NCBI GenBank assembly: GCA_051859245.1
Contig: JBHYGA010000004.1
Coordinates: 384,001 to 448,000 of the forward strand
Source: Gemmatimonadaceae bacterium
Lineage (GTDB): Bacteria > Gemmatimonadota > Gemmatimonadetes > Gemmatimonadales > Gemmatimonadaceae
Length of the DNA stretch: 64,000 bases
Direction: 5' to 3'
Notes under the pieces: model-generated
The model's database searches: none
What the model was told of the DNA's origin: nothing
The model's input: only the letters and a program-made list of their open reading frames with translations
In this document: positions 1 through 64,000 of the stretch, piece by piece
Numbering within the stretch: position 1 is the stretch's first letter
How the letters are laid out: the number at the start of each line of letters is the position of its first letter
Position numbers and translations under genes: made by a program

Positions 1-1
1 G

Positions 2-757
2 TCGCTCGCAGCTGGTGAGAACGCAGCGCTCCCCCTGCACGTCGTTGGGGCCGACGGAATGCTGCTCCGAAGCTTCGGTACGGAAGACATCTTTGGTGGC
101 GGCACATCGGAACGCACACTCGCGCCTCGTCTCGACGGCCAATGGTTCTGGCTTTCGGAGAGCGGACAGTATCGTTTGGAGCGCAGTGATACGTTGGGAC
201 GCGTCTCACGCGTTGTTACGGTTGCCACACCGTGGTGGTACGTGTTCAACTCAACAGCGGAGGTGCAGGCATTCTTTGATTCATTGCCGGCACCGGATGA
301 AATACCATCCGGTGCGGAGAAACGCCCTCGTCGACTTCGGTATCGTCCACCGTTCAGAATCGCGAGTGTTGTGCCTGACGCAGCAGGAAAGCTCTGGGTT
401 GCCCATCACACGCACGTCGACAACTGGGAAGTGCTTGAGGCCGAGTATGATCGCAGTTCGAGTGACGTCCGCCTGGCCGACGAGATGAACGGGAGAATGT
501 ATCGCACCGTGCTCGATGTGATCGATCCGGAGCAGGGTGTACTGATCGCGCGACGAATAATTCCGGGCTACGGATGGATTGCCAACGACGGCACATTCAT
601 TCACGTTCGATATCGTGACGACGGCATTGTGGCGCTCGACATATCGTCGCTGGCACTGAGCGGGTGGCCACAGGGTTGGCGCTGTTGCCGTTACACCTGC
701 ACCGCCTCCACTGTGCCCCGCGCCCGACTGCGCTCCGCGGCAAACGCCATCAGGTGA
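2..757 (+). CDS. beta-propeller-like secreted protein (NHL/6-bladed type), 5'-truncated by window edge
   Basis: Frame is open from base 2 (SLAAGENAALPLHVVGADGMLLRSFG...). The segments 'VPDAAGKLWVA', 'LDVIDPEQGVLIA' and 'DDGIVALDI' resemble the paralogs at 59.7-63.2 kb. Confidence 0.6.
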   Translation, partial: SLAAGENAALPLHVVGADGMLLRSFGTEDIFGGGTSERTLAPRLDGQWFWLSESGQYRLERSDTLGRVSRVVTVATPWWYVFNSTAEVQAFFDSLPAPDEIPSGAEKRPRRLRYRPPFRIASVVPDAAGKLWVAHHTHVDNWEVLEAEYDRSSSDVRLADEMNGRMYRTVLDVIDPEQGVLIARRIIPGYGWIANDGTFIHVRYRDDGIVALDISSLALSGWPQGWRCCRYTCTASTVPRARLRSAANAIR

Positions 758-2064
758 CTCTCGATTGACTGCGCAATGGTCGACGTCAATCGCGACGCAT
801 CTTGATGAGCGACGGCCTGCACAAAATCCGCGACCATACGCCAGTCGCCACCACCGTGTCCGGACTGCGCGTCGTCGTTGCTCTCCTCGACAACATCGCT
901 GATCCACTGGGTCACACGCCCTGTGCGGAAATCATGCGCTTCGAGATGTTGCATGTCGCCGTCGAGATAACCGTGTGAACCCATCACACGCGTGCGTCGA
1001 CCACTCATGGGCGTGAAGGCATCCATGCTGAACGACGCCGTGACATCATCCTCGAATCGCAAGTTCACCGTGTAGTGATCGCACTGATCGTTGTCCATGC
1101 GATAGACGCAGCGCCCGTAGTCGGATGTGCGCAGCGCATGCAGAATGTCGTCACCGCGTGTGGGTTCGTCAGCCGCGAGGTTGAACACGTACAATCGTTG
1201 CCGCTGTTCGTGATAAATGCGCAGCGCCGAGTAGGGGCAGGAGCGTTCTACCGTGCAGCCATCGGTGCAGCGGGCGGTGCTGCCATCAGGCGCGTTGTCC
1301 GCCGTGAACCACGACAGCGCACCGAAGGCCTGCAGGTCACGCGTGGGGCGGTCCACCAGCCAACGCAGAATGTCGAGGTCGTGACTGGACTTGGCGAGAA
1401 TGATTGGCGTAGACGAACTGCTCGACCGCCACGTGCCGCGCACATAGGAATGCGCCATGTGTACATGACCAATCGGCTCCATGTGCTGAATGTTCACCAG
1501 TCGACCAATCGCTCCGTTGCGAATGAGCTGCCGCATGTGCGCGAAGTACGGCGCGTAGCGCAGCACATGACATACAGCCACGATCCGCCCCGTGCTGCGT
1601 GCCCGCGCCAGCAACGCGCGACACTCGTCTTCGGTTGGCGCGATGGGCTTTTCGAGCAGTACATCGTAGCCCGCGTCGAGCGCTGCCATGCACGGCGCGA
1701 AGTGCAGCTGATCGGGTGTGCTCACAATGATCGCGTCAGCAAACTTCGGCCTGGCAAATACTTCTTCCCAGTCCACAAACCGAGCGTCGTCTGGTATGTT
1801 ATGCCGATCTCCGTAACCATCGCGGCGCACCGGCGACGGCTCCGCAACGCCAACGATCTGCAAATGATCCGGGTATGAGAGCGCAAAGTTGCCGTACACG
1901 TTCCCACGTGCACCAGCGCCGAGTGTGATCGCGGTAATCGCACGCGGCGGCGGCACAAGTTGGCGCGCGTCAGGCAGATAGAGCGGCTGCCCGCGCTCGT
2001 TCGTTGCATCGGTGGAAAAGGGGAACGATGCGTCGGCGTGAGAATCCAAGTGTGCGGAAGTCAT
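691..2064 (-). CDS. Gfo/Idh/MocA family oxidoreductase
   Basis: Rossmann GAGARG, 'STPDQLH', 'VLLEKP', 'VCHVLRY', 'KSSHDLD' and 'GHGGGD' motifs. Start taken at ATG 2064 (alternative 2073). Confidence 0.92.
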   Translation of the reverse strand: MTSAHLDSHADASFPFSTDATNERGQPLYLPDARQLVPPPRAITAITLGAGARGNVYGNFALSYPDHLQIVGVAEPSPVRRDGYGDRHNIPDDARFVDWEEVFARPKFADAIIVSTPDQLHFAPCMAALDAGYDVLLEKPIAPTEDECRALLARARSTGRIVAVCHVLRYAPYFAHMRQLIRNGAIGRLVNIQHMEPIGHVHMAHSYVRGTWRSSSSSTPIILAKSSHDLDILRWLVDRPTRDLQAFGALSWFTADNAPDGSTARCTDGCTVERSCPYSALRIYHEQRQRLYVFNLAADEPTRGDDILHALRTSDYGRCVYRMDNDQCDHYTVNLRFEDDVTASFSMDAFTPMSGRRTRVMGSHGYLDGDMQHLEAHDFRTGRVTQWISDVVEESNDDAQSGHGGGDWRMVADFVQAVAHQDASRLTSTIAQSIESHLMAFAAERSRARGTVEAVQV

Positions 2065-2139
2065 CTCTACCACTACACCACTGCACGCCGTATCGCAATT
2101 CGCCGGCGATTGCTGATCACCACAGACGGCAGCGTGCTG

Positions 2140-3135
2140 CTATCGCGCGGTCGGCAACGCGACCAACCGTCGGGTCTCTTCATCCCACAGCGCGAGCCGC
2201 GCACACGCAAATCCTTCGCGCAACGAAATCTGCCGTACGTTCGCGAACAGTGCGGTGTTCTCGTGGCATTGAACCAGTCGATACGACGGCACGCGCGGAC
2301 TTAAATGATGGATGTGGTGATATCCGATGTATCCGGTGAACCATGCCAGTGCACGAGGCAACGCGTAGTACGACGAGCCTTCGAGTGCGGCTCGCACAAA
2401 ATCCCACTCGCCGTCTTCCGCCCAGTAGGTGTCTTCGAACTGATGCTGCACATAGAACATCCACATGCCAACCGTGGATGCAATCACGGTTACGGGCCCC
2501 TGCACCAGCAGAAAATCGCGCCAGCCCACCAGACTCACCATCAACGACACCACCAACACGATCACCACGTTCGTCATCAGCATGCTGCGGCGCTCGCGCT
2601 TCCACTCGGCGCGCGCAAACATCGGTAGTCGCATCATGATCACGAAGTACAAGACCGGCGCGAGTCCGAACATCACGACGGGATGCCGCATCAGGCGGTA
2701 ACGACGCTGCGCAGACGGCGACATGGTGCGATACTCGCGCAGTGTGATCGTTTCAATATCGACGTGACGCTTGTCGAGGTTCCCGGACGTCGCGTGATGC
2801 GTACCGTGAAAATGTCGGAAGTAGCCGTACGGCAGCAGCGTAAACGGCGCACACAGGCGCCCAATGATCGTTCGCCACCGGCGCGACGCGACAAAACTGC
2901 CGTGCCCACAGTCGTGTTGCACAATGAACGTGCGCACCACAAAGCCAGCCGCCGGAAACGCCAGCGCGAGTGTGAGCAGATACGACACCGAGAGCGAGCG
3001 ATGCATCAGCCACCACAGCACCAGAAACGGTGGCAGCGACGTCGCAAAGGCCCACCACGCCCGCGCGGTCTCCGGGCGTTCGTAGCGACTTACATGTGCA
3101 CGCAGTGCGTCGGCCGATGGCAGTGAGTTCCGCAT
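2140..3135 (-). CDS. membrane fatty acid desaturase (Bacillus Des-like)
   Basis: Three His boxes (HDCGH, HFHGTHH, HHIHH) and hydrophobic helices. Start taken at MRNSLP. Confidence 0.92.
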   Translation of the reverse strand: MRNSLPSADALRAHVSRYERPETARAWWAFATSLPPFLVLWWLMHRSLSVSYLLTLALAFPAAGFVVRTFIVQHDCGHGSFVASRRWRTIIGRLCAPFTLLPYGYFRHFHGTHHATSGNLDKRHVDIETITLREYRTMSPSAQRRYRLMRHPVVMFGLAPVLYFVIMMRLPMFARAEWKRERRSMLMTNVVIVLVVSLMVSLVGWRDFLLVQGPVTVIASTVGMWMFYVQHQFEDTYWAEDGEWDFVRAALEGSSYYALPRALAWFTGYIGYHHIHHLSPRVPSYRLVQCHENTALFANVRQISLREGFACARLALWDEETRRLVALPTAR

Positions 3136-3342
3136 GTGCCAAGGAGTGTACACCGCCCCTGCACACCAAACATCCGTCACATGACGTAGAACGCCGATGC
3201 TGGCCACCATGTCGCATCGCCCCGACATGCTGTGCGGGTTTCCCGCACGCGCGAAACGTGACTCGCACGCCATGCTATGTGAGGCGACGCGACCGAGCAG
3301 TCCGCCAGGTGCGACGCCGAATCACATCACTCTGGAGTCTGC

Positions 3343-3828
3343 ATGATTCACGAAGTCGAAGGCGATATTCTGCTCTCGGGCGCGCACGCGATCGCGCACG
3401 GCGTTTCGCCCAACGATCACTTTGACGTTGGCTTGGCCCTCGCGCTCCGCGAAATGTGGCCGTCAATGGCCAAGGATTTCCGGCACTACGCCCATCAGGC
3501 GCATCCTACACCCGGCACGGTGTGGACCTATCCCACCGCCGACGGTCGGGTGATCTACAATCTCATCACACAGGAAGGCGAGCAGCTGCGCGGCGGCTCG
3601 TCCGGCGCGGCGTCGGTCTCCAACGTGCACCACGCGCTCAAGGCGCTGCGGGTCCAACTCGAGAAAGACGGCGTTCGAAGCCTCGCCCTTCCGCGGCTCG
3701 CCACCGGCGCCGGTCGCCTGGACTGGGCCGACGTCCGGCCGCTCATCGCGCAACAGCTCGGTGACCTGCCCATCCCCGTCTATCTGTACACCACCTTCCA
3801 CCACGGTCAGGCCGCCAAAGAGTCTTGA
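3343..3828 (+). CDS. macro domain protein (ADP-ribose binding/processing)
   Basis: N-terminal 'IHEVEGDIL', 'IAHGV', 'IYNLITQ', 'SLALPRLATGAGRLDW'. GGAG RBS upstream. Confidence 0.85.
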   Translation: MIHEVEGDILLSGAHAIAHGVSPNDHFDVGLALALREMWPSMAKDFRHYAHQAHPTPGTVWTYPTADGRVIYNLITQEGEQLRGGSSGAASVSNVHHALKALRVQLEKDGVRSLALPRLATGAGRLDWADVRPLIAQQLGDLPIPVYLYTTFHHGQAAKES

Positions 3829-3873
3829 CACCCTCGCATTCTGGTGCGACTTTGTTTGCCGTCCGAACAAAGT
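3825..3873 (+). promoter_or_regulatory. sigma70-type promoter (-35 TTGACA 3825-3830) overlapped by ROK-type operator ACTTTGTT-N9-AACAAAGT (3849-3873)
   Basis: Perfect 8-bp inverted arms. A near-identical copy lies at 17395-17419, and a ROK repressor is encoded in the locus. Confidence 0.8.
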
Positions 3874-3933
3874 TTGACTGGGACGGCTAATTGTCCCTCC
3901 CACCCGTCTGCTCCCACCCAGGACGAGGCCCGT

Positions 3934-6900
3934 ATGAGCCCGACTCGAACGCCCCTGACCCGATCACGGGTCAGGCGCCGGTTCGCCCCCGCCGCCGCGC
4001 TTGCCGCGGCGCTGTTGCTCTCGGCGACGCCGACCATCTCGGCTCAGACGCCTCAAAACATCCGTGTGGTCAGCGACGCGTCGGGGGCCCGACTGCAGGT
4101 GAACGGTCGGGACTTCATGGTGCTCGGCATGAACTGGGACTATTTCCCGATCGGCCAGAACTACGCCTACAACTTCTGGGGCCAGTCCGACGAGTTCATT
4201 CGCACGGCGCTGGATCGGGAAATGGCGCTGCTCAAAAGCATGGGCGTCAACACGATCCGTCAATACAACGGCGTGCCACCCAAATGGGTGCGATACATCT
4301 ACGAGAACTTTGGCATCTACACCGTACTGAATCACGCGGTGGGGCGATACGGCGTGACGGTAGGCGGCGCCTACAAGGCCAATACTGACTATTCAGATCC
4401 GCGCGTGCGCGAGCTGCTCAAGGCCGAAGTCGCGGCATTGGTGGAGCAGTTCCGCGGCACACCGGGTCTGCTCATGTACATGCTCGGCAACGAAAACAAT
4501 TACGGGTTGGAATGGAAATCGGCCGAGACGGAAAACCTGCCCGTTGGCGAACGGAACGCGGCCAAGGCGCGGTATTTGTATTCGCTCTTTGGCGAGATCA
4601 TTCGGGACATCAAAACGCGTGATCCCGCGGTGCCCGTGGCAATGGCGAATGGCGACCTGCAGTACATCGACATCATTGCCGCTGAGACCAAGGGTCTCGA
4701 CGTATTCGGCACGAACGTGTACCGCGGTATTTCGTTTGGAAATCTGTTTGCCGAAGTCAAGGAGAAACTCGGGCTGCCAGTGATGTTCACGGAGTTTGGC
4801 GCCGATGCCTACAATGCCAGAGAGCGTCGCGAAGACCAGCTTACGCAGGCACGCTATCTGCTTGGCCAGTGGCAGGAGATTTACGCGCAGTCTGCCGGCA
4901 AGGGCGGCGTTGGAAATGCGATTGGTGGCATGACCTTCCAATGGTCAGACGGGTGGTGGAAGGTAGGACAGGAAACCAATCTCGATGTGCAGGACAACGA
5001 CGCCGGATGGTCGAACGAGGCGTACCGCGAAGATTTCATGCGCGGTGACAACAACATGAATGAAGAGTGGTGGGGCATCATGGCCAAAGGCCCCACCGAT
5101 GCGCAGGGTCACTTTCAGCTGTATCCGCGCGCGGCGTACTACGCGTTGCAGCGCGCGTACGCGCTCGATCCGTACGGAACTGGTACCGACGCGGCACGTA
5201 TTCGCGCGCACTTCGGCGCGATTGCACCGGCGGCGATGGAACTGCTCGCCAACGGCAATCGTGCGGCGCGCGGTGCCGAGATCGGAGATCGGTATCGCAT
5301 TGCTGGCATGCGACTCGAACTGTCGAGCTTCAATACGGGTGGCAGCAACATCAGCACGCCGGCTGAGGGGACGACGCCGAGCCCAACGGCGCGGCCTGCC
5401 GTTCGCGGATTTGATCACCTCGAGTCGTATTTCGTTGATGTGGAAGCACGACCGGCGTCGAATGTGACCGCGATGCTGTCACTCAATGTGACGGGCAACA
5501 TCCCCGACAATCCGATCAACGAACTGTTCTACGAGAATCGCGCCCGCACACGCACGCTGCTGACCGATGGCGGACCGTCTGTAAGCACCGAGGGACTGGA
5601 GCGTTTGCGTGTGTACCGCGCGAGTTTGCGCTGGGACGAGCGCGATTTCCGTCTTGACGGTTTCTATCGTACCGGGCATTACCACTGGGGTTACGAAGGC
5701 GACTTCTTTGGCATGTACCGTGAAGCGAACTACGGCGCCAATATTGACATTTATGGTGGTGAAGCACCGCTCGGCGTGGAGTTCACCGGAAAGCGCGCAC
5801 TGTCGGGACTCAAGCTGGCCGTGGGTCCGGAGCTCTGGTGGGGCGCGAACCCCGCGGTACTCGCGAAGTACCGCAAGCAAGTGGGTCGCTTTATGGTGAC
5901 GGGTGTGTATCAGGAAGATCTGGCGCAACGGGGGGCGACGTCGAGCTCGTTCGCTATCCCGCAGCCGCAAGTGCGCGCCACCACGATGCACGTTGCAACC
6001 ACGGTGGGACCCGCTGGCGTGGAGCTGGGCGGTATCTGGGGTGGCAATACACGTGTGGGTCGCACGTTCCAGATTGCCGATGGTGAGCCCGGCAACTATC
6101 GCGTGCTGCAGGATCGTGTGAAAGACAGCGATGCACTTGGTGCGAAAGCCAAGATCACGATCTCAAGTGGCCGCTGGAACTGGTACGCGCAAGGCGCAGC
6201 GATGGGCCTGGTTGCTGACGGTGGACAAACGTCAACGATGACGTTCACCGGATGGGGACTGAAGGACAGCGGTATGGGCAATCAGTGGAATGCGCTGAGC
6301 GGCTTTACGTATTCTGTTGGCAACGTGCAGATTGCGCCCAACTTTTTGTGGCAGAAGCCGATTGTTGGTCCCGTGCCGAGTGATGTGCCTGCGCCCGGCC
6401 GACCGCGCAACATTCTTGATGATCCGTTCTCGGTGCGATGGAATCGTGAAACGGTTGGCGCGGAGTTGTTGCTCACGTTTGATCCCACGCCGGCGACGTA
6501 CATGCATCTGTGGGATTCCGACACGCGGGAAGACGCGCGCCTCGCGGGCACACTTGGATTCACGTATCGCCACTTGCCCACCACGCAGGACGCCGCGATT
6601 GGTATTCTCGCCGACGGACGCACGTTTTTTGCCTTTCCGGGCGCTGCACCAGCACAGGACCTGTGGGAAGTGCGCAGCCGCGTGGTATCGCGCGTAGGTC
6701 AGGATGTACGTGTGATCGCCAATCTGTTTGGCGGTACAGCACAGGCCAATGGTGACAGCGATCGTTTGCTGCGTCGTTACGGCGGCGAGCTGCGCGCGGT
6801 GCGGAATCAGATCAAAGTGGCTGCCTCGGCCAAGTTCAACGATTGGGGACCGTTCGACTATCATCGCGACTTCAACCTCACGTTCCCCGAGCAGTACATG

Positions 6901-7119
6901 GCCGATGTGTCATACGTGCTCGGCATTCCCAACTGGACAGACGCGCCGGCTACACGGTTTGGCATTCGTGGCACGTGGCGATCACTCGACCGTTTCTCGC
7001 CGCGGTATTGTCCGGCCGAAGTACCCAATGCACTGGGTACGCCCACGTGCGATCCTACTGCTCCGGGTGCGCGCGGTTCAGAGTGGGAGATTCGCACGTA
7101 CCTCACGGTTGGTTGGTGA
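3934..7119 (+). CDS. clan GH-A TIM-barrel glycosidase (GH2/GH158-like, probable beta-1,3-glucanase) fused to C-terminal putative outer-membrane beta-barrel
   Basis: Signal peptide ending ISA|Q. Acid/base motif 'LGNENNY' and nucleophile motif 'MFTEFGAD'. The C-terminal ~600 aa are rich in amphipathic beta strands and end EIRTYLTVGW. Confidence 0.8.
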   Translation: MSPTRTPLTRSRVRRRFAPAAALAAALLLSATPTISAQTPQNIRVVSDASGARLQVNGRDFMVLGMNWDYFPIGQNYAYNFWGQSDEFIRTALDREMALLKSMGVNTIRQYNGVPPKWVRYIYENFGIYTVLNHAVGRYGVTVGGAYKANTDYSDPRVRELLKAEVAALVEQFRGTPGLLMYMLGNENNYGLEWKSAETENLPVGERNAAKARYLYSLFGEIIRDIKTRDPAVPVAMANGDLQYIDIIAAETKGLDVFGTNVYRGISFGNLFAEVKEKLGLPVMFTEFGADAYNARERREDQLTQARYLLGQWQEIYAQSAGKGGVGNAIGGMTFQWSDGWWKVGQETNLDVQDNDAGWSNEAYREDFMRGDNNMNEEWWGIMAKGPTDAQGHFQLYPRAAYYALQRAYALDPYGTGTDAARIRAHFGAIAPAAMELLANGNRAARGAEIGDRYRIAGMRLELSSFNTGGSNISTPAEGTTPSPTARPAVRGFDHLESYFVDVEARPASNVTAMLSLNVTGNIPDNPINELFYENRARTRTLLTDGGPSVSTEGLERLRVYRASLRWDERDFRLDGFYRTGHYHWGYEGDFFGMYREANYGANIDIYGGEAPLGVEFTGKRALSGLKLAVGPELWWGANPAVLAKYRKQVGRFMVTGVYQEDLAQRGATSSSFAIPQPQVRATTMHVATTVGPAGVELGGIWGGNTRVGRTFQIADGEPGNYRVLQDRVKDSDALGAKAKITISSGRWNWYAQGAAMGLVADGGQTSTMTFTGWGLKDSGMGNQWNALSGFTYSVGNVQIAPNFLWQKPIVGPVPSDVPAPGRPRNILDDPFSVRWNRETVGAELLLTFDPTPATYMHLWDSDTREDARLAGTLGFTYRHLPTTQDAAIGILADGRTFFAFPGAAPAQDLWEVRSRVVSRVGQDVRVIANLFGGTAQANGDSDRLLRRYGGELRAVRNQIKVAASAKFNDWGPFDYHRDFNLTFPEQYMADVSYVLGIPNWTDAPATRFGIRGTWRSLDRFSPRYCPAEVPNALGTPTCDPTAPGARGSEWEIRTYLTVGW

Positions 7120-9335
7120 CCACGCGTAGCACAGGTCGTTCCGTGTCTGTGGAGCAGCAGATCACCGCGCTGCTTGCCCGCATGACACTGGACGAAAAGA
7201 TCGGGCAGTTGGCGCAGGTGAACGCGGCCGGCGGTCACGTGCCCGATCACCTGCGTGATGCGATTCGTGAAGGGCGCATTGGTTCGGTGCTGAATGAAGT
7301 GCACGTTGAGACCGTCAACGAGCTGCAGCGACTCGCGGTCCACGAAAGTCGGCTCGGTATTCCGCTGCTGATCGGGCGCGATGTTATTCACGGGTTCACT
7401 ACCGTATTTCCGATTCCGCTGGGGCAAGCGGCCAGCTGGAATCCTGCGTTGGTAGAAGAAGGCGCGCGCATCGCCGCGTACGAAGCGGCCGCGTGCGGTG
7501 TGAACCTGACGTTCGCGCCCATGATCGACATTGCGCGCGATCCTCGGTGGGGACGTGTGGCCGAATCACTCGGAGAAGATCCGCATCTTACCGGCGTGCT
7601 GGGCGCGGCCATGGTTCGCGGCTTTCAGGGTGACGACCTGGCACACGATGGCAGTATTGCCGCGTGTGCGAAACACTTTGCGGGCTACGGCGCAAGCGAG
7701 AGTGGTCGCGACTACAACACCACCAACATTCCCGAGAACGAGTTGCGAAACGTCTATCTGCCGCCGTTCAAGGCGGCGGTGGATGCGGGCGTCGCCAGTC
7801 TCATGACCTCGTTCTCCGATCTGGATGGTGTGCCTGCGTCGGCCAATACCTTCTTGCTCAGACAGGTGCTGCGCGACGAGTGGCGCGCCGATGCCATGGT
7901 GATCAGTGACTGGGAATCCATTCGGCAACTGGCCGTACACGGGTTCACGGAGAACGACCGCGAATCGGCGTACCAGGCGGCCACGGCGGGCGTTGATATG
8001 GAAATGGCCAGCACCACGTACGCTGATCATCTCGCGTCGCTTGTGCGCGAGGGGCGAGTGACTGAACAAACGGTCGATGCGTTGGTGCGGAATGTGTTGC
8101 GCGTGAAGTTTCGTCTGGGATTGTTCGACAACGCGCAAACGAATGCCTCCACGTATGCGCCCGCGGCAAACGCAGAACACTTGAAGGCCGCATACAACGC
8201 CGCGGTAGCGAGCGCGGTACTGCTCAAGAACGACGATTGGGCGCTGCCGCTCGATGTCGACTCGTTGGAGCGCATTGCCGTGATCGGCCCCCTGGCGGAT
8301 GATCCGTACGAGCAACTTGGCACGTGGATCTTTGATGGCGACGCGGCACACAGTCGCACGGTGCTGCAGAGCATTCGCGAGTATGTGGGCGACCGCGCTA
8401 CGGTAGAGTTTGCGCGCGGCGTGCACACCACGCGCAGTCGCGGTCACGACGCGTTTGACGACGCGGTCGCGCTGGCTGCACGCGCTGATGTAACGATCCT
8501 GGTGCTTGGTGAAGAAGCGATTCTGTCGGGCGAGGCGCACTGCCGCGCCGACATTACGTTGCCCGGTGCACAGCAGGCGTTGCTGGAAGCCGTGTCGGCC
8601 ACGGGCACCAAAGTGATTCTGGTGCTGATGGCCGGCCGGCCACTCGCGCTTGAGGAGGCCGTGCGACATGCGCCGGCGATTCTGTATATGTGGCACCCCG
8701 GGACCATGGGTGGTGCCGCGATCTCTGACTTGTTGTTCGGTGTAGCGTCGCCAAGTGGTAAACTACCGGTCACGTTTCCGCGGGTGACGGGGCAAATCCC
8801 TATCTATTACGCGCACAAACACACCGGCAAACCCGCCACGGCTGAGTCATTCATTCACATGGAAGACATTGAGCCGCGGGCGCATCAGGTGTCGGTGGGC
8901 AACACCTCTTTTCATCTGGATGCCGGCTTCACGCCGCTCTTTCCGTTCGGGTTTGGTCTGTCGTACTCGCATGTGGAGTACGAGCACATGCAGTGCAGCA
9001 CGGCAGTGCTCACCATGAGCGGCCGCATTACGATCAGTGCTGACGTGGTGAACGTTGGTCCGCGTGCTGTTGAGGAAGTGGTGCAGCTATATGTGCGCGA
9101 CCTCGTCGGCGATGTGACACGACCGGTGAAGGAACTCAAAGGGTTTACTCGTGTGCGCCTTGAACGCGGTGAACGTCGCCACGTGTCCTTCACACTGACA
9201 CCACGCGATCTTGCGTTTTACGGGCGGGCGCAGCGCCTGATCGTGGAGCCGGGTCGCTTTCATGTCTGGATTGGAGGCAGTTCCAATCCGGAGCTGCGCG
9301 CTGAGTTCACGTTGGTCGACGACACGACGCACTAG
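7116..9335 (+). CDS. bglX: GH3 beta-glucosidase (BglX-like) with FnIII domain, no signal peptide
   Basis: 'MTLDEKIGQL', 'DVIHG', 'RDPRWGR', 'KHFAGYG', 'ISDW', 'PSGKLPVTFP', 'EEVVQLYVRD...RPVKELKGF'. GTGA overlap with the upstream stop. Confidence 0.93.
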   Translation: MTTRSTGRSVSVEQQITALLARMTLDEKIGQLAQVNAAGGHVPDHLRDAIREGRIGSVLNEVHVETVNELQRLAVHESRLGIPLLIGRDVIHGFTTVFPIPLGQAASWNPALVEEGARIAAYEAAACGVNLTFAPMIDIARDPRWGRVAESLGEDPHLTGVLGAAMVRGFQGDDLAHDGSIAACAKHFAGYGASESGRDYNTTNIPENELRNVYLPPFKAAVDAGVASLMTSFSDLDGVPASANTFLLRQVLRDEWRADAMVISDWESIRQLAVHGFTENDRESAYQAATAGVDMEMASTTYADHLASLVREGRVTEQTVDALVRNVLRVKFRLGLFDNAQTNASTYAPAANAEHLKAAYNAAVASAVLLKNDDWALPLDVDSLERIAVIGPLADDPYEQLGTWIFDGDAAHSRTVLQSIREYVGDRATVEFARGVHTTRSRGHDAFDDAVALAARADVTILVLGEEAILSGEAHCRADITLPGAQQALLEAVSATGTKVILVLMAGRPLALEEAVRHAPAILYMWHPGTMGGAAISDLLFGVASPSGKLPVTFPRVTGQIPIYYAHKHTGKPATAESFIHMEDIEPRAHQVSVGNTSFHLDAGFTPLFPFGFGLSYSHVEYEHMQCSTAVLTMSGRITISADVVNVGPRAVEEVVQLYVRDLVGDVTRPVKELKGFTRVRLERGERRHVSFTLTPRDLAFYGRAQRLIVEPGRFHVWIGGSSNPELRAEFTLVDDTTH

Positions 9336-9366
9336 TGCGTACCACCATCAACTTTCTGTTACTCCC

Positions 9367-11139
9367 ATGACCGCAAGACTCGCGGATCGCGAGACAATCG
9401 CCTACGTGGAAGCGCTGCTTTCCCGTCTTACGCTCGAGCAGAAAGTCGGGCAAATGATGCAGCCCGAACGCATGGCCATCACGCCAGACGAAGTGGCGGA
9501 GTACCACATCGGCTCCGTGCTCAGCGGTGGTGGATCGGCGCCGGGTGCGAATACGGCCGCCGACTGGATCGCGATGAACGACGCGTACTGGATGGCGTCC
9601 ATGCGCAACGCACCAGGCCGCGTACCGATTCCGCTGTTATACGGCGTGGATGCGGTACACGGCCACGCCAACGTGCTCGGCGCGACGGTTTTTCCGCACA
9701 ACATCGGGCTTGGCGCCACGCGCGATCCTGACTTGATGGAACGCATCGCGCAGATCACAGCGCGCGAGGTGCTGGCCACCGGTGTGGACTGGACGTTTGC
9801 GCCGACACTCGCCGTGGCCAAGCACATCTACTGGGGGCGCACGTACGAGAGTTTTTCGGATGATCCGGCACTTGTGTCGTCGTATGCCGGCGCGCTCGTG
9901 CGCGGACTGCAGCAGGGTTTCGGTCGCGATGGTGTTGTAGCGTGCGCCAAGCACTGGGTTGGTGACGGCGGTACGACCAACGGCCGCGACCAGGGCAACA
10001 CTGCGATCTCCGAAGAGGAACTGGAGCGCACGCACATGTCGCCCTATTTGCCAGCGCTGAAAGAAGGAGTCCTCACGGTGATGGCGTCGTTCAACAGCTG
10101 GAACGGCGTAAAATGTCACGGCAATCGCTACCTGCTCACCGAGGTTCTCAAGGAGCGCCTGGGCTTTGACGGGTTTGTGATTTCCGACTGGGACGGTGTG
10201 GACTACTTGTCGGATGATCCCGCAGAAGCCGTGGCGATGGCGGCAAACGCTGGCGTTGACATGTTCATGGTCTCAGTCGAGTGGAAGCGCTGTCTGGCAC
10301 ACTTGCTGGAGCACGCGCGGTCGGGTGTTGTGCCCATGTCGCGCATTGATGATGCCGTGCGCCGCATTCTCACCGTGAAGCATCGCTACGGATTGTTCGA
10401 TCGACCGCGTCCCGCGGAGCGGTATTGGTCGACGGAGCCGTGTCTTGGCGCCGCCGAACATCGCGAGGTGGCGCGTGAAGCGGTTCGCAAATCGCTAGTG
10501 CTACTGCAGAACAACAACGGAGTACTGCCGCTGGATCGTTCGGCGCGCATTCTCGTGGCGGGCAAGAACGCGGACAACCGCGGGCGTCAATGCGGTGGCT
10601 TTACCGTGGCGTGGCAGGGCACGAGTGGCAACGAACAGATCGTCGGTGGTACCTCAATCTGGGAAGGCATCAAGCAAGTTGCGCCGCATGCGCACCTCAG
10701 CGTGGATGGCAGCGCGGCCAATGCCGCAGCGCACGATGTGGCCATCGTGGTGATCGGCGAACGGCCGTACGCGGAAGGCATGGGCGACATTCGTCCGCCC
10801 GGTACCGTCGCCCCAGGCTCAAGCCCTGAAGGGCGCACGGCCAAACTTGATGCGTATGGTCAAACCATTGAGCACGCCGTCTCGCATCCCGAAGATCTGG
10901 CCACGATTCGTGCCATTACGCGTCAGGGCATACCGGTGATTGCGGTGCTCGTATCTGGTCGCCCTCTCATTGTAGATGCCGAGCTGTCAGAGACGTCGGC
11001 GTTTGTGGCCGCGTGGTTGCCCGGCTCAGAAGGTCAGGGAGTGGCTGATGTGTTGTTTGGTGATCATCCGTTCACCGGCGTGCTGCCGTTTGCGTGGCCG
11101 CATATTTCGACGCGTTGGCCGCGTGGTTACGGGCTGTAG
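9367..11139 (+). CDS. GH3 exo-beta-glucanase/beta-glucosidase (barley ExoI/ExoP-like), no signal peptide
   Basis: 'QKVGQMMQPER', 'GSVLSGGGS', 'YGVDAVHGH', 'WGRTYESFS', 'CAKHWVGDGGT', 'ISDW', 'GERPYAEG', 'AAWLPGSEGQG'. Confidence 0.92.
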   Translation: MTARLADRETIAYVEALLSRLTLEQKVGQMMQPERMAITPDEVAEYHIGSVLSGGGSAPGANTAADWIAMNDAYWMASMRNAPGRVPIPLLYGVDAVHGHANVLGATVFPHNIGLGATRDPDLMERIAQITAREVLATGVDWTFAPTLAVAKHIYWGRTYESFSDDPALVSSYAGALVRGLQQGFGRDGVVACAKHWVGDGGTTNGRDQGNTAISEEELERTHMSPYLPALKEGVLTVMASFNSWNGVKCHGNRYLLTEVLKERLGFDGFVISDWDGVDYLSDDPAEAVAMAANAGVDMFMVSVEWKRCLAHLLEHARSGVVPMSRIDDAVRRILTVKHRYGLFDRPRPAERYWSTEPCLGAAEHREVAREAVRKSLVLLQNNNGVLPLDRSARILVAGKNADNRGRQCGGFTVAWQGTSGNEQIVGGTSIWEGIKQVAPHAHLSVDGSAANAAAHDVAIVVIGERPYAEGMGDIRPPGTVAPGSSPEGRTAKLDAYGQTIEHAVSHPEDLATIRAITRQGIPVIAVLVSGRPLIVDAELSETSAFVAAWLPGSEGQGVADVLFGDHPFTGVLPFAWPHISTRWPRGYGL

Positions 11140-11214
11140 CACACAGCGTGTGTAGCATCCGAACCCACATTACGACCGAACAACGTCGGGAACACATACC
11201 GTTGCAGTGATCAC

Positions 11215-11240
11215 GAGGGGACCGCACACGCGGTCCCCTC
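11215..11240. terminator. GC-rich hairpin between convergent operons (probable terminator)
   Basis: GAGGGGACCGC-acac-GCGGTCCCCTC, a perfect 11-bp stem. The U-tract is weak. Confidence 0.65.
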
Positions 11241-11253
11241 ACTGCGTTTCGCA

Positions 11254-12804
11254 CTATGTCGCCAACGCCGGTCCAGGATTGCCACGTCGTGCTTCGAGCT
11301 GCTCTCGCACTTCGCGCGCTCGTGCTTCGGTGATCGGATACGTTGCGACGGCCCAGATGGCGAGGCCCGACGTCACCATGGGTATGACGGCATCACACAA
11401 CCGCATCAGGAAGATCGTGTTTTCGGTTTGCGTACCGCCGAGCGAGACATCAAAACCGGTCGCGTTCAGCAGATAGCCGCCGGCCGCGAGCGCTGCGGCC
11501 ATGCCAAGCTTTACCACCCACCAGAAGATCGAGCCGAACATTCCTTCGCGCCGCTGATAGGTCTCCACTTCATCAGCGTCTACAACATCGGCAATCATTG
11601 ATCCCATGAGCGTGAACAATCCGCCAAGCCCAAACGCCATCAGTGGCACCGGCAGCATCAGCAACATCGGATACTTCGGATTATAGCAGAACCACTTGAG
11701 ACCGTAGCCAAGAATGGAAAGGCCTGTGCTCACAAAGAATGCTTTGCGTTTGCCGATTCTTGTGCTGAGCCAGGTAATGAAAAAAATGACGCCGAACGTT
11801 GAGGCCGCGCCGAGCGTACCGGCGTATCCAGCGTAGCGCGCACCCAACTCCTGATCGCCGCCAAACACGTAGTAGATGATCACGTACGTCTGAAACGACG
11901 AGATCATGATGAAGCCATTGAACACGAGGAATGTGGCCACGCACAACTTGATGAACGGCTTTGAGCGCAGCGTAGTGGCAAAGCCCTTGCCGAACTCTTT
12001 CATGTTCCGGCCAAACGCGGCGAAGCGGGATTCGCGCTTGGTCGGCACGTTGGGGTCTGCCGACGCCATCACAAATCGCTCGCGCAGGAAGATTGCGGGA
12101 ATGACTCCGATCATGATCGTGGCGACACCGATACCGATGGCCAGGCCTTTGGCACCGGCGATCTGATTGGGAAACCACGGTTTGTACGTCATGATCCAGA
12201 GAAACCATGGCGACACCAGATACGCGAGCTGACCAATGAAATTCTGCACGCCCATCAGGCGCGTGCGCTCGTGATAGTCGGGTGTGAGTTCGTAACCCAG
12301 CGCAACCCATGGCGTTGCGTAGACTGTGTACGCCAGGTAAAAAATGTTCGAGCCGGTCAAAAAGAACCAGAAATAGAACGACTCACTTCTTCCGCCAGGC
12401 AGCTGCCACAACAGGGCGAAGATGATACCAGACGCAATGGCCCCGGCGAAGATGTACGGGCGACGCCTTCCCCAACGCGACGATGTGTTATCCGAGATGT
12501 AACCCATCATCGGATCAGTGAGCGCGTCGAGAATCCGCGGAAGCGCACCGAGCAAGCCCACCAATGCGGGATTCATGCCCAGTCCGAGATTGAGCACGAT
12601 GACCATGCCACCAATAGCGGCCGCGAGCAGGTTGTTTACGAACGCACCCGACCCGTAGGCGAGCTTTCGCGCAAACGAGATGCGATCCGCCGCGGCGGTC
12701 GAGTACTGCGCGGTGAACCCAGTGTGCCCCGAATCGTCGATGCGCGCGTGCCACGCGGCAATGGCAAGCTTCCAGAGGTTGCGCCCGCGCGAAGCGATAC
12801 TCAT
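11254..12804 (-). CDS. MFS glycoside-pentoside-hexuronide (MelB-like) sugar transporter
   Basis: 'DALTDPMMGYISDNTSSRWGRRRPY', 'ELTPDYHERTRL', 'ADVVDADE...RREGMF'; about 12 hydrophobic helices. Confidence 0.92.
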   Translation of the reverse strand: MSIASRGRNLWKLAIAAWHARIDDSGHTGFTAQYSTAAADRISFARKLAYGSGAFVNNLLAAAIGGMVIVLNLGLGMNPALVGLLGALPRILDALTDPMMGYISDNTSSRWGRRRPYIFAGAIASGIIFALLWQLPGGRSESFYFWFFLTGSNIFYLAYTVYATPWVALGYELTPDYHERTRLMGVQNFIGQLAYLVSPWFLWIMTYKPWFPNQIAGAKGLAIGIGVATIMIGVIPAIFLRERFVMASADPNVPTKRESRFAAFGRNMKEFGKGFATTLRSKPFIKLCVATFLVFNGFIMISSFQTYVIIYYVFGGDQELGARYAGYAGTLGAASTFGVIFFITWLSTRIGKRKAFFVSTGLSILGYGLKWFCYNPKYPMLLMLPVPLMAFGLGGLFTLMGSMIADVVDADEVETYQRREGMFGSIFWWVVKLGMAAALAAGGYLLNATGFDVSLGGTQTENTIFLMRLCDAVIPMVTSGLAIWAVATYPITEARAREVREQLEARRGNPGPALAT

Positions 12805-13592
12805 GGTACGGTCTCGTACACCCGCACCCAGTCCACCAACATGGTTTGCGGAAAGCGCGTTTGTGCATCAGGCGCACCCACAAACGTGCCACCAACGGCC
12901 ACGTTGAGAATGATGTAGAACGGATGGTCAAACACCCACTCACCTCGCACATCACCGCGGCGCACGGTGTGGTAGAGTGTGCCGTCGACGAAGAAATCAA
13001 TGCGGGCATCAGACCATTCGATGCTGAACTCATGGAAATCGTCGTCGAAACGCGCCTGCTGTAACTCGTAGCGCCGCGTGATCGCGTTGCCGCCAGAGTA
13101 TCCCGGTCCATGCACACTACCGAGCACAACCCGCGGCTCCTGCCCGCGGTATTCCATCACATCGATTTCACCAGTCTGCGGCCAGCCGACAACATCAATG
13201 TCTGCACCCAACAACCAGAACGCGGGCCAAATGCCCTGACCAACCGGCAACTTGATGCGCGCTGCAATGCGACCGTACTGAAACTCGCGCCGCCCTTTGG
13301 TGGTGATGCGAGCCGATGTATAGGCCCGTCCTTCGAATGATTCCGCACGAGCGGTAATGGCCAGATTGCCGCTGCCATCAAGCGACGCGTTAGCGGCCCG
13401 ATTGGTGTCGTACTCGAGCTGTGCGTTACCCCAATCGGTGCCCACATCGAACTGCCAGTTGGCAGCGCTGGGCAACGTACCGGCCGTGCCTTCAAACTCA
13501 TCTTCCCAAACGAGCGTCCACGACGGACTGGGATCAGTGCACCCGAAGAGCGAAGCGGCAAGCGCCGCGAGTAGTACAGCCTGTCGGGTCAT
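12801..13592 (-). CDS. GH16 endo-beta-1,3-glucanase (laminarinase) lipoprotein
   Basis: Lipobox LFGC, 'WEDEFEG', 'GIWPAFWLLG', catalytic 'GEIDVME', 'FYIILNVAVGG', 'MLVDWVRVY'. Confidence 0.93.
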   Translation of the reverse strand: MTRQAVLLAALAASLFGCTDPSPSWTLVWEDEFEGTAGTLPSAANWQFDVGTDWGNAQLEYDTNRAANASLDGSGNLAITARAESFEGRAYTSARITTKGRREFQYGRIAARIKLPVGQGIWPAFWLLGADIDVVGWPQTGEIDVMEYRGQEPRVVLGSVHGPGYSGGNAITRRYELQQARFDDDFHEFSIEWSDARIDFFVDGTLYHTVRRGDVRGEWVFDHPFYIILNVAVGGTFVGAPDAQTRFPQTMLVDWVRVYETVP

Positions 13593-13613
13593 GATCGCAG
13601 GGAAGAGGGCGCG

Positions 13614-14864
13614 CTAGCGCGCGCCGATGGTGGGAAAGAGCGACGGATCGTTCAGCGCCGCTTCAAGCACAAGCGTGGCGGCGCCAACAGCAACGCCGAG
13701 TGGGCCGAGTTCACTGTGCCGGATTTCAGACGCGGCAACAGCGCTCACAAACGTCCGACGAAGCACAACTTCACGTAGCGGACCGATCAGTCGGTGACCA
13801 ACGCGCGTCAGCCCACCGCCAATAATGACGGCGGCAGGATTCATCAGGTTGAGCAGCCCCGCGATGGCAATACCGAGGTATTCCGCCGCTTCGCACACCA
13901 CCTGGACCGCGAGCGGATCGTCAGTGATCGCGGCTGATTCGATCGCTTCAATCGTGAGTGACGATGTGCCATGCAGCGATGACGCAGGAAACTCCGGTAA
14001 CAGCGCGCGCGCGCGTTCGACCAAGGCATTCGCACCAACGAATGTGACGAGACATCCCCGGTTGCCGCAGTTGCACACGGCGCCGCGCGGATCAATCGCC
14101 ACGTGACCGATTTCTCCGGCGACGCCGGTAGCTCCGCGCCGCACGCGTCCATCAATCACATGCCCCGACCCAATGCCGGTTGCCACCTTGATGTACGCGA
14201 AGTCATTAAAACCACGGCCCGCTCCCCACCACTGCTCCGCCAACGCGCCAAGGTTCGCGTCATTGTCAATGAAAAGCGGCAGCGCAAACTGCGTTTGCAA
14301 CGCTTCGAACCCGTTGCGTCCACCCCAGTCGGGCATAGCCAGCGGTGAGAGGCGCTCCGGGTGACGCGGATCAACCGGGCTTGGCATGGCGATGCCAATG
14401 CCGAGTAAGCGATTGGGTGCACCGTGCCACTGCGCAATGCAGCGTGCAATCAGCTCGGCCACCAGCGTGCGGGTTCCGGCGGGATCGCGTCGTACAGGCC
14501 ATTCGCGATACTCAGAAGCGAGCACGCGGCCGCGCAGGTTGGTGAGCACTACCGTGATGTGCGTCGCGCCAACGTCCACGCCAATAATGCCGCAGGCATC
14601 ATCCTGAAACTCGAGATTGATCGGTCGTCGTCCGCCGCGCGATTCGCCAATGCCCGCTTCGGACACGAGTTCGGTGGCGATCAGGAATCCCACCAACTCC
14701 GACACGGTGGAGCGCGAGAGATCTTCACGACGCGCGATTTCGGCGCGCGAGATGGTGCGCTCCTTCCAGATCAGTCGCAGTACCGCATCCGCCAACGCGG
14801 ACGGACGCGGTACAACAGTCGGGGCAACACCAACGTCGGCGTCACTCATGATCTGGTCAGTCAT
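13614..14864 (-). CDS. ROK family transcriptional repressor (XylR/NagC-like)
   Basis: N-terminal HTH 'ISRAEIARREDLSRSTVSELV', 'GGRRP', 'DNDANLGALAE', 'GEIGH...CNCGNRGCL'. GGAGA RBS. Confidence 0.92.
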   Translation of the reverse strand: MTDQIMSDADVGVAPTVVPRPSALADAVLRLIWKERTISRAEIARREDLSRSTVSELVGFLIATELVSEAGIGESRGGRRPINLEFQDDACGIIGVDVGATHITVVLTNLRGRVLASEYREWPVRRDPAGTRTLVAELIARCIAQWHGAPNRLLGIGIAMPSPVDPRHPERLSPLAMPDWGGRNGFEALQTQFALPLFIDNDANLGALAEQWWGAGRGFNDFAYIKVATGIGSGHVIDGRVRRGATGVAGEIGHVAIDPRGAVCNCGNRGCLVTFVGANALVERARALLPEFPASSLHGTSSLTIEAIESAAITDDPLAVQVVCEAAEYLGIAIAGLLNLMNPAAVIIGGGLTRVGHRLIGPLREVVLRRTFVSAVAASEIRHSELGPLGVAVGAATLVLEAALNDPSLFPTIGAR

Positions 14865-14907
14865 CGTGTCTCCGTTCAGGCACGGAGAGCACGTGCCGAG
14901 GTCCATG

Positions 14908-17328
14908 TCATTTGTGCAAGAGCACGTTGTCGACATAGACCGTATTCGGATCGGCCACCAGGATCAACTGCGCGAGATGGCCCCTGGTGGTGAGTCCGGT
15001 GAACTGCGAGAGCGGTACATCAAGGCGCGTCCACTGCCCGGTGCGGAGCCCTGGCGTGGTCGCGGCCGTGAGCGTGATCTCATGCTCGCGGTCATCACCA
15101 CCACCGAACGCGCCATTCGCGCCAAAGTCCACCAGCTTGATTTTGAACGTTGCCGGCGCTGCGGTGGGATCTGCTGTCCAGATATCCAGCGAGAAGTGCG
15201 TCATGGCCGTGGCATTGATCGGGCTCGACGTGAACTCAATCCCGGCAAACACCAGATTCGTGTACTTCTTCACCGTGTTGCCAGCAATCTGCACGTCTTC
15301 CACATCAGCGTTGTCCCACTGGGCCGACCACGTGTTCACCGTGACGTTGGTGTAGCTGTCGCTGAACAGTGAAATCACATCGGCCGCGGCAAATGTTGGC
15401 GCGGGCGCTGCGGTTGTTGGCGCGGTCGGCACCACGTTGGAATAGAAATACAGGTTGTCGAGGTAGACCGTGTTCGGATCACTCACGAAGATCAGCTGCG
15501 CCAGATGACCGCGTGTGACCAGCCCGGTGAACGCACTGAGCGGAATGTCCAGACTCGTCCACTCGCCCGTGCGGATACCAGGCGTGGACGCGGCGTCGAG
15601 CGTGAGTTCATGCTCAACATCATCGCCGCCACCGAACGCACCGTTGGCGCCAAAGTCCACCAGCTTGATCTTGAAGATCGCGGGCAACGCAGTGGCATCG
15701 GGGGTCCAGAAGTCCACATGGAAACCCGTCATCGCGGTGGCGTTGACTGTTGGTGCCGTGAACTCGATGCCGGCGAAGGTGAAGTTTGTGTATTTCTTGA
15801 CGTTGTTGCCGGCGATCTGCACGTCTTCAAGATCGGCGTCGTCCCACGGCGCTGACCACGTGGACACCGGCACGTTGGTGTACGTGTCGCTGAAGAGCGA
15901 GATCACACTCGACGCCGGACGTGTGGGAGCCGGCGCGGCGGTGGTTGGAACAGACACCGGTGGTGGCGGCGCCTTGTAGAAATACAGATTATCGAGATAC
16001 AGCGTGGAGCTGGAACTCGTAATGATCATTTGCGCGAGGTTGCCGCGCGCGTTGAGGCCCGTGAACGAGGAGAGCGGAATCTCCACCGTGCTCCACGCGT
16101 TGGCCGTGAGCCCCGACGACACCGTCACTTCATGTTCGCTGTCGTCACCGCCGCCAAACACACCGTTCGCACCGAAGTTGACGAGCTTGACGCGGAACGA
16201 GGAGGTGTTGCGAAGGAAGACATTGAGATGCAGATGCGTCATCGCCGCTGCGTTGACGGTCCGCGTGATGAACTCGATGCCAGCGAACGAGAGATTCGCG
16301 TATTTCTTGGTGTCGTTGCCCGCGATCTGGACATCGGACACATCGGCCATGTCCCAGTCGGCCGACCATTTATCGACGGGCACGTTGGTGTACGCGTTGC
16401 TGAACAGCGAGACGACATCGGCCGCCACGCGTGTTGGTGTGGGCGCCGCCGTGGTTGGCGGGCTGAGCGCGTTGATTGTGACGGCACCCGCGGCCGCTGT
16501 TTCGCCGAGCGCCGCGCTCACCGTGGCGGAGCCCGGTCCGACTACCGAAATGGCGCCGGTTGGTGTTACCGCTGCAACGGCCGCATTTGATGAGCGAAAG
16601 GTGAAATACGCGGCGGCCGCTTCGACCACCACGTCACGCCCGTCCACATCGAAGGTGACCGTGGTGCCGGTCACATCGACTGTGGCGCCGACTTCGCCGC
16701 TGAGTGTGGCCGACGCGATGGCGGGTCGGGTGTTGCGAATCGTGCCCAGTGTCTCAAAACGGATTTCATCAATCCAGAGATCGTACCCCACGCCGTTCTC
16801 CGGCCCCTCGGCAAAGAAGAACATGCCGCGCTCTTCCATGAGTTTGCTGGCCAGTGGAAGTGGAATCACCACTTTTTGCCAGGAGGTTGTGAGCGGAATA
16901 CCGCCGCGCTGGGCGGTAAAGCGCGATTCGCCGGTGTTATCGTTGGCGAAGCCGGCCACGTCGAGCGTGGCACTGCGGCTGGCCCGCGCGTAGAACGTGA
17001 GCGCGTCATAGGCACTCAGGTCGCGCGCCACGTTGGCGACGAAGGCACCGCCGGCGTACGAACCGGCCGGATCGCCTACCGATGGAATCGTGATTTTGAG
17101 CGCCGATGTGCCGCGGAACTTGACGCCGGGATCGATCGCGACCGCGTCCACCTTGGAGCCGGCGAACGCCTGGAATGAGACGCCTGCTGCGTATCCGTCG
17201 CCGAAGATATCCGGTTCGCTTGGGAAGGGCGCAAGATCGAGTGAACTGATATCGCGGCTGCAGGCGGCGAGGATCAGCGACACCCCAACCAACGCGAGAA
17301 CGTGGCGTGAGGACGATCGCGGGTGCAT
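14908..17328 (-). CDS. surface glycan-binding lipoprotein: N-terminal CBM-like domain, Big_2 domain, three tandem carbohydrate-binding-like repeats
   Basis: Lipobox LAAC. Big_2 segment 'FRSSNAAVAAVTPTG'. Three ~165-175 aa repeats starting 'TTAAPxPT..A.DVISLFS..YTNV.V..WSA.WD'. No catalytic motif seen. Confidence 0.75.
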   Translation of the reverse strand: MHPRSSSRHVLALVGVSLILAACSRDISSLDLAPFPSEPDIFGDGYAAGVSFQAFAGSKVDAVAIDPGVKFRGTSALKITIPSVGDPAGSYAGGAFVANVARDLSAYDALTFYARASRSATLDVAGFANDNTGESRFTAQRGGIPLTTSWQKVVIPLPLASKLMEERGMFFFAEGPENGVGYDLWIDEIRFETLGTIRNTRPAIASATLSGEVGATVDVTGTTVTFDVDGRDVVVEAAAAYFTFRSSNAAVAAVTPTGAISVVGPGSATVSAALGETAAAGAVTINALSPPTTAAPTPTRVAADVVSLFSNAYTNVPVDKWSADWDMADVSDVQIAGNDTKKYANLSFAGIEFITRTVNAAAMTHLHLNVFLRNTSSFRVKLVNFGANGVFGGGDDSEHEVTVSSGLTANAWSTVEIPLSSFTGLNARGNLAQMIITSSSSTLYLDNLYFYKAPPPPVSVPTTAAPAPTRPASSVISLFSDTYTNVPVSTWSAPWDDADLEDVQIAGNNVKKYTNFTFAGIEFTAPTVNATAMTGFHVDFWTPDATALPAIFKIKLVDFGANGAFGGGDDVEHELTLDAASTPGIRTGEWTSLDIPLSAFTGLVTRGHLAQLIFVSDPNTVYLDNLYFYSNVVPTAPTTAAPAPTFAAADVISLFSDSYTNVTVNTWSAQWDNADVEDVQIAGNTVKKYTNLVFAGIEFTSSPINATAMTHFSLDIWTADPTAAPATFKIKLVDFGANGAFGGGDDREHEITLTAATTPGLRTGQWTRLDVPLSQFTGLTTRGHLAQLILVADPNTVYVDNVLLHK
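14911..16460 (-). repeat. three intragenic tandem domain repeats (~510-530 nt each)
   Basis: Recurrent 'DVQIAGN..KKY.N..FAGIEFT', 'KLVDFGANGAFGGGDD.EHE' and 'YLDNLYFY'. Confidence 0.9.
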
Positions 17329-17394
17329 CTGCGTGCTCCGAGGAGGGGGCGGAGGTCCGCATCCACGAGCGACCGGGCAGGCGCTGGCAGACGG

Positions 17395-17445
17395 GCTTTG
17401 TTTGGCTAGCGAACAAAGTATGCGGCTCAAGGCGGACGCTGTCAA
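17395..17445 (-). promoter_or_regulatory. sigma70-type promoter (TTGACA-N17-CATACT) overlapped by ROK-type operator (17395-17419)
   Basis: Plus-strand GCTTTGTTTGGCTAGCGAACAAAGT matches the 3849 site. The minus-strand -35 is at 17445-17440 and the -10 at 17422-17417. Confidence 0.8.
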
Positions 17446-17627
17446 GAACGAGTCGGGTGCGAAGAGACGGAAATTGCCCTCGCCTCACGCGGAGGCACCC
17501 GTCATACTTCCCCACGACCCGATGGCGTGTGCCATCGCGTTCCGGCACCGACGGACGAACTGTTCGCTGTCGACCGACGTCCCTCCACTCCCGCGCTGTG
17601 TCGCCCTCGTCCAAAACTGTCCGTCCC

Positions 17628-18305
17628 GTGTCGCGCGCTGCCGCGAAGAACGCTGTCGACGTTGCCCGTCCCTTCGAAGTGCGCCGCTCGCGAATTCAAG
17701 GTCGTGGTGTGTTCGCCACGCAGCAGATTCGCAAAGGCAAGAAGATCATTGAGTATGTGGGTCAGCCGATCACGCATGAAGAAGCGGATCGACGCTACGA
17801 TGATGCAGAAGGTCGCCATCATACGTTTCTGTTCGTGTTGAACGACGACACTGTGCTTGATGCGCGCTACGGCGGAAACGATGCGCGATTTCTGAACCAT
17901 TCCTGCGATCCGAACTGCGAGACGGAAATCGACAACGACCGGATCTGGATCAAGTCGATCAAGCCCATCGCTCCCGAAACAGAGCTGGTGTACGACTATC
18001 GTTTCGAATGGGACGATGCCTACGAGCCGGAAGACGTGCGCTATTACGCGTGTCGTTGCGGCAGTGCGAAGTGTCGAGGCACGATTTTGCGCGTGCCCGT
18101 GTACCTGCGGAAAACGGTGCGTGAATGGTTGGCGGGCAACGATGTGCCCAAGCCACGCAAGCCGCGCAAGAAAGTGGCGAAGAAAGTGGCGAAGAAGGTG
18201 ACGAAGAAGGCCACTCGCAAGGTTGGAAAAACGGGTGCGAAAAAAGCGGTCCGGAAAACCACTCGCAAAGCCGCGAAAAAAACCACGAAGAAAAACGCGA
18301 CGTGA
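17628..18305 (+). CDS. SET domain protein-lysine methyltransferase with post-SET and histone H1-like C-terminal tail
   Basis: 'SRIQGRGVFA', 'IIEYVG', 'ARFLNHSCDPNC', 'ELVYDY', post-SET 'CRCGSAKCRG', then a 51-aa K/A/T/V tail. Start uncertain (GTG 17628). Confidence 0.9.
   Translation: MSRAAAKNAVDVARPFEVRRSRIQGRGVFATQQIRKGKKIIEYVGQPITHEEADRRYDDAEGRHHTFLFVLNDDTVLDARYGGNDARFLNHSCDPNCETEIDNDRIWIKSIKPIAPETELVYDYRFEWDDAYEPEDVRYYACRCGSAKCRGTILRVPVYLRKTVREWLAGNDVPKPRKPRKKVAKKVAKKVTKKATRKVGKTGAKKAVRKTTRKAAKKTTKKNAT
18168..18215 (+). repeat. 12-nt tandem repeat x4 encoding KKVA/KKVA/KKVT/KKAT
   Basis: aagaaagtggcg aagaaagtggcg aagaaggtgacg aagaaggccact. Confidence 0.8.
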
Positions 18306-18865
18306 TGCACACACCGGGCTCGGATGTCGGCAAGGTCTCAAGCACGCGCATGTACACTGGGCGCGTGATTTCGCTAGATGTTGACGAAGTCCGCTTTCCT
18401 GATGGCTCAATAGGCTCGCTGGAAATGATTCGGCATCCGGGAGCCAGCGCGATCGTGCCACTCATTGGTGCGCCCGACGATCCGGACCCGGAGCTCGTGC
18501 TGATCCGACAGTATCGGTATGCCGCCGAGCAGTATTTGTATGAAATACCGGCCGGCCGGCTGGATCCGGGCGAAACGCCAACGGATTGTGCGTCGCGCGA
18601 GTTGCTGGAAGAGACCGGGTACACGGCGGAGCGGGTCATTCCGCTCTTCACGATGTTTACGACCCCCGGGTTCACCGACGAGAAGATCCATCTCTTTCTC
18701 GCGACCGGCCTCACCGCCGGCCAGCACCAGCGTGAAGCCGATGAGTTTCTCGAGCTCGTGCCGACGAAGCTCTCTCACGCCCTGCGTATGATCGAGCAAG
18801 GCGAGATACAGGACGCGAAAACGGCCCTCGCACTGCTGTATACCTCGGCGTTCAAGCGGGGCTGA
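18305..18865 (+). CDS. Nudix hydrolase, ADP-ribose pyrophosphatase (NudF-like)
   Basis: 'RHPGAS', 'RQYRY', Nudix box 'EIPAGRLDPGETPTDCASRELLEETG', 'TPGFTDE', 'IQDAKT'. TGATG coupling to the SET gene. Confidence 0.9.
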   Translation: MHTPGSDVGKVSSTRMYTGRVISLDVDEVRFPDGSIGSLEMIRHPGASAIVPLIGAPDDPDPELVLIRQYRYAAEQYLYEIPAGRLDPGETPTDCASRELLEETGYTAERVIPLFTMFTTPGFTDEKIHLFLATGLTAGQHQREADEFLELVPTKLSHALRMIEQGEIQDAKTALALLYTSAFKRG

Positions 18866-19034
18866 CAAGCGTCTGCCAACTCGGCGGCAACCCGCCCAGG
18901 AGACAGGGTGTCCTATTTCCGAGAACCGAATTCAGGACACTGTGGCAGAACGACACATCCGTCAAAATGACCGACAAACGCGTATGTTCAAGCGAATCAT
19001 AGTGTTGCGGTTGTGACACATATCGCGGCAAACG

Positions 19035-19050
19035 CGGCACGCCACGTGCA
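19035..19050 (+). promoter_or_regulatory. probable sigma54 (-24/-12) promoter
   Basis: CGGCACGCCACGTGCA fits GG-N10-GC (consensus TGGCACGnnnnTTGCW), ~60 nt upstream of the ECF start. An IHF-like site and dyads lie upstream. Confidence 0.6.
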
Positions 19051-19110
19051 CTGTAAGAGTTCCAACGCCACGCCTCCACGGCTCGGCGACACTCGAACAG
19101 GAGAACCACC

Positions 19111-19746
19111 ATGGCTTTAATCGCCCGTCAGAAAACACCGCTTGAGCAGGGAGGCGTACGCGAACAGCTGCGCGCTCTCGATGATGCCGGCGTCGTGGGC
19201 GCATTCCTGGGTGGTGAAGAACGTGCCTTCCAGGAACTGGTTGATCGCTATCAGGGTCGACTGCTGAACTTTGTGTACCGTACCATCGGTGATCGCGATC
19301 GCGCCGAAGACCTCGTCCAAGAGGTGTTCATCCGCGTGTACCGCCACATCAGCCGATTTGATCGGTCCAAGAAGTTCTCCACGTGGATCTACACCATTGC
19401 CTCGAATCTGGCCAAGAACGAGCTGCGCAACCGCTCGCGCAATCCGCTCGTGCTCTTCCAGGCCATTCGCGCCAAGTTCGAAGATGAAGACCGTCCGTTG
19501 CAGTTCGAGGACACGCAGTACCGGCCCGATGATCTCTTCCGCAAGCGTCATCTGCGGGAAATGGTCGAGCGTACGGTCGCCCAGCTGCCAGCCCATCACC
19601 GCGAGGTGTTTGTGCTCCGTGAGCTTGAGGGCAAGTCGTACGAAGAAATCGCCGAGATTACGGGTGTGAACCTGGGCACGGTGAAATCGCGCCTCAACCG
19701 CGCGCGCACAGCCTTCGCCGAGATCATCGAGCCGCTGGTTCAGTAA
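19111..19746 (+). CDS. ECF-type RNA polymerase sigma-70 factor
   Basis: Region 2 'AEDLVQEVFIRVY...FSTWIYTIASN' and region 4 'LRELEGKSYEEIAEITGVNLGTVKSRLNRAR'. AGGAGA RBS. Confidence 0.95.
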   Translation: MALIARQKTPLEQGGVREQLRALDDAGVVGAFLGGEERAFQELVDRYQGRLLNFVYRTIGDRDRAEDLVQEVFIRVYRHISRFDRSKKFSTWIYTIASNLAKNELRNRSRNPLVLFQAIRAKFEDEDRPLQFEDTQYRPDDLFRKRHLREMVERTVAQLPAHHREVFVLRELEGKSYEEIAEITGVNLGTVKSRLNRARTAFAEIIEPLVQ

Positions 19747-19959
19747 CCGAACTTCAGGGCAGTTTCCAGCCGGCATATCCGACGTCAAAACTCGGATCTG
19801 CCGGTTTGGTGCAATTCCGGTACAAGGCGTGTAGAATCCCGCAGAGCCTGTGGCGATCTCAACCATTGTGAGAGGAACGGATTGACTCTCAATGGGTATC
19901 GTCACGCAGACCCTTTACGTGCCCCGCGGGTTTTCCCGCGTGCAAGGATTGCTGCTTCG

Positions 19960-20547
19960 ATGGACTGCCGGACTTTTCGTAAGCATCATCTCTCGTACCT
20001 CGACGACACGTTGTCGGGGGATCTGATGGCCGATGCGCAGCTGCACGTGATGGACTGCGACACGTGCGCCGCTCACGACACGATGGTGCGTCGCTCGCTG
20101 ATGCTGGTGCGCAACCTGCCATCGATTGAGCCATCGCAGGCGTTCAGCACACGACTGCAGGAACGCTTGGCGGCCTGCAAAGCGCAGCCGGCATCGGCGG
20201 ATGACGATGCGTATCTGGATGGTTTTCTCGACGCGCCGAGTGAACGCTCCGGACTGCGGGTGATGAGCGGATCTCGGCTCTGGCTGGCCATGGCGGCAGG
20301 GGTCACGGTGGTTGGTTCCGTGGCCCTTCGTAGCACCACGGTGCAGGCGAGCGAGCTGCAGATGGCACCAGTCATGGCATCGGCACCGGCGCTGCCGGCA
20401 CCCGAGCCCAGCATGGTGTCGGCGGAGCTGATGCAAGCGATGGCGTCGGGGAATCCGATGTGGTCCATGGCGCTGTTGCTTGAAGATGCGCCGGCACACT
20501 TTCTCGCCACGTCTACCGATTTCGAGCTCGCGTCTTTCGAACGCTGA
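19960..20547 (+). CDS. zinc-finger (zf-HC2) membrane anti-sigma factor
   Basis: 'MDCRTF...YLDDTL...HVMDCDTC' (HxxxCxxC) and one TM helix, downstream of the ECF sigma. Confidence 0.85.
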   Translation: MDCRTFRKHHLSYLDDTLSGDLMADAQLHVMDCDTCAAHDTMVRRSLMLVRNLPSIEPSQAFSTRLQERLAACKAQPASADDDAYLDGFLDAPSERSGLRVMSGSRLWLAMAAGVTVVGSVALRSTTVQASELQMAPVMASAPALPAPEPSMVSAELMQAMASGNPMWSMALLLEDAPAHFLATSTDFELASFER

Positions 20548-20551
20548 CCAG

Positions 20552-20582
20552 ACGCCGCGCCTCAATGGCGCGGCGTTTTTTT
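20552..20582 (+). terminator. Rho-independent terminator
   Basis: ACGCCGCGCC-tcaat-GGCGCGGCGT followed by a T-run. Confidence 0.9.
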
Positions 20583-20644
20583 GCGGCGACATGCAAATGA
20601 CGGAGCCAGTCGGGCCACTCGCTCGCGGGCATTAGGTTTAGCGC

Positions 20645-21802
20645 ATGTCGCGCCCTGCCCCGCGTTCTCGCCCTGCTTCGTCAGCACGCGCCGCCGCGCC
20701 CCCATCTGCCGATGGCTACAAAACGGTGCGTGCGGCCATTGATGCGCGCGTGTTTGCGCCGGTGTACTACCTGCACGGCGACGATGATTTCCTGAAGGAC
20801 GCATCGTTGCAATCACTGCTCGACGCCGCGCTTGATCCGTCCACGCGCGACTTCAACTGTGAAGTGCGCTACGGCGCCGAGCTTGATGCAGAAACCATCG
20901 GTAGTTTGCTGGGCACGCCGCCCATGCTCGCCGAACGTCGCGCGGTGGTTGTGCGCGATGTGCATTTGCTCAAGAAGGCCGTACGCGCTGAACTGGATCG
21001 ATATCTCGCCAAACCTGCGAGTGATACGCTCGCGGTGCTGGTGGCGCCGGCCGGCCAGAGTGCGGATGCAGGGCTGGTGACCAAGTCCACCGCGTGTGTG
21101 TTTGAAGCACTGACACCGGAGCGGGTACGCAAATGGATTGCGCACTACGCGACAACGACACTCGCGGTGACTGTGACCACGGAAGCTGCGGCGCTGCTGC
21201 AGCAATCGGTTGGCAGTGATTTGCAACAGCTGTCGGCGGAACTTGATAAGTGCGCGAGTTATGCCCGTGGTGCGGCCGGTCTGGGCGTTGCGGATGCGAC
21301 CATCGATGCACCGGTGGTGATTATCGATGATGCGGCCGTGAGTGCGGTTGTTGGTGTGCGTCGCGGTGAAACAGCGGTTGACCTGCTCGACGCCATTGCG
21401 GCGCGCGATATGTCACGAGCGATCATGCTGGTGCCGTTTGTGCTGTCGCAACCCAAGGTGAATGCGGTGCAAGTGGTGATGATGCTGGCGACACAAACAC
21501 TCGCCCTGTCGTGGGCGCGTGCAAAGCGCGACGCTGGTTGGAACACTGGACAGGTGGCGCGTGAGTTCATGAACTATTTGCGCGACGTTGGCGGTGGGAT
21601 GGTGGGACGTCCGTGGGGTGAAGCCACGAGCGCGTGGGTTCGTGCGGTCGACCAATGGACGGCGGCGGAATTGCGCCGCGCGCGCAGCCTGCTGCTCGAT
21701 GCTGATATTGCGCTGAAAGACACGAAGGTATCCAACGAGGAGCAGATCATGGTGTCGCTTGTACTTGCACTGGCCAAGCCAGCTCGTGGGCGTGCGGCGT
21801 GA
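20645..21802 (+). CDS. holA: DNA polymerase III subunit delta
   Basis: 'PVYYLHGDDDFLKD', 'RDFN', 'TPPMLAERRAVVVRD', 'VGSDLQQLSAELDK', 'LLDADIALK'. Confidence 0.88.
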   Translation: MSRPAPRSRPASSARAAAPPSADGYKTVRAAIDARVFAPVYYLHGDDDFLKDASLQSLLDAALDPSTRDFNCEVRYGAELDAETIGSLLGTPPMLAERRAVVVRDVHLLKKAVRAELDRYLAKPASDTLAVLVAPAGQSADAGLVTKSTACVFEALTPERVRKWIAHYATTTLAVTVTTEAAALLQQSVGSDLQQLSAELDKCASYARGAAGLGVADATIDAPVVIIDDAAVSAVVGVRRGETAVDLLDAIAARDMSRAIMLVPFVLSQPKVNAVQVVMMLATQTLALSWARAKRDAGWNTGQVAREFMNYLRDVGGGMVGRPWGEATSAWVRAVDQWTAAELRRARSLLLDADIALKDTKVSNEEQIMVSLVLALAKPARGRAA

Positions 21803-22830
21803 ACACGCGAACCGCTTTTGTAATTGTTGGAAGCGCGATCGCGTTGGCGCTGGCGCCGGGCGCCGCCGATTACACGCCGCTGGTCGCCACGCCGCTCGCG
21901 GCGCAGGAAGTCGCGAGCGTTGATCAGGTGGTGGGGCGGGCACGCGCCCTCGTGGAATCAGGGAACGGACGCGCTGGTCGTTTACTGCTCGACTCCCTTG
22001 TCGCGCGCACCCCGGTGGGCACGCCCGCGCTCGGTGAGTTGCTGTACTGGCGCGGATTGTTGTCGGAGTCGGGCAGTGACGCTGAGCGGGATTGGCGCCG
22101 TTTGCTACTCGAAGTCCCCATGTCGCCTCGCGCAGAGGATGCCACGCTCCGATTGGCACAACTCGAACTCACGCGTGGACGCGCGGAGGGCGCACGGACG
22201 TTGCTTGAGCGCATGGCGCGCGACTATTCCGGGCCAGCAAGTCAGGCGCGCGTGCATTTCTGGATCGCGCGCGTGTATTTCGACGTGAACGACAAGCCAC
22301 GCGCGTGCGGCGCGCTCGACATTGCCAGACGTGATATGCCCGCCGGTGCGGTAGAACTGCGCACGCAGGCGGAAGATTTGCGTTCGCGTTGTCGCGGTAT
22401 CACGGCGGTTGCGCCAATTGCGGGTGCATCAACTGCCGGCGCACCAACCCGCGTGGCCACGGAATCGCAGCCACCGGTTGTGGCACCGCCGGTTGCGACG
22501 GCGCAAACACAAGCGCCGCCGGTGCAGACGCCGCCGGCTCAGCCACCACGCACACAAACACCACCGCCGTCTGCACCAGCCGAGTCGAATGCGGCACGAC
22601 CCGACAACGCACGCTACAGCGTGCAGCTCGCGGCCTACTCGCGCGCCGATCAGGCGGCCGATCTTGTGCGCAAGCTCGCGCCGCGCGGCGTTGACGCGCG
22701 CGTGGACGGCACCTCGAATCCGTTCCGAGTGCGTACTGGGTATTTCGCCACGCGGGCGCAGGCATCGGCGCGGCTGGCCGAGCTCAAAGCGAAAGGCATT
22801 GACGGTTTTGTGGCGGAGCTCACGCCGTGA
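21799..22830 (+). CDS. TPR-like + SPOR domain protein (peptidoglycan binding)
   Basis: Signal peptide, helical repeats, Pro/Thr/Gln linker, C-terminal 'YSVQLAAYS...FRVRTGYFATRAQA...GIDGFV'. Confidence 0.85.
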   Translation: MNTRTAFVIVGSAIALALAPGAADYTPLVATPLAAQEVASVDQVVGRARALVESGNGRAGRLLLDSLVARTPVGTPALGELLYWRGLLSESGSDAERDWRRLLLEVPMSPRAEDATLRLAQLELTRGRAEGARTLLERMARDYSGPASQARVHFWIARVYFDVNDKPRACGALDIARRDMPAGAVELRTQAEDLRSRCRGITAVAPIAGASTAGAPTRVATESQPPVVAPPVATAQTQAPPVQTPPAQPPRTQTPPPSAPAESNAARPDNARYSVQLAAYSRADQAADLVRKLAPRGVDARVDGTSNPFRVRTGYFATRAQASARLAELKAKGIDGFVAELTP

Positions 22831-25610
22831 GCGGTGCGAGTACGCCGTTGATGCAACAGTACCGGGAAATCAAATCGCAGCATCAGGACGCGATTCTGTT
22901 TTTTCGGATGGGCGATTTTTATGAAATGTTTTACGAAGACGCAGAGACGGCGTCGCGCGCGCTCGGGCTCACGCTGACATCGCGAAACAACGGTGGTGCG
23001 GCCGAAGTGCCGCTGGCTGGTATTCCGGTCAAGGCAGCGGCCGACTATTTGCGCAAGTTGGTGCAGCAGGGATTTCGCGTGGCGGTGTGCGAGCAAGTGG
23101 AAGATCCGAAGCTGGCCAAGGGTCTCGTGAGACGCGAAGTCGTCGAAACGATCACGCCCGGCGCGGCTTTCGCCGATGATCTACTCGACGGTACGCGCGC
23201 CAACTACGTGGTAGCGATACACGTGGCTCCGCAGGCGAGCAGCGTGCTGCGCAACGAAGACACCGTACAGGTTGGTATTGCTGCGGCCGATCTCTCCACG
23301 GGAGAGCTGCGCGTGATGCGCGTGAGCGCGGGCGACGCACCCGCGCATCTCGCGCGCCTCGCACCGCGCGAGCTCGTGATGGCGCGTGGCGCAGAGATCG
23401 GTCCAAATGGTGGCGCGCTCTCGCGCGCGTTGCGTGCGGTGGATGGCGTGCTGCGCACAGAGCGTGACGCGTGGGAGTTCGACAGTTTACTCGCTCACGA
23501 AGAACTGCCGCGTCAGTTCCAGGTGGCGTCGCTGGAAGGACTCGGCTTTGGTACAGCCGACGATGCGGAAGCGGTTAGCGCACTTGGCGCATTGATTCGC
23601 TATTTGCGTGTGCTGCAGCCCGGAGGGTTGCCACATCTCGCGCGTCCGGTGATGGAGCATGCGGGCAGCACGATGCCGCTTGATGAAATGACCCGACGCA
23701 ATCTTGAGCTGGTGGAATCACTGCGCGGTGGCACGGACGGCACGCTGTTGTCGGTGCTCGATCACACCGCCACTCCAATGGGTGCGCGGCTGCTGCGGCA
23801 GTGGTTGCTGTCGCCGCTCGTGGAGCGGGCCGCGATTGAAGCGCGACTGCATGCGGTGGATGCGCTCGCGCGCAGTCCGGTGCATCGCGCAACACTTCGC
23901 GATGCGCTCGACGGCGTGCGCGATGTTGAGCGACTCGCAAGCAAAGCTGCCGCCGGGCGCGCAACGCCGCGCGAGCTGCGGGCCCTTGGTGATTCGCTGG
24001 CCCGACTGCCACGCGTGTACACTGTCGCGCTCGACATTGTGAGCGACGCGGAACGTGCGCATCGCATGCCGGGCGCGCTCGCCGTGTTGCTCAGTGCGTG
24101 GGACGATCTGGCCACGTTGTCGCAGGAAATCCAGCGCGTGCTGGTGGAGCGTCCGCCGTTGCAGCTTGGCGATGAACCCACCATTGCAACCGGCGTTGAT
24201 GCGGAGCTGGATGAGCTGCGCACGATTCGCGATGGTGGCAAGGATGCAATCGCGACGATTCAGGCCGAAGAACGCGCTCGTACCGGCATTCAATCGTTGA
24301 AGGTTGGATACAACCGGGTGTTCGGGTACTATCTCGAAATTTCCAATGCGAACCGACAGCTGGTACCGGCAGACTATCAGCGTCGTCAGACGCTCACGGG
24401 CGCTGAACGATATGTGACACCAGCGCTCAAGGAGTACGAGGAGAAAGTGCTGGGCGCAGCGGATCGCATTGAGCTGCGCGAACGTGAACTGTTCGAGCAA
24501 GTGCGCATGCAGGCGGGTGCGGAGATCGTGCGCTTGCAGGCGGTGGCCCGGCGTGTTGCGACGCTTGATGTGCTCGCCACCTTGGCCGATGTCGCGGAAC
24601 GCGAGCAGTATGTGCGTCCGGAGTTGCACGACGGCTTCGACATGCAGATCTCGGCGGGCCGGCATCCGGTCGTTGAACGCATGATGGCGCGCGAAAAGTT
24701 TATTCCGAACGATCTGCAGCTTACGGATGACGCACGTTTGATCATTCTGACCGGGCCAAACATGGCCGGCAAAAGCACGATCCTGCGTCAGATCGGATTA
24801 ATTCAGTTGATGGCGCAGATCGGTGCCTTTGTGCCGGCGCGTTCGGCGCGACTGCCGGTCACTGATCGATTGTTCACGCGCGTTGGCGCGAGTGATAATC
24901 TGGTGCGTGGCCAAAGTACGTTCATGGTGGAGATGAGCGAAACAAGTGCCATTCTGCATACGGCCACTGCGCGCTCCCTCGTATTGCTCGACGAAATCGG
25001 ACGCGGTACCGCCACGTATGACGGTGTGTCGATTGCGTGGAGTGTGAGCGAACATTTGCATGATGCGATTGGATGCAAAACAGTGTTTGCCACACACTAT
25101 CACGAGCTCACGCAGCTGGCAGAAGAGCTGTCGTCGGTGCGCAACTTTACGGTGGCCGTGCGTGAAGCGGGCGATCAGATTCTGTTTCTGCATCGCCTGA
25201 TTCCGGGCGGTGCTGATCGATCGTATGGTATTGAAGTGGGGCGCCTGGCCGGACTGCCGGCACCAGTGATCGGGCGCGCGAAAGAAGTGTTGGCGTTGCT
25301 TGAAGGAGATGGTGCACAAATGGCAGCGCGGCTCACCGCCGATGGGCTGCACGCGCCGGCCGGTAGCCGATCGCGCGGGCCGCGTGTGTCGCGTCCGGCA
25401 CGCGTTGCGTCGGAGCCGGCGGCCGATCAGCTCGGTTTTTTTGGCGAGACGGTGCGCGTAGAAGTTCGCACTGATCCGGCGCAACAGGCGCTCACGGATC
25501 GTTTGCGCGCGATCGATCCGAATCACCTCACCCCGCTTGAAGCGCTGCAACTGCTCGCCTCACTGCGCGACGACGCGGAGCGTATTCCCGCGAGCAACGA
25601 CGGCCGGTGA
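22827..25610 (+). CDS. mutS: DNA mismatch repair protein MutS
   Basis: 'TPLMQQY', 'FFRMGDFYEMF', 'TGPNMAGKST', 'STFMVEM', 'DEIGRGT', 'FATHYHEL', 'SYGIEV'. Confidence 0.98.
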   Translation: MSGASTPLMQQYREIKSQHQDAILFFRMGDFYEMFYEDAETASRALGLTLTSRNNGGAAEVPLAGIPVKAAADYLRKLVQQGFRVAVCEQVEDPKLAKGLVRREVVETITPGAAFADDLLDGTRANYVVAIHVAPQASSVLRNEDTVQVGIAAADLSTGELRVMRVSAGDAPAHLARLAPRELVMARGAEIGPNGGALSRALRAVDGVLRTERDAWEFDSLLAHEELPRQFQVASLEGLGFGTADDAEAVSALGALIRYLRVLQPGGLPHLARPVMEHAGSTMPLDEMTRRNLELVESLRGGTDGTLLSVLDHTATPMGARLLRQWLLSPLVERAAIEARLHAVDALARSPVHRATLRDALDGVRDVERLASKAAAGRATPRELRALGDSLARLPRVYTVALDIVSDAERAHRMPGALAVLLSAWDDLATLSQEIQRVLVERPPLQLGDEPTIATGVDAELDELRTIRDGGKDAIATIQAEERARTGIQSLKVGYNRVFGYYLEISNANRQLVPADYQRRQTLTGAERYVTPALKEYEEKVLGAADRIELRERELFEQVRMQAGAEIVRLQAVARRVATLDVLATLADVAEREQYVRPELHDGFDMQISAGRHPVVERMMAREKFIPNDLQLTDDARLIILTGPNMAGKSTILRQIGLIQLMAQIGAFVPARSARLPVTDRLFTRVGASDNLVRGQSTFMVEMSETSAILHTATARSLVLLDEIGRGTATYDGVSIAWSVSEHLHDAIGCKTVFATHYHELTQLAEELSSVRNFTVAVREAGDQILFLHRLIPGGADRSYGIEVGRLAGLPAPVIGRAKEVLALLEGDGAQMAARLTADGLHAPAGSRSRGPRVSRPARVASEPAADQLGFFGETVRVEVRTDPAQQALTDRLRAIDPNHLTPLEALQLLASLRDDAERIPASNDGR

Positions 25611-26176
25611 AGAAACCCTCTCGCGCGGATCTCGCCGCCGCGGTGTCGCTCACGGTGCCGGATGTGATCGCTCCGGATCTGAAGGTGTTGTTCTGCGGCA
25701 TTAATCCCGGACTCTATACGGCCGCGATCGGTCATCACTTTGGCCGCCCTGGCAATCGCTTCTGGCCCGTGTTGCACGCGAGTGGCTTTACGCCGCGGCA
25801 GTTCGCGCCCTGGGAAGAGCAGGAACTGTTACCGCTGGGTTTCGGCATTACGAACGTGGTGGCCAGAACGACCGCCACCGCAGCCGAACTCGAGCCCGAT
25901 GAAATCGTGGAAGGCGGACGCCTGCTGACGGCGAAAGTGGAGCGTTACCAACCGCGTGTGCTCGCCGTGCTGGGCGTGGGCGCGTATCGTACGGCCTTCG
26001 GCCAACGGAAGGCCGTGATGGGACCACAGGATCACACCATCGGTAGAACAGGGGTGTGGGTGCTGCCCAACCCGTCGGGGCTGAACGCGAACTACCAGCG
26101 GGACGCCCTCACGTACATGTTTGGTTTGCTGCTCTCGTCGGTCCAAGGGTGCATTCTCACCTCGGCGTCCCGCTGA
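25607..26176 (+). CDS. mug: G/U mismatch-specific DNA glycosylase
   Basis: 'VLFCGINPG', 'GHHFGRPGNRFW', 'LPNPSGLNA'. Confidence 0.95.
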   Translation: MKKPSRADLAAAVSLTVPDVIAPDLKVLFCGINPGLYTAAIGHHFGRPGNRFWPVLHASGFTPRQFAPWEEQELLPLGFGITNVVARTTATAAELEPDEIVEGGRLLTAKVERYQPRVLAVLGVGAYRTAFGQRKAVMGPQDHTIGRTGVWVLPNPSGLNANYQRDALTYMFGLLLSSVQGCILTSASR

Positions 26177-26196
26177 TTCTTCCACGTCATTGCCGT

Positions 26197-27027
26197 ATGC
26201 GCTTTTCCTCTTCGATGCTTCGGCCTGCCGCGTTGCTCGCGACGGTGTTGGTCATTGCGTGCGGCAGTGATGCCCTCAGCGATGATCTCAAAGGCGCCTC
26301 GCCACTCACCGTACGAAAGCGCACGCCCGAGTATCGGGCCGAAGTCGTGCGCGAGTACCCGCACGATACGCTGGCGTTCACGCAGGGTTTGCAGTGGGTG
26401 GACGGCCAGCTCTACGAAGGCACCGGCGAAATTGGCTCGTCGAACATTCGCCGCGTTGAACTCAGCAGCGGGAAGGTGTTGCAGCGACGTGATCTGCCGG
26501 CGCCGCATTTTGGTGAAGGCATTACGGTGTTCGGCGACAAGTTGTATCAGCTCACGTGGAAATCGGGCACCGCGTTTGTCTATGATCGCAGCACCTTTGC
26601 TCCCAAGGGTGAGTTCCGCTACGAAGGCGAGGGCTGGGGTCTCACCAGCGATGGATCGCAGCTCATCATGAGCAACGGTACGCCCGTGCTGAAATTCCTG
26701 AATCCGTCAACCTTTGAGACGTTGCGCAGTGTGGCTGTGACCGAAAATGGCACGCCGGTGAGCGCGCTCAACGAACTGGAGTGGGTGAAGGGAGAAATCT
26801 GGGCCAATGTGTGGATGCAGGATCGCATTGCGCGCATTGATCCACAGACGGGCGCAGTGATCGGTTGGATCAACCTGACCGGGCTCCTGCCCGCACCACT
26901 GCGTGCGGCGGCCGGCCGCATTGATGTGCTGAACGGCATCGCCTACGACGCTGCCGGTGACCGCATTTTTGTCACCGGCAAGCTGTGGCCGCGTGTGTAC
27001 GAGATTCAGCTGCGCCCGGTCAACTGA
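26197..27027 (+). CDS. glutaminyl-peptide cyclotransferase (plant/bacterial-type QC) lipoprotein
   Basis: Lipobox VIAC, 'YPHDTLAFTQGL', 'FGEGIT', 'EGWGLT', 'LNELEW', 'VLNGIAYD', 'VTGKLWP'. Confidence 0.93.
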   Translation: MRFSSSMLRPAALLATVLVIACGSDALSDDLKGASPLTVRKRTPEYRAEVVREYPHDTLAFTQGLQWVDGQLYEGTGEIGSSNIRRVELSSGKVLQRRDLPAPHFGEGITVFGDKLYQLTWKSGTAFVYDRSTFAPKGEFRYEGEGWGLTSDGSQLIMSNGTPVLKFLNPSTFETLRSVAVTENGTPVSALNELEWVKGEIWANVWMQDRIARIDPQTGAVIGWINLTGLLPAPLRAAAGRIDVLNGIAYDAAGDRIFVTGKLWPRVYEIQLRPVN

Positions 27028-27045
27028 GCGCGGCTGCACCCCGCG

Positions 27046-29367
27046 TTATCGCAAGCGCACAATCGCGAGTTGCACGTTGGCCGGCGGCGCTTGCCCATTG
27101 AATGACACCGACACCAGCGCGCGTTGCGCATTCGGCACGGTGAAGCGCAGATAGCTGCTGCCACCGCCAGCGAGCGTAACACGTCGCACCGCGTTTGATG
27201 TGAAGGTGCGCGTAGCCAACGGGTAGGTGCCGATGGGTTGACCACTCAGCGTAAGCGCTGGAAGGATGGAGCGGAAATTCCACGCGGGTACCGTGTACTC
27301 CGCCGCAACACCAGCCGCAAAGTCATCAGCAATGTTCGACACCGCCCAGTCGCGCAACCACGTGCTCAGCGCGCCGTTGGGAATGGCTGCCGAAAGATTC
27401 TCAATGCCGGTTCTCGGACCGCTCACCAGCTGACGATAGAACGCGGCTTCGCTCTGCGGTTGACGACCCGCTGCGTAGCGCAGGAAATGCCACGACGCAC
27501 CACGTGTTGCGAGCGAATCGTTTGACGCATAGGGTGATTGCGATTCCGGTGCGCGCAGATAGTTGGTCCACCGCGCAAAGTTCTGCGCCGCGTAATCGGT
27601 AAAGATCTGCGCCCTGGTGGCATTCGGTGCGACCTGCGTGAGACCGAGATTCTCGCGCGAGGTGAATCCGGCCAGTCGGAAGTACAGCAACTCTTCCGCC
27701 GTATGCGCGAGTCCTTCGTCGAGCCACACTTCTTCGTTGGTCGCCGCGTTTGGCGTGACCAGCAGTCGACGTCCCGAGTTGATCAGATGCTGGAACTCGT
27801 GCGCCACGGTGGTGCGATTGAGTCGCGTCACATCGGCTTTGCTGCGACGATTGCCATTGACCGCACCGTTCGGATCGGCCACGAGCAGGTACATCATTTC
27901 ACGTTCATTGCTGTTCGCACAGGCTGGCAATCCGTTGCGTGCGGTGCGCGGATACAGATCACGCGCAAAGAAGAATCCGCCCACAATGAAGTTGGCACCT
28001 TGCGGCGTGAGTTGGTTCACCGCGCGTGTGTAAAAGAGCGTGATCCGACCAAACCCACTCACGTTGGACGGCTCGCCGAAGTACTCCACGTCGAGTGGGT
28101 ACGTGAGTGTATCAAACGTGGCGGCAATGGCCGCGTACTCGTCGTCGGTGTAGCCGCCACTCGGATTCGTGGTGTCCGCCACAATCACCGCGCGTTGCGA
28201 GACGGCCACCACGCGGCCCGTGCGCATGTTCGGTTGCGAGCAGGCAGAAAGCGGTTGTGAATTCAGCTGCACAAAAGACCCAACCGCAGGCGGTTGGATT
28301 TGCGCCGACAAACCCGACAGGTCGTTGCGTCCACCACCGCCAAAGCGATCGCGTGCCGCACCAACATGCGCCGCGAGCTCGGTGCGTTCACGCCGGCGAA
28401 GCGCAAGCTCAAATCCGCCGTCACGCTGTTCTGCCGCCACGCTGTTCATAAGTGGTGCGGGCGCCATCGCCATGAACGCGGACGCCACCGACGCACTCGG
28501 CGCCGGCCCAACACCCAGCGCGAGGGCATCAAGCGCCGTGGTTGACGTGAACGTTGGATTCGCGTTGAGCGCGACGAGCGCAAACTCGGCGCCGGCCGAA
28601 GCGGCGGCAATGCATCGCTCCGCACTGCCGGTCGCGGCGTTCAGCAATACCACGCTTCCGACCGCCGGAGATACCGGCGTCCGGTTGCCACAAAATGATG
28701 TGCCGGGCGGACCAACAAGAACGTCGACTGTGTCGGCAATCGCGCCGGTTGGGCCGGTCGCGCTGACAACGGCACGACCCGTGCCCTGCGCGATGGCGGT
28801 GACCAAGCCGTTGGAGACAGAAATGATTGCCGGCTCGAGCGAACTCCACGAAAGCGCGAGCTGATCCACAAGATTTCCGAACTGATCGCGCGCGTTGGCC
28901 TGTACGCGAACCGTGTCGCCGACGCCGAGCGAGAGCGAACCGGGCGTGGTGACAAGTCGAGACGCTGCACCGGCGCGCACGGTGGCGGTAAACGTGACCG
29001 GTGCAACGCCTGACACATTCGCCGTGGCGATCACGGTGCCGGTTTGTGTGCCGAGCGTCCATTCCGATTGTGCGCGGCCTTCGTTGTTCGTTTGGACGGC
29101 GGTTGGCGACAGCGAGCCACCACCTGGCACCACGCCGAAGGTCACGCGGACATCGGGGATCGGCCGGCCGTCTTCATCGAGCACGGTGACGGCGAGCGCG
29201 ATGGGCAGTCGTTGCCCCACGACGCCGTCTTGCGAGTTGCCGCTTTCCACGCGAAGCGCCGAGGCGATTGGTGGTGGACCAGCCACGGATTCTCCTCCGC
29301 AGGCGGAGAGCATGGTGGCCGCCAGCAAGGAAAGCGCGAACGACGGAAGGAAACGGAAGCCGGGCAT
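27046..29367 (-). CDS. lipoprotein with Ig-like domains and zinc metallopeptidase (gluzincin, M30-like) domain
   Basis: Lipobox LSAC, two Ig-like domains, 'TVAHEFQHLIN' and downstream 'WLDEGLAH'. Confidence 0.8.
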   Translation of the reverse strand: MPGFRFLPSFALSLLAATMLSACGGESVAGPPPIASALRVESGNSQDGVVGQRLPIALAVTVLDEDGRPIPDVRVTFGVVPGGGSLSPTAVQTNNEGRAQSEWTLGTQTGTVIATANVSGVAPVTFTATVRAGAASRLVTTPGSLSLGVGDTVRVQANARDQFGNLVDQLALSWSSLEPAIISVSNGLVTAIAQGTGRAVVSATGPTGAIADTVDVLVGPPGTSFCGNRTPVSPAVGSVVLLNAATGSAERCIAAASAGAEFALVALNANPTFTSTTALDALALGVGPAPSASVASAFMAMAPAPLMNSVAAEQRDGGFELALRRRERTELAAHVGAARDRFGGGGRNDLSGLSAQIQPPAVGSFVQLNSQPLSACSQPNMRTGRVVAVSQRAVIVADTTNPSGGYTDDEYAAIAATFDTLTYPLDVEYFGEPSNVSGFGRITLFYTRAVNQLTPQGANFIVGGFFFARDLYPRTARNGLPACANSNEREMMYLLVADPNGAVNGNRRSKADVTRLNRTTVAHEFQHLINSGRRLLVTPNAATNEEVWLDEGLAHTAEELLYFRLAGFTSRENLGLTQVAPNATRAQIFTDYAAQNFARWTNYLRAPESQSPYASNDSLATRGASWHFLRYAAGRQPQSEAAFYRQLVSGPRTGIENLSAAIPNGALSTWLRDWAVSNIADDFAAGVAAEYTVPAWNFRSILPALTLSGQPIGTYPLATRTFTSNAVRRVTLAGGGSSYLRFTVPNAQRALVSVSFNGQAPPANVQLAIVRLR

Positions 29368-29496
29368 AACGTGGGCCGGAGAAACGGTGCCGGCGCGCGA
29401 AGCCGGGTTCGACAGGCGGGTTGGGCAACAGGGGAACACAGAGGATTGTAGCGCCTCGATGCAACCCTCGTCGCTGGCTATGGTACATTTCACACT

Positions 29497-29970
29497 ATGT
29501 ACGACGGAAGTGTTCCCGCCCGCCCGCCGTTTCGTGGCGTGCGTTTCGAGGCTCTGGCCCCGCTGGTGTTCGCCGTTGCGCTGTCTGGCTGCGTAGGCGA
29601 ACCGGCGCGTTCAATTCGCTCCAGCGCCGAGGCGTTGATTCCGAGCGCCCTGGCGGCTGACGAACTGCCTGTGATGCTGAACGAGACGTCGCCTTTTTAC
29701 TACCCCGTCTCCGCGTGGGATCAGAAAATTCAGGGCAACGTGATGCTGCGCTTGCATGTGGACACCGACGGGCGGGCTGTGCGTGAGTCCACCACGGTGG
29801 CGCGCACGTCGGGTGTACCCTCACTTGATTCCGCCGCGGTGGCTGGTGCGGTCAAACTGCGTTTTCGTCCAGCTCGCCGGAGCGGCACGCCAACGGCCGT
29901 CAGTTTGCTCTTTCCGGTGCACTTTCGTCATCCTGATGGGCCGCCTTTTCCGGGCGATACGGTTCGCTGA
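29497..29970 (+). CDS. TonB C-terminal domain protein
   Basis: 'YYPVSAWDQKIQGNVMLRLHVDTDG...SGVPSLDSAAV...RFRPA...FPVHF'; N-terminal LSGC lipobox. Confidence 0.85.
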   Translation: MYDGSVPARPPFRGVRFEALAPLVFAVALSGCVGEPARSIRSSAEALIPSALAADELPVMLNETSPFYYPVSAWDQKIQGNVMLRLHVDTDGRAVRESTTVARTSGVPSLDSAAVAGAVKLRFRPARRSGTPTAVSLLFPVHFRHPDGPPFPGDTVR

Positions 29971-30023
29971 ACGCGAGCCCGACTTCGCCCAACTCGTACG
30001 TCACCCTCGACGCTCCCCTCGCC

Positions 30024-31451
30024 ATGGCGACGCTGCATACTTCCGATCCTGCCACCACCGATCACGTTCGCCACCGTCGCGCGTATGAGACGGTGCTCGA
30101 CACCATTGGGTGGACGCCCCTGATTCGCCTTTCGCGCGTTACGCGCGGTATGCGCACGCCGGTGTTCGGCAAAGCGGATTTTTTCAATCCCGGTGGTTCG
30201 GTTAAGGACCGCATTGGCTTGCCCATGATCGAGTCGTTGGAAGCGTCAGGTCATCTCAAGCCGGGCGGAACGATCGTTGAGGCCACGAGCGGCAACACAG
30301 GCGTTGGTCTGGCGTTGGCGGCCGCCGTGAAAGGGTACAAGTGCGTGTTCACAATGCCCGACAAAATGTCGCAGGAAAAAGTGCGACTCATGAAAGCGTT
30401 CGGTGCCGAAGTGATCATTACGCCCACCGCGGTGCCACCGGACCACCCGCAGAACTATGTGCAGTGGGCCAAGCGCATTGTGCGCGAAACACCAGGCGCC
30501 GTGCTTGCTGGTCAGTTTGAAAATCCGGCCAATCCGGCGGCGCACGTGGCGACCACGGGACCGGAGTTGTGGGAGCAGACGGAAGGTCGCATCACGCACT
30601 TTGTGGCCTCCGCCGGAACGGGCGGCACCGTGAGCGGCGTGGGGCGGTTTCTGAAAAAGCAGAATCCGAACATCAAGATCATCGCGGCGGATCCAGCGGG
30701 TTCTGTGCTCGCCGAACTATGGCGCACGCACGGCGAAGGACACCCCACCGGCGCGCCGTACAAGGTGGAAGGCGTGGGTCAGGACTGCGTGCCGCAGACG
30801 CTCGACATGAGTGTGGTTGACGAGTTCATCACGGTTGGCGACAAAGATGCGTTCGCGATGGCGCGTCGTCTCACACGCGAAGAAGGACTGTTTGTTGGTG
30901 GCTCCGCCGGACTCATCGCGCACGCGGCACTCACGGTAGCGCGTCGCCTCGATGATCCGAACGCGTATGTGGTCACGTTCCTGTGCGATACCGGCGAGCG
31001 TTACCTGAGCAAGCTGTACAACGACGAATGGATGCGCGAAAACCAGATGCTTGATGCACCGAGCACCGCACTTGAAGCGGTACTCGGCAACAAGAGTGGA
31101 TCGGCGCCGATCGTAGTGAGTGTTGCGCCAGGCATGAGTGTGCGACAGGCGCTTGGGCTGATGTCATTGCATGACGTTTCGCAGTTGCCCGTCATGGAAG
31201 GCAGCGTGTGCGTGGGCAGCGTGGCGGAAAGTCAGCTCACCACGCGTTCGCTCGGCAACGCCAAGGTGCTTGATCAGACGGTGGGCGATGTGATGGACGG
31301 ACCATTCCCGGTGGTTGATGGCGATCAGCCAGTGGAGCAGGTGGCGAAGCTGTTGTCCAAGGCGAACCGCGCGGTGCTCGTGAAGAAGGGTGGCGTAGTG
31401 CAAGGCATTGTGACGCGGTTTGATGTGCTTGAGTTTCTGATGGGGAAGTAA
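30024..31451 (+). CDS. cystathionine beta-synthase (PLP enzyme + tandem CBS domains)
   Basis: 'NPGGSVKDRI', 'EATSGNTG', 'GTGGT', 'YKVEGVG', 'DTGERYLSK', C-terminal CBS pair. Confidence 0.93.
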   Translation: MATLHTSDPATTDHVRHRRAYETVLDTIGWTPLIRLSRVTRGMRTPVFGKADFFNPGGSVKDRIGLPMIESLEASGHLKPGGTIVEATSGNTGVGLALAAAVKGYKCVFTMPDKMSQEKVRLMKAFGAEVIITPTAVPPDHPQNYVQWAKRIVRETPGAVLAGQFENPANPAAHVATTGPELWEQTEGRITHFVASAGTGGTVSGVGRFLKKQNPNIKIIAADPAGSVLAELWRTHGEGHPTGAPYKVEGVGQDCVPQTLDMSVVDEFITVGDKDAFAMARRLTREEGLFVGGSAGLIAHAALTVARRLDDPNAYVVTFLCDTGERYLSKLYNDEWMRENQMLDAPSTALEAVLGNKSGSAPIVVSVAPGMSVRQALGLMSLHDVSQLPVMEGSVCVGSVAESQLTTRSLGNAKVLDQTVGDVMDGPFPVVDGDQPVEQVAKLLSKANRAVLVKKGGVVQGIVTRFDVLEFLMGK

Positions 31452-31676
31452 GTGACACGCGCATCTGCTCTCACCAGCGCAACCGAAGCGGCTTCGTGTG
31501 AGACTGAGAGCGAGATACTCTCGCGCGTTGCGACGCAGAACCTCGCGGTTGCTGCGTCGCTCCGTGCGACGGCGTGGGCGTTAACGGAGTCAGGATTGCG
31601 CACGTTCCGCCCAGAGCTTTCGGAGTCGCAGGTTCAGGACGAGGTGCGTGCTCAGTTTCGCCGAGCTTCAGGCTGA
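31452..31676 (+). CDS. small helical protein, putative antitoxin (MenA1/Rv0078B-like)
   Basis: 'AWALTESGLRTFRPELSESQVQDEVRAQF' pattern; lies directly upstream of a nucleotidyltransferase remnant. Confidence 0.5.
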   Translation: MTRASALTSATEAASCETESEILSRVATQNLAVAASLRATAWALTESGLRTFRPELSESQVQDEVRAQFRRASG

Positions 31677-31688
31677 ACGAGACACTGC

Positions 31689-32046
31689 GTGGATGACCTG
31701 CTCGGTCGTTTTGCCGCGCCATTGATCGCGCTGGGCCTCCCGTACATGATCACGGGAGGAGCGGCTGCGTTCGATGCTGCCGACACCTATGTCCCGCCTG
31801 TTGAGGTGTTGGAGGTCGAGGCCGGGCGGCGACTCCACGGTCATTTCAATGTGATTCACGCACCCACGTCGCTCCGTGCGGATGTGTACATCGCGGGTGA
31901 GGATCCGTTGTCACGTGCGTGATATCAAGCGCATGCTTGCACGCGCGGTGGTCGCGATTGACCGACATGTGGTTGAGGCGTTCGCGGCTGAGCGTGGCCT
32001 CCTGCGTACGTGGGCGATCGCAACGGGCACGCAGTCGAGCGACTAG
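31689..32046 (+). pseudogene. internally deleted/frameshifted nucleotidyltransferase (MenT/AbiEii-like toxin)
   Basis: 'LGLPYMITGGAAA' joins directly to 'FDAADTYVPP...GHFNVIH...RADVYIAG' with no DxD motif, then stops at 31922. A shifted frame (31918-32046) gives 'RDIKRML...IDRHVVEAFAAERGLLRTW'. Confidence 0.65.
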
Positions 32047-32954
32047 CCGCTGTCTTTGCTACGGTGGGCCGGTGGACTGACCAGCACCGGTAGCGTGGCA
32101 CCGCGAATGACTTTGTCGGCGACACTGCCCAGAACCGCCCGCTGCAGTGCGGCGCGTCCGTGCGTGGCGAGTGCGATCAGGAACGCATTCTCCGCTTTGG
32201 CCACGGCCAGCAGCGCACGCGCCGGATCGTCGTCCACCACCACGCGTGAGACAAACGTACGACCGGGCGCGGCGTATTTGGCGGCGAGTGGCGCGAGATA
32301 CTGCGTGCTGTGCAGTTCGGTGACTTCCTGTACCCAGCTTTGCGGGGTCACGTTGGCCGGGAGTGGCCGCTGCACACGACTGAGCACCACCTGACATGGC
32401 GCATGTCCGATTAATGCCATCGCGTCGCGCAGCGCCCGCTCGGAGTGTTCACTGCCATCAAGCCCCACCAGCACGCGCGGATAGAGCGGTTCCGCAGTGG
32501 TAACCAGCGCCCAGGGGCGCGCGTTGCGCACCACCAGCACCGGCGTATGGGTCTGTCGCAGTAATGCGTCGGTCACGCTTCCAAGCCACAAACGACTCAC
32601 GCCGCTGCGACCGTGTGATGCCATGACGATCAGATCAGCGCTCACGTCCTTGGCCACGGCGAGTAGCTGATCCACGATGGCGCCGTCGCGAAAATGCGTA
32701 GATGCGTTGACCTCGTGCTTGATGCGAAGGCGACGCGCCACGCGCTCGAGCTGCGAGCGAAGGTGGGTGCGGACGACGTCGACTCCACCGTCGCCAATAT
32801 CGGGGGCACCGAACTCGTTGGGCGCCGGCAGCACAACGGCAAGCGCCGTGGTCAGCGCCAAGGTAGCGCGGTGTTCCTGCGCCAGGGGGACCGCGACCGT
32901 GAGGGCGCGCTCGGCAAACCGGGAACCGTCCAGCGGGACGAGAATCGTCTGCAT
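32043..32954 (-). CDS. universal stress protein, tandem USP domains
   Basis: 'ILVPLDGSRFAE', 'DLIVMASHGRSG...LGSVTD'; second domain 'VLVGLDGS...ATHGR...LGSVADKV'. Confidence 0.93.
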   Translation of the reverse strand: MQTILVPLDGSRFAERALTVAVPLAQEHRATLALTTALAVVLPAPNEFGAPDIGDGGVDVVRTHLRSQLERVARRLRIKHEVNASTHFRDGAIVDQLLAVAKDVSADLIVMASHGRSGVSRLWLGSVTDALLRQTHTPVLVVRNARPWALVTTAEPLYPRVLVGLDGSEHSERALRDAMALIGHAPCQVVLSRVQRPLPANVTPQSWVQEVTELHSTQYLAPLAAKYAAPGRTFVSRVVVDDDPARALLAVAKAENAFLIALATHGRAALQRAVLGSVADKVIRGATLPVLVSPPAHRSKDSG

Positions 32955-33100
32955 TATGGGGCACCTCGCCAGAGAACAAAGCAGCCGGCGTCGCTGCCTT
33001 GCTGTAGTATGGCGCATCACTGGCTCCGACGCGAGGTACATGAATTCGCTTAACTTGGAGCCACGCGCCCGATCTCGCCTCCCGCCTCCCCATCGTGAAC

Positions 33101-35359
33101 ATGCGCCTGCTCGCCCTTCGTTCAATCGTCCTGCTCAGCAGTTTCGTCACGCTTGCCTGTAGCAGTGATTCGCCGCCAATGCGCGACAACGCGTCAACCA
33201 CCGGAGCGTCAGCAGAGGATATTGCCCGCTGGCAAGCGACGGCCGAACGCGTCACCATTACACGCGATGATTGGGGCGTACCGCATGTGCGAGGCGCGAC
33301 GGATGCGGATGTGGTGTTCGGCGTGATGTATGCGCAGGCTGAAGATGATTTTACGCGCATTGAGCAGAACTATCTCAACGCCATGGGTCGGCTGGCCGAG
33401 GCCGAGGGTGAGTCGGCGATCTATCAGGATTTGCGCATGAAGCTGTTCATCAATCCGGACAGCATGCGTGCGAAGTACGAGGCCAGCGGCGACTCGCTCA
33501 AAGTGCTGATGAATGCATTTGCTGATGGACTCAACTTCTATTTGCATACGCATCAGGAAACAAAGCCGCGCGTCATCACGCGTTTTGAACCATGGATGGC
33601 ACTCACGTTCAGCGAAGGCAGCATTGGCGGCGATATCGAATCCATTTCACTGCGTGATCTGCGCGCGTTTTACGAACCGCGGAATGCCACCGCAGCCGTT
33701 GGATCGTCCGCTTCCATGCAGGTCGCATTCGAGGAGTCGGTGCCGACGCCACGCGCCATCGAACCCGGTGGTTCGAATGGATTTGCGATTGCGCCATCGC
33801 GCAGTGCTTCAGGACACGCGCTGCTGCTCATCAATCCGCACACCTCGTTTTTCTTTCGTGCCGAAGCGCAGATGACCAGCGACGAAGGACTCAATGCCTA
33901 CGGGGCCATGACGTGGGGGCAGTTCTTCATCTACCAGGGATTCAACGAACGCACGGGCTGGATGCACACCTCGACGGGCGCCGATGCGATCGATGAGTAC
34001 GCCGAAACGATCACGGAATCGCCGGACGGAATCACCTACGCCTTTGGTACCGAGCAGCGGGCCGTGGTTTCTCAGCAGATCACGGTGCCGTTCAAGAGTG
34101 ACACGGGCATGGCCACGCGCACCTTCACGGTGTATCGCACGCATCACGGTCCGATTGTGCGCGAAGCCGACGGCAAATGGATTGCGATCAAGCTCATGGA
34201 AGAGCCGGTGAAAGCGCTTACCCAATCGTACTGGCGCACCAAGCAGCGCGACTTTGCGGGCTTCAAGCAAACGATGCAGTTGTACACCAACTCGTCGAAC
34301 AACACGGTGTTTGCAGATGGCGACGGCAGCATCGCCTACTTTCACGCGAACTTCATTCCCAAGCGCGATCCGCGATTTGACTGGGAGCGTCCGGTCGATG
34401 GCAGCAATCCGGCCACTGAATGGCAGGGCATTCACACGGTCGACGAAAGCCCGCTGATCAAGGATCCGGCGAACGGCTGGTTGCAGAATACGAACAACTG
34501 GCCCTACTCCGTAATCGGTGCCGGCAGCCCGAAGCCGAGCGCGTTTCCAAAGTACATGGACTATTTCGGTGAGAATCCGCGCGGGATTCATGCGGTACGC
34601 GTGCTGGAAAACCGCACGAACATGACGCTGGACTCGCTGATTGCCGCCGCGTACGACAATGAACTCACGGCGTTTGAAACGCTGCTGCCGGTTCTGTTTC
34701 GCGACTACGACGCGCTGCCCGCAGCGAGCCCACTTAAGGCGAAACTCGCCGATCAGATTGCGGCGTTGCGTGCGTGGGATCGTCGCTACTCGCTCACCAG
34801 CACGGAAACGTCACTGGCCATCTACTTTGGCGAGAATCTCTGGCGTACGGTCAGTGCCGATGCGGCCCGTGATCGTGTGAACACGTACGTGTACATGGAA
34901 ACGCGTGCGACGCCAGCGCAGCGCATTGAAGCGTTGAGCGCGGCGAGTGATACGCTGGCCGCACATTTTGGTTCGTGGCAAACGGCGTGGGGTGAGATCA
35001 ATCGCTTCCAGCGCATTACGGGTGATATTGTGCAACCGTTCAACGATGCGTCGCCCAGTGTGGCGGTGCCGTTCGCGTCGTCGCGTTGGGGATCACTGGC
35101 CGCCTTTGGTGCCGCCACGTTCAACGGCACGAAAAAACTCTACGGTACGCGCGGCAACAGTTTTGTTGCGGCGGTGGAGTTCGGTCCGCGCGTGAAAGCG
35201 AAGGCGGTTGTCGCCGGCGGGCAAAATGGCAATCCATCGTCGCCGCACTTTATGGATCAGGCCGAACGTTACGCGCGCGGTGAGTTCCGCGATGTGTATT
35301 TCTATCCAGATGAGCTGTCATCGCACACCGAACGTACGTACAAGCCAGGCCAGCCGTAG
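33101..35359 (+). CDS. penicillin/AHL/glutaryl acylase family Ntn hydrolase (peptidase S45) lipoprotein
   Basis: Lipobox TLAC, 'ITRDDWGVPHV', 'YAQAEDDF', autoprocessing 'G|SNGFAIAP', 'LLINPH', 'RTHHGPI', 'PHFMDQA'. Confidence 0.92.
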   Translation: MRLLALRSIVLLSSFVTLACSSDSPPMRDNASTTGASAEDIARWQATAERVTITRDDWGVPHVRGATDADVVFGVMYAQAEDDFTRIEQNYLNAMGRLAEAEGESAIYQDLRMKLFINPDSMRAKYEASGDSLKVLMNAFADGLNFYLHTHQETKPRVITRFEPWMALTFSEGSIGGDIESISLRDLRAFYEPRNATAAVGSSASMQVAFEESVPTPRAIEPGGSNGFAIAPSRSASGHALLLINPHTSFFFRAEAQMTSDEGLNAYGAMTWGQFFIYQGFNERTGWMHTSTGADAIDEYAETITESPDGITYAFGTEQRAVVSQQITVPFKSDTGMATRTFTVYRTHHGPIVREADGKWIAIKLMEEPVKALTQSYWRTKQRDFAGFKQTMQLYTNSSNNTVFADGDGSIAYFHANFIPKRDPRFDWERPVDGSNPATEWQGIHTVDESPLIKDPANGWLQNTNNWPYSVIGAGSPKPSAFPKYMDYFGENPRGIHAVRVLENRTNMTLDSLIAAAYDNELTAFETLLPVLFRDYDALPAASPLKAKLADQIAALRAWDRRYSLTSTETSLAIYFGENLWRTVSADAARDRVNTYVYMETRATPAQRIEALSAASDTLAAHFGSWQTAWGEINRFQRITGDIVQPFNDASPSVAVPFASSRWGSLAAFGAATFNGTKKLYGTRGNSFVAAVEFGPRVKAKAVVAGGQNGNPSSPHFMDQAERYARGEFRDVYFYPDELSSHTERTYKPGQP

Positions 35360-35392
35360 TTCGCGTTCACACCGCGCGCCTTTTGTTGAGGA

Positions 35393-35812
35393 GTGATCCA
35401 CATGTCGGAGATCAGCTGGTACTCACGGATGGCGCGCCTCACCGCTCAACAAACGGGGCGGCCGAAAACCTTTGCGCTCGCGGTTGGCGTGATCGCGGCG
35501 TGGATTGTGACGGGTCCGGTGTTCGGTTTCAGTGACACGTGGCAACTGGTGATCAACACTGGCACCACGATCATCACCTTTCTCATGGTGTTTCTGATTC
35601 AGAACACACAGAACCGCGATACGGAAGCCATGCAGGTGAAGCTGGACGAACTCATTCGCGCGACCCAAGGCGCACACAACGCGCTGCTCGATCTGGAAGA
35701 GATGGAAGCGGAGGAACTGGACGCGTTTCGTTCGCGCTATCAGGCGCTGGCAAAATCAGCGCGACGCGAACTGGCGCGTGGCAATGATGATACCGGCTCT
35801 CCGTCCGCGTAG
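35393..35812 (+). CDS. low-affinity iron permease family (Fet4-like) protein
   Basis: '[42 protein letters not shown]'. Confidence 0.9.
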
Positions 35813-35877
35813 CACGCTCGCGGCAACACGCACCGTCTGGTGTTGCCAACACTCCACGTCAACACGCAAGACTGACC

Positions 35878-36198
35878 ATGATCGTCACCACCACACCGTC
35901 CATTGAAGGCAAGTCCATCACCAAATACTGTGGCATTGTGACCGGCGAAACGGTCATGGGCGCCAACATGTTCAAGGATCTGTTCGCCGGCATTCGTGAT
36001 ATGGTAGGCGGGCGGTCCGGCACGTACGAGAAGGAACTGCAGAAGGCGCGCGAAATGGCGATGGAAGAAATGCAGATGCGCGCCGCCGAGCTCGGGGCGA
36101 ATGCCGTGGTCGGTGTGGACCTCGACTACGAAGTGCTCGGCGAGACCAACGGCATGCTGATGGTGTCGGCCAGTGGAACGGCGGTCGTGGTGCGATAG
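35878..36198 (+). CDS. YbjQ/UPF0145 family putative heavy-metal-binding protein
   Basis: '[11 protein letters not shown]', '[15 protein letters not shown]', '[13 protein letters not shown]', '[11 protein letters not shown]'. Confidence 0.93.
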
Positions 36199-36264
36199 CG
36201 TGTTTGCGACATGATGTGTACCACACGGTGACCGCATCGTCACGGGTGCACGTCATGTTGCAGC

Positions 36265-37230
36265 ATGCAACGTCGTGGACGCTCGGGGGTGGTGGGCCTG
36301 GTTGGTGCTTCGCTGGCACTCGCGTTCGCTGCCCCTGCGCCACCAACGTTTGTCACAGTGGCGAGTGGAGAGCGCGTGGCTATTGTTCGCAGCAATCCAA
36401 CATCGCGCGATGCGCATCGTGCTCCGGTTGTCCTGTTGCCGGGCGTGCTTGGTTCGGCATTCTCCATGCGACACGTCACGCACGAGTTGCTGGAGCTCGG
36501 GCACGATGTCGCGGTGATTGATCCGCTGGGAATGGGCGCCTCGGATCGGCCGCGTCAGGCGAATTATTCGCTGGATGCGCAGGCGCGACGCGTGCTCGCG
36601 GTGCTCGACACCCTCGGTTGGCGCGACGTGGTGATTGCCGGGCATGGGACCAGTGCGACCATTGCGCTGCGCGCCGCGGCACTGGAGCGATTCAGGGTGC
36701 GCGGGATAGTGTCTATTTCTGGTGGTCCGGTTGACGCGCAGAGCACTGGCGGATTGCAGTCGGCGATGCGGTTTGCGCCACTGCTTGATTCGCCAATTGG
36801 TCGATCGCTTGGACGCCGGCGTTTCGCAAGCCAACTGCGCGCGCGCAGCGCTACACACCAGTGGGTGTCCGATAGCGTGGTGCGCGTGTATCTGCGTCCG
36901 TTCGAGGTGGACATGCGTGGTTCGCTCCGCGCGCTGCACGCTATGAGTACCAGTGTGGAGCCGCAAAGCGTGCGTGACGTACTGCGCGACGTGCGCGCTC
37001 CGCTTACCGTGGTGGTTGGCGATCGACCAACAGAAGGTGCACCCACGCCGGAGCAGTTACGCATGCTGCACGAGCTGCCGGGAATGGTGCGCATTGATAC
37101 GCTCGCGGGCGTTGGGGCAATGCCGCATGAAGAAGCGCCACGCGCGGTAGCCCTGGCCATTGCCCGGCTCACGCTACGCGGCGTGTCTGGCCACGATCCG
37201 CGAAACCCGGGTCAAATGACTCTGCGGTAG
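36265..37230 (+). CDS. alpha/beta hydrolase fold protein with degenerate catalytic triad
   Basis: 'PVVLLPG', 'IDPLGMGASDRP', 'YSLDAQA'. The elbow reads GHGTS and the His motif reads GAMPHEE. Confidence 0.8.
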   Translation: MQRRGRSGVVGLVGASLALAFAAPAPPTFVTVASGERVAIVRSNPTSRDAHRAPVVLLPGVLGSAFSMRHVTHELLELGHDVAVIDPLGMGASDRPRQANYSLDAQARRVLAVLDTLGWRDVVIAGHGTSATIALRAAALERFRVRGIVSISGGPVDAQSTGGLQSAMRFAPLLDSPIGRSLGRRRFASQLRARSATHQWVSDSVVRVYLRPFEVDMRGSLRALHAMSTSVEPQSVRDVLRDVRAPLTVVVGDRPTEGAPTPEQLRMLHELPGMVRIDTLAGVGAMPHEEAPRAVALAIARLTLRGVSGHDPRNPGQMTLR

Positions 37231-37309
37231 CGCTGCATGGGTCCGTAAGGTTACTGTCGCGCGCACGGTGCGCTCGTACGCGCTCCTCAACCCTTTACGG
37301 AATACTCCC

Positions 37310-38203
37310 ATGACCTCCCCACGGCAGTTCCATTCCACGCGTTCGCTGCTGCTTGCTGCTGGTTCCTTCGCGCTGCTCGCCTGTGGCGGCAGCGACGCGG
37401 CGTCTGACACTGCGTCTGACCCTGCGGCGGATTCAACCGCTGTTGCTGCAGCGCCCGCGTCGCCAAACGTTGTTGACATTTCCGCTGGCGACTACTTCTA
37501 CACGATGGCCGACACGCTGCTTTCGGGCGCGACCACGTTTCGCCTGACGACCAACGGCCAGGAGATGCATCACGTGCAGCTGGTCCGCGTGCCGGCTGAC
37601 AAAGGCCTCGAAGAGTTGATGGGCGCGATGCAGGGCGGTGGTCCGGCACCGGAATGGGCCGAGTTTGTGGGCGGACCGAATGCGCCAACGCCGATGTCGG
37701 GCACGTCGACCGTGACGCTCGACCTGCAACCCGGCAAGTACATCGCGTTGTGCGTGATTCCGTCACCGGACGGTGCGCCGCACGTGGCCAAGGGCATGAG
37801 CAAAACGCTGGTCGTGACGCAGAATCCGGCGGCAGCCGCGCTGCCCGCCGCCACGATTACGATGAGCCTGACGGACTACGACTTTGCGTTGTCCGCGCCA
37901 CTCACGGCCGGTTCACACGTGATGCAGGTAACGAACAACGCCGAGCAGGAGCACGAAGTGTTCATTGCGAAGCTCGCGCCAGGCGCGACGGCCGCACAGC
38001 TGCTCAGCTGGATCGAAAAGCCGAATGGACCACCACCGGGCGAAGCCATTGGTGGCACGGTGGGCATGGAGAAGGGCGCTTCAAATCTCGTGCACCTTGA
38101 TCTGACGCCTGGCGAGTACGCGCTGATCTGCTTCATTCCAGATGCAAAGGATGGCAAGCCACACTTTGTGCACGGCATGATGAAACAGATCAGCGTGATG
38201 TAG
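37310..38203 (+). CDS. lipoprotein with two tandem cupredoxin-like (type-1 copper) domains
   Basis: Lipobox LLAC; twice 'N..xxH...GxYxxxC(x9-10)H(x4)M' (CVIPSPDGAPHVAKGM, CFIPDAKDGKPHFVHGM). Confidence 0.75.
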   Translation: MTSPRQFHSTRSLLLAAGSFALLACGGSDAASDTASDPAADSTAVAAAPASPNVVDISAGDYFYTMADTLLSGATTFRLTTNGQEMHHVQLVRVPADKGLEELMGAMQGGGPAPEWAEFVGGPNAPTPMSGTSTVTLDLQPGKYIALCVIPSPDGAPHVAKGMSKTLVVTQNPAAAALPAATITMSLTDYDFALSAPLTAGSHVMQVTNNAEQEHEVFIAKLAPGATAAQLLSWIEKPNGPPPGEAIGGTVGMEKGASNLVHLDLTPGEYALICFIPDAKDGKPHFVHGMMKQISVM

Positions 38204-38220
38204 TTCGATCACGTGCTGCG

Positions 38221-38251
38221 GCTGCGGAGTGGCAACCGGCCACTCCGCAGC
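38221..38251. terminator. hairpin between convergent genes (probable terminator)
   Basis: GCTGCGGAGTGGC-aaccg-GCCACTCCGCAGC, a perfect 13-bp stem. Confidence 0.65.
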
Positions 38252-38259
38252 ATCAGGAG

Positions 38260-40926
38260 TTACGGAACGATGGCGTTTGTGGGACTTCCCGCGGGCGCCT
38301 TCGCGTTTTTCACATACACATCAAACCACGCAAACCAGCGTGCCCACAAATCCAGATCACTCTGGTACGTGGCGACGCTGTGGTCTTCGTACGGATACAT
38401 GTAGAGCGCCGCGTTCTTGCCGAGGCCATTGAGCGCCTGATACATGCGCGTGGAGCTCATCGGGGCTGTGCCCTGATTCTGATCTTCGATGGCGTGATAG
38501 AGCAGCAGCGCGCCGGCGAGTTTGTCGGCGCGGAAGAACGGCGACATGTCGAGATAAGTGGCCTGCGCTTCAAAAAAGTTGCGACGTTCGCTCTGAAAAC
38601 CGAATGGTGTGAGTGAACGATTGTACATGCCGTCACCGGCAATGCCCGCCTTGAAGTACGGCGTGAGCGTCATCGCGTTCACCGTGCTGAACGCGCCGTA
38701 GCTGTGCCCGCCGAGTCCCATCTTGTGACGGTCCACAAATCCCGAGTCCACAACGGCGTCGAGCACGGCGTCGAGGTTTTCTTTCAGGTCGCGCGTGTAG
38801 TTGTCATTCATGCGACCCGCATCGCCGAAGATGGGAATGTCGGGTTGAATGAACGCGTAACCCTGCGTGACCCACAACGAGGTGGCCGTTGCCGGGCGTG
38901 CGGCCGGTACGGCGGGGAACTGATGAATGTTGGTGGTGAATCGCGAGCGCTCGTAGTCTTCCACCGACGCGTATTCACGCGGATAAAACCAGATGATACC
39001 GGGAAGCTTTGTGCCGGGTGTCCAGCCTTTCGGGAGCGTGATCTCCACCCAGAAACGTCCACCGTCGCGTGGTCGCACCACCTGAAAGCGCTTGAATACG
39101 GCGCCGGTCACTTCTGGTGCGACGTCGACATTGCTGGTGAGCTTGCGGCTCGAGCCGGCGGCGACATCTCGCAGATACGCGTCGGGAATCACGGTGCGCG
39201 ACTGCTGCGTGTAGATGTACTGCGAGTAATCATCGTCGAGCGCGGTGACAAACTCGTGGTATGCGTCGGTTGGACTTTCAAAAATGCGCGTGCGTGCGCC
39301 GGTTTCAATCTCCACGCGATCAATCCACGGACGCGGTGCCTGTTCGTGCCACTTGGCGCCCGGCGTGCGCGTACCGGCCACGTACACTGATTTGCCGTCG
39401 GTGCTCGTGACGACACGCGTTTCGCCCAGCACGCCATTCACGGTTGTGATTCGTCCGTTGTTGCTCGTGTCACCCGTTGCGCCACCACGCGCTGCCGCGG
39501 CAGCACCACCACCACCGCCAAACGGTCCTCCGCCTCCAACGGCGAGTGCAACGCCGCGCGGCAACCGAACGCGCTTTGATTGATCGGCGACATTCACCGC
39601 GATGACGGCGCCACTGTCGTTCACAAACATCGTGCGACCATCTCGGCTGTACGTCACGCCTGTGAGCTGCGTGCCACCTGCATACAACGTGCTCGTATCA
39701 CTGTTGCCGTACGGCGCGCGCCACGCGACGTAGCGCACACCCGTGGTGCCGCGTCCGCCGTTGGTGCCGCCGTTCACGATATTCTGCAGATATACCAGGC
39801 CAGGACCGATCGGATTCCAGGCAATGCTGCGGCGTGCCGTGTCACTCGCGACCGCCGCGCCGGTACCCGTGCCCGGCGCGCCAGCGCGCGGATTGCCTTC
39901 ACGCAGCGGCGATGTCGCGAGTGTGACCAGCGACTTGCCGGAGAGATCCCACACTTCCTGCACCGTGCCGAAGTTGCTCACCGGCACGAGGTACGAGTAC
40001 GGCGTGGTAACGCGCGTAATGCGTACCTGCTGGGCATCGCTCGACAAGTCGACTGATCGGAACATCTGCGGCGTACCAATGCGACGTTCCGAACGAGCGC
40101 GCACATCAAGCAGCGCCAGCTGACCGATGGCGTAGTGCTCAAGCATCGCCTTGTCATGCGGCGTCTCGAGCAAGCTGAAGTGCACCGGCTGCGGCACCGC
40201 TTTGGATTCGGTCAGGCGAACCTGCGGTCCGTCTTCAACACCGTTTTTGCCGCGCACCGGGACCGGCCCACGGTTCGCGGGCACCAACACCACCAACAGC
40301 TGCTTTCCGTCGGCGCTCCACGACAGCCCTGTTACGAGGGTCGCCAGCAGCGGTGTCCGGCTGACCTGCGTGCTGCGTCCGGTCGCCACATCGGCCACGA
40401 CGGCATGCGACGCGTTCACGTAGTTGGCGATGTAGGCGATGTGCGCACCGTTTGGTGACCACTCCGGCGACGAAATGGACTGCACGCCGCGCGGCGGTTC
40501 AATCGTGCGGGTGGCGCCGGTGCGCGGATTGACGAGCGTGAGCGTACGCGTCGTGCTCGTGGTGAGTGACCGTGCGCGATTCGCCTGGGTATCTACCTGG
40601 ACACCGCCGAGCCAGAGATGCGGTTTGCCGAAGTCGGCGATGTCGCCGCGATCGGGGCCGCTCGTGCGCAGGAACCAACTCCGGTCGGGACTGGCGTTCG
40701 TAAAGGAAATGTCGACACGCGGCGCCATGATGATGCGTTCGACATCGGCGGGCGGACGTGTGAACGTTTCTGTTCGCAGCACGGCCTGCGGGTCCCAGCC
40801 CGATCCGTTACCGTTTCCATTGGCTTGGGCGGCGATCGGTGTTGTGGAGAGGGGAATCGCGGCACAGAGCAACAACGCGGCTACAATTTGCGGATGTGTG
40901 ACGTGTCGCACTTTCGGTGAACGCAT
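38260..40926 (-). CDS. S9 family (prolyl oligopeptidase-like/glutamyl) peptidase
   Basis: Signal peptide, propeller segments 'WSPNG/WSADG', nucleophile 'GGHSYGAF', 'YNRSLTPFGFQSE', 'ED', 'PYEDH'. Confidence 0.92.
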   Translation of the reverse strand: MRSPKVRHVTHPQIVAALLLCAAIPLSTTPIAAQANGNGNGSGWDPQAVLRTETFTRPPADVERIIMAPRVDISFTNASPDRSWFLRTSGPDRGDIADFGKPHLWLGGVQVDTQANRARSLTTSTTRTLTLVNPRTGATRTIEPPRGVQSISSPEWSPNGAHIAYIANYVNASHAVVADVATGRSTQVSRTPLLATLVTGLSWSADGKQLLVVLVPANRGPVPVRGKNGVEDGPQVRLTESKAVPQPVHFSLLETPHDKAMLEHYAIGQLALLDVRARSERRIGTPQMFRSVDLSSDAQQVRITRVTTPYSYLVPVSNFGTVQEVWDLSGKSLVTLATSPLREGNPRAGAPGTGTGAAVASDTARRSIAWNPIGPGLVYLQNIVNGGTNGGRGTTGVRYVAWRAPYGNSDTSTLYAGGTQLTGVTYSRDGRTMFVNDSGAVIAVNVADQSKRVRLPRGVALAVGGGGPFGGGGGAAAAARGGATGDTSNNGRITTVNGVLGETRVVTSTDGKSVYVAGTRTPGAKWHEQAPRPWIDRVEIETGARTRIFESPTDAYHEFVTALDDDYSQYIYTQQSRTVIPDAYLRDVAAGSSRKLTSNVDVAPEVTGAVFKRFQVVRPRDGGRFWVEITLPKGWTPGTKLPGIIWFYPREYASVEDYERSRFTTNIHQFPAVPAARPATATSLWVTQGYAFIQPDIPIFGDAGRMNDNYTRDLKENLDAVLDAVVDSGFVDRHKMGLGGHSYGAFSTVNAMTLTPYFKAGIAGDGMYNRSLTPFGFQSERRNFFEAQATYLDMSPFFRADKLAGALLLYHAIEDQNQGTAPMSSTRMYQALNGLGKNAALYMYPYEDHSVATYQSDLDLWARWFAWFDVYVKNAKAPAGSPTNAIVP

Positions 40927-41106
40927 GCAGTCTCCAAGGTGGTACGGATCCGCGAGTCGGACGTCCGTTCGCTGGAAATACGGCTGAGCGGGCGAGATGC
41001 TGAATTGTGACGTGCGTCTCAGGCAACGTGCACCGCATCGGGTTGGGCGGAGTATTAGTTCTTCTATGATAGCGTCTGGCGTAACTTTTTCTTCTTTCCC
41101 TGCTGC

Positions 41107-41955
41107 ATGACCGCTGACAACGCGTTGTTGATTGCGCTTGGTCTGTTCGCGCTCGTGGGCAGCGGTGCCGCCGTGTACTGGTGGCTGAACCGTACGCCAT
41201 CAGGGTACCGACGAGATCGGGACGCTGAGCTGCCGCTGTTTTCGGTTTCGATGCCCGACTCGCGTCGCACGCCACCGCGTCCCGCCACGCCGCCGGCGGC
41301 CGCGCCAGTGGTGCCCAAGTCCGCCGGAAAGGCGCCTGAGACGCCGGTGGCTGTTCCTGCGGCGGCGGCGCCCAAGCCGGCGAAGAAAAGTTCGGAGCCG
41401 AACATTATTGAGATTTCGACCGCAACGGCCGCGGCGCCGGTTGCCACGCCGGTTGCCACACCGGTTGCACCGCCGGTCGCCACTCCAGTCGCCACGCCGC
41501 CTGCGGCGGCAGGAGTCACGAATCCCGCGCCCACGCCGGAGCCGGTTCTCGCCCACGGCGTGCCTGGATCCGTGGTCGAAGGGCATCTGTTGCGGTTCAG
41601 CGTGCCTCAGGAGGGCACGCTGCAGTTTCTGCCCGGACGTCTCGAAGTGTCGGGCGGTCTGGACGCCGGACGTGAGATCCGCTTTGTCCGCGTTCCTGGC
41701 CCGGATGGGACACAGGTCACATTTGGGCGTAGCGAAGGCCCGGCCTATCGCCACATTCAATTGCGCGAGGCCACGGTGAGCCGATTGCACGCCCGCCTCA
41801 CGCTGCGTGAGGGCACGTGGCATCTGACCAACCTCTCGTCGACCAACCCCGCCGTATATAACGGACGCATCTTGAACACCGGCGAAGAACAGCCGCTGTC
41901 CGATGGTGACCGGATCGAGATGGGCGAAGTACTTTTCGGTTTCCGTAGCCGATAA
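41107..41955 (+). CDS. membrane-anchored FHA domain protein
   Basis: N-terminal TM helix, Pro/Ala/Thr linker, FHA motifs 'FGRS', 'VSRLHARL', 'NLSSTN', 'LSDGDRIEMG'. Confidence 0.9.
   Translation: MTADNALLIALGLFALVGSGAAVYWWLNRTPSGYRRDRDAELPLFSVSMPDSRRTPPRPATPPAAAPVVPKSAGKAPETPVAVPAAAAPKPAKKSSEPNIIEISTATAAAPVATPVATPVAPPVATPVATPPAAAGVTNPAPTPEPVLAHGVPGSVVEGHLLRFSVPQEGTLQFLPGRLEVSGGLDAGREIRFVRVPGPDGTQVTFGRSEGPAYRHIQLREATVSRLHARLTLREGTWHLTNLSSTNPAVYNGRILNTGEEQPLSDGDRIEMGEVLFGFRSR
41437..41496 (+). repeat. 12-nt tandem repeat x5 encoding PVAT/PVAP
   Basis: ccggttgccacg ccggttgccaca ccggttgcaccg ccggtcgccact ccagtcgccacg. Confidence 0.8.
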
Positions 41956-41997
41956 TTCAGCGCGCCGCAGGGCGCCGAAGGGCAAGGACTCTGTGGG

Positions 41998-44649
41998 ATG
42001 ATCGACGCGTTCGACGACAGCGAGGTTGCAGACCTCGAAGACGAATACGAACTGCTGGGTGAGCTAGGGCGTGGTGCCAGCGCGATTGTATATCGCGCAC
42101 GCGACCGCGCCCTCGGTCGCCTCGTGGCTATTAAAGTCGTGCGCGCGCATTCCATCGCGTCTGCTGATGATGCGATGCTCCGACTGGCGCGTGAAGCACG
42201 CACCGTCGCCAAGCTGCAACATCCGAACATCGTCACCGTGCACGCGGTCAAGCGTTTGCGAACGGGTGGACTGGCGCTCGTGATGCAGCTCGTACCCGGT
42301 CGCACGCTCAAACAAGCCATCGTCGAGCACGGTCCGTTTGCGCCGGAACAGGCTGAACGCGTGCTGCACGATGTGGCCGAAGCGCTGGCCTATGCGCATG
42401 CGCACGGCGTCGTGCACCGCGATGTCAAACCGGAAAACATTTTTCTCGACGCGGACAGCGGCCGCGCGCTGCTCAGCGACTTTGGCATTGCACACAGTGC
42501 AGACAATGAATCGCGACTGACGATGACCGGCGCGGCCATTGGTACGCCCGCGTACATGGCGCCAGAGCAGATTGATGGCGCGCCTGCCGACGCGCGCTCG
42601 GACATTTACAGTCTCGGTCTTGTGATGTGGGAGATGCTCACGGGCAAACGTCCGTGGGACGGCGAATCGCTGTTCAATGTGATCTCCAAACAGAAGCAGG
42701 AAGACCTGCCGGCAATTGATGCGCTGCGACCGGGTGTTGTACCACCACGATTGCAGTACATCACCGAGCGCATGTTGCAGAAGCGCGCCGCCGCGCGCTG
42801 GGCCGGTGCGGACGGCTTGCTCGCGAATCTCGATCATTGGGTGGTGCCGAACGACTGGCGCCAATGGGAAGCGGCCCACAAACGCCGCCGCGAAGCCGCG
42901 CGCGCGATGCGTGCTGAACAGCGCGAAGCAAACGAGACGGCGTCGCCCTCAGACATGGCGACCATCCGGTTCCGTCGTGATGGGAGTACGCCCGGATCCA
43001 ATGTGCAGGTGATTGATCGCGGCGCGATGGTCACACCCGCGTCCGCGGCGTCGCTGGTACCGGAAGACGACAAGCCGTCGTGGGCTGTTGAACCAACCGC
43101 GCCGCCGCGCCGAGCGTGGCGCGCCGCCATGGTTGCCGCAATGCTCATCGCCGTCGGAACAGGCGCGGCGTGGTACGCCGACGCAACGGGCCGGATCAAC
43201 ATGCGCGCACTGATCGGTGGATCGGCAAGCAGCGCGACGCTCGCCAATGCGAACGCTGACGCGCGGTCAGGAGCCGCGCTAGTGACTGACACGCAAGTTG
43301 GAACGCTGAGTGATTCCACGTCCGTGCTCGGCGCCGTTGCGGCGGACTCGGTGGTGGCAGCCACCACGGGCAGCCCCACCGGGGTGGCGCCAAGCAGTGA
43401 TCAAGTGGGCGCAACGGCGGCACTCAATGGCGCAACGCCACCGCTGACCACTGATCGACAGCCGACAACGGCGGTGCCAATCGTGCCGCCGGAATCCGTA
43501 CCGCCGCGTGCGCGTCGTGCGGCACCCGTGGCGTCGCCGGCGCCGAGTGTCGCAACAGAATCCACACCCGCCGCCCCCGCGGTTCGCGCAACGGATGACG
43601 CGGGCGTGGTGAGCGCCGGCGGCCGACACAGTTGTGCACTCGCCAATGGACGCGCGCTGTGCTGGGGTGCAAACGACGCGGGACAGTTGGGCAACGGTGA
43701 CGTCGAATCGAGTGATGCACCGAGTGCCGTGGCTGGAGATCTTGAGTTTGTACAGATCGCGGCCGGACTGGCGCACACGTGCGGCGTCGCCCGCGGCGGC
43801 GATGCGTACTGCTGGGGCGCCGATGATCGCGGTCAACTGGGTGATGCCACTACAACGTCGCGCAGTGCGCCGGTGCGGGTGAACTCGAATCTGAATTTTC
43901 GCGTGGTGCGCAGCGGCTCCAATCACACCTGCGGACTGACCACGGGCGCACAAATCGCCTGCTGGGGCTTAAACACCATGGGTCAGGTCGGCGATGGTAC
44001 GTATGGTATGCGCACCTCACCGGTGCGCATCAACAGTGATCAGCGGTTTGTGTCGGTCTCCACCGGTTGGAATCACAGCTGCGCAATCGCGTACGACGGT
44101 TCGGCGTGGTGCTGGGGAGCAAACAACGACGGTCAGCTTGGCGACGGTACGCGCACCAATCAGAACGCGCCGCAGCGTGTGCAGTCGAGTTTGCGTTTTA
44201 CCAGCTTGTCAGCGGGAGGCGGACACACCTGCGGTGTGACGGAAGACGGCGCGCTGCATTGCTGGGGACGCAATGCGTTTGGACAGCTTGGTATTGGAAA
44301 TACAACATCGCAATCTGCGCCGGTGCGTGTGGAGAGCACCGCGCGATTCGCGTCCGTGAGCCTGGGCGGTGTGCATAGCTGTGCGCGCACCACCAGTGGT
44401 CAGGCGTGGTGCTGGGGCCTCAACACGTACGGACAACTCGGCGACGGAAGCATGGTCAACCGATCGTCTCCGGTCCGGGTGATTGGCGTGAGCAACTTTG
44501 CCGTGATCAACGCAACGGGTGCGCACACTTGCGGCACCACGACTGACGGCTCGGTGTCGTGTTGGGGATTCAATGTGCAGGGACAGCTTGGTGATGGCAC
44601 TCGAAACCATCTGGCACGTCCGACTCGCGTAGCGATTCCGGGGCGCTAA
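41998..44649 (+). CDS. Hanks-type Ser/Thr protein kinase with TM helix and extracytoplasmic RCC1-repeat propeller
   Basis: 'LGRGASAIV', 'VAIK', 'HRDVKPEN', 'DFG', 'GTPAYMAPE', a TM helix, then ~7 'HTC...CWG.N..GQLG.G' repeats. Confidence 0.93.
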   Translation: MIDAFDDSEVADLEDEYELLGELGRGASAIVYRARDRALGRLVAIKVVRAHSIASADDAMLRLAREARTVAKLQHPNIVTVHAVKRLRTGGLALVMQLVPGRTLKQAIVEHGPFAPEQAERVLHDVAEALAYAHAHGVVHRDVKPENIFLDADSGRALLSDFGIAHSADNESRLTMTGAAIGTPAYMAPEQIDGAPADARSDIYSLGLVMWEMLTGKRPWDGESLFNVISKQKQEDLPAIDALRPGVVPPRLQYITERMLQKRAAARWAGADGLLANLDHWVVPNDWRQWEAAHKRRREAARAMRAEQREANETASPSDMATIRFRRDGSTPGSNVQVIDRGAMVTPASAASLVPEDDKPSWAVEPTAPPRRAWRAAMVAAMLIAVGTGAAWYADATGRINMRALIGGSASSATLANANADARSGAALVTDTQVGTLSDSTSVLGAVAADSVVAATTGSPTGVAPSSDQVGATAALNGATPPLTTDRQPTTAVPIVPPESVPPRARRAAPVASPAPSVATESTPAAPAVRATDDAGVVSAGGRHSCALANGRALCWGANDAGQLGNGDVESSDAPSAVAGDLEFVQIAAGLAHTCGVARGGDAYCWGADDRGQLGDATTTSRSAPVRVNSNLNFRVVRSGSNHTCGLTTGAQIACWGLNTMGQVGDGTYGMRTSPVRINSDQRFVSVSTGWNHSCAIAYDGSAWCWGANNDGQLGDGTRTNQNAPQRVQSSLRFTSLSAGGGHTCGVTEDGALHCWGRNAFGQLGIGNTTSQSAPVRVESTARFASVSLGGVHSCARTTSGQAWCWGLNTYGQLGDGSMVNRSSPVRVIGVSNFAVINATGAHTCGTTTDGSVSCWGFNVQGQLGDGTRNHLARPTRVAIPGR

Positions 44650-44650
44650 G

Positions 44651-47600
44651 GTGTCTCGTCGTAGTCGATCACAGGGTGCGCTCCTGTGGATGCGCGCTGT
44701 ATTGACGGCCATGATGGTGTTGTCGAGTAGTGCGTGTGTGCGCATGGGCGACATCAGCGGACCGACGCCAGTTGGCGGGATCGTGGAAACGATCACGCTG
44801 TCATCAACAGACGTCACGCTTGGTGTGGGTTCGACGGTCACACTGCAAGCGGTGGCGCGCGACCGAGATGGCGAAACGATCAGCGACCGTGTGGTCACGT
44901 GGTCATCGAGCGACAGCACGATTGTGCGCGTGACATCGGCGGGTGTTCTGACCGGCGTTTCGAACGGCACGGCGCAGGTTGCCGTATCGATTGCCGGACA
45001 AAGCGCACTGGCGCAGGTGCGCGTGATTCCGCGTCCTGTCAGCACGATTGAACTTGGCCCGCTCGCGCCGCGAATTCTGGTGGGCGGTTTTGTGCAACTG
45101 GTTGCGTTACCGCGTGACGAAACGGGCGCGCCGTTGCCCGAACGCACGGTGTTCTGGTCGAGCAGCGATGTGGCCGTTGCAACGGTAGATGCGGCCGGTT
45201 TTGTGAGCGGACTCTCACCGGGCGCCACAACGATCACGGCACGCAGCGAGTCGCGTGAGGCAGCGGTTGGTGTCACGGTCAGCGCGGTGCCGGTGCGATC
45301 GGTGCTCGTGTCGCCGCGTGTTGACACAATTGTTGTGGGGCAGAGCACACAGCTGACAGCGATCGCTCGCGATTCCAATACCGTGCCGTTGGTTGATCGA
45401 GTGTTCGCGTGGCGCTCGGAGAATCTTGGTAGGGCGACCGTATCGGCAACGGGGTTGGTGCTAGGTGTTTCGCCGGGCACGGTGACAATTGTTGCGCAGA
45501 CTGATGATGTGGTCGGGACGGCGACTGTCGTTGTACAGCCGAGACCAATTGGCGCCGTGATCGTTTCGCCCGCGCAGGCGTCGTTGTCCGTAGGTACGAC
45601 TGTCAGCGTGACCGTGCAGATCACCGATGCCAACGGCAATCTGTTGACCGGCCGACCGATCAGCTTTTCCAGCGAGAACACATCAATTGCGACGGTGACG
45701 AACGCTGGTGTTGTCCGAGCGGTGGCTGTTGGCACCACGAACATTCGTGCCACGAGCGAAGGACAAACTGGCGTGATGAGTGTGACGGTCACACCAACGC
45801 CGGTGGCATCAGTGCGCATTGCGCCGCTCAACTCATCGTTGACGGTAGGTGATAGTGTGCGTCTCACTGCGTCAGCGCTCGACGACGCGGGCAGCGTGCT
45901 CTCGCAGCGTCCTGCGACGTGGACCAGCGGTGCGCCGAGTGTGCTGTCGGTGTCGAGCACGGGACTGGTGCGCGCGCTGAGTGCGGGCACGGGTTTGGTG
46001 TTCGCCGTGATCGATGGACGTGTTGCATCGGCCACGATTGTGGTGGCCGCGGTGCCGGTTGGTGAGGTGGTGGTCACACCGGCCACGGCGAATGTGGTGG
46101 TGAACACGACGCTCGATCTCACGGCCGTGGCGCGTGACGCGAGTGGGGTGTTGATCAACAAACCGGTCGTGTGGTCAAGCGCGGATCCGCTGATCGCGCT
46201 CGTGTCGAGCACCGGTCGTGTACGTGGCGTGGCTGTGGGCACAGCACGAATCGAGGCGACCGTCGATGGTCAGACGGGCACGAGTACGATCACCGTGGTG
46301 CCCGTTCCTGTTGCCAGTGTGGCACTCACGCTCACCGATTCATCGCTGAACGTTGGACAAACCGCGCAGGGCGCGGTGGTGTTGCGCGATGCCGCGGGAA
46401 ATATTCTGACCGGTCGTCCCATCACGTGGACAAGCAGCGCGCCGTTGGTGGCAACGGTAAATGCATCGGGGTTGGTGACGGCCGTGAACGGCGGTGCGGC
46501 TAACATCACGGCCACCAGTGGTACGGTGTCGGCTTCGGTCAACGTAGTCGTGTCCGCCGTTGTTGGTTCGCTGTCCGTGCAAACGCAGCCAGCCGGTGCG
46601 GTGAGCGGCAGCGTGTTTACCACGCAGCCGGTCGTGCGCATTCTCGATGCAAACGGGAACCTGGTCGCCACAGGGCCGAGCTCTGTGCTTCCAGTCACCG
46701 TTACACGCGCATCCGGATCCGCCTCGCTCGGCGGCACGACCACCGTGACGGCCGTGAATGGCGTGGCCACGTTCACCAACCTGGCGTTCACAGGTGCCGG
46801 CATTGGGGCGCATACGTTGCGATTCTCCACCGTATCGCCGGCGCTTGAGGTGACCTCTGCGTCATTCAATGTGGCGCCCGGTGCGGCAACGACGTTGACA
46901 GCTGTCTCGAGTCTGAGTCAGAGTGCGGCGGCGGGTGCGCTGGTGAGTGCGCCCCCCAGCGTGCGTGTGTCGGACGCGAGTGGAAATCCTGTGAGTGGTG
47001 TGAGCGTGACGTTTGCGGTGATCAGTGGTGGCGGGACCATTACACCCGCCAGCACGGCAACGGTCGTCACGAATGCGAGTGGTGTGGCGGCGCTCACGCA
47101 GTGGCGACTCGGCACCATTGCAGGTGCGAACAGCGTACGCGCAACGGCGGCCGGACTCACGGGCAGTCCTATCACGTTCAGCGCGACGGGCACGGTTGGT
47201 ACACCAACGCAGCTGGCCGTACTCACGCAACCGGCCGGTGCGATCAGTGGTCGCGCGCTCACCACGCAACCTGTGGTCGAGATTCGCGACGCGGCGGGAA
47301 ATCGTGTCACCGGTGCGAGCGATGCCGTGACGGTATCCGTTGCGACTGGCAGTGGTGATGTGGCGGGCACCGTGACCGTGAATGCGGTGAACGGTGTGGC
47401 GACCTTTACCAATGTTCGTATTGATGGCGCCGGTGCCCACACCCTGCGATTTGCGGCAGCAGGTTTGACCTCGGCGACTTCGGCGTCAATCACGGTGACG
47501 CAGGTTCCCGTAGCCCTGTCGATCTTCACGCAGCCCGCCGGGGCCGTGAGCAGCGCAACGTTTACCACACAACCAGTTGTTCGCATTCTTGACGACGCTG

Positions 47601-50600
47601 GTCTGGTGGTGACCACAGGCAGCGGTTCATCGCTCACCGTTGCGGCGTCGGTCGCAAGCGGTACCGGCACACTTGGCGGTACGGCGAGCGTGAATGCCGT
47701 GAATGGTGTGGCCACGTTCTCGAACTTGTCACTGACCGGTTCTGGTGCGCACACGCTTCGGTTCAGCACCACATCACCAGCGCTTGCTGTTGTGTCGGGT
47801 TCGTTGAGTGTGGGAGTTGGTGCGCCTGCAACGATCGCTGCGGTGTCGGCAGTGTCGCAGAGCGCAACGGTGTTGACTGCGGTGGCCGCGGCACCAAGTG
47901 TGCGGGTAACGGACGCCGTTGGTAATCCCGTAAGTGGCGTTACAGTGACATTCGCGGTGACGGCAGGTGGCGGTGTAATTGCACCGGCGAATGGCGTCGT
48001 GAATACAAATGCGAGTGGCGTTGCCACGCTCACCAGTTGGACACTCGGTGCCACGCCCGGTGCAAACAGTGTGACCGGTTCGGCCACGGGCCTCTCCGGC
48101 AGCCCGGTCGTCTTTAACGCAACAGCAACGGTTGGTGCAGCAACTGATCTCGCGATCACCACACAGCCTTCCGGCGCCACGAGCGGTGTGCCATTCACAA
48201 CGCAACCGGTGGTGGAGATTCGCGACGCGCAGGGCAATCGCGTCGCTGGTGCAACCAATGCCGTGACGGCCGAGATTGCGAATGGCAGCGGTGCGCTGGC
48301 GGGAACGATCACCGTGAATGCCGTCAACGGCATCGCAACGTTCACGAATGCACGAGTGAACGGCGCTGGTCCGCACCGCATTCGTTTTGTGGCGTCGGGA
48401 CTGTCGAGTGCGACGTCAGGAAACTTTGTGGTGTCGCAGCGAGCTGCTGCGCTCAACATTTCTGCTCAGCCGGCGGGCAGTGTGAGCGGCGCCGCGCTCA
48501 CCACGCAGCCGGTTGTGCAGGTGCTTGATGATGCCGGGCTGGTCGTGACGACGGGAAGCGACGCGACCGTGACCGTCGCGACATCGATCGCAACCGGCAC
48601 GGGCACGCTTGGTGGCACGACCTCCGTGAATGCCGCAAGCGGCGTGGCAACGTTCACCAACCTGGCGATCTCCGGCTCGGGCGCGCACACGTTGCAGTTC
48701 AGTGTAGCCGCGCGTTCACTGACTGTGGTTTCACAGTCGATTGTTGTGGGCGCACCGCCGGCCACGACAATCGCTGCGAACTCCAGCGTATCGCAGAGCG
48801 CACCGGTGAACAGCAATGTGGCGGCACCGCCGAGTGTGCGTGTGACCGACGCGAATAGCAATCCGGTGAGTGGCGTGAATGTCACGTTCACGGTCACGGC
48901 CGGCGGTGGCACGACCAATCCCGCGAGTGGCGCAGTGGTTGCCACCAACGCCAGCGGTATCGCATCGCTCACGAGTTGGACACTCGGCGCCTCTCCTGGG
49001 GCGAACACGGTGACAGCAACCGCGGCCGGACTCTCGGGGAGTCCGGTCATTTTCAATTCAACGGGTGTGGCGCTTGGCGCCACGCAGCTCGCAATTGTGA
49101 CGCAGCCCACGGGTGCAGTAAGTGGTGTGAGCTTGGTCACGCAACCCGTCATTGAAGTGCGCGATGCGAACGGTGTGTTGGTGGCGAGTTCAACAGCCCC
49201 CGTGACAGCGACGCTTGCATCTGGTTCAGGTGCGCTCGCTGGAACGGTCACCGTCAACGCCGTAAATGGCGTGGCCACGTTCAGCAACTTGCGCATTAAC
49301 GGCAGCGGTGCGCACACGGTGCAGTTCGCGTCACCTGGTTTGACGTCGACCACGTCGAATGTGGTAAACGTTACGCAGGTTGCCGCGTCGCTCTCGGTGC
49401 AAACACAACCTGGCGGCGCCGTGAGCGGCAGTGTGTTCACGCAGCAGCCCGTGGTTCGGATTCTCGATAACGCCGGGCTGGTTGTGACCAGTGGAAGTGG
49501 CGCTTCCCTGAACGTGACCGCCACACGTGTTGCGGGAACGGCCACGTTGAGCGGTGTAACAACTGTGCAAGCCGTGAATGGTGTTGCCACATTCAGCAAT
49601 CTTGCATTTGGTGGCACTGGTGTGGGCGCGCATTCGCTGGACTTCGCCACGGGTACGCCAGCACTCAATGTTGTTTCGGCGAACTTCAATGTGAGCGCTG
49701 GACCCGCCGCGAATATTGGCGCGAACTCGAGTGTTGCGCAGAGCGCGCCAGCGGGTAGCAACGTCGCTGCGGCGCCCAGTGTGCGTGTATCGGATAGCAA
49801 CAACAATCCCGTGGCGGGCGTGAACGTGACGTTCGCCGTGACTGCGGGTGGCGGAACTACGAATCCAGCCAGTGGCGACGTTGTTGCTACAAATGCGAGT
49901 GGAGTGGCGGCGCTCACCAGCTGGACGTTGGGAGCGGCGCCGGGCGCGAACACTGTGACAGCAACGGTCGCAGGACTGATTGGCAGTCCGGTGGCGTTCA
50001 ACGCGACCGGAACAGCTGCCGCCGCGACGCAACTAGGTGTAACGACACAGCCGAGTGGAGCGGTGAGCGGTGTGAATCTCACCACGCAGCCGGTGGTCGA
50101 GGTGCGCGATGCGAACGGTGATCGTGTCACCACATCAACCGCGGCAATTACTGCGACGATTTCCTCCGGCAATGGTGTGTTGATTGGCACGGCAACGGTG
50201 AATGCAGTGGCTGGTGTTGCGACGTTTACGAATCTGCGCGTGAACGGCAGCGGGGATCAACAGTTGCAGTTTGCGTCGGCCGGACTCACAGCCGTCACAT
50301 CCAACACATTCGCTGTTGCTCAGGTGCCAGCATCACTTTCGGTGTTCACGCAGCCAAGCGGTGCGGTGAGTGGCGCCGCGTTTACTACGCAGCCGGTGGT
50401 GCGAATACTTGATAACGCTGGTCTGGTCGTAGTGAGCGGGAGCGGCGCCACACTGAACGTTTCTGCGGCTCGCATGGCGGGAACAGCAACACTCGGCGGA
50501 GTGACCACGATTGTGGCCGTAAATGGCGTCGCCACGTTTACGGATCTTTCGTTTGGCGGCGCCGGCATTGGCACCCATTCACTCGACTTCACCACGGTCG

Positions 50601-53600
50601 CGCCCGCGCTGAGTGTGACGTCGGCGAACTTCAATGTGAGTGCTGGACCGGCTTCTTCGATCGCTGCGGTTTCCAGCACCGCACAGAGTGCACCTGCGGG
50701 ATCGACGGTGAGCGCACCGCCGAGTGTGCGTGTGGCGGATAGCAACAACAATCCGGTGAGCGGTGTGGCCGTCACGTTTGCTGTGGCGAGTGGCGGCGGA
50801 TCGATTGTGCCGGGCGATGGTGCAGTCAGTACGAACGCGAGTGGAATTGCCACGCTCACGTCGTGGACCCTTGGGGCGGCACCGGGTGCGAACTCAGTAA
50901 CAGCGACGGCCGCGGGACTTGTTGGAAGTCCGGTGGCGTTTAACGCGACGGGAACAGCTGCCGCCGCAACGCAGCTGGGCATCACAACGCAGCCTGGCGG
51001 TGCGGTGAGTGGCGTGAATCTGACAACGCAGCCGGTGGTTGAGGTGCGTGATGCCAACGGTGATCGTGTGACCACGTCAACGGCGGCGGTGACTGCCGTG
51101 ATTACCTCTGGTACCGGCGCGCTTGTCGGCACGGCTACCGTAAACGCCGTCGCTGGTGTGGCGACCTTTACAACATTGCGTGTGAACGGCAGTGGTGATC
51201 ATCAGCTGCAGTTCACTGCGGCTGGGCTTACGGCGGCGAGCTCGAATACGTTCGCTGTGACTCAGGTGCCGGCATCGCTTTCGGTATTGACACAGCCGAG
51301 CGGTGCGGTGAGCGGTACGGCGTTCACTACGCAGCCGGTAGTGCGGATTCTTGACAACGCGGGCCTGGTTGTCGTGAGTGGAAGTGGAGCCACGCTCAAT
51401 GTGTCAGCGGCGCGCATGGCGGGCACGGCCACGCTGAGCGGTGTGCTCACCATTGCGGCGGCAAATGGTGTCGCCACGTTTACGAATCTGGCGTTCACCG
51501 GCACTGGTGTTGGCGCGCACTCCATAGACTTTACGACCAGTGCGCCAGCGCTGACTGTGACGTCGGCGAACTTTACCGTGAGCGCAGGTGCGGCCGCGAC
51601 GATTGCGTCTGCATCAAGTGTTGCACAAAACGCACCCGCCGGATCACCGGTTGCGGCGCCGCCGAGTGTGCGCGTGGCGGATAGCAACAACAATCCGGTG
51701 AGTGGTGTGGCCGTGACGTTTGCGGTGGCAAGTGGTGGCGGATCCATTGTGCCGGGCGATGGTGCGGTCAGTACAAATGCGAGTGGCATTGCGACGCTCA
51801 CGTCGTGGACGCTTGGTGCGGCGCCGGGGGCAAACTCGGTGACAGCGACCGCGGCGGGGTTGGTGGGCAGTCCGGTCACGTTCAATGCGACCGGAACGGC
51901 TGGGGCAGCGACGCAGCTTGGTATCACGACGCAGCCTGGCGGCTCAGTGAGTGGCGTGAATCTCACGACGCAGCCAGTGGTGGAAGTACGTGATGCGAAT
52001 GGTGATCGTGTGGCGACGTCAACGGCGGCGGTGACGGCGACGATTACGTCGGGAACTGGTGCGCTGGTTGGCACGCAGACTGTGAACGCTGTAGCCGGTG
52101 TCGCGACGTTCACCAATCTGCGAGTGAACGGCGGCGGTGATCATCAGTTGCAGTTCACCGCGGCCGGACTCACCGCAGCCACGTCCAATACCTTTGCGGT
52201 GACACAGGTGCCGGCTTCGTTGTCCGTGCAAACGCAGCCGAATGGCGCGGTGAATGGCGTGGCGTTCACCACGCAGCCGGTTGTGCGCATTCTGGACAAC
52301 GCAGGTCTTGTGGTGACGACTGGTTCGGGCGCAACACTTGATGTTGTGGCCGCACGCGCAACTGGCACGGCCAACCTCAGCGGGACGGTGACCAAAGCCG
52401 CGGTGGCGGGTGTCGCGACATTCGACAACCTTGTGCTTACGGGGACGGCTGGCGCGCACACGCTGTCATTCACCACCGCTGCACCAGCGCTGAATGTTTC
52501 CTCGGCGAGCTTCACGCTGGCTGCAGGGAGTGCGGCGAGCATCGCGGCAACGTCGAGCACTTCGCAGTCAGCAACTGCCGGAACTAATGTATCGGCCGCG
52601 CCCACCGTGCGAGTGGCGGATGCGAACAACAATCCGGTGGCCGGCGTGAATGTCACGTTTGCAGTGGCGAGTGGTGGCGGATCGATTGTGCCGGGTGACG
52701 GTGCGGCGAGCACGAATGCGAGTGGCATTGCTACGCTGACGTCGTGGACGCTTGGTGCGACGCCAGGGGCAAACTCGGTGACAGCGACGGCGGCGGGGTT
52801 AGCGGGCAGTCCCATCACGTTCAACGCCACGGGTGACCCACTGCCCGCAACACAGCTCGCTGTACTCACGCAGCCAGCCGGTGCCGTGAGTGGTGTTGCG
52901 TTCACCACACAACCGGTGATCGAAGTGCGTGATGCGAATGGCAATCGGGTCACATCATCCACGGTAGCGGTGACCGCCACGCGCACGGATGGTAATGGCG
53001 TCATCGCTGGTACCACCACCGTGAACGCCGTCGCCGGCGTGGCAACGTTTACCAACCTGCAGCTCAATGGAAGCGGCTCCAACACATTGCAGTTCACATC
53101 CGGTGCGTTGACGGCGGCGAACTCCAACGCGTTTACTGTCACGCAAGTCGCCGCGTCACTTGCAATACAGTCGCAGCCAACAACAGCGGTGAGCGGAAGC
53201 GCGTTGTCGCCTCAGCCTGTGATTCACATTCTTGATAACGCGGGATTGCTGGTGGTAACTGGCTCGGGTGCAACACTGACCGTGGAGGCCACACGTGTCG
53301 CGGGCACGGCGAACCTGGGCGGCACGCTGACTGCAGTCGCGGCTGGAGGCATCGCGTCGTTCAGCAACGTGTCAATTACCGGTGTTGGCACAGGCACGCA
53401 CACAATTCAGTTCAGTACGTCGGCACCGGCGCTTGCCGTGACGTCAGGCAACATTGCAGTCAGTGCGGGCGTGGCAACAACAATCGCCGCCGTCTCTGCC
53501 GCGCCGCAAAATGCACCGGTTGGCACGAACGTAGCGGTTGCACCCAGCGTGCGCGTGACCGACGCCAACGGCAATCCGGTGGCCGGCGTGAACGTCACGT

Positions 53601-53872
53601 TCACCCTCACTGGCGGTAGTGGCAGCATAAATCCTCAGAGCGCAGCCGTGATCGCGACCAACGTCAGTGGCATTGCGGCGCTCACGAGCTGGACAGTCGG
53701 CGCGGCACCTGGCGCAAACACCGTGGAAGCGACCGCCGCTGGTCTCGCCGGTTCGCCCGTGGTGTTCACCGCGAACGGCACGGCGCTTGAACCGCTGGCC
53801 GTTGTGCGCGCACTGAGTAACGCGCCGAGCAACGCACTCCCGCGTACCATGCAGCGCACGGTGGAGCGATGA
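44651..53872 (+). CDS. giant (3073 aa) Ig-like repeat surface lipoprotein / adhesin
   Basis: Lipobox-like SSAC, ~7 Big_2 domains ('VTWSSSD..V.TV..G'), then ~7.7 copies of a ~313-aa three-domain unit. A/V/T/S/G-rich. Confidence 0.88.
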   Translation: MSRRSRSQGALLWMRAVLTAMMVLSSSACVRMGDISGPTPVGGIVETITLSSTDVTLGVGSTVTLQAVARDRDGETISDRVVTWSSSDSTIVRVTSAGVLTGVSNGTAQVAVSIAGQSALAQVRVIPRPVSTIELGPLAPRILVGGFVQLVALPRDETGAPLPERTVFWSSSDVAVATVDAAGFVSGLSPGATTITARSESREAAVGVTVSAVPVRSVLVSPRVDTIVVGQSTQLTAIARDSNTVPLVDRVFAWRSENLGRATVSATGLVLGVSPGTVTIVAQTDDVVGTATVVVQPRPIGAVIVSPAQASLSVGTTVSVTVQITDANGNLLTGRPISFSSENTSIATVTNAGVVRAVAVGTTNIRATSEGQTGVMSVTVTPTPVASVRIAPLNSSLTVGDSVRLTASALDDAGSVLSQRPATWTSGAPSVLSVSSTGLVRALSAGTGLVFAVIDGRVASATIVVAAVPVGEVVVTPATANVVVNTTLDLTAVARDASGVLINKPVVWSSADPLIALVSSTGRVRGVAVGTARIEATVDGQTGTSTITVVPVPVASVALTLTDSSLNVGQTAQGAVVLRDAAGNILTGRPITWTSSAPLVATVNASGLVTAVNGGAANITATSGTVSASVNVVVSAVVGSLSVQTQPAGAVSGSVFTTQPVVRILDANGNLVATGPSSVLPVTVTRASGSASLGGTTTVTAVNGVATFTNLAFTGAGIGAHTLRFSTVSPALEVTSASFNVAPGAATTLTAVSSLSQSAAAGALVSAPPSVRVSDASGNPVSGVSVTFAVISGGGTITPASTATVVTNASGVAALTQWRLGTIAGANSVRATAAGLTGSPITFSATGTVGTPTQLAVLTQPAGAISGRALTTQPVVEIRDAAGNRVTGASDAVTVSVATGSGDVAGTVTVNAVNGVATFTNVRIDGAGAHTLRFAAAGLTSATSASITVTQVPVALSIFTQPAGAVSSATFTTQPVVRILDDAGLVVTTGSGSSLTVAASVASGTGTLGGTASVNAVNGVATFSNLSLTGSGAHTLRFSTTSPALAVVSGSLSVGVGAPATIAAVSAVSQSATVLTAVAAAPSVRVTDAVGNPVSGVTVTFAVTAGGGVIAPANGVVNTNASGVATLTSWTLGATPGANSVTGSATGLSGSPVVFNATATVGAATDLAITTQPSGATSGVPFTTQPVVEIRDAQGNRVAGATNAVTAEIANGSGALAGTITVNAVNGIATFTNARVNGAGPHRIRFVASGLSSATSGNFVVSQRAAALNISAQPAGSVSGAALTTQPVVQVLDDAGLVVTTGSDATVTVATSIATGTGTLGGTTSVNAASGVATFTNLAISGSGAHTLQFSVAARSLTVVSQSIVVGAPPATTIAANSSVSQSAPVNSNVAAPPSVRVTDANSNPVSGVNVTFTVTAGGGTTNPASGAVVATNASGIASLTSWTLGASPGANTVTATAAGLSGSPVIFNSTGVALGATQLAIVTQPTGAVSGVSLVTQPVIEVRDANGVLVASSTAPVTATLASGSGALAGTVTVNAVNGVATFSNLRINGSGAHTVQFASPGLTSTTSNVVNVTQVAASLSVQTQPGGAVSGSVFTQQPVVRILDNAGLVVTSGSGASLNVTATRVAGTATLSGVTTVQAVNGVATFSNLAFGGTGVGAHSLDFATGTPALNVVSANFNVSAGPAANIGANSSVAQSAPAGSNVAAAPSVRVSDSNNNPVAGVNVTFAVTAGGGTTNPASGDVVATNASGVAALTSWTLGAAPGANTVTATVAGLIGSPVAFNATGTAAAATQLGVTTQPSGAVSGVNLTTQPVVEVRDANGDRVTTSTAAITATISSGNGVLIGTATVNAVAGVATFTNLRVNGSGDQQLQFASAGLTAVTSNTFAVAQVPASLSVFTQPSGAVSGAAFTTQPVVRILDNAGLVVVSGSGATLNVSAARMAGTATLGGVTTIVAVNGVATFTDLSFGGAGIGTHSLDFTTVAPALSVTSANFNVSAGPASSIAAVSSTAQSAPAGSTVSAPPSVRVADSNNNPVSGVAVTFAVASGGGSIVPGDGAVSTNASGIATLTSWTLGAAPGANSVTATAAGLVGSPVAFNATGTAAAATQLGITTQPGGAVSGVNLTTQPVVEVRDANGDRVTTSTAAVTAVITSGTGALVGTATVNAVAGVATFTTLRVNGSGDHQLQFTAAGLTAASSNTFAVTQVPASLSVLTQPSGAVSGTAFTTQPVVRILDNAGLVVVSGSGATLNVSAARMAGTATLSGVLTIAAANGVATFTNLAFTGTGVGAHSIDFTTSAPALTVTSANFTVSAGAAATIASASSVAQNAPAGSPVAAPPSVRVADSNNNPVSGVAVTFAVASGGGSIVPGDGAVSTNASGIATLTSWTLGAAPGANSVTATAAGLVGSPVTFNATGTAGAATQLGITTQPGGSVSGVNLTTQPVVEVRDANGDRVATSTAAVTATITSGTGALVGTQTVNAVAGVATFTNLRVNGGGDHQLQFTAAGLTAATSNTFAVTQVPASLSVQTQPNGAVNGVAFTTQPVVRILDNAGLVVTTGSGATLDVVAARATGTANLSGTVTKAAVAGVATFDNLVLTGTAGAHTLSFTTAAPALNVSSASFTLAAGSAASIAATSSTSQSATAGTNVSAAPTVRVADANNNPVAGVNVTFAVASGGGSIVPGDGAASTNASGIATLTSWTLGATPGANSVTATAAGLAGSPITFNATGDPLPATQLAVLTQPAGAVSGVAFTTQPVIEVRDANGNRVTSSTVAVTATRTDGNGVIAGTTTVNAVAGVATFTNLQLNGSGSNTLQFTSGALTAANSNAFTVTQVAASLAIQSQPTTAVSGSALSPQPVIHILDNAGLLVVTGSGATLTVEATRVAGTANLGGTLTAVAAGGIASFSNVSITGVGTGTHTIQFSTSAPALAVTSGNIAVSAGVATTIAAVSAAPQNAPVGTNVAVAPSVRVTDANGNPVAGVNVTFTLTGGSGSINPQSAAVIATNVSGIAALTSWTVGAAPGANTVEATAAGLAGSPVVFTANGTALEPLAVVRALSNAPSNALPRTMQRTVER
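46568..53790 (+). repeat. tandem ~940-nt repeat unit (domains A-B-C x7 plus A-B)
   Basis: Domain A starts ('SLSVQTQP' type) at about 46568, 47513, 48449, 49388, 50333, 51275, 52217 and 53156. Confidence 0.9.
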
Positions 53873-55533
53873 GTATGGATCAAACTGCAACACGCCCCCT
53901 CGTGGAACGCACGTTCACCCAATGCGGTCGCGCGCTTCGCTCCGTGTGCAGCGCCATGTTCGCCTTCACACTCGCCGCGTGCTCCGCCAGTGTGACGGAC
54001 ACGCCACAAGTCGCGCAGGTGCAGCTCACACCGCCCTCCGCCAGCGTTGAAGCCGGACGTACCCTGGTCTTGGTCGCACGTCCAACAGATGCCAGCGGCG
54101 CGGCGATCACCGCACGACAGATCACCTGGTCGAGCAACAACACGCAAGTTGCCACCGTGTCTGCGGCTGGTGTGGTGTCGGCGCGCGCCACTGGTCAGGC
54201 GCGCATCGCCGCGAGTGTTGACGGACAGAGTGCGGTGACCACGATTACGGTCACGGCGCGCGAAGTGGCAAGTGTGCAAGTCGCGCCGGTATCCGTCTCT
54301 GTGCGCGTGAATCGTACCGCACAGGTGAGTGCCAGCGCGCTCGATGCAGACGGTGTGGCGCTTCCTGGCAAAACGTTCGTGTGGAGCAGCAGCAATACGG
54401 CCGTCGCAACGATCACGCAGGCCGGCGTGATCACGGCTGTTGCGCCTGGTGCGGCAACAATCACGGCCACATCCGATGGTCGCAGCGGTCAGGCCGCCGT
54501 AACCGTGACACCGGAACCTGTCGCGTCGGTGACGATTGCGCCCACGCGCGATACGCTCGCTGTTGGCACGGATCGCACGTTCGTTGCGACCGTGCGCGAT
54601 GAAAGTGGCGCGGCGCTCACGGGTCGCACCGTGGTGTGGAATGTGAGTGATCCCGCAATCGCGACGGTGTCATCAACCGGTGTTGTTACGGCACGTGCTC
54701 CAGGCACAGTGACCGTCGTTGCCGTGAGTGAAAACCGTGTGGGCCAGGCCACGCTGGTGGTGCTGCAACGTCTCGCCAACGCGGTCATCCTCACGCCGTC
54801 GTCTGCCACGCTCGAAACAGGCGCCACACTGCAGCTTGTCACGCAAGTGACCGATCCCTCGGGCAATCTGATTCCAGGTCGCGTGGTGACGTACACGAGC
54901 AACAACACTGCGGCCGCAACAGTGAGCAACGCCGGGTTGGTGACCGCGCGTGCTCCGGGTGTGGCACGCATTACCGCAACCAGCGATGGTCGATCGAGCG
55001 TTGCAACAATCACGGTGATTGCGGTGCCGGTGAGTACCGTGCAGGTGTCACCACTCACCAACGACGTGCTGACCGGGTCAACTGTTCCGCTTACCGTGCA
55101 GGTACGTTCTGCCACGGGCACACTGCTCACGGGGCGTACCGTCACGTGGACGAGTGGTGCACCGAGCGTGGCCACGGTATCGGCAAGCGGTGTCGTATCG
55201 GCTGTCTCACCGGGTGTGGTTGTGATCGCCGCGACGGTTGATGGCATTAGCGGATTTGCCACCGTGACCGTGCGTGCACCAACGGTCGCCGCTGTTGTGA
55301 TCACGCCGAATGCGCCGTCACTCGCGGTCGACGCGCGTGTGTTGCTTTCGGCATCCGTGCGCGACAGTAACGGCAACGTGCTCACCGGACGCGCCGTCAC
55401 GTGGCGCAGCAGCAATGAACAAGTCGCCTTTGTGTCGAGTACCGGCACAGTGATCGCCATCAGCGCCGGAACGGCAACCATTACGGCGACCTCGGAGGGA
55501 GTCAGTGCTTCGATTCTTGTCACAGTTCGCTAA
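53869..55533 (+). CDS. Big_2 (Ig-like group 2) repeat lipoprotein, ~6 domains
   Basis: Lipobox LAAC; repeated 'V.WSSSNT.VATV...G.V.A..PG.ATITAT..G'. ATGA overlap with the giant gene. Confidence 0.88.
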   Translation: MSMDQTATRPLVERTFTQCGRALRSVCSAMFAFTLAACSASVTDTPQVAQVQLTPPSASVEAGRTLVLVARPTDASGAAITARQITWSSNNTQVATVSAAGVVSARATGQARIAASVDGQSAVTTITVTAREVASVQVAPVSVSVRVNRTAQVSASALDADGVALPGKTFVWSSSNTAVATITQAGVITAVAPGAATITATSDGRSGQAAVTVTPEPVASVTIAPTRDTLAVGTDRTFVATVRDESGAALTGRTVVWNVSDPAIATVSSTGVVTARAPGTVTVVAVSENRVGQATLVVLQRLANAVILTPSSATLETGATLQLVTQVTDPSGNLIPGRVVTYTSNNTAAATVSNAGLVTARAPGVARITATSDGRSSVATITVIAVPVSTVQVSPLTNDVLTGSTVPLTVQVRSATGTLLTGRTVTWTSGAPSVATVSASGVVSAVSPGVVVIAATVDGISGFATVTVRAPTVAAVVITPNAPSLAVDARVLLSASVRDSNGNVLTGRAVTWRSSNEQVAFVSSTGTVIAISAGTATITATSEGVSASILVTVR

Positions 55534-56626
55534 GCGCAGTGCGCTCGGCGCTTTGCTCGCGATGTCCGTCAGCGTGCCGCTGCATTCAGCGCACGCGCAG
55601 TTGCTGCGCCCGAAACGCACACTCACGGCCGGTGCGGCACCGGGGTGCGAACTTGCGCCTGCTGCCGTTGATAACAACGCGCCGCGCAACAACGCCGAAG
55701 CGCGGCGATTGGCGGCCGCCGCACAGGAAGCCGCGTTGCAGGGTGATCAGGTCGCTGCTCGCGCCGCGTATGTGCGCGCCGCGCAGCTCAATCCGGCTGA
55801 TGAACGTCTCACGTACGACCTCGCACGCGCGCACGAAGAACTGTCGGACACACTGCCAGCAATCGGTGCGTACTGTCGTTACCTCGCGCTTGCACCCAAT
55901 GGCACCGAAGCGAGTGATGTGCGCAATCGTCTGCGCACCCTGGTGCCGAACGACGCGCGTCAGCGTGCCGAAGACGCGGGCATCGCGTTCCGGCTCGGAC
56001 TTGGTTACATGGACTCGCAGAACTACAACGCGGCCGTGCGCGCGTTTGACGAAGTGGTGCGACTCTCTCCCGCGGCACCGGAAGGACATTTCAATCGTGG
56101 ACTCGCACGCTCTGCGGTTGGCGCGAGAGCGGGCGCGTTGTCCGATCTCGAGACGTATCGCGCGGGTGCGAGCACGGTAGAAGAGCGCGTGGAAACGGCG
56201 CGCGCGATTGATGTGCTGCGTCGTCCGGTGTATTCACCAACCACGGCGCTACTGCGCAGTGCGTTGCCAGGATTTGGACAGTTCTATACGGCGCGGCCGG
56301 TGCGCGGTGTAGTGGTGCTCGCGGCCGTGGCCGGTGCACTTGGCGCCGCGCTCACGCAGCAAACCACGGAAACCGTGATCAATTACGTTGACCCGAACGG
56401 ATTTCCGGCGCCGTACACGGAAACCACCACCGAGCGAAAGTTTTTCGTGCCTGGTGTGGCGGCGGCAGCTGGCGTGACGGTGATCGCCGCGATCGAAGCG
56501 GTATGGTACGCGAATCGCTCGCAGCGGGGCACGTCAATTCTTGATCGATCGGGTGGTGTGTCGGTTACGCCCACGATCTCGCGTGATGGCCGCTTTGGCC
56601 TCGCGCTTCGCGCGCCGCTATTCTAG
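55505..56626 (+). CDS. secreted TPR protein with C-terminal DUF5683-like membrane segment
   Basis: Signal peptide ending AHA|Q, TPRs ('YCRYLALAPNG', 'HFNRGLA'), 'SALPGFGQFY', C-terminal ...FGLALRAPLF. Confidence 0.75.
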   Translation: MLRFLSQFAKRSALGALLAMSVSVPLHSAHAQLLRPKRTLTAGAAPGCELAPAAVDNNAPRNNAEARRLAAAAQEAALQGDQVAARAAYVRAAQLNPADERLTYDLARAHEELSDTLPAIGAYCRYLALAPNGTEASDVRNRLRTLVPNDARQRAEDAGIAFRLGLGYMDSQNYNAAVRAFDEVVRLSPAAPEGHFNRGLARSAVGARAGALSDLETYRAGASTVEERVETARAIDVLRRPVYSPTTALLRSALPGFGQFYTARPVRGVVVLAAVAGALGAALTQQTTETVINYVDPNGFPAPYTETTTERKFFVPGVAAAAGVTVIAAIEAVWYANRSQRGTSILDRSGGVSVTPTISRDGRFGLALRAPLF

Positions 56627-56677
56627 TTCGACCGTTCCACATCGATCGCCGTTTCTCCTCTCCCTCCCCGCACCCGC

Positions 56678-57706
56678 ATGCGTCTCACGGTTCTCCTCGG
56701 CGGTGTTTCGGCCGAACGCGACGTCTCGTTGTCTACCGGCCTGCGCATGGCCGCCGCGCTGCGCGAGGTCGGGCATGAGGTGACTTGTTTTGACCCCGCG
56801 TTTGGTGTGCTGGGCGCGGAGACGGAGCGGTCACTGCTGGCGGCTGGCGTGGGCTCAAAGCCGCCGGCGCTGGCCGAACTGGCCGAGCTGCGGCACCGGT
56901 CGCTTTCAGCGGACTGGGTATCGCATTCCGCCATCCGGAATGCAGAATGTATCGTGATCGGACTGCACGGCGGTCAGGGGGAAGACGGCACGGTACAGGC
57001 GGCGCTTGATCTGGCTGGCGTTCCATATACTGGAAGTGGGCACATGGCCAGCGCGCTCTCGATGGACAAACATCTGAGCAAGATTGTGCTGCGCTTTGCC
57101 GGGGTGCCCACGGCCGACTGGATCATGGCGCCGCCACTTGGCGATGCACCGCTCGATCCGGCGCTGGTTACCGAGCAGGTGGGCTGGCCGGCCGTGGTCA
57201 AACCGTCCAGACAAGGCAGCACGGTTGGCCTGAGCATCGTAAACGGCCCCGAGGAGCTGCAAGCAGCGATCGAAGAGGCGTACAGATTCGATGATGCCGT
57301 GATGGTGGAGCGATTCGTCGCCGGTCGGGAGTTCACGGTGGGCATTCTGGGCGACGAAGCCTTGCCGGTGATCGAGATCGTGCCGGCCAAAGCGCTCTAC
57401 GATTACGAGTGCAAGTACACGCCCGGCATGGCGCAGGAGTTTGTGGCGGATCTGCCGGCGGAAACGGTGGAGCGTATCACCGCGTATTCCTTGCAGGCGT
57501 TTGGTGCGTGTGGACTGAGCGGCTACGGTCGGGTGGATTTTCGCATGGACCCTGACGGTGGCCTCTGGTGTCTGGAACTCAACACGTTGCCGGGGATGAC
57601 GCCTACCAGTCTCATTCCACAGGCTGCAGCGGCGGCGGATCTATTGTTTCCGGCGCTCTGCAACCGCATCGTGGAGTTGGCCCTCGCGTCACGGCGGCGC
57701 GGGTAA
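56678..57706 (+). CDS. ddl: D-alanine--D-alanine ligase
   Basis: 'GGVSAERDVSL', 'LHGGQGEDG', 'MDKHLSK', 'VVKPSRQGSTVG', 'YDYECKY', 'LELNTLPGMTPTSL'. Confidence 0.97.
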   Translation: MRLTVLLGGVSAERDVSLSTGLRMAAALREVGHEVTCFDPAFGVLGAETERSLLAAGVGSKPPALAELAELRHRSLSADWVSHSAIRNAECIVIGLHGGQGEDGTVQAALDLAGVPYTGSGHMASALSMDKHLSKIVLRFAGVPTADWIMAPPLGDAPLDPALVTEQVGWPAVVKPSRQGSTVGLSIVNGPEELQAAIEEAYRFDDAVMVERFVAGREFTVGILGDEALPVIEIVPAKALYDYECKYTPGMAQEFVADLPAETVERITAYSLQAFGACGLSGYGRVDFRMDPDGGLWCLELNTLPGMTPTSLIPQAAAAADLLFPALCNRIVELALASRRRG

Positions 57707-57734
57707 ACCCACGCGCACGCGCCCTCCCCCGATC

Positions 57735-58664
57735 ATGTCTTTCGCCATCGCGGACGAATACGAACCGCAACGAAGCAGTGCGCCGGCCGTGGCGTGGATC
57801 ATTGGCCTGTGCGTGGCTGTCGCGTTTCTCCAGGAGACGCTCACCGGCGACGCGCTGATGAGTGGCTGGCTGGGCTATCGCGCCACGGATCTTGGCGAGC
57901 GCCGCCTGTGGACCACGGTCACGTACATGTTTGTGCACGGCGGTCTGCTGCACCTCGTGTTCAACATGTACATGCTGTGGATGTTCGGACGCCGAGTTGA
58001 ACGCGCGTGGGGCAGCAGCACGTTCACGTGGTTCTACTTGTGGTGCGGCGTGAGTGGCTGGGCATTCCACTGGATGTTCACACCGCGTGCGGGTGTGCTC
58101 GTTGGTGCAAGCGCGGCGATTCTTGGTGTGGCCGTTGCGTATGCATCACGCTGGCCCGATGACGAACTGTATCTGTTCGGCATTGTGCCCATGAAAGTGC
58201 GCTGGCTCGTGGTTTTTCTCGCCGCGCTCAGTCTGGTCATGGTTGTGGTGAACGCAGGCGCTGTTGGTGGCACGGCGTACGCCGCACACTTTGGCGGCAT
58301 GTTTGGTGGTTGGTTGTATTTGCGCACACCAAACGCGCAGAGCATTGATCGGTTGCGCCGTCGCATTGCACCCGCGCCCGATTACGGCGACGATCCACCA
58401 CGCGCCGTTCCTCGGCATTCGTCACGTCCGCGTGAACGCGAGCCCGAGATTGATGACATCGTGGCGCAGAGCAAAGCCGCGATGGCGCGCACGCGCAACG
58501 TGATGCCTGCGGCGAGTGCGCCCGCTGCACCAACGAGCATGGTAGCCGCGCGCGCGGCGATGGATATGCTGCTCGACAAGATTGCCGATCAGGGCATGCA
58601 GTCGCTCTCGAATGATGAGCGACAGTTGCTGGACGAGATGAGCCGGAAGTTGCGCGGGGGCTAA
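57735..58664 (+). CDS. rhomboid family intramembrane serine protease with C-terminal helical extension
   Basis: 'TYMFVHGGLLHLVFNM', 'VGASA', 'AHFGG'; C-terminal 'DMLLDKIADQGMQSLSNDERQLL'. Confidence 0.92.
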   Translation: MSFAIADEYEPQRSSAPAVAWIIGLCVAVAFLQETLTGDALMSGWLGYRATDLGERRLWTTVTYMFVHGGLLHLVFNMYMLWMFGRRVERAWGSSTFTWFYLWCGVSGWAFHWMFTPRAGVLVGASAAILGVAVAYASRWPDDELYLFGIVPMKVRWLVVFLAALSLVMVVVNAGAVGGTAYAAHFGGMFGGWLYLRTPNAQSIDRLRRRIAPAPDYGDDPPRAVPRHSSRPREREPEIDDIVAQSKAAMARTRNVMPAASAPAAPTSMVAARAAMDMLLDKIADQGMQSLSNDERQLLDEMSRKLRGG

Positions 58665-58671
58665 GCGCGAG

Positions 58672-58703
58672 GCTCGGTGACAGCAGTGGAGCGCTCACCG
58701 AGC
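58672..58703. terminator. inverted repeat between convergent genes
   Basis: GCTCGGTGA-N14-TCACCGAGC; no U-tract. Confidence 0.4.
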
Positions 58704-58709
58704 GATCCA

Positions 58710-58934
58710 TTAGACAGGATCACTAACTGGTCGCCGTTCCCGGTCCGCAGCGAAGGCGTACACGGCGCGAAAGTCTTCGCGTTCGAGATCGGGAAACTCT
58801 ACCAGAATCTCCGCTTCGGACATGCCTGCAGCCAGGTACGACAGCACGTCATCGACGGTGATGCGCAGTCCGCGGATGCAAGGTTTTCCGCTTCGCTTCC
58901 CAGGCTCAATGGTGATGCGATCCGCAATACTCAT
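58710..58934 (-). CDS. DUF433 domain protein (putative antitoxin)
   Basis: 'RITIEPGKRSGKPCIRGLRITVDDVLSYLAAGMSEAEILVEFPDLEREDFRA'. Confidence 0.92.
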   Translation of the reverse strand: MSIADRITIEPGKRSGKPCIRGLRITVDDVLSYLAAGMSEAEILVEFPDLEREDFRAVYAFAADRERRPVSDPV

Positions 58935-59096
58935 AACTTGAGTGTAGGCGGTCCTATTGGCGCCGGTAAGTATGTCACGAAGGTAGCCGAGTACATGGCA
59001 TTCGCTTTCCTTGCCATATTTGCCCCCGCGTGCGAAGCTCGATAAGATCTGCGGTAATCGGACGACCATCAAGATGGGGACGGCAACGGAGGAGCG

Positions 59097-59630
59097 ATGA
59101 AAATCCGAACGGTTGCTTGCGCCCTGCTAGCACTTACGCTTGTCGCCTGCAGCGGCGCGTGGTCATCAGCGACAGTCGCACCCGAAAAAGACGAAGACGC
59201 GCCAGTATTCGCCGGCTACCCACTTGCGCGTGCGCGCCTCGAACTCGCTCCGGATCGCCCGCTTGAACCAGACAGCGGGCAACTCGTGATGGGCACGGTG
59301 CTTTCGCTCTGGCATTCGAGGCCGGCCCCGGGGCGCGCCGTGTACGTGGGCGAAGAGATCAACTACCACACCTGGTCACACGGCTTTCGCCGTTACGAGT
59401 TCGACAGCACCGGTGTGTTGCGGTACTTCCGCGAAGATCGCCGGTATGTGAACGGTGATGATTCAACGCGTGCCGGCGGCGAGGGATGGATTGAATTCGT
59501 TGACGGCAAGCCGGTGTTGCTGGCGCGCGTTTCAGAACATGGTGAGCCCATTCGATACGCGCGGTCGGAGTTGCACGCGATTGCAAGGCGCGCGTATTTG
59601 CTGTGGGATTCGGCGGTGGTGGGGAGGTGA
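59097..59630 (+). CDS. hypothetical lipoprotein
   Basis: GGAGGAG RBS; 'MKIRTVACALLALTLVAC' lipoprotein signal. Confidence 0.7.
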   Translation: MKIRTVACALLALTLVACSGAWSSATVAPEKDEDAPVFAGYPLARARLELAPDRPLEPDSGQLVMGTVLSLWHSRPAPGRAVYVGEEINYHTWSHGFRRYEFDSTGVLRYFREDRRYVNGDDSTRAGGEGWIEFVDGKPVLLARVSEHGEPIRYARSELHAIARRAYLLWDSAVVGR

Positions 59631-59670
59631 AGACCAGGCGATGCCGTTGCAAATGCGTCGCACGTTTTGA

Positions 59671-60801
59671 ATGAACCTTCGCAACACTCCGCTCATGACA
59701 TTTCGAACTCGAAAAATGCTCGGCGCGGTCGGTGCGATTCTCTTGCTCGGCCCGTTGGTCGCGGGGGGTCAGAACGTGCCTATTGTGCGGTTGGCACCGC
59801 CCAACGCTCGGCTCGCTGAGGAACTCTTTGGTATTAGCACTGGACGCGAACTGGCAGACGGACGATTCCTCATCGGCGAGGGGAGTCAGACATCGCGTCG
59901 CTTGCTCGTCGTGGACTTTCAACGCGGGACCACGCAGCAAATCGGCAGACGCGGTCGGGGTCCGGGCGAATACCGACTCGTGAGCCGCCTCTTCCCTTTG
60001 GCCAAAGATTCAACACTGTTTGTTGCCGACGACATGCGCTGGCTGGTGCTCTCGGGAAGTAGCATCGTACGTACGATCAGCGGCCCGGACGCGGCTACAA
60101 TGTCCGCACGAATCGTTCACGGGGCTGATTCGATGGGCAATTTGCTTTCGTCGGAGCGCCGCACACTGTCACCCGACTCCAGCGGCCACACGCTTGTCGC
60201 ACGAGCAAACGGCAAGACAACATTCGTCGCGCGCCTGCGCTCCTCGACGGAGGCGGCGTACCCTCCACGCTCAACGCCTCGCGGCCGAGGCGGGCTGAAC
60301 TATTTCAACGGCCCGTGGAATGGCTTCGAACTCGCGCAGCTCTTTCCGGATGCTTGGCTCGCCGTTGCACGGGTGCAGCCGTACCGCGTTGATTGGCGTA
60401 CGCCAGATGGCAAATGGATACTCGGCCAACCGATACCGTCGCCAGTGGTTCGCGTCACCGAGAAAGAAAAGCTTGCGTACATGCAGCGAGAAGCTGCGCG
60501 CAGCGGAAACGCTCCGCAGTCTCCGTCCGTACATTCAACGTGGCCAAAGGAGATTCCACCGTTTCTTCCTGGATCGTTGATTGCGAGCAGCGACGGACGG
60601 TTATTGATCTTGCGCACGCCGACCGCAGAACGTCCGGAACTGCGCTACGACATTGTCGATCGCCGGGGACGCGTTGAACAACAACTGCTGCTGGAACCCA
60701 ATCAGCGAATCTTCGCCTTCGGAAAGCAGTCCGTGTATGTGGTCGTCACAGACGACAGCGATCTAGAGCGCATCCAACGACATCCTTGGCCTCCCCGCTG
60801 A
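59671..60801 (+). CDS. beta-propeller-like secreted protein
   Basis: Signal peptide ending AGG|Q, 'IGRRGRGPGEY', 'DGRLLILR...YDIVDRRG', 'VYVVVTDDSDLERIQRH'. Confidence 0.7.
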   Translation: MNLRNTPLMTFRTRKMLGAVGAILLLGPLVAGGQNVPIVRLAPPNARLAEELFGISTGRELADGRFLIGEGSQTSRRLLVVDFQRGTTQQIGRRGRGPGEYRLVSRLFPLAKDSTLFVADDMRWLVLSGSSIVRTISGPDAATMSARIVHGADSMGNLLSSERRTLSPDSSGHTLVARANGKTTFVARLRSSTEAAYPPRSTPRGRGGLNYFNGPWNGFELAQLFPDAWLAVARVQPYRVDWRTPDGKWILGQPIPSPVVRVTEKEKLAYMQREAARSGNAPQSPSVHSTWPKEIPPFLPGSLIASSDGRLLILRTPTAERPELRYDIVDRRGRVEQQLLLEPNQRIFAFGKQSVYVVVTDDSDLERIQRHPWPPR

Positions 60802-60818
60802 AACTGTTGCCACCGCTG

Positions 60819-62000
60819 GTGAAGGAGCACGCGCGGCGCGTTGTATTGCTCTGCGCGCTGTCTGCATGTCACTCGCCGAGTGCGGATGGCGCTTCTGCAG
60901 CGATCGAAATAGTGGCTCGCGATCAGCGCGTCGAACTTTGCGCGCTCCCCACTCCGATCCCGGCTCGCCGAGTCTACTCGGAGTACGAGACATATCCATG
61001 TCGAGTTGTCGCGATTCCAACCTCGACTGTGTTACGTCCCTCGACAGATGGTCAGACCCCCGATCCCAATCCCGGCGTTGTTACGGAAGTCGCACGCGAT
61101 AGCCGCGGCCGGTTCTACACCACGTCACGTCGCGGTGAACCTGTCGAAGTGTGGGATTCTCTTGGCCGACACCTTGCCACGGTGGGTCGACGCGGATCGG
61201 GTCCCGGTGAGTTTTCCGGTTGGCCGCTGTCGCTGTTTATCGACGTTGGAGACACACTGCATGTGTTGGACGGTCTTGGGCGATGGAGTGTGTTCGACTC
61301 TGCTTTCAATAGCGTTCGTACGTTTACCGCGGCGCGCGCCTTTCGGTCGAGCACACTGATCGACGGCGGTCCACTCGTCTTCACGTCTTCGGTGTCGTGG
61401 GGCGAACCGGACGCGGCGTTCTTCCGAATGACGCGCGACGGCCGTCCCGACGGGTCACACGGAAAGAGCGATGCGCCGTCGTCGCTCGGATCGGGACAGC
61501 TAAGCAGCACAGGTCCTGATCAAACGATCTGGATCGCACCAGCCCCGGGAACCGGCAAAGGTTTTGTGCTTGAGAATCGATCCATCAACGGCGAGCTGCT
61601 CAACGTGGTAAGTCGAGATGCGCCGTGGTTGCCGCTGACTGGATATCCTGACGAGCCCAATGTGCCAACGTTTCGCACACTGCATGTCGACGATGACGGA
61701 CTGCTCTGGGTGGCATTGTCCGTCAAGGATCCACGCTGGCAAGCACGAAAACCCGGAGAAAGTCCGGCCGCGCAATCGCGACGAAAAGGGGAGATGTACG
61801 ACATGCGATTTGAGGTACTGGACCCTCGGACTGGAAGCGTGTTAGCGTCGGTGCGGTACGACGATATGAGCGAGTCAGACCTGGTGCCGATCTATTCGGT
61901 CGGCGGTAGCAGCCGTCTCTTCTGGGGCAGCAGCTCAGATTCGCTCGGGCAGAAGACGCTTACCGTTTACTCGCTCCAACTGGCGCGGCAGAAGCAATGA
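60819..62000 (+). CDS. beta-propeller-like lipoprotein
   Basis: 'MKEHARRVVLLCALSAC' lipobox (alternative start TTG 60786), 'VGRRGSGPGEF', 'GDTLHVLD', 'VDDDGLLWV'. Confidence 0.7.
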   Translation: MKEHARRVVLLCALSACHSPSADGASAAIEIVARDQRVELCALPTPIPARRVYSEYETYPCRVVAIPTSTVLRPSTDGQTPDPNPGVVTEVARDSRGRFYTTSRRGEPVEVWDSLGRHLATVGRRGSGPGEFSGWPLSLFIDVGDTLHVLDGLGRWSVFDSAFNSVRTFTAARAFRSSTLIDGGPLVFTSSVSWGEPDAAFFRMTRDGRPDGSHGKSDAPSSLGSGQLSSTGPDQTIWIAPAPGTGKGFVLENRSINGELLNVVSRDAPWLPLTGYPDEPNVPTFRTLHVDDDGLLWVALSVKDPRWQARKPGESPAAQSRRKGEMYDMRFEVLDPRTGSVLASVRYDDMSESDLVPIYSVGGSSRLFWGSSSDSLGQKTLTVYSLQLARQKQ

Positions 62001-63211
62001 GAGAAAAAAGTGTGCTGCTGTTTCTGTTGCTCAGCGCGTGCGTTGCGGAAAGCAAGCCGATTGAACCCGTGCAGTGGTCGGTCGCTGACAGCGCGATGCA
62101 GATACCTACAACAGCGCTGACGATTGCGCAGTTGGAAGCGGCGCCTGTGTTCGTTCCAGACTTTGCGAAGCAGGTACTGATCGAAACATCACTGCTTCGC
62201 GACGTCCAGACGACGACAGCAGTCAGCGCTGCACTCATACTGCCAAACGGTCAGACTGTCGTCCAGATGGACGACTGGCACACGATCGTATTTGCAGATA
62301 CCGCCGGAACGCCTGCCTCGCAAACACGCATCGAGAGATATCGTGCGGACAAAATGACAGTGGGGTTAGGTGATACTGTTTACGTGTCCGTTGGAGACAT
62401 GCGCGCGGGGAATGACCGGGTGCTGCGTTTCACTGACGGAAAGTTTCTGGATTCATTGCCGTCGGCGTTTCGGCAACTACGCGGGGTACGAGCCGACGGC
62501 TCGTTCGTGTACTGGAATGTTGCGCCGTACAGAACGCCGAAAGGGGCACCCGACTATCCGTCGTACGTGCATCCAGAGGCGTTCGTCACGATCGTCGCGA
62601 ACAAAGACTCAAATGCCGTCGCTGAAGTGGGCATCATCCTCGAGACTCGACTCGGTCGCCAACTGCCGTGGACGCGGACGAGCCGTGCGGCTGTTGCGAA
62701 AGGCGTCCTCTGGTTGTCCCCTACGGATGGGCCGGAAATCCTTCGCGTTGGTGTTGACGGAAGACCCGACTTACGAGTGCGCTGGCCACTGACGGACTCC
62801 GTTGTTTCAGCGGAAGAGCTTCAGGCGGTCAAAACATCGATCCGAAGCGGCGTTCCTGTTTCATGGGACTCGGTTCGACGCCAAACAGTGCTCGACTCCA
62901 TAGCGCTACTCACGCCTACAGCGAACGCGCGCGCAACTGATCGGCTCCTCGGCGCGAGTGACGGATCTGTCTGGGTGCGTCGTCGCGTGCCCCTCTACAG
63001 CGGCGCCACAGAAGATGTCGAGTGGCTCGGCTTTCGAGAGAACGGCGAGTTAATCGGAACGCTGCGGTTAGCTCACGGCACCTACGTTCACGACATATCC
63101 GAACGCGAAGCGTTGTTGGAGCTTTCGAATGGACAATCTGGCGTCGTGCGTGTGCCATTGGTGCAAGACCTCGTGAATCGCAATGAGGCGTCTCTCCAAC
63201 GAACGCGATGA
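61997..63211 (+). CDS. beta-propeller-like lipoprotein (divergent)
   Basis: 'LLLSAC' lipobox, 'GDTVYV', 'DGSVWVRR...WLGFRENGELIGTLRL'. ATGA overlap with the upstream gene. Confidence 0.6.
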   Translation: MREKSVLLFLLLSACVAESKPIEPVQWSVADSAMQIPTTALTIAQLEAAPVFVPDFAKQVLIETSLLRDVQTTTAVSAALILPNGQTVVQMDDWHTIVFADTAGTPASQTRIERYRADKMTVGLGDTVYVSVGDMRAGNDRVLRFTDGKFLDSLPSAFRQLRGVRADGSFVYWNVAPYRTPKGAPDYPSYVHPEAFVTIVANKDSNAVAEVGIILETRLGRQLPWTRTSRAAVAKGVLWLSPTDGPEILRVGVDGRPDLRVRWPLTDSVVSAEELQAVKTSIRSGVPVSWDSVRRQTVLDSIALLTPTANARATDRLLGASDGSVWVRRRVPLYSGATEDVEWLGFRENGELIGTLRLAHGTYVHDISEREALLELSNGQSGVVRVPLVQDLVNRNEASLQRTR

Positions 63212-63445
63212 CACAGATGAGTGACGATGGGCTCAAGCCAGCTCAGCGATACGCGAAGTAAGCAGCGTGGCGCGTCGTGGCGCCGATGCATCAGTACACC
63301 GTGCATTGTGTGACGCCCATCGCACCCGACACTGGCTGTCGAACTCCCACCCACTTTTGGGCTATATCAGTAGATCAGACATCATCGCACATTGCTCAGG
63401 AACGCGAAGATGAGATGACGCTGACCCAAGCACGGGGTGTCCTGC

Positions 63446-64000
63446 ATGATCATAGCCGAGGATGACAAACAGACGCACACTGCACGACCGCTTGCCAGCT
63501 CCGGTGTGCAGGGCCTCGATGAAATCCTGAGCGGTGGACTGACACCGAATCGGTTGTATCTCGTGGAGGGTGTGCCCGGTTCAGGGAAAACCACACTCGC
63601 CTTGCAGTTCCTGCTCGAAGGGGTGCGCCTGGGAGAGCGGGTCCTCTATGTCACGCTGTCCGAATCGCGCGACGAGTTGGCAGCGGTGGTGGCCGCACAT
63701 GGATGGTCGCTTGAGGGCGTGACGGTACGAGAACTTAGTCCTACGGCCGAGAGCCTCGCACCAGACGAGACGTACACCATGTTTCATCCGTCCGAAGTTG
63801 AGCTGAGCGAAACCACGAAAACAATTCTTGCGGATGTCGATCGCATCAAACCGGCTCGGATCGCATTCGATTCGCTTTCGGAACTGCGACTGCTGGCGGG
63901 AAACGCGTTGCGCTACCGACGTCAAATTCTGGCACTGAAGCAGTTCTTCAGCGGTCGGCGATGCACCGTGATGTTACTCGACGACATGACAAGTGCGGCG
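63446..64000 (+). CDS. KaiC-like RecA-superfamily ATPase, 3'-truncated by window edge
   Basis: Absent from the ORF track (no stop in window). Translates 'SSGVQGLDEILSGGL..NRLYLVEGVPGSGKTTLALQFL', 'YVTLSES', 'RIAFDSLSELR'. Confidence 0.9.
   Translation, partial: MIIAEDDKQTHTARPLASSGVQGLDEILSGGLTPNRLYLVEGVPGSGKTTLALQFLLEGVRLGERVLYVTLSESRDELAAVVAAHGWSLEGVTVRELSPTAESLAPDETYTMFHPSEVELSETTKTILADVDRIKPARIAFDSLSELRLLAGNALRYRRQILALKQFFSGRRCTVMLLDDMTSAA

Follow-up and report, generated by a model that had tools for sequence, protein, structure and literature searches.

Gene Organization of the Locus

The window, i.e., the whole 64,000-nucleotide stretch of DNA analysed here, carries at 3934..7119 of the plus strand a gene for a 1061-aa precursor in which a signal peptide, a GH158-like TIM barrel, a helical linker and a predicted C-terminal beta-barrel follow one another. 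The list of open reading frames opens this ORF at the GTG in position 3844, with the stop codon at 7117–7119; the true start is most likely the ATG at 3934, which has GGACGAGG upstream and marks the beginning of a Sec-type signal peptide like that of every homologue inspected (3934..4044, residues 1–37, with ISA before QTPQ, as read by eye). A basic n-region and a hydrophobic core were recognized by eye in every full-length homologue inspected, and the RR motif varies among them. By eye, the signal peptide has no lipobox cysteine, so that the protein would not be a lipoprotein.

Downstream, a beta-glucosidase-like GH3 gene (7116..9335, plus strand; PF00933 at 6.9e-76, PF01915 and Fn3-like) overlaps with its likely GTG start (7116) the stop of the barrel gene, and it is followed by a second GH3 gene (9367..11139, plus strand; likely ATG at 9367); no signal peptide is visible at the N-terminus of either protein. 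The minus strand encodes an MFS_2 sugar transporter of the glycoside-pentoside-hexuronide type (11254..12804; PF13347, 1.7e-59), a GH16 glucanase with the lipoprotein signal ..ASLFGC/TDPS (12801..13592; PF00722, 7.8e-27), a ROK-family regulator with a winged-helix domain (13614..14936) and a CBM-repeat lipoprotein (14908..17328; start at M40 of the listed ORF, lipobox LILAAC).

A 25-bp palindrome, ACTTTGTT-N9-AACAAAGT, lies at 3849..3873, 61 nt upstream of the ATG, and a second copy with one mismatch is found at 17395..17419, where it precedes the lipoprotein gene by about 67 nt. Two matches in the window compare with 0.08 expected, none of 100 shuffles reached two, and in 23 of 80 loci the homologous gene is preceded by the exact palindrome core. 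The palindrome is a candidate operator of the locus, and the ROK regulator is a candidate for the protein that binds it.

The Predicted Glycoside Hydrolase Domain

Residues 38–410 (4045..5163, plus strand) comprise an N-terminal hairpin and a glycoside hydrolase domain for which a (beta/alpha)8 fold is predicted and in which alignment reveals both Glu motifs of clan GH-A. The candidate acid/base is E187 (in GNENNYG) and the candidate nucleophile E287 (in FTEFG), roles that we take over from the rule for this clan (acid/base after strand 4, nucleophile after strand 7); each residue is kept in 43 of 46 full-length homologue rows. A single-sequence search of the PDB with the window protein gave no match, and the match to PF02836 scores 16.6 bits, under the Pfam cut-off of 21. 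The family profile matches BuGH158 (6pal_A) with an E of 3.5e-7 over 195 residues, with both catalytic motifs aligned (GNENNYG to GNEIELG, FTEFG to ITEWG), and Foldseek, queried with the full-length model, puts the same structure on top (E 6.9e-13, TMt 0.58), followed by GH158(Pro) and the laminarinase LaGH157, with Foldseek identities of 12–16%. Profile and structure thus bear out the label "GH2/GH158-like" of the sequence-only reading that preceded this analysis. The N-terminal ~370 residues are predicted to be a retaining clan GH-A glycosidase distantly homologous to the GH158 beta-1,3-glucanases, and may either be a remote member of GH158 or belong to a new family of clan GH-A; it is the neighboring genes that suggest a beta-1,3-glucanase activity.

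The Linker and the Predicted C-Terminal Barrel

The linker (5164..5292, plus strand, residues 411–453) contains two helices, at 420–428 and 432–450, the second of which, 19 residues long, stops three residues ahead of strand 1 in the AlphaFold2 (AF2) models. Its length is 36–70 residues among 46 full-length homologues (median 45), its sequence is poorly conserved and the helix is Gly/Ala-rich. The AF2 model of the full-length precursor has a pLDDT of 89.0 and a pTM of 0.61, a value that leaves the mutual placement of enzyme and barrel domains undefined.

The C-terminal ~600 residues are confidently predicted to fold into a large beta-barrel of the outer membrane, one whose family has not been described (residues 454–1061, i.e., 608 residues; 5293..7116, plus strand). 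Their AF2 model (pLDDT 91.9, pTM 0.88) consists of about 26 antiparallel strands of 6–18 residues each, predicted to close into a barrel with an even strand number. An outer-membrane barrel had been proposed to begin at 5284, which is residue 451 counted from the ATG at 3934, and the first predicted strand starts at 454; the ten peptides quoted in its favor all occur in the translation of 3844–7119, on model strands 2, 4, 5, 6, 14, 15, 16/17, 22, 25, and 26. Structure prediction and Foldseek were the checks then suggested. The confident model is a single array of ~26 strands, predicted to be closed, and not the soluble beta-sandwich domains that had been named as the refuting outcome. In Foldseek against the PDB, outer-membrane barrels account for 44 of the 46 matches listed (best E 5.6e-11), and these include porins, TonB-dependent transporters, ushers, LptD and a chain of the Mtr complex; no CBM is among the matches listed. 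The TM-scores (TMq) are just 0.17–0.37 among the matches listed, which means that solved structures include no close relative and that the likeness is to barrels in general. The 608 residues have no sequence match in Pfam, NCBIfam or the PDB.

In the model, all eight turns of 2–4 residues fall at even-to-odd strand junctions, and the long loops (18–37 residues) at odd-to-even junctions, with the 20-residue junction s18-s19 as the sole exception; in total, the loop side contains 265 residues and the turn side 61. By the model strand assignment both barrel termini are on the short-turn side. The alternation of polarity along the strands, on which the barrel had been proposed, is modestly above chance, the mean Kyte-Doolittle face difference over 26 strands being 2.19 as against 1.55 ± 0.24 (maximum 2.35) in 1000 within-strand shuffles, and the fold prediction supports the barrel much more strongly.

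The last strand, EIRTYLTVGW (7087..7116, plus strand), was said to resemble a beta-signal, and this type of ending is conserved among homologues: in the alignment the stop comes exactly at the end of the last strand in 54 of 59 rows, and the final residue is aromatic in 35 of the 59 (W 16, F 14, Y 5), L, I or M in 19 (L 9, I 7, M 3) and R or K in five (R 3, K 2). The best-conserved barrel segment is the loop between strands 5 and 6 (5668..5769, plus strand, residues 579–612, TGHYHWGYEGDFFGMYREANYGANIDIYGGEAP), which is 34–39 residues long in 46 rows, with W585, G589, D590, F592, E597, D605 and P612 near-invariant, and whose motif is retained by stand-alone barrels (see below). It is a candidate constriction or sugar-contact loop, presumably located inside the lumen.

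Homologues and Conserved Gene Neighborhood

At 90% identity the family forms over 5,000 clusters, with members from Gemmatimonadota, Bacteroidota, Ignavibacteriota, Calditrichota, Myxococcota and Gammaproteobacteria. A literature search found no published description of a glucanase-barrel fusion, and the source names of database relatives bear out the expectation that such proteins are annotated from the catalytic domain only. Nested among the fused forms is a clade of 14 barrels that stand alone, each about 575–600 aa long; six of the seven examined at the N-terminus have a signal peptide of their own (P0165 does not), and the three that were checked further end in F and begin straight with a strand, with no helix. 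One relative, P0228, carries an extra N-terminal CBM_4_9.

Gene neighborhoods were compared in the 43 loci that extend over at least 20 kb around family members (long loci). The CBM-repeat lipoprotein is encoded in 41 of them, GH16 in 39, an MFS transporter in 25, ROK in 18 and GH3 in 17, with GH17 or GH30 additionally in seven loci; among GH16 orthologues, 31 of 50 have a lipobox by a crude pattern. Plug or TonB-receptor domains were encountered in merely two of the 43 long loci, in a survey that took in ORFs of at least 600 aa only in 36 of the 43, and SusD-like genes were sought in seven loci. In the seven fully scanned loci the conserved module contains neither a glycosyltransferase nor a synthase.

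The CBM-Repeat Lipoprotein as a Possible Partner

The N-terminal domain of the lipoprotein is beta-sandwich-like, and besides it there are a Big_2-like region and three CBM-like repeats of ~170 aa; residues ~60–491 are conserved and the number of repeats varies. In Bacteroidota loci its gene lies directly downstream of the barrel gene. A complex model of the barrel with lipoprotein residues 24–300 reached an ipSAE of 0.52, the best control being 0.00, and three runs had at least 91% of contacts in common, with a partner pLDDT of at least 85. Of 157 solved complexes, 116 reached the mark applied to such models, as did two of 215 mismatched pairs, counts that hold only roughly because own alignments were used. 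Scores of 0.60 or less account for just 18 of the 157 and for both passing mismatches; in that range, to which 0.52 belongs, a pass is "more often wrong than right" absent a good prior. The lipoprotein is, tentatively, a candidate surface glycan-binding partner that may contact the barrel.

Proposed Role and Alternative Explanations

Our best reading, which we hold to be somewhat more likely than not, is that the protein is a two-part outer-membrane enzyme-channel and the outer-membrane component of a TonB-independent laminarin module devoid of SusC/SusD. Prediction and comparison show the fold, the homology of the enzyme domain, the conservation and the gene neighborhood; that the protein resides in the outer membrane, conducts as a channel, serves laminarin as substrate and carries its enzyme on the periplasmic side is inferred. 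Judged by the gene context, the fused barrel looks like the gate in the outer membrane that a widespread laminarin cluster without SusC/SusD otherwise lacks, and this context also suggests that cleavage may be coupled to import, as the sequence-only reading had supposed. After Sec export, the BAM machinery would insert the C-terminal 608 residues as a ~26-strand barrel; the lipoprotein with its CBM-like repeats would capture the glucan and the GH16 lipoprotein would cut it; beta-1,3-gluco-oligosaccharides would then cross the barrel by TonB-independent diffusion, past the aromatic/acidic loop 579–612, and reach the fused glucanase at the periplasmic mouth, where it is placed because both barrel ends are on the short-turn side. 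The MFS_2 symporter would carry the products to the cytoplasm, where the two signal-less GH3 enzymes would complete the breakdown, and the ROK regulator and the common palindrome would join both operons. Counting against the channel, a barrel of about 26 strands would be expected to need a plug, and none was identified.

A more elaborate form of this proposal, which we hold to be speculative and improbable as a whole, is that the barrel and the two lipoproteins (CBM and GH16) join in a stable outer-membrane machine, a counterpart of the SusCD "utilisome" that works independently of TonB. The CBM lipoprotein would cap or plug the 26-strand translocon, whole laminarin chains or long oligomers would be threaded into the tethered periplasmic glucanase, and cleavage, possibly processive, would be the ratchet that replaces the proton-motive force. 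If true, this would be a second, phylogenetically broad route to "selfish" glycan uptake, spanning the FCB phyla, Myxococcota and marine Gammaproteobacteria.

Alternatively, the barrel might mainly anchor the enzyme, with helix 432–450 passing through its lumen in the manner of type Va autotransporters and the GH158-like domain displayed on the cell surface beside the GH16/CBM lipoproteins, cutting laminarin at the entrance of the pore to which it is fused. Autotransporters thread the passenger outward with a helix likewise placed directly before strand 1, and EstA, an esterase, is an example with an enzymatic passenger; the order of signal peptide, enzyme, helix and barrel with a terminal aromatic residue is the same here, the linker helix terminates at the corresponding position and the linker length is fairly constant. 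An exposed enzyme would also fit the N-terminal CBM_4_9 of P0228 and the fact that the nearest characterized enzymes are endo-laminarinases of Bacteroides surface systems; the title of PMC7157763 treats the Bacteroides uniformis GH158 as a cell-surface enzyme. However, the barrel has about 26 strands instead of 12 and no match to a Pfam autotransporter domain at E up to 1, so that the term "autotransporter-like" does not hold as a statement of membership. Moreover, the helix is poorly conserved and Gly/Ala-rich and could not fill so wide a barrel, this family includes barrels with neither helix nor passenger, we know of no TIM barrel that serves as an autotransporter passenger, and endo-cleavage at the surface is already provided for by the GH16 lipoprotein, conserved alongside in 39 of 43 loci. 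Display of the enzyme on the surface is possible, but we think it rather unlikely.

Much less can be said for a polysaccharide-secretion porin like PgaA, BcsC, PelB, AlgE or Wzi, in which the hydrolase would trim an outgoing beta-glucan as BcsZ and PelA do. PgaA/PgaB, BcsC/BcsZ and PelB/PelA are export systems in synthase operons with a periplasmic hydrolase at the barrel, and a hydrolase on the (presumed) periplasmic side of a polysaccharide barrel, with an N-terminal periplasmic domain, is a feature shared with the protein described here. By language-model features the barrel is most similar to DUF6029 clusters (24 of 30 named matches, 0.92–0.93), and PMC9603273 connects DUF6029, through HHpred, with barrels of the Wzi type that lie close to genes for polysaccharide export, which favors export. 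Yet these Atlas matches share 143–161 of 256 features, below the 170 typical of true family members, and the DUF6029 model (PF19494) has no match at E up to 1, so that membership was rejected. The enzyme is covalently fused and the locus is catabolic, its conserved partners being GH16, GH3, GH17, GH30, an MFS_2 importer, ROK and a CBM lipoprotein, with no glycosyltransferase or synthase in the module as seen in the seven loci scanned in full. Export is, in our judgment, very improbable.

Hardly any weight is left for the view that the protein is a secreted or periplasmic glucanase whose C-terminal region is made of soluble domains of the beta-sandwich or CBM-like kind, since the failure of Pfam, NCBIfam and PDB sequence searches to identify the region, and the fact that beta-sandwiches alternate polarity too while the excess over shuffles is modest, are opposed by the confident model of hairpin-connected strands, the Foldseek matches listed (44 of 46 outer-membrane barrels, no CBM), the strict loop/turn alternation bar s18-s19, the chain end, which falls on a strand and whose final residue is hydrophobic and mostly aromatic, and the related stand-alone proteins made of a signal peptide and the barrel domain alone.

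Comparison With Known Systems

In Bacteroides, the SusC/SusD loci for beta(1,3)-glucan encode surface GH16 and GH158 enzymes, SGBPs and a periplasmic GH3. With these and with the marine laminarin PULs the module has in common the logic of the substrate, the GH16 lipoprotein, the multi-CBM lipoprotein, the GH158-like domain, GH3, GH17, GH30 and the MFS importer; it differs in that 41 of the 43 long loci have no SusC/TBDT, in that the GH158-like domain is fused to a barrel instead of being a lipoprotein, and in that uptake would be passive instead of TonB-energized. TonB-dependent transporters, SusC included, have a Plug domain, a TonB box and a 22-strand receptor barrel. Membership in this group was rejected: neither PF07715 nor PF00593 matches at E up to 1, the Foldseek matches to BtuB and PfeA have a TMq of only 0.32–0.37, and the N-terminal strand IRVVSDA aligns with the pre-barrel hairpin of BuGH158 and is therefore not a free TonB box. 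As for the lipoprotein of the window, the SGBP of C. forsetii, as described in the portion of the preprint consulted, has a similar layout of Ig-like modules and repeated CBMs (bioRxiv 10.1101/2023.09.07.556657).

With the sugar porins LamB/ScrY, ChiP and OprD/Occ the protein would share a TonB-independent outer-membrane channel in a catabolic sugar locus and possibly a constriction loop, if the conserved aromatic/acidic loop acts as such; the Foldseek matches listed include ChiP (7vtz) and Occ channels. Membership in the LamB or OprD/ChiP porins was rejected, with about 26 strands as against 16–18 and the Pfam porin families unmatched, and the 370-residue enzyme domain is a further difference. 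LptD-LptE and MtrB-MtrA are 26-strand barrels that enclose a partner. The predicted strand number is similar, a lipoprotein is co-conserved with the barrel here (41 of 43 loci), and 8h1s_A (LptDE) and 6r2q_B (Mtr complex, joint-highest TMq of 0.37) are among the Foldseek matches listed; however, sequence searches revealed no kinship and the function is a different one.

A fusion of comparable logic is the MFS-GH17 protein of Formosa, involved in laminarin use and, according to its authors, of a kind not described before in other bacteria (PMC6246565); there the transport part is an inner-membrane MFS permease, here a predicted outer-membrane barrel. Proteins with CBM9 and DUF5916 also join a carbohydrate-directed N-terminal domain to a long C-terminal domain; kinship with DUF5916 was considered and rejected (hhalign probability 0.3%, E 0.21). 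That C-terminal domain is itself a predicted barrel, and CBM9 + DUF5916 proteins are encoded a few kb upstream in five of the loci (L011, L015, L016, L026, and L046).

A predicted glycosidase at the N-terminus

The ORF of the barrel gene, as listed, runs from a GTG at window position 3844 to 7119 on the forward strand. An ATG at 3934 has GGACGAGG upstream and opens MSPTRTPLTRSRVRRRFAPAAALAAALLLSATPTISA, followed by QTPQ, which reads from the translation as a Sec-type signal peptide; the same type of N-terminus is found in the full-length homologues, and residues are numbered here from this ATG (1061 aa). A Tat signal, prompted by RRRF in the n-region, was rejected because the motif is not conserved among homologues, and the segment IRVVSDA (pLDDT 94–97 in the full-length model) was discarded as a TonB box, being part of an N-terminal hairpin common to BuGH158.

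Pfam recognizes in the whole protein only PF02836 (GH2 TIM-barrel), in the N-terminal third and below threshold (E 0.0047; 16.6 bits where the cut-off is 21). Searched against the PDB, a profile built from 27 relatives retrieves BuGH158 (6pal_A; E 3.5e-7) and GH158(Pro) (4.1e-5), with LLGNENNYG aligned over GIGNEIELG and FTEFG over ITEWG, and the two glutamates, E187 and E287, are each conserved in 43 of the 46 full-length rows. The full-length AlphaFold2 model (59-row alignment, mean pLDDT 89.0, pTM 0.61) gives Foldseek matches to the enzyme half only, all of them TIM-barrel enzymes: BuGH158 (E 6.9e-13), GH158(Pro), the laminarinase LaGH157 and then GH2 enzymes. The profile matches to GH158, the aligned Glu motifs and the retention of both glutamates argue, at the level of sequence, that the enzyme half is a glycosidase of clan GH-A with distant kinship to the GH158 β-1,3-glucanases; the “GH2/GH158-like” label of the sequence-only reading is borne out by BuGH158 in both profile and structure searches.

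The C-terminal part as a predicted outer-membrane barrel

Since Foldseek on the full-length model gave only TIM-barrel enzymes, residues 430–1061 were modelled separately (AlphaFold2, 67 rows; pLDDT 91.9, pTM 0.88), and the model consists of one helix followed by 26 hairpin-joined strands of 6–18 residues each. Among the 46 PDB matches listed by Foldseek for this part, 44 are named outer-membrane barrels, including Campylobacter MOMP (E 5.6e-11), BtuB, PfeA, FimD, OmpF, chitoporin, Occ channels, LptD and one chain of the Mtr complex, and the remaining two, of porin length, are entered as “artificial metalloprotein.” The TM-scores are low (TMq 0.17–0.37), so that the modelled resemblance is to barrels as a class and to no solved family in particular. 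Language-model features of the barrel part point to barrels too, as a lead only: the nearest named clusters are DUF6029 (24/30), treponemal Tpr and Porin_4, with shared-feature counts under those typical of true relatives. An outer-membrane β-barrel had been proposed for the C-terminal ~600 aa, from position 5284 (residue 451), and this prediction is supported by the confident model and the Foldseek matches; all ten peptides quoted in its favor are present in the translation, each on a predicted strand.

Sequence searches assign the barrel part to no named family. Neither Pfam nor NCBIfam gives a match after residue ~470 at E up to 1, phmmer against the PDB finds no match to the barrel part, and the family profile matches PDB entries over the N-terminal part and none over the barrel. 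In 23 diverse relatives Pfam leaves the barrel region empty except for two sub-threshold matches, DUF6882 and YvbH_ext (E about 0.005), regarded as noise. On these searches the domain would constitute a family new to Pfam, NCBIfam and the PDB, which merits a family model of its own.

The strand map is strongly asymmetric. All eight tight turns of 2–4 residues fall at even-to-odd strand junctions and the long loops (20, 37, 34, 18, 26, 31, 29 and 29 residues) at odd-to-even ones, with a single exception, the 20-residue s18–s19 junction on the short-turn side; the junctions total 265 residues on one side versus 61 on the other, which in the model is the asymmetry usual for outer-membrane proteins. 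Both ends of the barrel lie on the short-turn side, which is presumably periplasmic. The hydrophobicity difference between strand faces shows a modest excess (mean 2.19 versus 1.55 ± 0.24 in shuffles). EIRTYLTVGW forms the last strand and the end of the protein, and 54 of 59 homologues stop exactly at the end of that strand. A terminal aromatic residue in a β-signal-like ending, remarked on before any search, agrees with the final W of the protein and with the prevalence of W, F, Y, L, I or M among the last residues of the 59 homologues (W 16, F 14, Y 5, L 9, I 7, M 3, R 3, K 2).

The best-conserved stretch of the barrel is a loop and not a strand, residues 579–612 (34 residues), with many H, Y, W, F, D and E side chains, 34–39 residues long in 46 rows and retained in stand-alone barrels; it is a candidate for a loop that narrows the channel or contacts the sugar. 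The mature protein has just two cysteines, 1026 and 1039, which are separated by 13 positions in the final long loop (window 7009–7050, RYCPAEVPNALGTPTCDP) and both are kept in close homologues, so that a loop disulfide is possible.

Distribution of the family and stand-alone barrels

A search with the C-terminal part alone collected at least 5,068 proteins at E ≤ 1e-3, counted among the 8,000 candidates scored, as clusters at 90% identity (more than 5,000); the 50%-identity library holds 469 clusters. Across species-representative genomes a relative is encoded at at least 593 of at least 601 pattern matches. The best 120 relatives are mostly 1040–1076 aa long and, where named, are labelled “GH2 TIM barrel-domain containing protein,” “glycosidase,” “beta-galactosidase” or “hypothetical,” so that those with a functional name are, as had been anticipated, annotated from the catalytic domain only. 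The 80 loci kept belong to Gemmatimonadota (best 70%; the probable phylum of the window), Krumholzibacteriota, Eisenbacteria, Ignavibacteriota, Calditrichota, Fibrobacterota, Rhodothermales, many Bacteroidota and Myxococcota, and the barrel-carrying family appears to reside in laminarin loci devoid of SusC/SusD across at least eight phyla.

Marine Gammaproteobacteria have fused forms as well as stand-alone forms of about 575–600 aa. Of the seven stand-alone proteins whose N-termini were read, six carry a signal peptide of their own, the exception being P0165, and the three inspected in full (P0292, P0313 and P0320) start the mature part with a strand and end in F. In a FastTree phylogeny of the barrel part (77 rows, nine fragment-length rows excluded) 14 stand-alone proteins group together in a single clade (support 96) that lies within the fused forms, and several other rows that appear to be alone are probably truncated reads. 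Because stand-alone forms with their own signal peptide form a clade among fused forms, the barrel is an autonomous, exported unit. The members of this clade (P0188, P0292, P0313, P0320 and relatives) are all called “hypothetical protein” in marine Gammaproteobacteria, and some stand-alone clusters hold 50–60 member sequences.

A conserved locus, probably for laminarin use

In the window the barrel gene is the first of an operon with two GH3 genes, neither of which has a signal peptide. The barrel gene's TGA stop and the likely GTG start codon of the first of these GH3 genes share bases (GTGA, 7116–7119), which suggests translational coupling. The opposing operon encodes a lipoprotein (14908–17328, reverse strand) with three tandem CBM-like repeats of ~170 aa, a ROK regulator, a GH16 lipoprotein and an MFS_2 transporter. 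The repeats follow the pattern VISLFSD.YTNVPV..WSA.WD.AD..DVQIAGN..KKYTN..FAGIEF.., occur one to four times in orthologues and have no Pfam match, and the lipoprotein, searched by sequence against the PDB, gives nothing beyond a weak S-layer match (E 0.004). A 25-bp palindrome, ACTTTGTT-N9-AACAAAGT, lies upstream of both operons (3849–3873 and 17395–17419; two matches in the window versus 0.08 expected), and its exact core precedes the homologous gene in 23 of the 80 loci, in several phyla (L011, L015, L016 and L044 included); it is likely an operator of the ROK regulator.

In the 43 loci with a length of 20 kb or more, the tblastn counts are 41 for the lipoprotein, 39 for GH16, 25 for MFS, 18 for ROK and 17 for GH3. 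In Bacteroidota the order on one strand is barrel gene, lipoprotein and GH16, and downstream follow GH17, GH30 and a protein of ~1150 aa. The latter recurs at ~1140–1180 aa in the Bacteroidota laminarin loci (L046:17189–20617, L064:17294–20710, L072:17986–21441, L062:14579–18049, L074:15457–18936 and others) with no Pfam match; its size and context are suggestive of the GH149 β-1,3-glucan phosphorylases. By a crude pattern a lipobox is present in 38 of 48 lipoprotein and 31 of 50 GH16 orthologues, and both partners appear to be mostly lipoproteins. Acidic residues after the lipoprotein Cys are a surface-export signal in Bacteroidota, where two or more such residues just after the Cys occur in 11 of 18 lipoprotein and 11 of 14 GH16 orthologues that show a lipobox. 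Plug or TonB-receptor domains are found in only two of the 43 long loci (L021 and L065); the survey covered every ORF of 120 aa or more in seven loci (89 ORFs) and, in the remaining 36, those of 600 aa or more that do not belong to the known genes (74 ORFs).

In five loci a DUF5916 gene lies upstream of the barrel gene at a distance of a few kb (L046:1697–3916, L011:7267–9618, L015:6420–8801, L016:7285–9705 and L026:6370–8967), the L046 protein having a CBM9 domain too. These proteins may represent another “sugar-binding domain plus large barrel” architecture. They have no sequence kinship to the present barrel (hhalign probability 0.3%). Beside the module, Ignavibacteriota loci encode T9SS C-terminal sorting domains (Por_Secre_tail; L036:6737–9360 and L044:20988–22904), and several neighbors in Krumholzibacteriota and Fibrobacterota end in FlgD_ig-like domains.

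As the lipoprotein is so constantly adjacent, its membrane-proximal part (residues 24–300, mature-start numbering) was co-folded with the barrel, giving an ipSAE of 0.52 (0.52, 0.53 and 0.52 in three runs) versus 0.00 for the best control, with at least 91% of contacts in common between runs and a partner pLDDT of at least 85. In calibration 116 of 157 solved complexes attain the ipSAE mark, as do 2 of 215 mismatches, and the band of 0.60 or under contains 18 of the 157 and both passing mismatches, counts that hold roughly for these runs with custom alignments. The co-folding thus raises, and weakly supports, the idea of a barrel–lipoprotein complex.

Proposed function and alternatives

The barrel protein appears to be the outer-membrane component of a SusCD-less laminarin utilization module, in which the large barrel would admit β-1,3-gluco-oligosaccharides, with a GH158-like glucanase fused to it. 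Where the enzyme half would sit is a finer question, as the full-length pTM of 0.61 does not fix the arrangement of the domains. A periplasmic location is somewhat favored, because the modelled barrel has its N-terminus among the short turns, the stand-alone barrels do without a threaded helix, and GH16 already covers surface cleavage; by analogy, other large barrels have their N-terminal domains in the periplasm. The main rival, surface display with the enzyme threaded through the lumen in autotransporter fashion, draws on the helix that immediately precedes strand 1 and on a relative, P0228, that bears a CBM, and we consider it distinctly less probable than the periplasmic placement. Export instead of import through the barrel is unlikely, and so is a soluble fold for a part whose listed structural matches are nearly all outer-membrane barrels.

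Bacterial laminarin uptake is at present explained almost entirely by SusC/SusD-type TonB-dependent transporters. A search of open-access papers and preprints found no description of a glycoside hydrolase–outer-membrane barrel fusion in glycan uptake. The system draws on known kinds, specific porins and enzyme–barrel fusions; the barrel family itself is new, and the class of glycan-utilization locus possibly so. The closest idea in the papers searched is the MFS–GH17 fusion of Formosa (PMC6246565), which is located in the inner membrane, whereas the fusion described here is predicted in the outer membrane. If the barrel is the import route, prediction of PULs by the susCD marker misses a whole class of glycan-utilization loci, Gemmatimonadota, Ignavibacteriota and others gain a defined β-glucan feeding mechanism, and the enzyme–channel fusion offers a simple and testable model for hydrolysis coupled to outer-membrane transport without TonB.

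Elsewhere in the window, a gene run on the forward strand (41107–55533), unrelated to the barrel finding, encodes an FHA-domain protein, a Ser/Thr kinase fused to RCC1 repeats and two Ig-repeat proteins of 3073 aa (Big_2/Big_1 repeats) and 554 aa.

Follow-up and report, generated by a model that had tools for sequence, protein, structure and literature searches.

Nearly all bacterial SET-domain enzymes characterised to date are host-directed effectors. The chlamydial enzyme NUE, a type III effector, was reported to be inactive on Hc1 (PMC2904774). Its automethylation has been placed at K209 and K210, outside the SET domain and near the C-terminus, with an effect on catalysis; automethylation has also been reported for Clr4. 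As reviewed (PMC3980110), cpnSET binds Hc1 and Hc2 and methylates Hc1, and the small prokaryotic SET proteins Go1-SET (Methanosarcina mazei) and BaSET (Bacillus) act on the DNA-binding protein MC1-alpha and on many lysines of histone H1, respectively. The description in that review gives neither of the latter two a fused H1-like tail, which sets them apart from the protein considered below by description rather than by sequence. Basic tails themselves are known from several systems. The lysine-rich domain of HupB is reported to be needed for nucleoid association (PMC5676037), the lysine repeats of Streptomyces TopA to confer processivity (PMC7398561), and the H1-like tail of AlgP to position polyphosphate granules (PMC9239181). 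Methylation of HBHA/LBP reportedly leaves heparin binding unchanged and makes the protein resistant to proteolysis (PMC4023394). Searches of titles and abstract openings, mostly in non-subscription literature, returned no paper on a bacterial SET domain fused to an H1-like tail and none pairing Gemmatimonas with a SET domain.

The window analysed here, a stretch of 64,000 nucleotides from a Gemmatimonadaceae bacterium, carries such a fusion on its forward (+) strand, to which all window coordinates below refer. The initial annotation gave the gene as 17628..18305. This frame is indeed open from GTG to the TGA ending at 18305 (225 aa), but translation probably begins at an in-frame GTG further upstream, at 17598, which orthologs L002, L003 and L013 retain; L002, the closest ortholog, lacks the GTG at 17628. 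The likely full extent is thus 17598..18305, coding for 235 amino acids. A variable N-terminal extension (17598..17672), often basic among the orthologs, is predicted to be disordered (pLDDT ~62 for residues 1-20) and is followed by the SET domain (PF00856, 17700..17999; residues 25-124 of the 225-aa frame), matched with E 3.7e-26 and 92 bits against a cut-off of 22.4. The motifs GRGVFA, EYVG, RFLNHSCDPNC, ELVYDY and the post-SET CRCGSAKC were all found. Within RFLNHSC (17886..17906), which we take to provide SAM binding and a zinc cysteine, the Asn and Cys occur in 150/150 aligned homologs and the His in 149/150; N100, C103, Y134 and the three Cys of the post-SET CxCGxxxC zinc motif (18051..18074) are invariant in the same 150. 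In the alignment, the first Tyr of ELVYDY (17982..17999) falls on the first Tyr of ELTYDY in MLL1, at the Phe/Tyr switch, and presumably corresponds to MLL1 Y3942. It is kept in 137 of the 150 homologs, and the second Tyr in all of them. Because a Tyr at this switch is reported to give monomethylation (PMC3887211), the enzyme is a predicted protein-lysine monomethyltransferase. The core has a dN/dS of 0.02–0.09 in nine of 11 ortholog pairs within the genus (the other two are saturated, and ortholog L005 lies outside the set), which points to strong purifying selection on an enzyme that looks intact.

The closest solved structures by sequence are MLL-family SET domains (E ~1e-23, ~37% identity). 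An AlphaFold2 model of the protein, with a confident core and an overall pLDDT of 85.9, found its best fold match in MLL1 (2w5z, E 3.5e-14), with PDB matches at E 1e-13 to 1e-14. The Pfam match, the GxG and pseudoknot motifs, the post-SET zinc motif and the predicted fold all place the protein among the SET-domain lysine methyltransferases, and the intact SET and post-SET regions first read from the sequence are thereby confirmed. Motifs, zinc cysteines and the Tyr switch are shared with SET1/MLL (KMT2), but the window protein is a stand-alone enzyme of 26 kDa without reader domains, to which a helix specific to its clade and a basic tail are added. The helix (18099..18131; pLDDT >95 for residues 168-178) is conserved in sequence and lies between the post-SET motif and the tail; the linker motif of this region is present in 121/121 close homologs (the best 120 of 2,140 matches plus the query). 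In the same model the tail has a pLDDT of ~57 and no secondary structure. When the SET domain and its own tail were predicted as a complex, with SAM and zinc included, the median score was 0.36 and the best control 0.23, a result given no weight for or against any reading below.

The tail (18150..18302) comprises the last 51 residues and is rich in Lys, Ala and Thr. Recounting bore out the composition first noted, namely 20 Lys, 5 Arg and no Asp or Glu (net +25); at the genome Lys frequency of 2.2% the binomial chance of this Lys count is ~2e-20, a rough figure because residues within repeats are not drawn independently. A 12-nt tandem repeat, likewise noticed at the outset, accounts for 41 of the 153 nt of the tail (18168..18208, 3.4 copies, score 68). 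Elsewhere, the strongest tandem repeat of the window, also with a 12-nt unit, is found at 41435-41499 (5.4 copies). Among 14 genomes of the same genus, 12 have an intact SET ortholog, G003 (64% complete) has a split one, and G004 (84% complete) yielded the paralog only. The initial annotation had called for a check of the tail in close orthologs, where it proved neither absent nor random: all 13 orthologs found possess it, at 31-63 aa with at least 10 Lys per 25 residues and 0-2 acidic residues. The split ortholog (L022, G003:C16) runs over two frames through an apparent internal deletion, which may be real or an assembly error.

In the best 120 of 2,140 database matches plus the query, a set biased by the inclusion of the tail in the query, the tails measure 19-72 aa and contain 36% Lys and 18.5% Ala, and 84 of the 121 are free of acidic residues. 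Their lysines follow a KKxx spacing (lag 4 = 0.67, lag 2 = 0.05), seen as a period of four in the window tail. Only a proximal KPRKP-type stretch recurs across the 120 tails (KPRK 106 times, PRKP 86 times); beyond it both the sequence and the length of the tail differ between homologs, no lysine appears to hold a fixed position, and ARKS/T-type motifs occur in only 14/120. The free variation in length and sequence, together with the use of both Lys codons (198 AAG, 65 AAA), is as expected of a charge-based function. Judged from these alignments, the tail is a real, selected feature in which charge and spacing, rather than a target site, appear to be kept. Its traits are those of Hc2-type proteins, being Lys/Ala-rich, acid-free, repetitive and predicted disordered; the HC2 profile (PF07382) did not match the SET protein at E 0.1, and matched 5/150 homologs at E 0.01. 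By every feature checked, the protein is a SET-family member that resembles Hc2-type proteins without matching their Pfam model.

A short His motif of the HxxxRHA type was observed within the low-complexity extensions of 38 of the 120 close homologs (P0002-P0121), in 15 only N-terminally, in 23 only C-terminally and in none at both ends. It occurs at loci L015, L017, L038, L057, L059, L095, L103 and L120, with related forms in other genera, and is absent from the window protein; possibly it is a metal-binding or partner-binding motif.

The SET core was matched in 116/120 genomes of the family. At E 1e-25 it was present in 29/31 family genomes and 0/74 genomes of the sister family, the corresponding numbers for any SET domain being 30/31 and 13/74. 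For the extensions, a core-only query was used and the best 150 of 13,172 cluster representatives were taken, of which 124 reach the end of the core. Defining a K-rich extension as at least 8 Lys per 25 residues with at most one acidic residue, 26 of these 124 have one (21 C-terminal, 5 N-terminal) and 98 do not; 48 of the 124 reach net +9 per 25. Among the representatives with a complete core in the same best 150, the extension is net positive in 100/112 and at least +10 in 63/112. The basic extension of SET relatives may sit at either end, or be reduced to about four residues. As background, 10 of 3,723 gene calls of the genome pass the Lys threshold and 40 pass net +9, these calls being crude (our own gene finder missed the TopA tail) and the former number rising to 12 frames when any ORF is counted. 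Over ~570 kb flanking 135 SET loci, the only two other genes to pass the Lys threshold encode a topoisomerase and S21.

A FastTree phylogeny of 248 SET cores was built on 140 columns, with split and partial cores left out; many of its forks are unresolved. The K-rich state, present in 55/248 rows, changes at least 29 times, compared with 45-55 times in 200 shuffles. Since the changes are fewer than in the shuffles and yet number at least 29, the K-rich extension is inherited in part, with repeated gain or loss. The query lies in a clade of 21 rows that includes named Gemmatimonas loci; together with the names of homologs and the Atlas, this places the organism among the Gemmatimonas-like Gemmatimonadaceae. 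Among 80 named loci, chosen with the tailed query, K-rich extensions were counted in 6/29 from Gemmatimonadota, 2/2 from Myxococcota and 3/38 from Pseudomonadota. Locus L020 (genome G021), which lacks a K-rich tail, is included in the ortholog, family, flank, neighbourhood and tree counts, and none of the claims made here rests on it. An Atlas search gave SET clusters only. The same genome encodes a second SET paralog at G000:C1:1287049-1287477 (L032, L153), which is more divergent and lacks a lysine tail, and a second SET match was seen in all 14 genomes of the genus.

The neighbours of the SET gene differ by lineage. Immediately downstream, the ATG of a NUDIX hydrolase gene (18305..18865) overlaps the SET stop codon; the NUDIX and sigma factor genes beside SET constitute local synteny. 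The NUDIX protein was considered as a functional partner and rejected, the two genes being adjacent only within the home clade and in a small number of other genera. At six loci of betaproteobacterial type (L116:2-2791, which is K-tailed, L109, L133, L137, L138 and L141), a divergent topoisomerase gene adjoins the SET gene. Scans for promoters and terminators gave counts that were not above those in shuffled sequence. Upstream, at 3844-17445, lies an apparent beta-glucan utilisation cassette (gene names assigned by eye) with two beta-glucosidase-like genes, a sugar transporter, a GH16-like enzyme, a ROK-type regulator and an 845-aa repeat surface protein. In most relatives of the genus this site upstream of SET is taken by an M16-peptidase-like gene, so that the cassette has the appearance of an insertion, one that G002 shares.

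Lysine-rich tails are also found on other proteins of this genome. Ten were scanned, namely TopA, Ku, SWIB, NYN-LOTUS and EVE proteins, a beta-lactamase-family hydrolase, a DUF1801 protein and three without a confident family, one of which is the free-standing H1-like protein described below. The first five of the ten carry domains that we take to have nucleic-acid-related roles. The 4-mers common in SET tails cover 0.61 of the SWIB and 0.59 of the TopA tail, compared with 0.19-0.27 after shuffling, and 0.12-0.28 of Pro-rich KAPA-type tails against 0.16-0.20 in shuffles. The same 4-mers cover 0.68 (0.19 shuffled) of a free-standing H1/Hc2-like protein of 121 aa without a Pfam match (G000:C8:90752-91117; L143:353-718). 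Its gene, unlinked to SET, is equipped with a ribosome-binding site and followed by an inverted repeat, and the gene region with the same start is present in 13/14 genomes of the genus, coding for 110-171 aa where complete. SWIB occurs in 45/74 sister-family genomes, among which the SET subfamily is found in 0/74, and a strict co-occurrence of the two was therefore rejected. Of 18 SWIB loci inspected in the sister family (drawn from 30 of 82 listed matches), 15 are K-tailed, 13 of them in genomes without a SET match, so that such tails can exist without the SET enzyme. Nor are they confined here to nucleoid proteins, since the beta-lactamase-family hydrolase (G000:C4:1072881-1074347; L146), probably exported to judge by eye from its signal-like N-terminus, ends in a Lys/Val/Pro-rich tail that is basic in 14/14 genus loci and K-rich in seven. 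A protein of 341 aa (G000:C4:144795-145820; L147) combines a long Asp/Glu-rich half with a Lys/Ala/Pro-rich half and has no Pfam match.

Compared with the systems described above, the window protein resembles cpnSET and NUE as a bacterial SET enzyme with basic residues after the SET domain, and Chlamydia, like the present genome, has a free H1/Hc2-like protein; the genome here also has a SWIB protein. In NUE, however, the basic patch is only some six residues long and H1-like sequence resides in a protein of its own, whereas here an H1-like tail of 50 residues is fused to the product of a family-wide resident gene. Actinobacterial HupB/HupS, TopA and Ku and the Pseudomonas proteins AlgP and PhaF share an acid-free, Lys/Ala-rich, disordered tail of variable length on a folded domain. 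Unlike those of the HupB/AlgP type, the window tail is attached to a lysine methyltransferase and is built on KKxx with few prolines, not on PAKK/KPAA.

We tentatively favour, at somewhat less than an even chance, a SET monomethyltransferase in which the tail serves as a generic polycationic anchor to nucleoid DNA and which methylates other lysine-rich proteins. The tail would act as a sequence-independent positive anchor, at either end and of any length provided that charge is kept, and would hold the enzyme on nucleoid DNA, where it could methylate the lysine-rich proteins of the nucleoid. Among candidate substrates the free H1-like protein ranks first and would be the main target, with the SWIB and TopA tails as second candidates. 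Some methylation by the enzyme of its own tail is plausible and, because NUE automethylates at K209/K210, even likely, but it would be incidental or a fine adjustment rather than an on/off switch. The anchor is favoured by the intact SET domain under purifying selection, the tails of all 13 genus orthologs, the recurrence of basic extensions across the subfamily and the conservation of the H1-like gene, as well as by the nucleic-acid-related domains on five of the ten tailed proteins scanned, the shared 4-mers and the precedents of HupB, TopA, cpnSET and Go1-SET. Against it stand the tail on the hydrolase, K-tailed SWIB in genomes without SET, the absence of a K-rich extension from 98 of 124 relatives (among the best 150 of 13,172) and from the genome's own paralog, the unlinked position of the H1-like gene, lineage-specific neighbours, the inactivity of NUE on Hc1 and the polyphosphate and RNA roles of similar tails. 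The initial annotation had inferred a nucleoid-targeted methyltransferase carrying its own substrate as an automethylation switch for DNA binding. Its intact SET domain and conserved tail hold, and nucleoid targeting, by analogy with HupB and TopA, appears the most likely role of the tail. The switch does not fare as well, and we consider it improbable. The tail is conserved and H1-like and, in the model, long and flexible enough to reach the active site, and a bacterial SET enzyme, NUE, automethylates a C-terminal basic patch. Methylation nevertheless keeps the positive charge, with heparin binding by HBHA/LBP reportedly unaltered, and a predicted monomethylase acting on 20 interchangeable lysines, none of them apparently fixed in position, would make a poor switch. 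The extensions of relatives, moreover, can be N-terminal or of some four residues, and tails of this kind occur in genomes without any SET match and on a probably exported hydrolase.

Other polyanions might be bound instead, the tail anchoring the enzyme to RNA, ribosomes or polyphosphate granules and the substrate being something other than a chromatin protein. The positioning of polyphosphate granules by the AlgP tail, the reported RNA binding of PhaF, which has a similar tail, and the tails on the EVE, NYN-LOTUS and probably exported hydrolase proteins of the same genome would suit such an arrangement. It is rather unlikely, given that the 4-mers of the SET tail are common to the H1-like, SWIB and TopA sequences and not to Pro-rich KAPA-type tails, and that a topoisomerase gene adjoins SET in the six betaproteobacterial-type loci. 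That the tail is chiefly a substrate or pseudo-substrate of the enzyme carrying it, and that methylating it regulates catalysis or blocks proteases with DNA binding unaltered, must also be counted as doubtful. Loss of the automethylated residues of NUE is reported to lower histone methylation, methylated HBHA/LBP is protected against proteolysis, the centre of the SET core is acidic (-13 over residues 45-145) opposite the +25 tail, and the His motif occurs in either extension of homologs. Core acidity, however, does not follow extension charge (rho -0.02, n 112), a conserved target lysine or context is lacking, with ARKS/T-type motifs as scarce as noted above, and AlphaFold2 leaves the tail unplaced, as it does the His motif of homolog P0082 (pLDDT ~55), which is weak evidence.

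The tail could also have grown out of a short basic C-terminus by low-complexity expansion throughout the lineage, tolerated while doing little itself, a reading to which we would give little weight. Its length varies from 19 to 72 aa with visible tandem duplication, a dozen such tails exist in the genome, the DUF1801 tail is K-rich in only 1/11 loci, and many SET proteins of the family end in a few basic residues. A tail kept in every genus ortholog found although synonymous sites are near saturation, the absence of acidic residues from most of the tails in the best 120 of 2,140 matches plus the query, and the strong K-rich enrichment on the SET subfamily relative to genome and flank background argue otherwise. 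An effector role is unlikely, and that the protein is secreted, with a tail that directs it to the nucleus or nucleolus of a eukaryotic host, is hardly to be believed. Characterised bacterial SET proteins are mostly effectors, and the C-terminal basic patch of NUE is reported to aid nuclear localisation, but the NCBIfam match to LegAS4/AnkI is weak (37.5 bits against a cut-off of 550), so that the model for secreted SET nucleomodulins stays below its cut-off. The SET gene is near-universal in the family and stands beside housekeeping genes. Among the families searched (VipB, VirB4 and FHIPEP), no dedicated effector system was found in this 99.9% complete genome, VipB and VirB4 giving no match and FHIPEP being represented by a single gene, presumably flagellar.

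A 2022 review (PMC10117894) treats it as an open question whether free-living bacteria methylate lysines of their own chromatin proteins. The nucleoid-anchored methyltransferase that we favour bears on this question through a small gene that is near-universal in the family, whose product has a tail that can be removed and a specified candidate substrate that the genus conserves; the fusion of SET and tail, being common in databases, is in itself less surprising. A much wider reading, which we regard as distinctly unlikely, would have chromatin-like methylation widespread in free-living bacteria, with a SET writer coupled to H1-like repeats and a self-mark on the writer's own tail that controls the timing of the enzyme. 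Were it true, the H1-like repeats would be fused to the writer in many lineages, the Gemmatimonas-like genera among them, and would come from a separate minigene elsewhere, and the KKxx repeats of the free H1-like protein, SWIB, the topoisomerase and the writer's own tail would be methylated. The basic extension would then have been the raw material for the nuclear-targeting patches of effector SET proteins.

Follow-up and report, generated by a model that had tools for sequence, protein, structure and literature searches.

What holds together a gene cluster that encodes a membrane FHA protein, a receptor-type kinase with an external RCC1 propeller, two Ig-repeat lipoproteins and a TPR protein? 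Such a cluster lies in the window analyzed here, a 64,000-nucleotide stretch of a Gemmatimonadaceae genome (contig JBHYGA010000004.1). A sequence-only reading of the window had proposed a contact-sensing system in which a very long adhesin or scaffold is linked to threonine phosphorylation, with the TPR protein as an assembly or export factor.

The cluster and its proteins

ORF calls and Pfam searches confirmed the five + strand genes, their domains and the exact gaps between them, 42, 1, -4 and -29 nt (Table 1). As the sequence-only reading held, no secretion genes lie beside them: none of the 34 window ORFs scanned matched a secretion-system family. Downstream, ddl (gap 51) and then a rhomboid gene follow on the same strand with no intervening terminator-like site, so the transcript may extend beyond the five genes. 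Site counts in the scan, 16 terminator-like and 0 promoter-like, did not exceed those in shuffles. We rejected ddl and the rhomboid gene as core members, because no genus other than the window's showed this linkage.

Table 1. Features of the five-gene cluster (window positions)
Feature	Position	Strand	Details
Membrane FHA protein	41107..41955	+	282 aa; PF00498 E 6e-14
T171-x-x-F174, just N-terminal of FHA strand 1	41617..41628	+	possible second phosphosite
Hanks-type Ser/Thr kinase with RCC1	41998..44649	+	883 aa; Pkinase E 1e-51, RCC1 x7
Juxtamembrane T322-x-x-F325, Arg at +5	42961..42972	+	candidate FHA docking site
Giant Ig-repeat lipoprotein (predicted)	44651..53872	+	3073 aa; Cys29; Pfam Big_2/Big_1
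Second Ig lipoprotein (predicted)	53869..55533	+	554 aa; Cys38; Pfam Big_2 x6
Exported TPR protein, C-terminal DUF5683/P13-like unit	55505..56626	+	373 aa; Pfam TPR

The kinase consists of a kinase domain, a juxtamembrane linker, a membrane helix (about 376-394), a low-complexity linker and a 7-bladed RCC1 propeller, which bears out its earlier description as an intact kinase with an external RCC1 domain. The VAIK, HRDVKPEN, DFG and APE motifs are intact and the Pkinase match exceeds its cut-off; judged by sequence, the protein qualifies as an active Hanks-type Ser/Thr kinase. Among the genome's kinase matches, about 38 in number, it is the only one with RCC1. It has no PASTA ectodomain, RCC1 taking that place, and the PknB/Stk1 profile NF033483 gave 284.6 bits, below the cut-off of 450. 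A juxtamembrane T-x-x-F was found in 72 of 78 module kinases, compared with a mean of 7.4 and a maximum of 16 in 1000 shuffles, and the remaining six have T-x-x-(Y/I/L/W), as judged by eye. The motif occupies this position in 3 of 21 other kinases of the window genome, and is missing from the kinases of family f7, which belongs to another order. Its conservation suggests that T322-x-x-F325 is likely an autophosphorylated docking site for the FHA domain.

The FHA protein has an N-terminal membrane helix (hydrophobic in 99 of 101 relatives), a Pro/Ala linker and an FHA domain with an additional N-terminal beta-hairpin. The pThr pocket residues, G-R, S-R-x-H and T-N, are invariant in all 103 aligned domains, and with the modeled FHA fold (pLDDT 94.8) they fit the predicted pThr-binding class. 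The nearest structures to the model are DgcB, OdhI and GarA, FHA domains that bind threonine tails. T171-x-x-F174, located in a loop of the model, is a possible second phosphosite that is not universal in the family: Thr is present in 92 of 103 aligned domains and missing in 11, and five deep-branching complete loci lack the motif. The window genome has only two FHA genes, and its five PP2C matches are all away from the module.

The giant Ig protein contains 30 Ig units, 7 Big_2 and 23 further ones. A three-domain super-repeat of roughly 314 aa follows the Big_2 domains, and the atlas classes its Pfam-unassigned unit as Ig-like (0.97). The second Ig protein and the N-terminal part of the giant one share 39% identity. 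Almost all relatives of the two genes share the position of a Cys behind a hydrophobic signal, and the products are predicted to be lipoproteins. Conservation per Big_2 repeat was 0.50-0.61 with none outstanding, and no tip domain was seen in the window pair or their relatives. Across loci the number of Ig domains ranges from 2 to 42, and Big_2, Big_1/invasin and DUF11 repeats are interchangeable; the Ig genes are thus the variable part of the module.

The TPR protein had been described as carrying a DUF5683-like segment and a terminal Phe. The TPRs stand, whereas the DUF5683 match is sub-threshold (E 0.014, 15.9 bits vs a cut-off of 26.7) and the Phe is not invariant, ending 29 of 56 C-termini. 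At a lenient E<=1, the DUF5683 profile matched 4 of 14 members. Beyond the TPRs, the structure model (pLDDT 93.7) has two helices and two beta-hairpins, with no barrel in the monomer; the C-terminal unit runs PGxGQ motif, helix, beta-hairpin, helix, terminal beta-hairpin. Two Cys are conserved in the alignments. When the complete model was used in fold searches, the only matches were to TPRs, over residues 29-210, and the atlas leads for the C-terminal unit were DUF5683 (0.90) and Borrelia P13 (0.87). On the basis of its terminal hairpin and weak DUF5683 match, the protein is predicted to be membrane-anchored, likely in the outer membrane. Because caspase-like proteins also carry the DUF5683-like unit, it has the look of a general-purpose membrane anchor, which weakens the idea of a dedicated export factor.

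Conservation, rearrangement and loss

A synteny survey bore out the expected co-conservation: in a panel of 251 genomes, the TPR gene was present in 25, the FHA gene in 25 and both in 22. A kinase gene is immediately downstream of 103 of the 107 distinct FHA genes, and the order FHA-kinase/RCC1-Ig-TPR recurs in many genera. The f7 loci have a permuted order, TPR-Ig-Ig-FHA/PP2C-kinase/Big1/RCC1, in all three fetched, and only there is PP2C fused to the FHA protein or adjacent to it. Judged from these sequences, a permuted order with all parts kept argues for a functional tie rather than passive linkage. Far from being an accident of one genome, the cluster is a module conserved in Gemmatimonadota. 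The pairing of kinase and FHA protein, previously proposed, gains support from the downstream kinase, the conserved T-x-x-F and the FHA-PP2C fusion. The lone locus labeled as non-Gemmatimonadota was treated as a likely mislabeled bin, its kinase nesting among Gemmatimonadota kinases. Partial loci also exist: L102 has RCC1-TPR-Ig without a kinase domain, and L103-L106 have TPR and Ig neighbors with no kinase nearby. No description of the module was found in the open-access literature searched, and the five-gene signaling module is apparently undescribed so far.

The Ig proteins, which have no adhesive tip domain, do not form an indispensable core: 7 of 44 complete loci lack Ig genes and retain kinase, RCC1 and TPR. 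The RCC1/kinase identity ratio in these seven, 0.74-0.87, is in the normal range. Seven other genomes have a locus without the TPR gene, which was not found elsewhere in any of them; there RCC1 has diverged in three, is absent from two and gives way to Big_2 in one, and the last has lost the kinase. The three diverged domains have the lowest identity ratios among 84 rows (0.60-0.64). Because RCC1 decays with TPR loss and stays with Ig-only loss, the patterns point to an RCC1-TPR link over the RCC1-Ig link suggested earlier. The co-occurrence and loss counts include related genomes and are hence not independent, and the genomes without TPR are metagenome bins for which no completeness is stated. 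A quick tree gave five changes each for Ig and TPR loss, of which strong branches force 5 and 3. Since the TPR-less loci also lack Ig genes and have kinase domains on longer branches, RCC1 decay may reflect general module decay, not loss of one contact. A test of blade-specific RCC1 residues failed to distinguish the groups of loci, with values of 0.5-1.0 in Ig-less and 0.4-0.6 in TPR-less loci, the lowest intact value being 0.4. Two of five Ig-less genomes checked have similar pure Big_2 arrays elsewhere, so these two may have relocated the Ig gene instead of losing it. Mirror-tree partial correlations (33 modules) were rejected as contact evidence because they did not discriminate: RCC1-TPR (0.33) and RCC1-Ig (0.31) both fell below kinase-TPR (0.56), a pair on opposite membrane sides. 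What the analysis adds to the sequence-only reading is the kinase juxtamembrane T-x-x-F, the Ig variability and the RCC1 change coupled to TPR loss.

A proposed phosphorylation circuit

At somewhat better than even odds (about 0.55), we favor a trans-envelope threonine-phosphorylation circuit. Its observed basis is gene content, order, domain anatomy, motif conservation and loss patterns, from which we infer all contacts, the outer-membrane location, the surface exposure of the Ig chains and the phosphorylation. The Ig-repeat lipoproteins would be held by the TPR protein, predicted to be in the outer membrane, which would touch the RCC1 propeller that the inner-membrane kinase places in the periplasm. 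The most likely input would be that the lipoprotein-TPR complex is clustered or displaced, by surface engagement or envelope strain, and so gathers kinases. The kinase would then phosphorylate its own juxtamembrane T-x-x-F, to which the membrane-anchored FHA protein would likely bind. The FHA protein could serve as adaptor and reset point, being PP2C-fused in another order; in the window genome this would require recruitment of a separate phosphatase. The operon encodes no effector domain or target, and envelope or surface remodeling as the final output is a guess. If correct, the circuit would give one kinase, in a phylum that carries dozens of Ser/Thr kinases, a predicted input chain, a named candidate phosphosite and a reader. 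RCC1 propellers would likewise gain a role as receptor ectodomains in bacteria, and the DUF5683/P13-like membrane unit its first functional context.

A different emphasis would make the cluster a phospho-gated machine for adhesin display, in which oligomers of the TPR protein translocate the Ig lipoproteins at the outer membrane or help to assemble them, under control of kinase and FHA protein from inside. Every Ig protein is a predicted lipoprotein, an array of 30 Ig domains is long relative to the width of the periplasm, and TPR-Ig pairs occur without a nearby kinase (L103-L106). The membrane unit is present in 2-4 tandem copies in relatives, suggesting self-association, and P13, its 0.87 lead, is classed as a pore-former family (PMC4827864). 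We nevertheless consider such a machine unlikely, given the complete loci that dispense with Ig genes, the missing tip domain, the same C-terminal unit on caspase-like proteins, the barrel-less monomer model and the about 20 other Ig proteins of the genome, none of which has a homologous TPR gene beside it. A bolder version, which we regard as quite improbable, makes the TPR protein a new oligomeric, mostly helical outer-membrane port that displays Ig filaments of roughly 100 nm and relays load or contact to the RCC1 kinase, whose activation chains FHA proteins via their own T-x-x-F into a TIFA-like patch. Such a system would sense touch through a receptor kinase, in a phylum with hardly any cultured members.

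If the Ig lipoproteins instead tether or space outer membrane and wall, the module could be a purely periplasmic envelope-stress sensor whose kinase informs peptidoglycan synthesis of damage to the outer membrane or wall. The absence of a tip domain and the downstream ddl and rhomboid genes fit this idea, as does the reaction of TagQR-PpkA to membrane damage (PMC13713981). It is doubtful nonetheless: an Ig number of 2-42 fits a ruler poorly, and the ddl linkage was seen in one genus only, that of the window. Still less probable is that the module regulates a secretion or pilus machine whose genes lie elsewhere, or survives from a T6SS since lost, the FHA protein scaffolding assembly. The PpkA-Fha-PppA-like architecture and the conserved FHA surfaces outside the pThr pocket favor it; however, the window genome (99.87% complete) has no match to the T6SS sheath (VipB, PF05943) or Hcp (PF05638), for which an E. 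coli control matched, TagH/Fha family TIGR03354 scored 36.5 bits against a cut-off of 120.25 with only the FHA domain aligned, and no machine gene was recognized next to the module in the loci inspected. A chance neighborhood of common domains, in a genome rich in kinases and with over 20 Ig proteins, is scarcely credible: conserved order, content kept under rearrangement and coupled losses bring it close to refutation by synteny.

Comparison with known systems

Several known systems share parts with the proposed circuit. Slam, a lipoprotein translocon of TPRs and a beta-barrel, likewise involves a TPR protein encoded beside lipoproteins; unlike Slam, the TPR model has a helical hairpin and two beta-hairpins in place of a C-terminal multi-stranded barrel. 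With DUF5683 and Borrelia P13 it shares the PGxGQ helical unit, at a DUF5683 score under the cut-off. Lig proteins are lipoprotein-anchored, and the long tandem Ig arrays resemble those of Leptospira LigA/LigB and SiiE-type adhesins, with a Lig-like lipoprotein signal; in contrast, the module has no T1SS beside it, no tip domain, an interchangeable repeat type and a link to a kinase.

In mycobacteria, the PknB-FhaA/FhaB-PstP cluster brings membrane FHA protein and PP2C together. The phosphorylated PknB juxtamembrane segment binds FhaA (PMC12077195), and the same juxtamembrane phospho-Thr docking of an FHA protein is predicted here. The module differs in having no PASTA repeats, family scores under cut-off, and outer-membrane and lipoprotein partners. 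Self-tail FHA switches have a Thr with a hydrophobic +3 residue N-terminal of the FHA domain (PMC6733907), and the T-x-x-F before the module's FHA domain recalls DgcB, OdhI, GarA and TIFA fibers. Unlike in those switches, only 2-6 residues separate T171 from strand 1, which would require binding in trans, and in Gemmatimonadaceae the module FHA protein has no enzyme output.

The T6SS threonine phosphorylation pathway has PppA, a PP2C eraser, as its phosphatase arm. Its signaling chains are TagQ/TagR-PpkA-Fha1 in P. aeruginosa (PMC13713981) and TssW-PpkA-Fha in Acidovorax (PMC12607579). Shared with it are a lipoprotein or outer-membrane protein, an inner-membrane Hanks kinase with a periplasmic domain, an FHA reader and a PP2C eraser; membrane kinase and FHA protein are adjacent in the window, and PP2C joins them in the f7 loci only. 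The module differs in its RCC1 ectodomain, its membrane-anchored FHA protein and a genome in which no sheath or Hcp was found, and a TPR-DUF5683-like protein with Ig arrays stands in place of TagQRST. By analogy, a circuit built like TagQR-PpkA-Fha1-PppA is the best reading, and it would mean that PpkA-Fha-PppA logic operates without a T6SS.

Gene content and conservation

The sequence-only reading had described five co-oriented genes encoding an FHA protein, a kinase with an external RCC1 propeller, two Ig-repeat lipoproteins and a TPR protein. An ORF check returned exactly the same strands and gaps (42, 1, -4 and -29 nt), and Pfam agreed on the FHA and TPR proteins, on the kinase and its seven RCC1 repeats, and on a pair of Ig-repeat proteins; the DUF5683 match of the TPR protein falls below the cut-off. 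Our own profiles resolve 30 Ig units in the 3073-aa protein: seven Big_2 domains come first, then a unit of two domains and seven repeats of three domains, each repeat ~314 aa long; no tip domain was seen in this parsing, and the chain stops 20 residues past the final Ig unit. The 554-aa protein consists of six Big_2 domains. The closest named relatives are Gemmatimonadaceae, with 93% identity over the FHA region. In the window's genus, an S9 peptidase gene lies divergently upstream of the module; neither it nor ddl and the rhomboid gene was seen next to the module in the other genera inspected.

Coordinates of the module and of other features noted in the window, its genome (G000) and fetched locus L078
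Feature	Location	Strand	Remark
Five-gene module	window 41107-56626	+	
ddl (D-Ala-D-Ala ligase) and rhomboid with DUF6576	window 56678-58664	+	3' of TPR gene throughout the window's genus
Another Big_1 lipoprotein, 815 aa	window 27046-29493	-	unassigned C-terminal region with paralogue on contig C9
Three ORFs in tandem, 376-404 aa	window 59671-63211		without Pfam match
Two RCC1 lipoproteins without kinase domain	G000 C1:743377-745371, C1:1230235-1231713		one with three Big_2
Module kinase with two Big_2 domains in place of RCC1	L078:10415-12511		ends like the second lipoprotein

The module is real and conserved. Strong matches to the TPR and FHA proteins fell largely in the same genomes among 61 near genomes. 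In a panel of 251 phylum genomes, which takes in G000 and the unpublished genome G021, we counted TPR matches in 25, FHA matches in 25 and both in 22, with misses possible at 7 and 16 candidates scored per genome, respectively. Family f1 had TPR in 19 of 53 genomes and FHA in 21; a few f4, f7 and f8 genomes also matched, and none of the 114 in f2 did. Scanning the species-representative collection confirmed 186 stretches, with a pattern built from this family that carries little information on other phyla. The best 80 of these (78 loci) had Gemmatimonadota titles throughout except two, one merely "bacterium" and one probably mislabelled. L036 is titled as an anammox planctomycete, yet its kinase nests among Gemmatimonas sequences, and it is likely a mislabelled or contaminated bin.

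Among the fetched loci, a kinase lies downstream of 103 of the 107 distinct FHA genes; the other four are three second FHA copies behind a TPR gene and one that stands alone. Where both kinase-RCC1 and TPR were present (44 loci), 37 had one to five Ig ORFs in between, with 2-42 Ig domains, some of the ORF splits possibly being assembly errors, and seven had none. Duplicated FHA genes occur in L011, L014, L068, L077, L082-L084, L087-L095, L108 and L130.

In f7, a family of the same class but of a different taxonomic order, all three loci fetched have the genes permuted: TPR, short Big_2 lipoprotein, second Ig protein, FHA-PP2C and kinase-Big_1-RCC1. L125 and L126 encode FHA and PP2C in a single ORF, L132 in two frames that overlap. 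The place of the long Ig protein is taken by Big_1/invasin repeats or a 2843-aa DUF11 array, and the kinases lack the juxtamembrane T-x-x-F described below. The synteny survey that the sequence-only reading had called for found the genes co-conserved, with order kept, and content kept even when permuted. Because the same parts survive rearrangement and reader and eraser become fused, we consider this form the strongest sign of a single phospho-circuit. Two other loci look related but have different kinase ectodomains: in L127 FHA adjoins a kinase-TonB_C protein, and in L134 Big_2-TPR-Big_2 adjoins a degenerate kinase-PEGA protein.

The FHA domain and its candidate ligands

Across an alignment of 103 domains the FHA pocket residues do not vary, and the structure model (pLDDT 94.8) is closest to DgcB, OdhI and GarA. 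The juxtamembrane linker of the kinases is variable except for a T-x-x-F motif, found in 72 of 78 distinct module kinases (shuffle control: mean 7.4, maximum 16); 69 of these 72 also have Arg at +5. By eye, the other six have Thr with a different hydrophobic residue at +3. For comparison, of ~38 kinases in G000, 22 were parsed; among the 21 other than the module kinase, three had T-x-x-F in this segment and none had T-[LIVM]-x-F. FHA domains recognise pThr together with the residue at +3 (PMC6733907), and the phosphorylated juxtamembrane segment of PknB binds FhaA (PMC12077195). Together with the motif's conservation, counted across related genomes that are not independent, this makes T322, the motif's Thr, a likely FHA docking site.

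The FHA protein has a T-x-x-F of its own, at T171, modelled in a loop before strand 1. The Thr is present in 92 of 103 domains and absent from five second tandem copies, one truncated-kinase locus and five deep-branching complete loci. Several tandem FHA pairs have a second copy without it. This motif may be a ligand in trans, or may simply be structural.

The TPR protein and the pattern of losses

The TPR protein model (pLDDT 93.7) shows helical repeats, then a PGxGQ segment and two helices, the first of them hydrophobic, each followed by a beta-hairpin; the first hairpin is long and the second terminal. In 35 of 56 relatives an aromatic residue lies within the last two positions. The C-terminal PGxGQ unit also occurs on caspase-like and Big_1-TPR proteins (19 scanned of 150 listed hits). 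For example, the exported caspase-like (Peptidase_C14) proteins P0232 and P0262 end in it, and the TPR relatives P0125, P0128, P0238 and P0214 have 2-4 tandem helical membrane units of this type with one terminal hairpin. Since it sits on other proteins and in tandem, the unit looks like a modular, probably self-associating anchor; an outer membrane location for the TPR protein is predicted and seems somewhat more likely than not.

Losses are asymmetric. On a quick kinase tree, Ig loss took five changes and left RCC1 normal, whereas TPR loss took five, three of them forced, and accompanied a diverged, replaced or missing kinase ectodomain. The TPR query had no match in seven genomes with TPR-less loci, whose completeness is unstated, and did match in three Ig-less genomes. 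However, TPR-less loci also lack Ig genes, and their kinases likewise sit on long branches. Similar Big_2 arrays were present elsewhere in two of five Ig-less genomes checked. Two further tests, of blade-specific RCC1 residues and mirror-tree correlations, did not discriminate. TPR genes also adjoin Ig lipoprotein genes in L103-L106, where the fetched stretch contains no kinase, and an RCC1 protein without kinase domain in L102. From this asymmetry and these gene neighbours, the TPR protein is the best candidate for a hub. The L103-L106 genes encode 660-705 aa Big_1-TPR paralogues convergent with genes for lipoproteins of 11-12 Big_2 domains. In L078, a deletion has probably created a fusion between the kinase and the terminal part of an Ig gene.

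A proposed circuit and known systems

Thirty Ig units would span ~100-130 nm, which would favour surface display of the giant protein, but it has no tip domain. On the reading that we find most likely, lipoprotein Ig chains, held by the TPR anchor, would cluster or pull on it, RCC1 propellers would bring kinases together, T322 would become phosphorylated, and the membrane FHA protein would dock and recruit a phosphatase or target. We give this whole scheme a probability of roughly 0.55. The output is not encoded at this locus; G000 gave no match to a T6SS sheath protein or Hcp.

The sequence-only reading knew of no described system with this composition, and none was found in the open-access literature. 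In its proposed working the module resembles TagQ/TagR-PpkA-Fha1 (PMC13713981) and TssW-PpkA-Fha (PMC12607579), but it belongs to neither; nor is its kinase a PASTA kinase or its TPR protein a Slam. All the individual folds are known, whereas no earlier description seems to exist of their assembly, of the paired T-x-x-F motifs or of the loss pattern.
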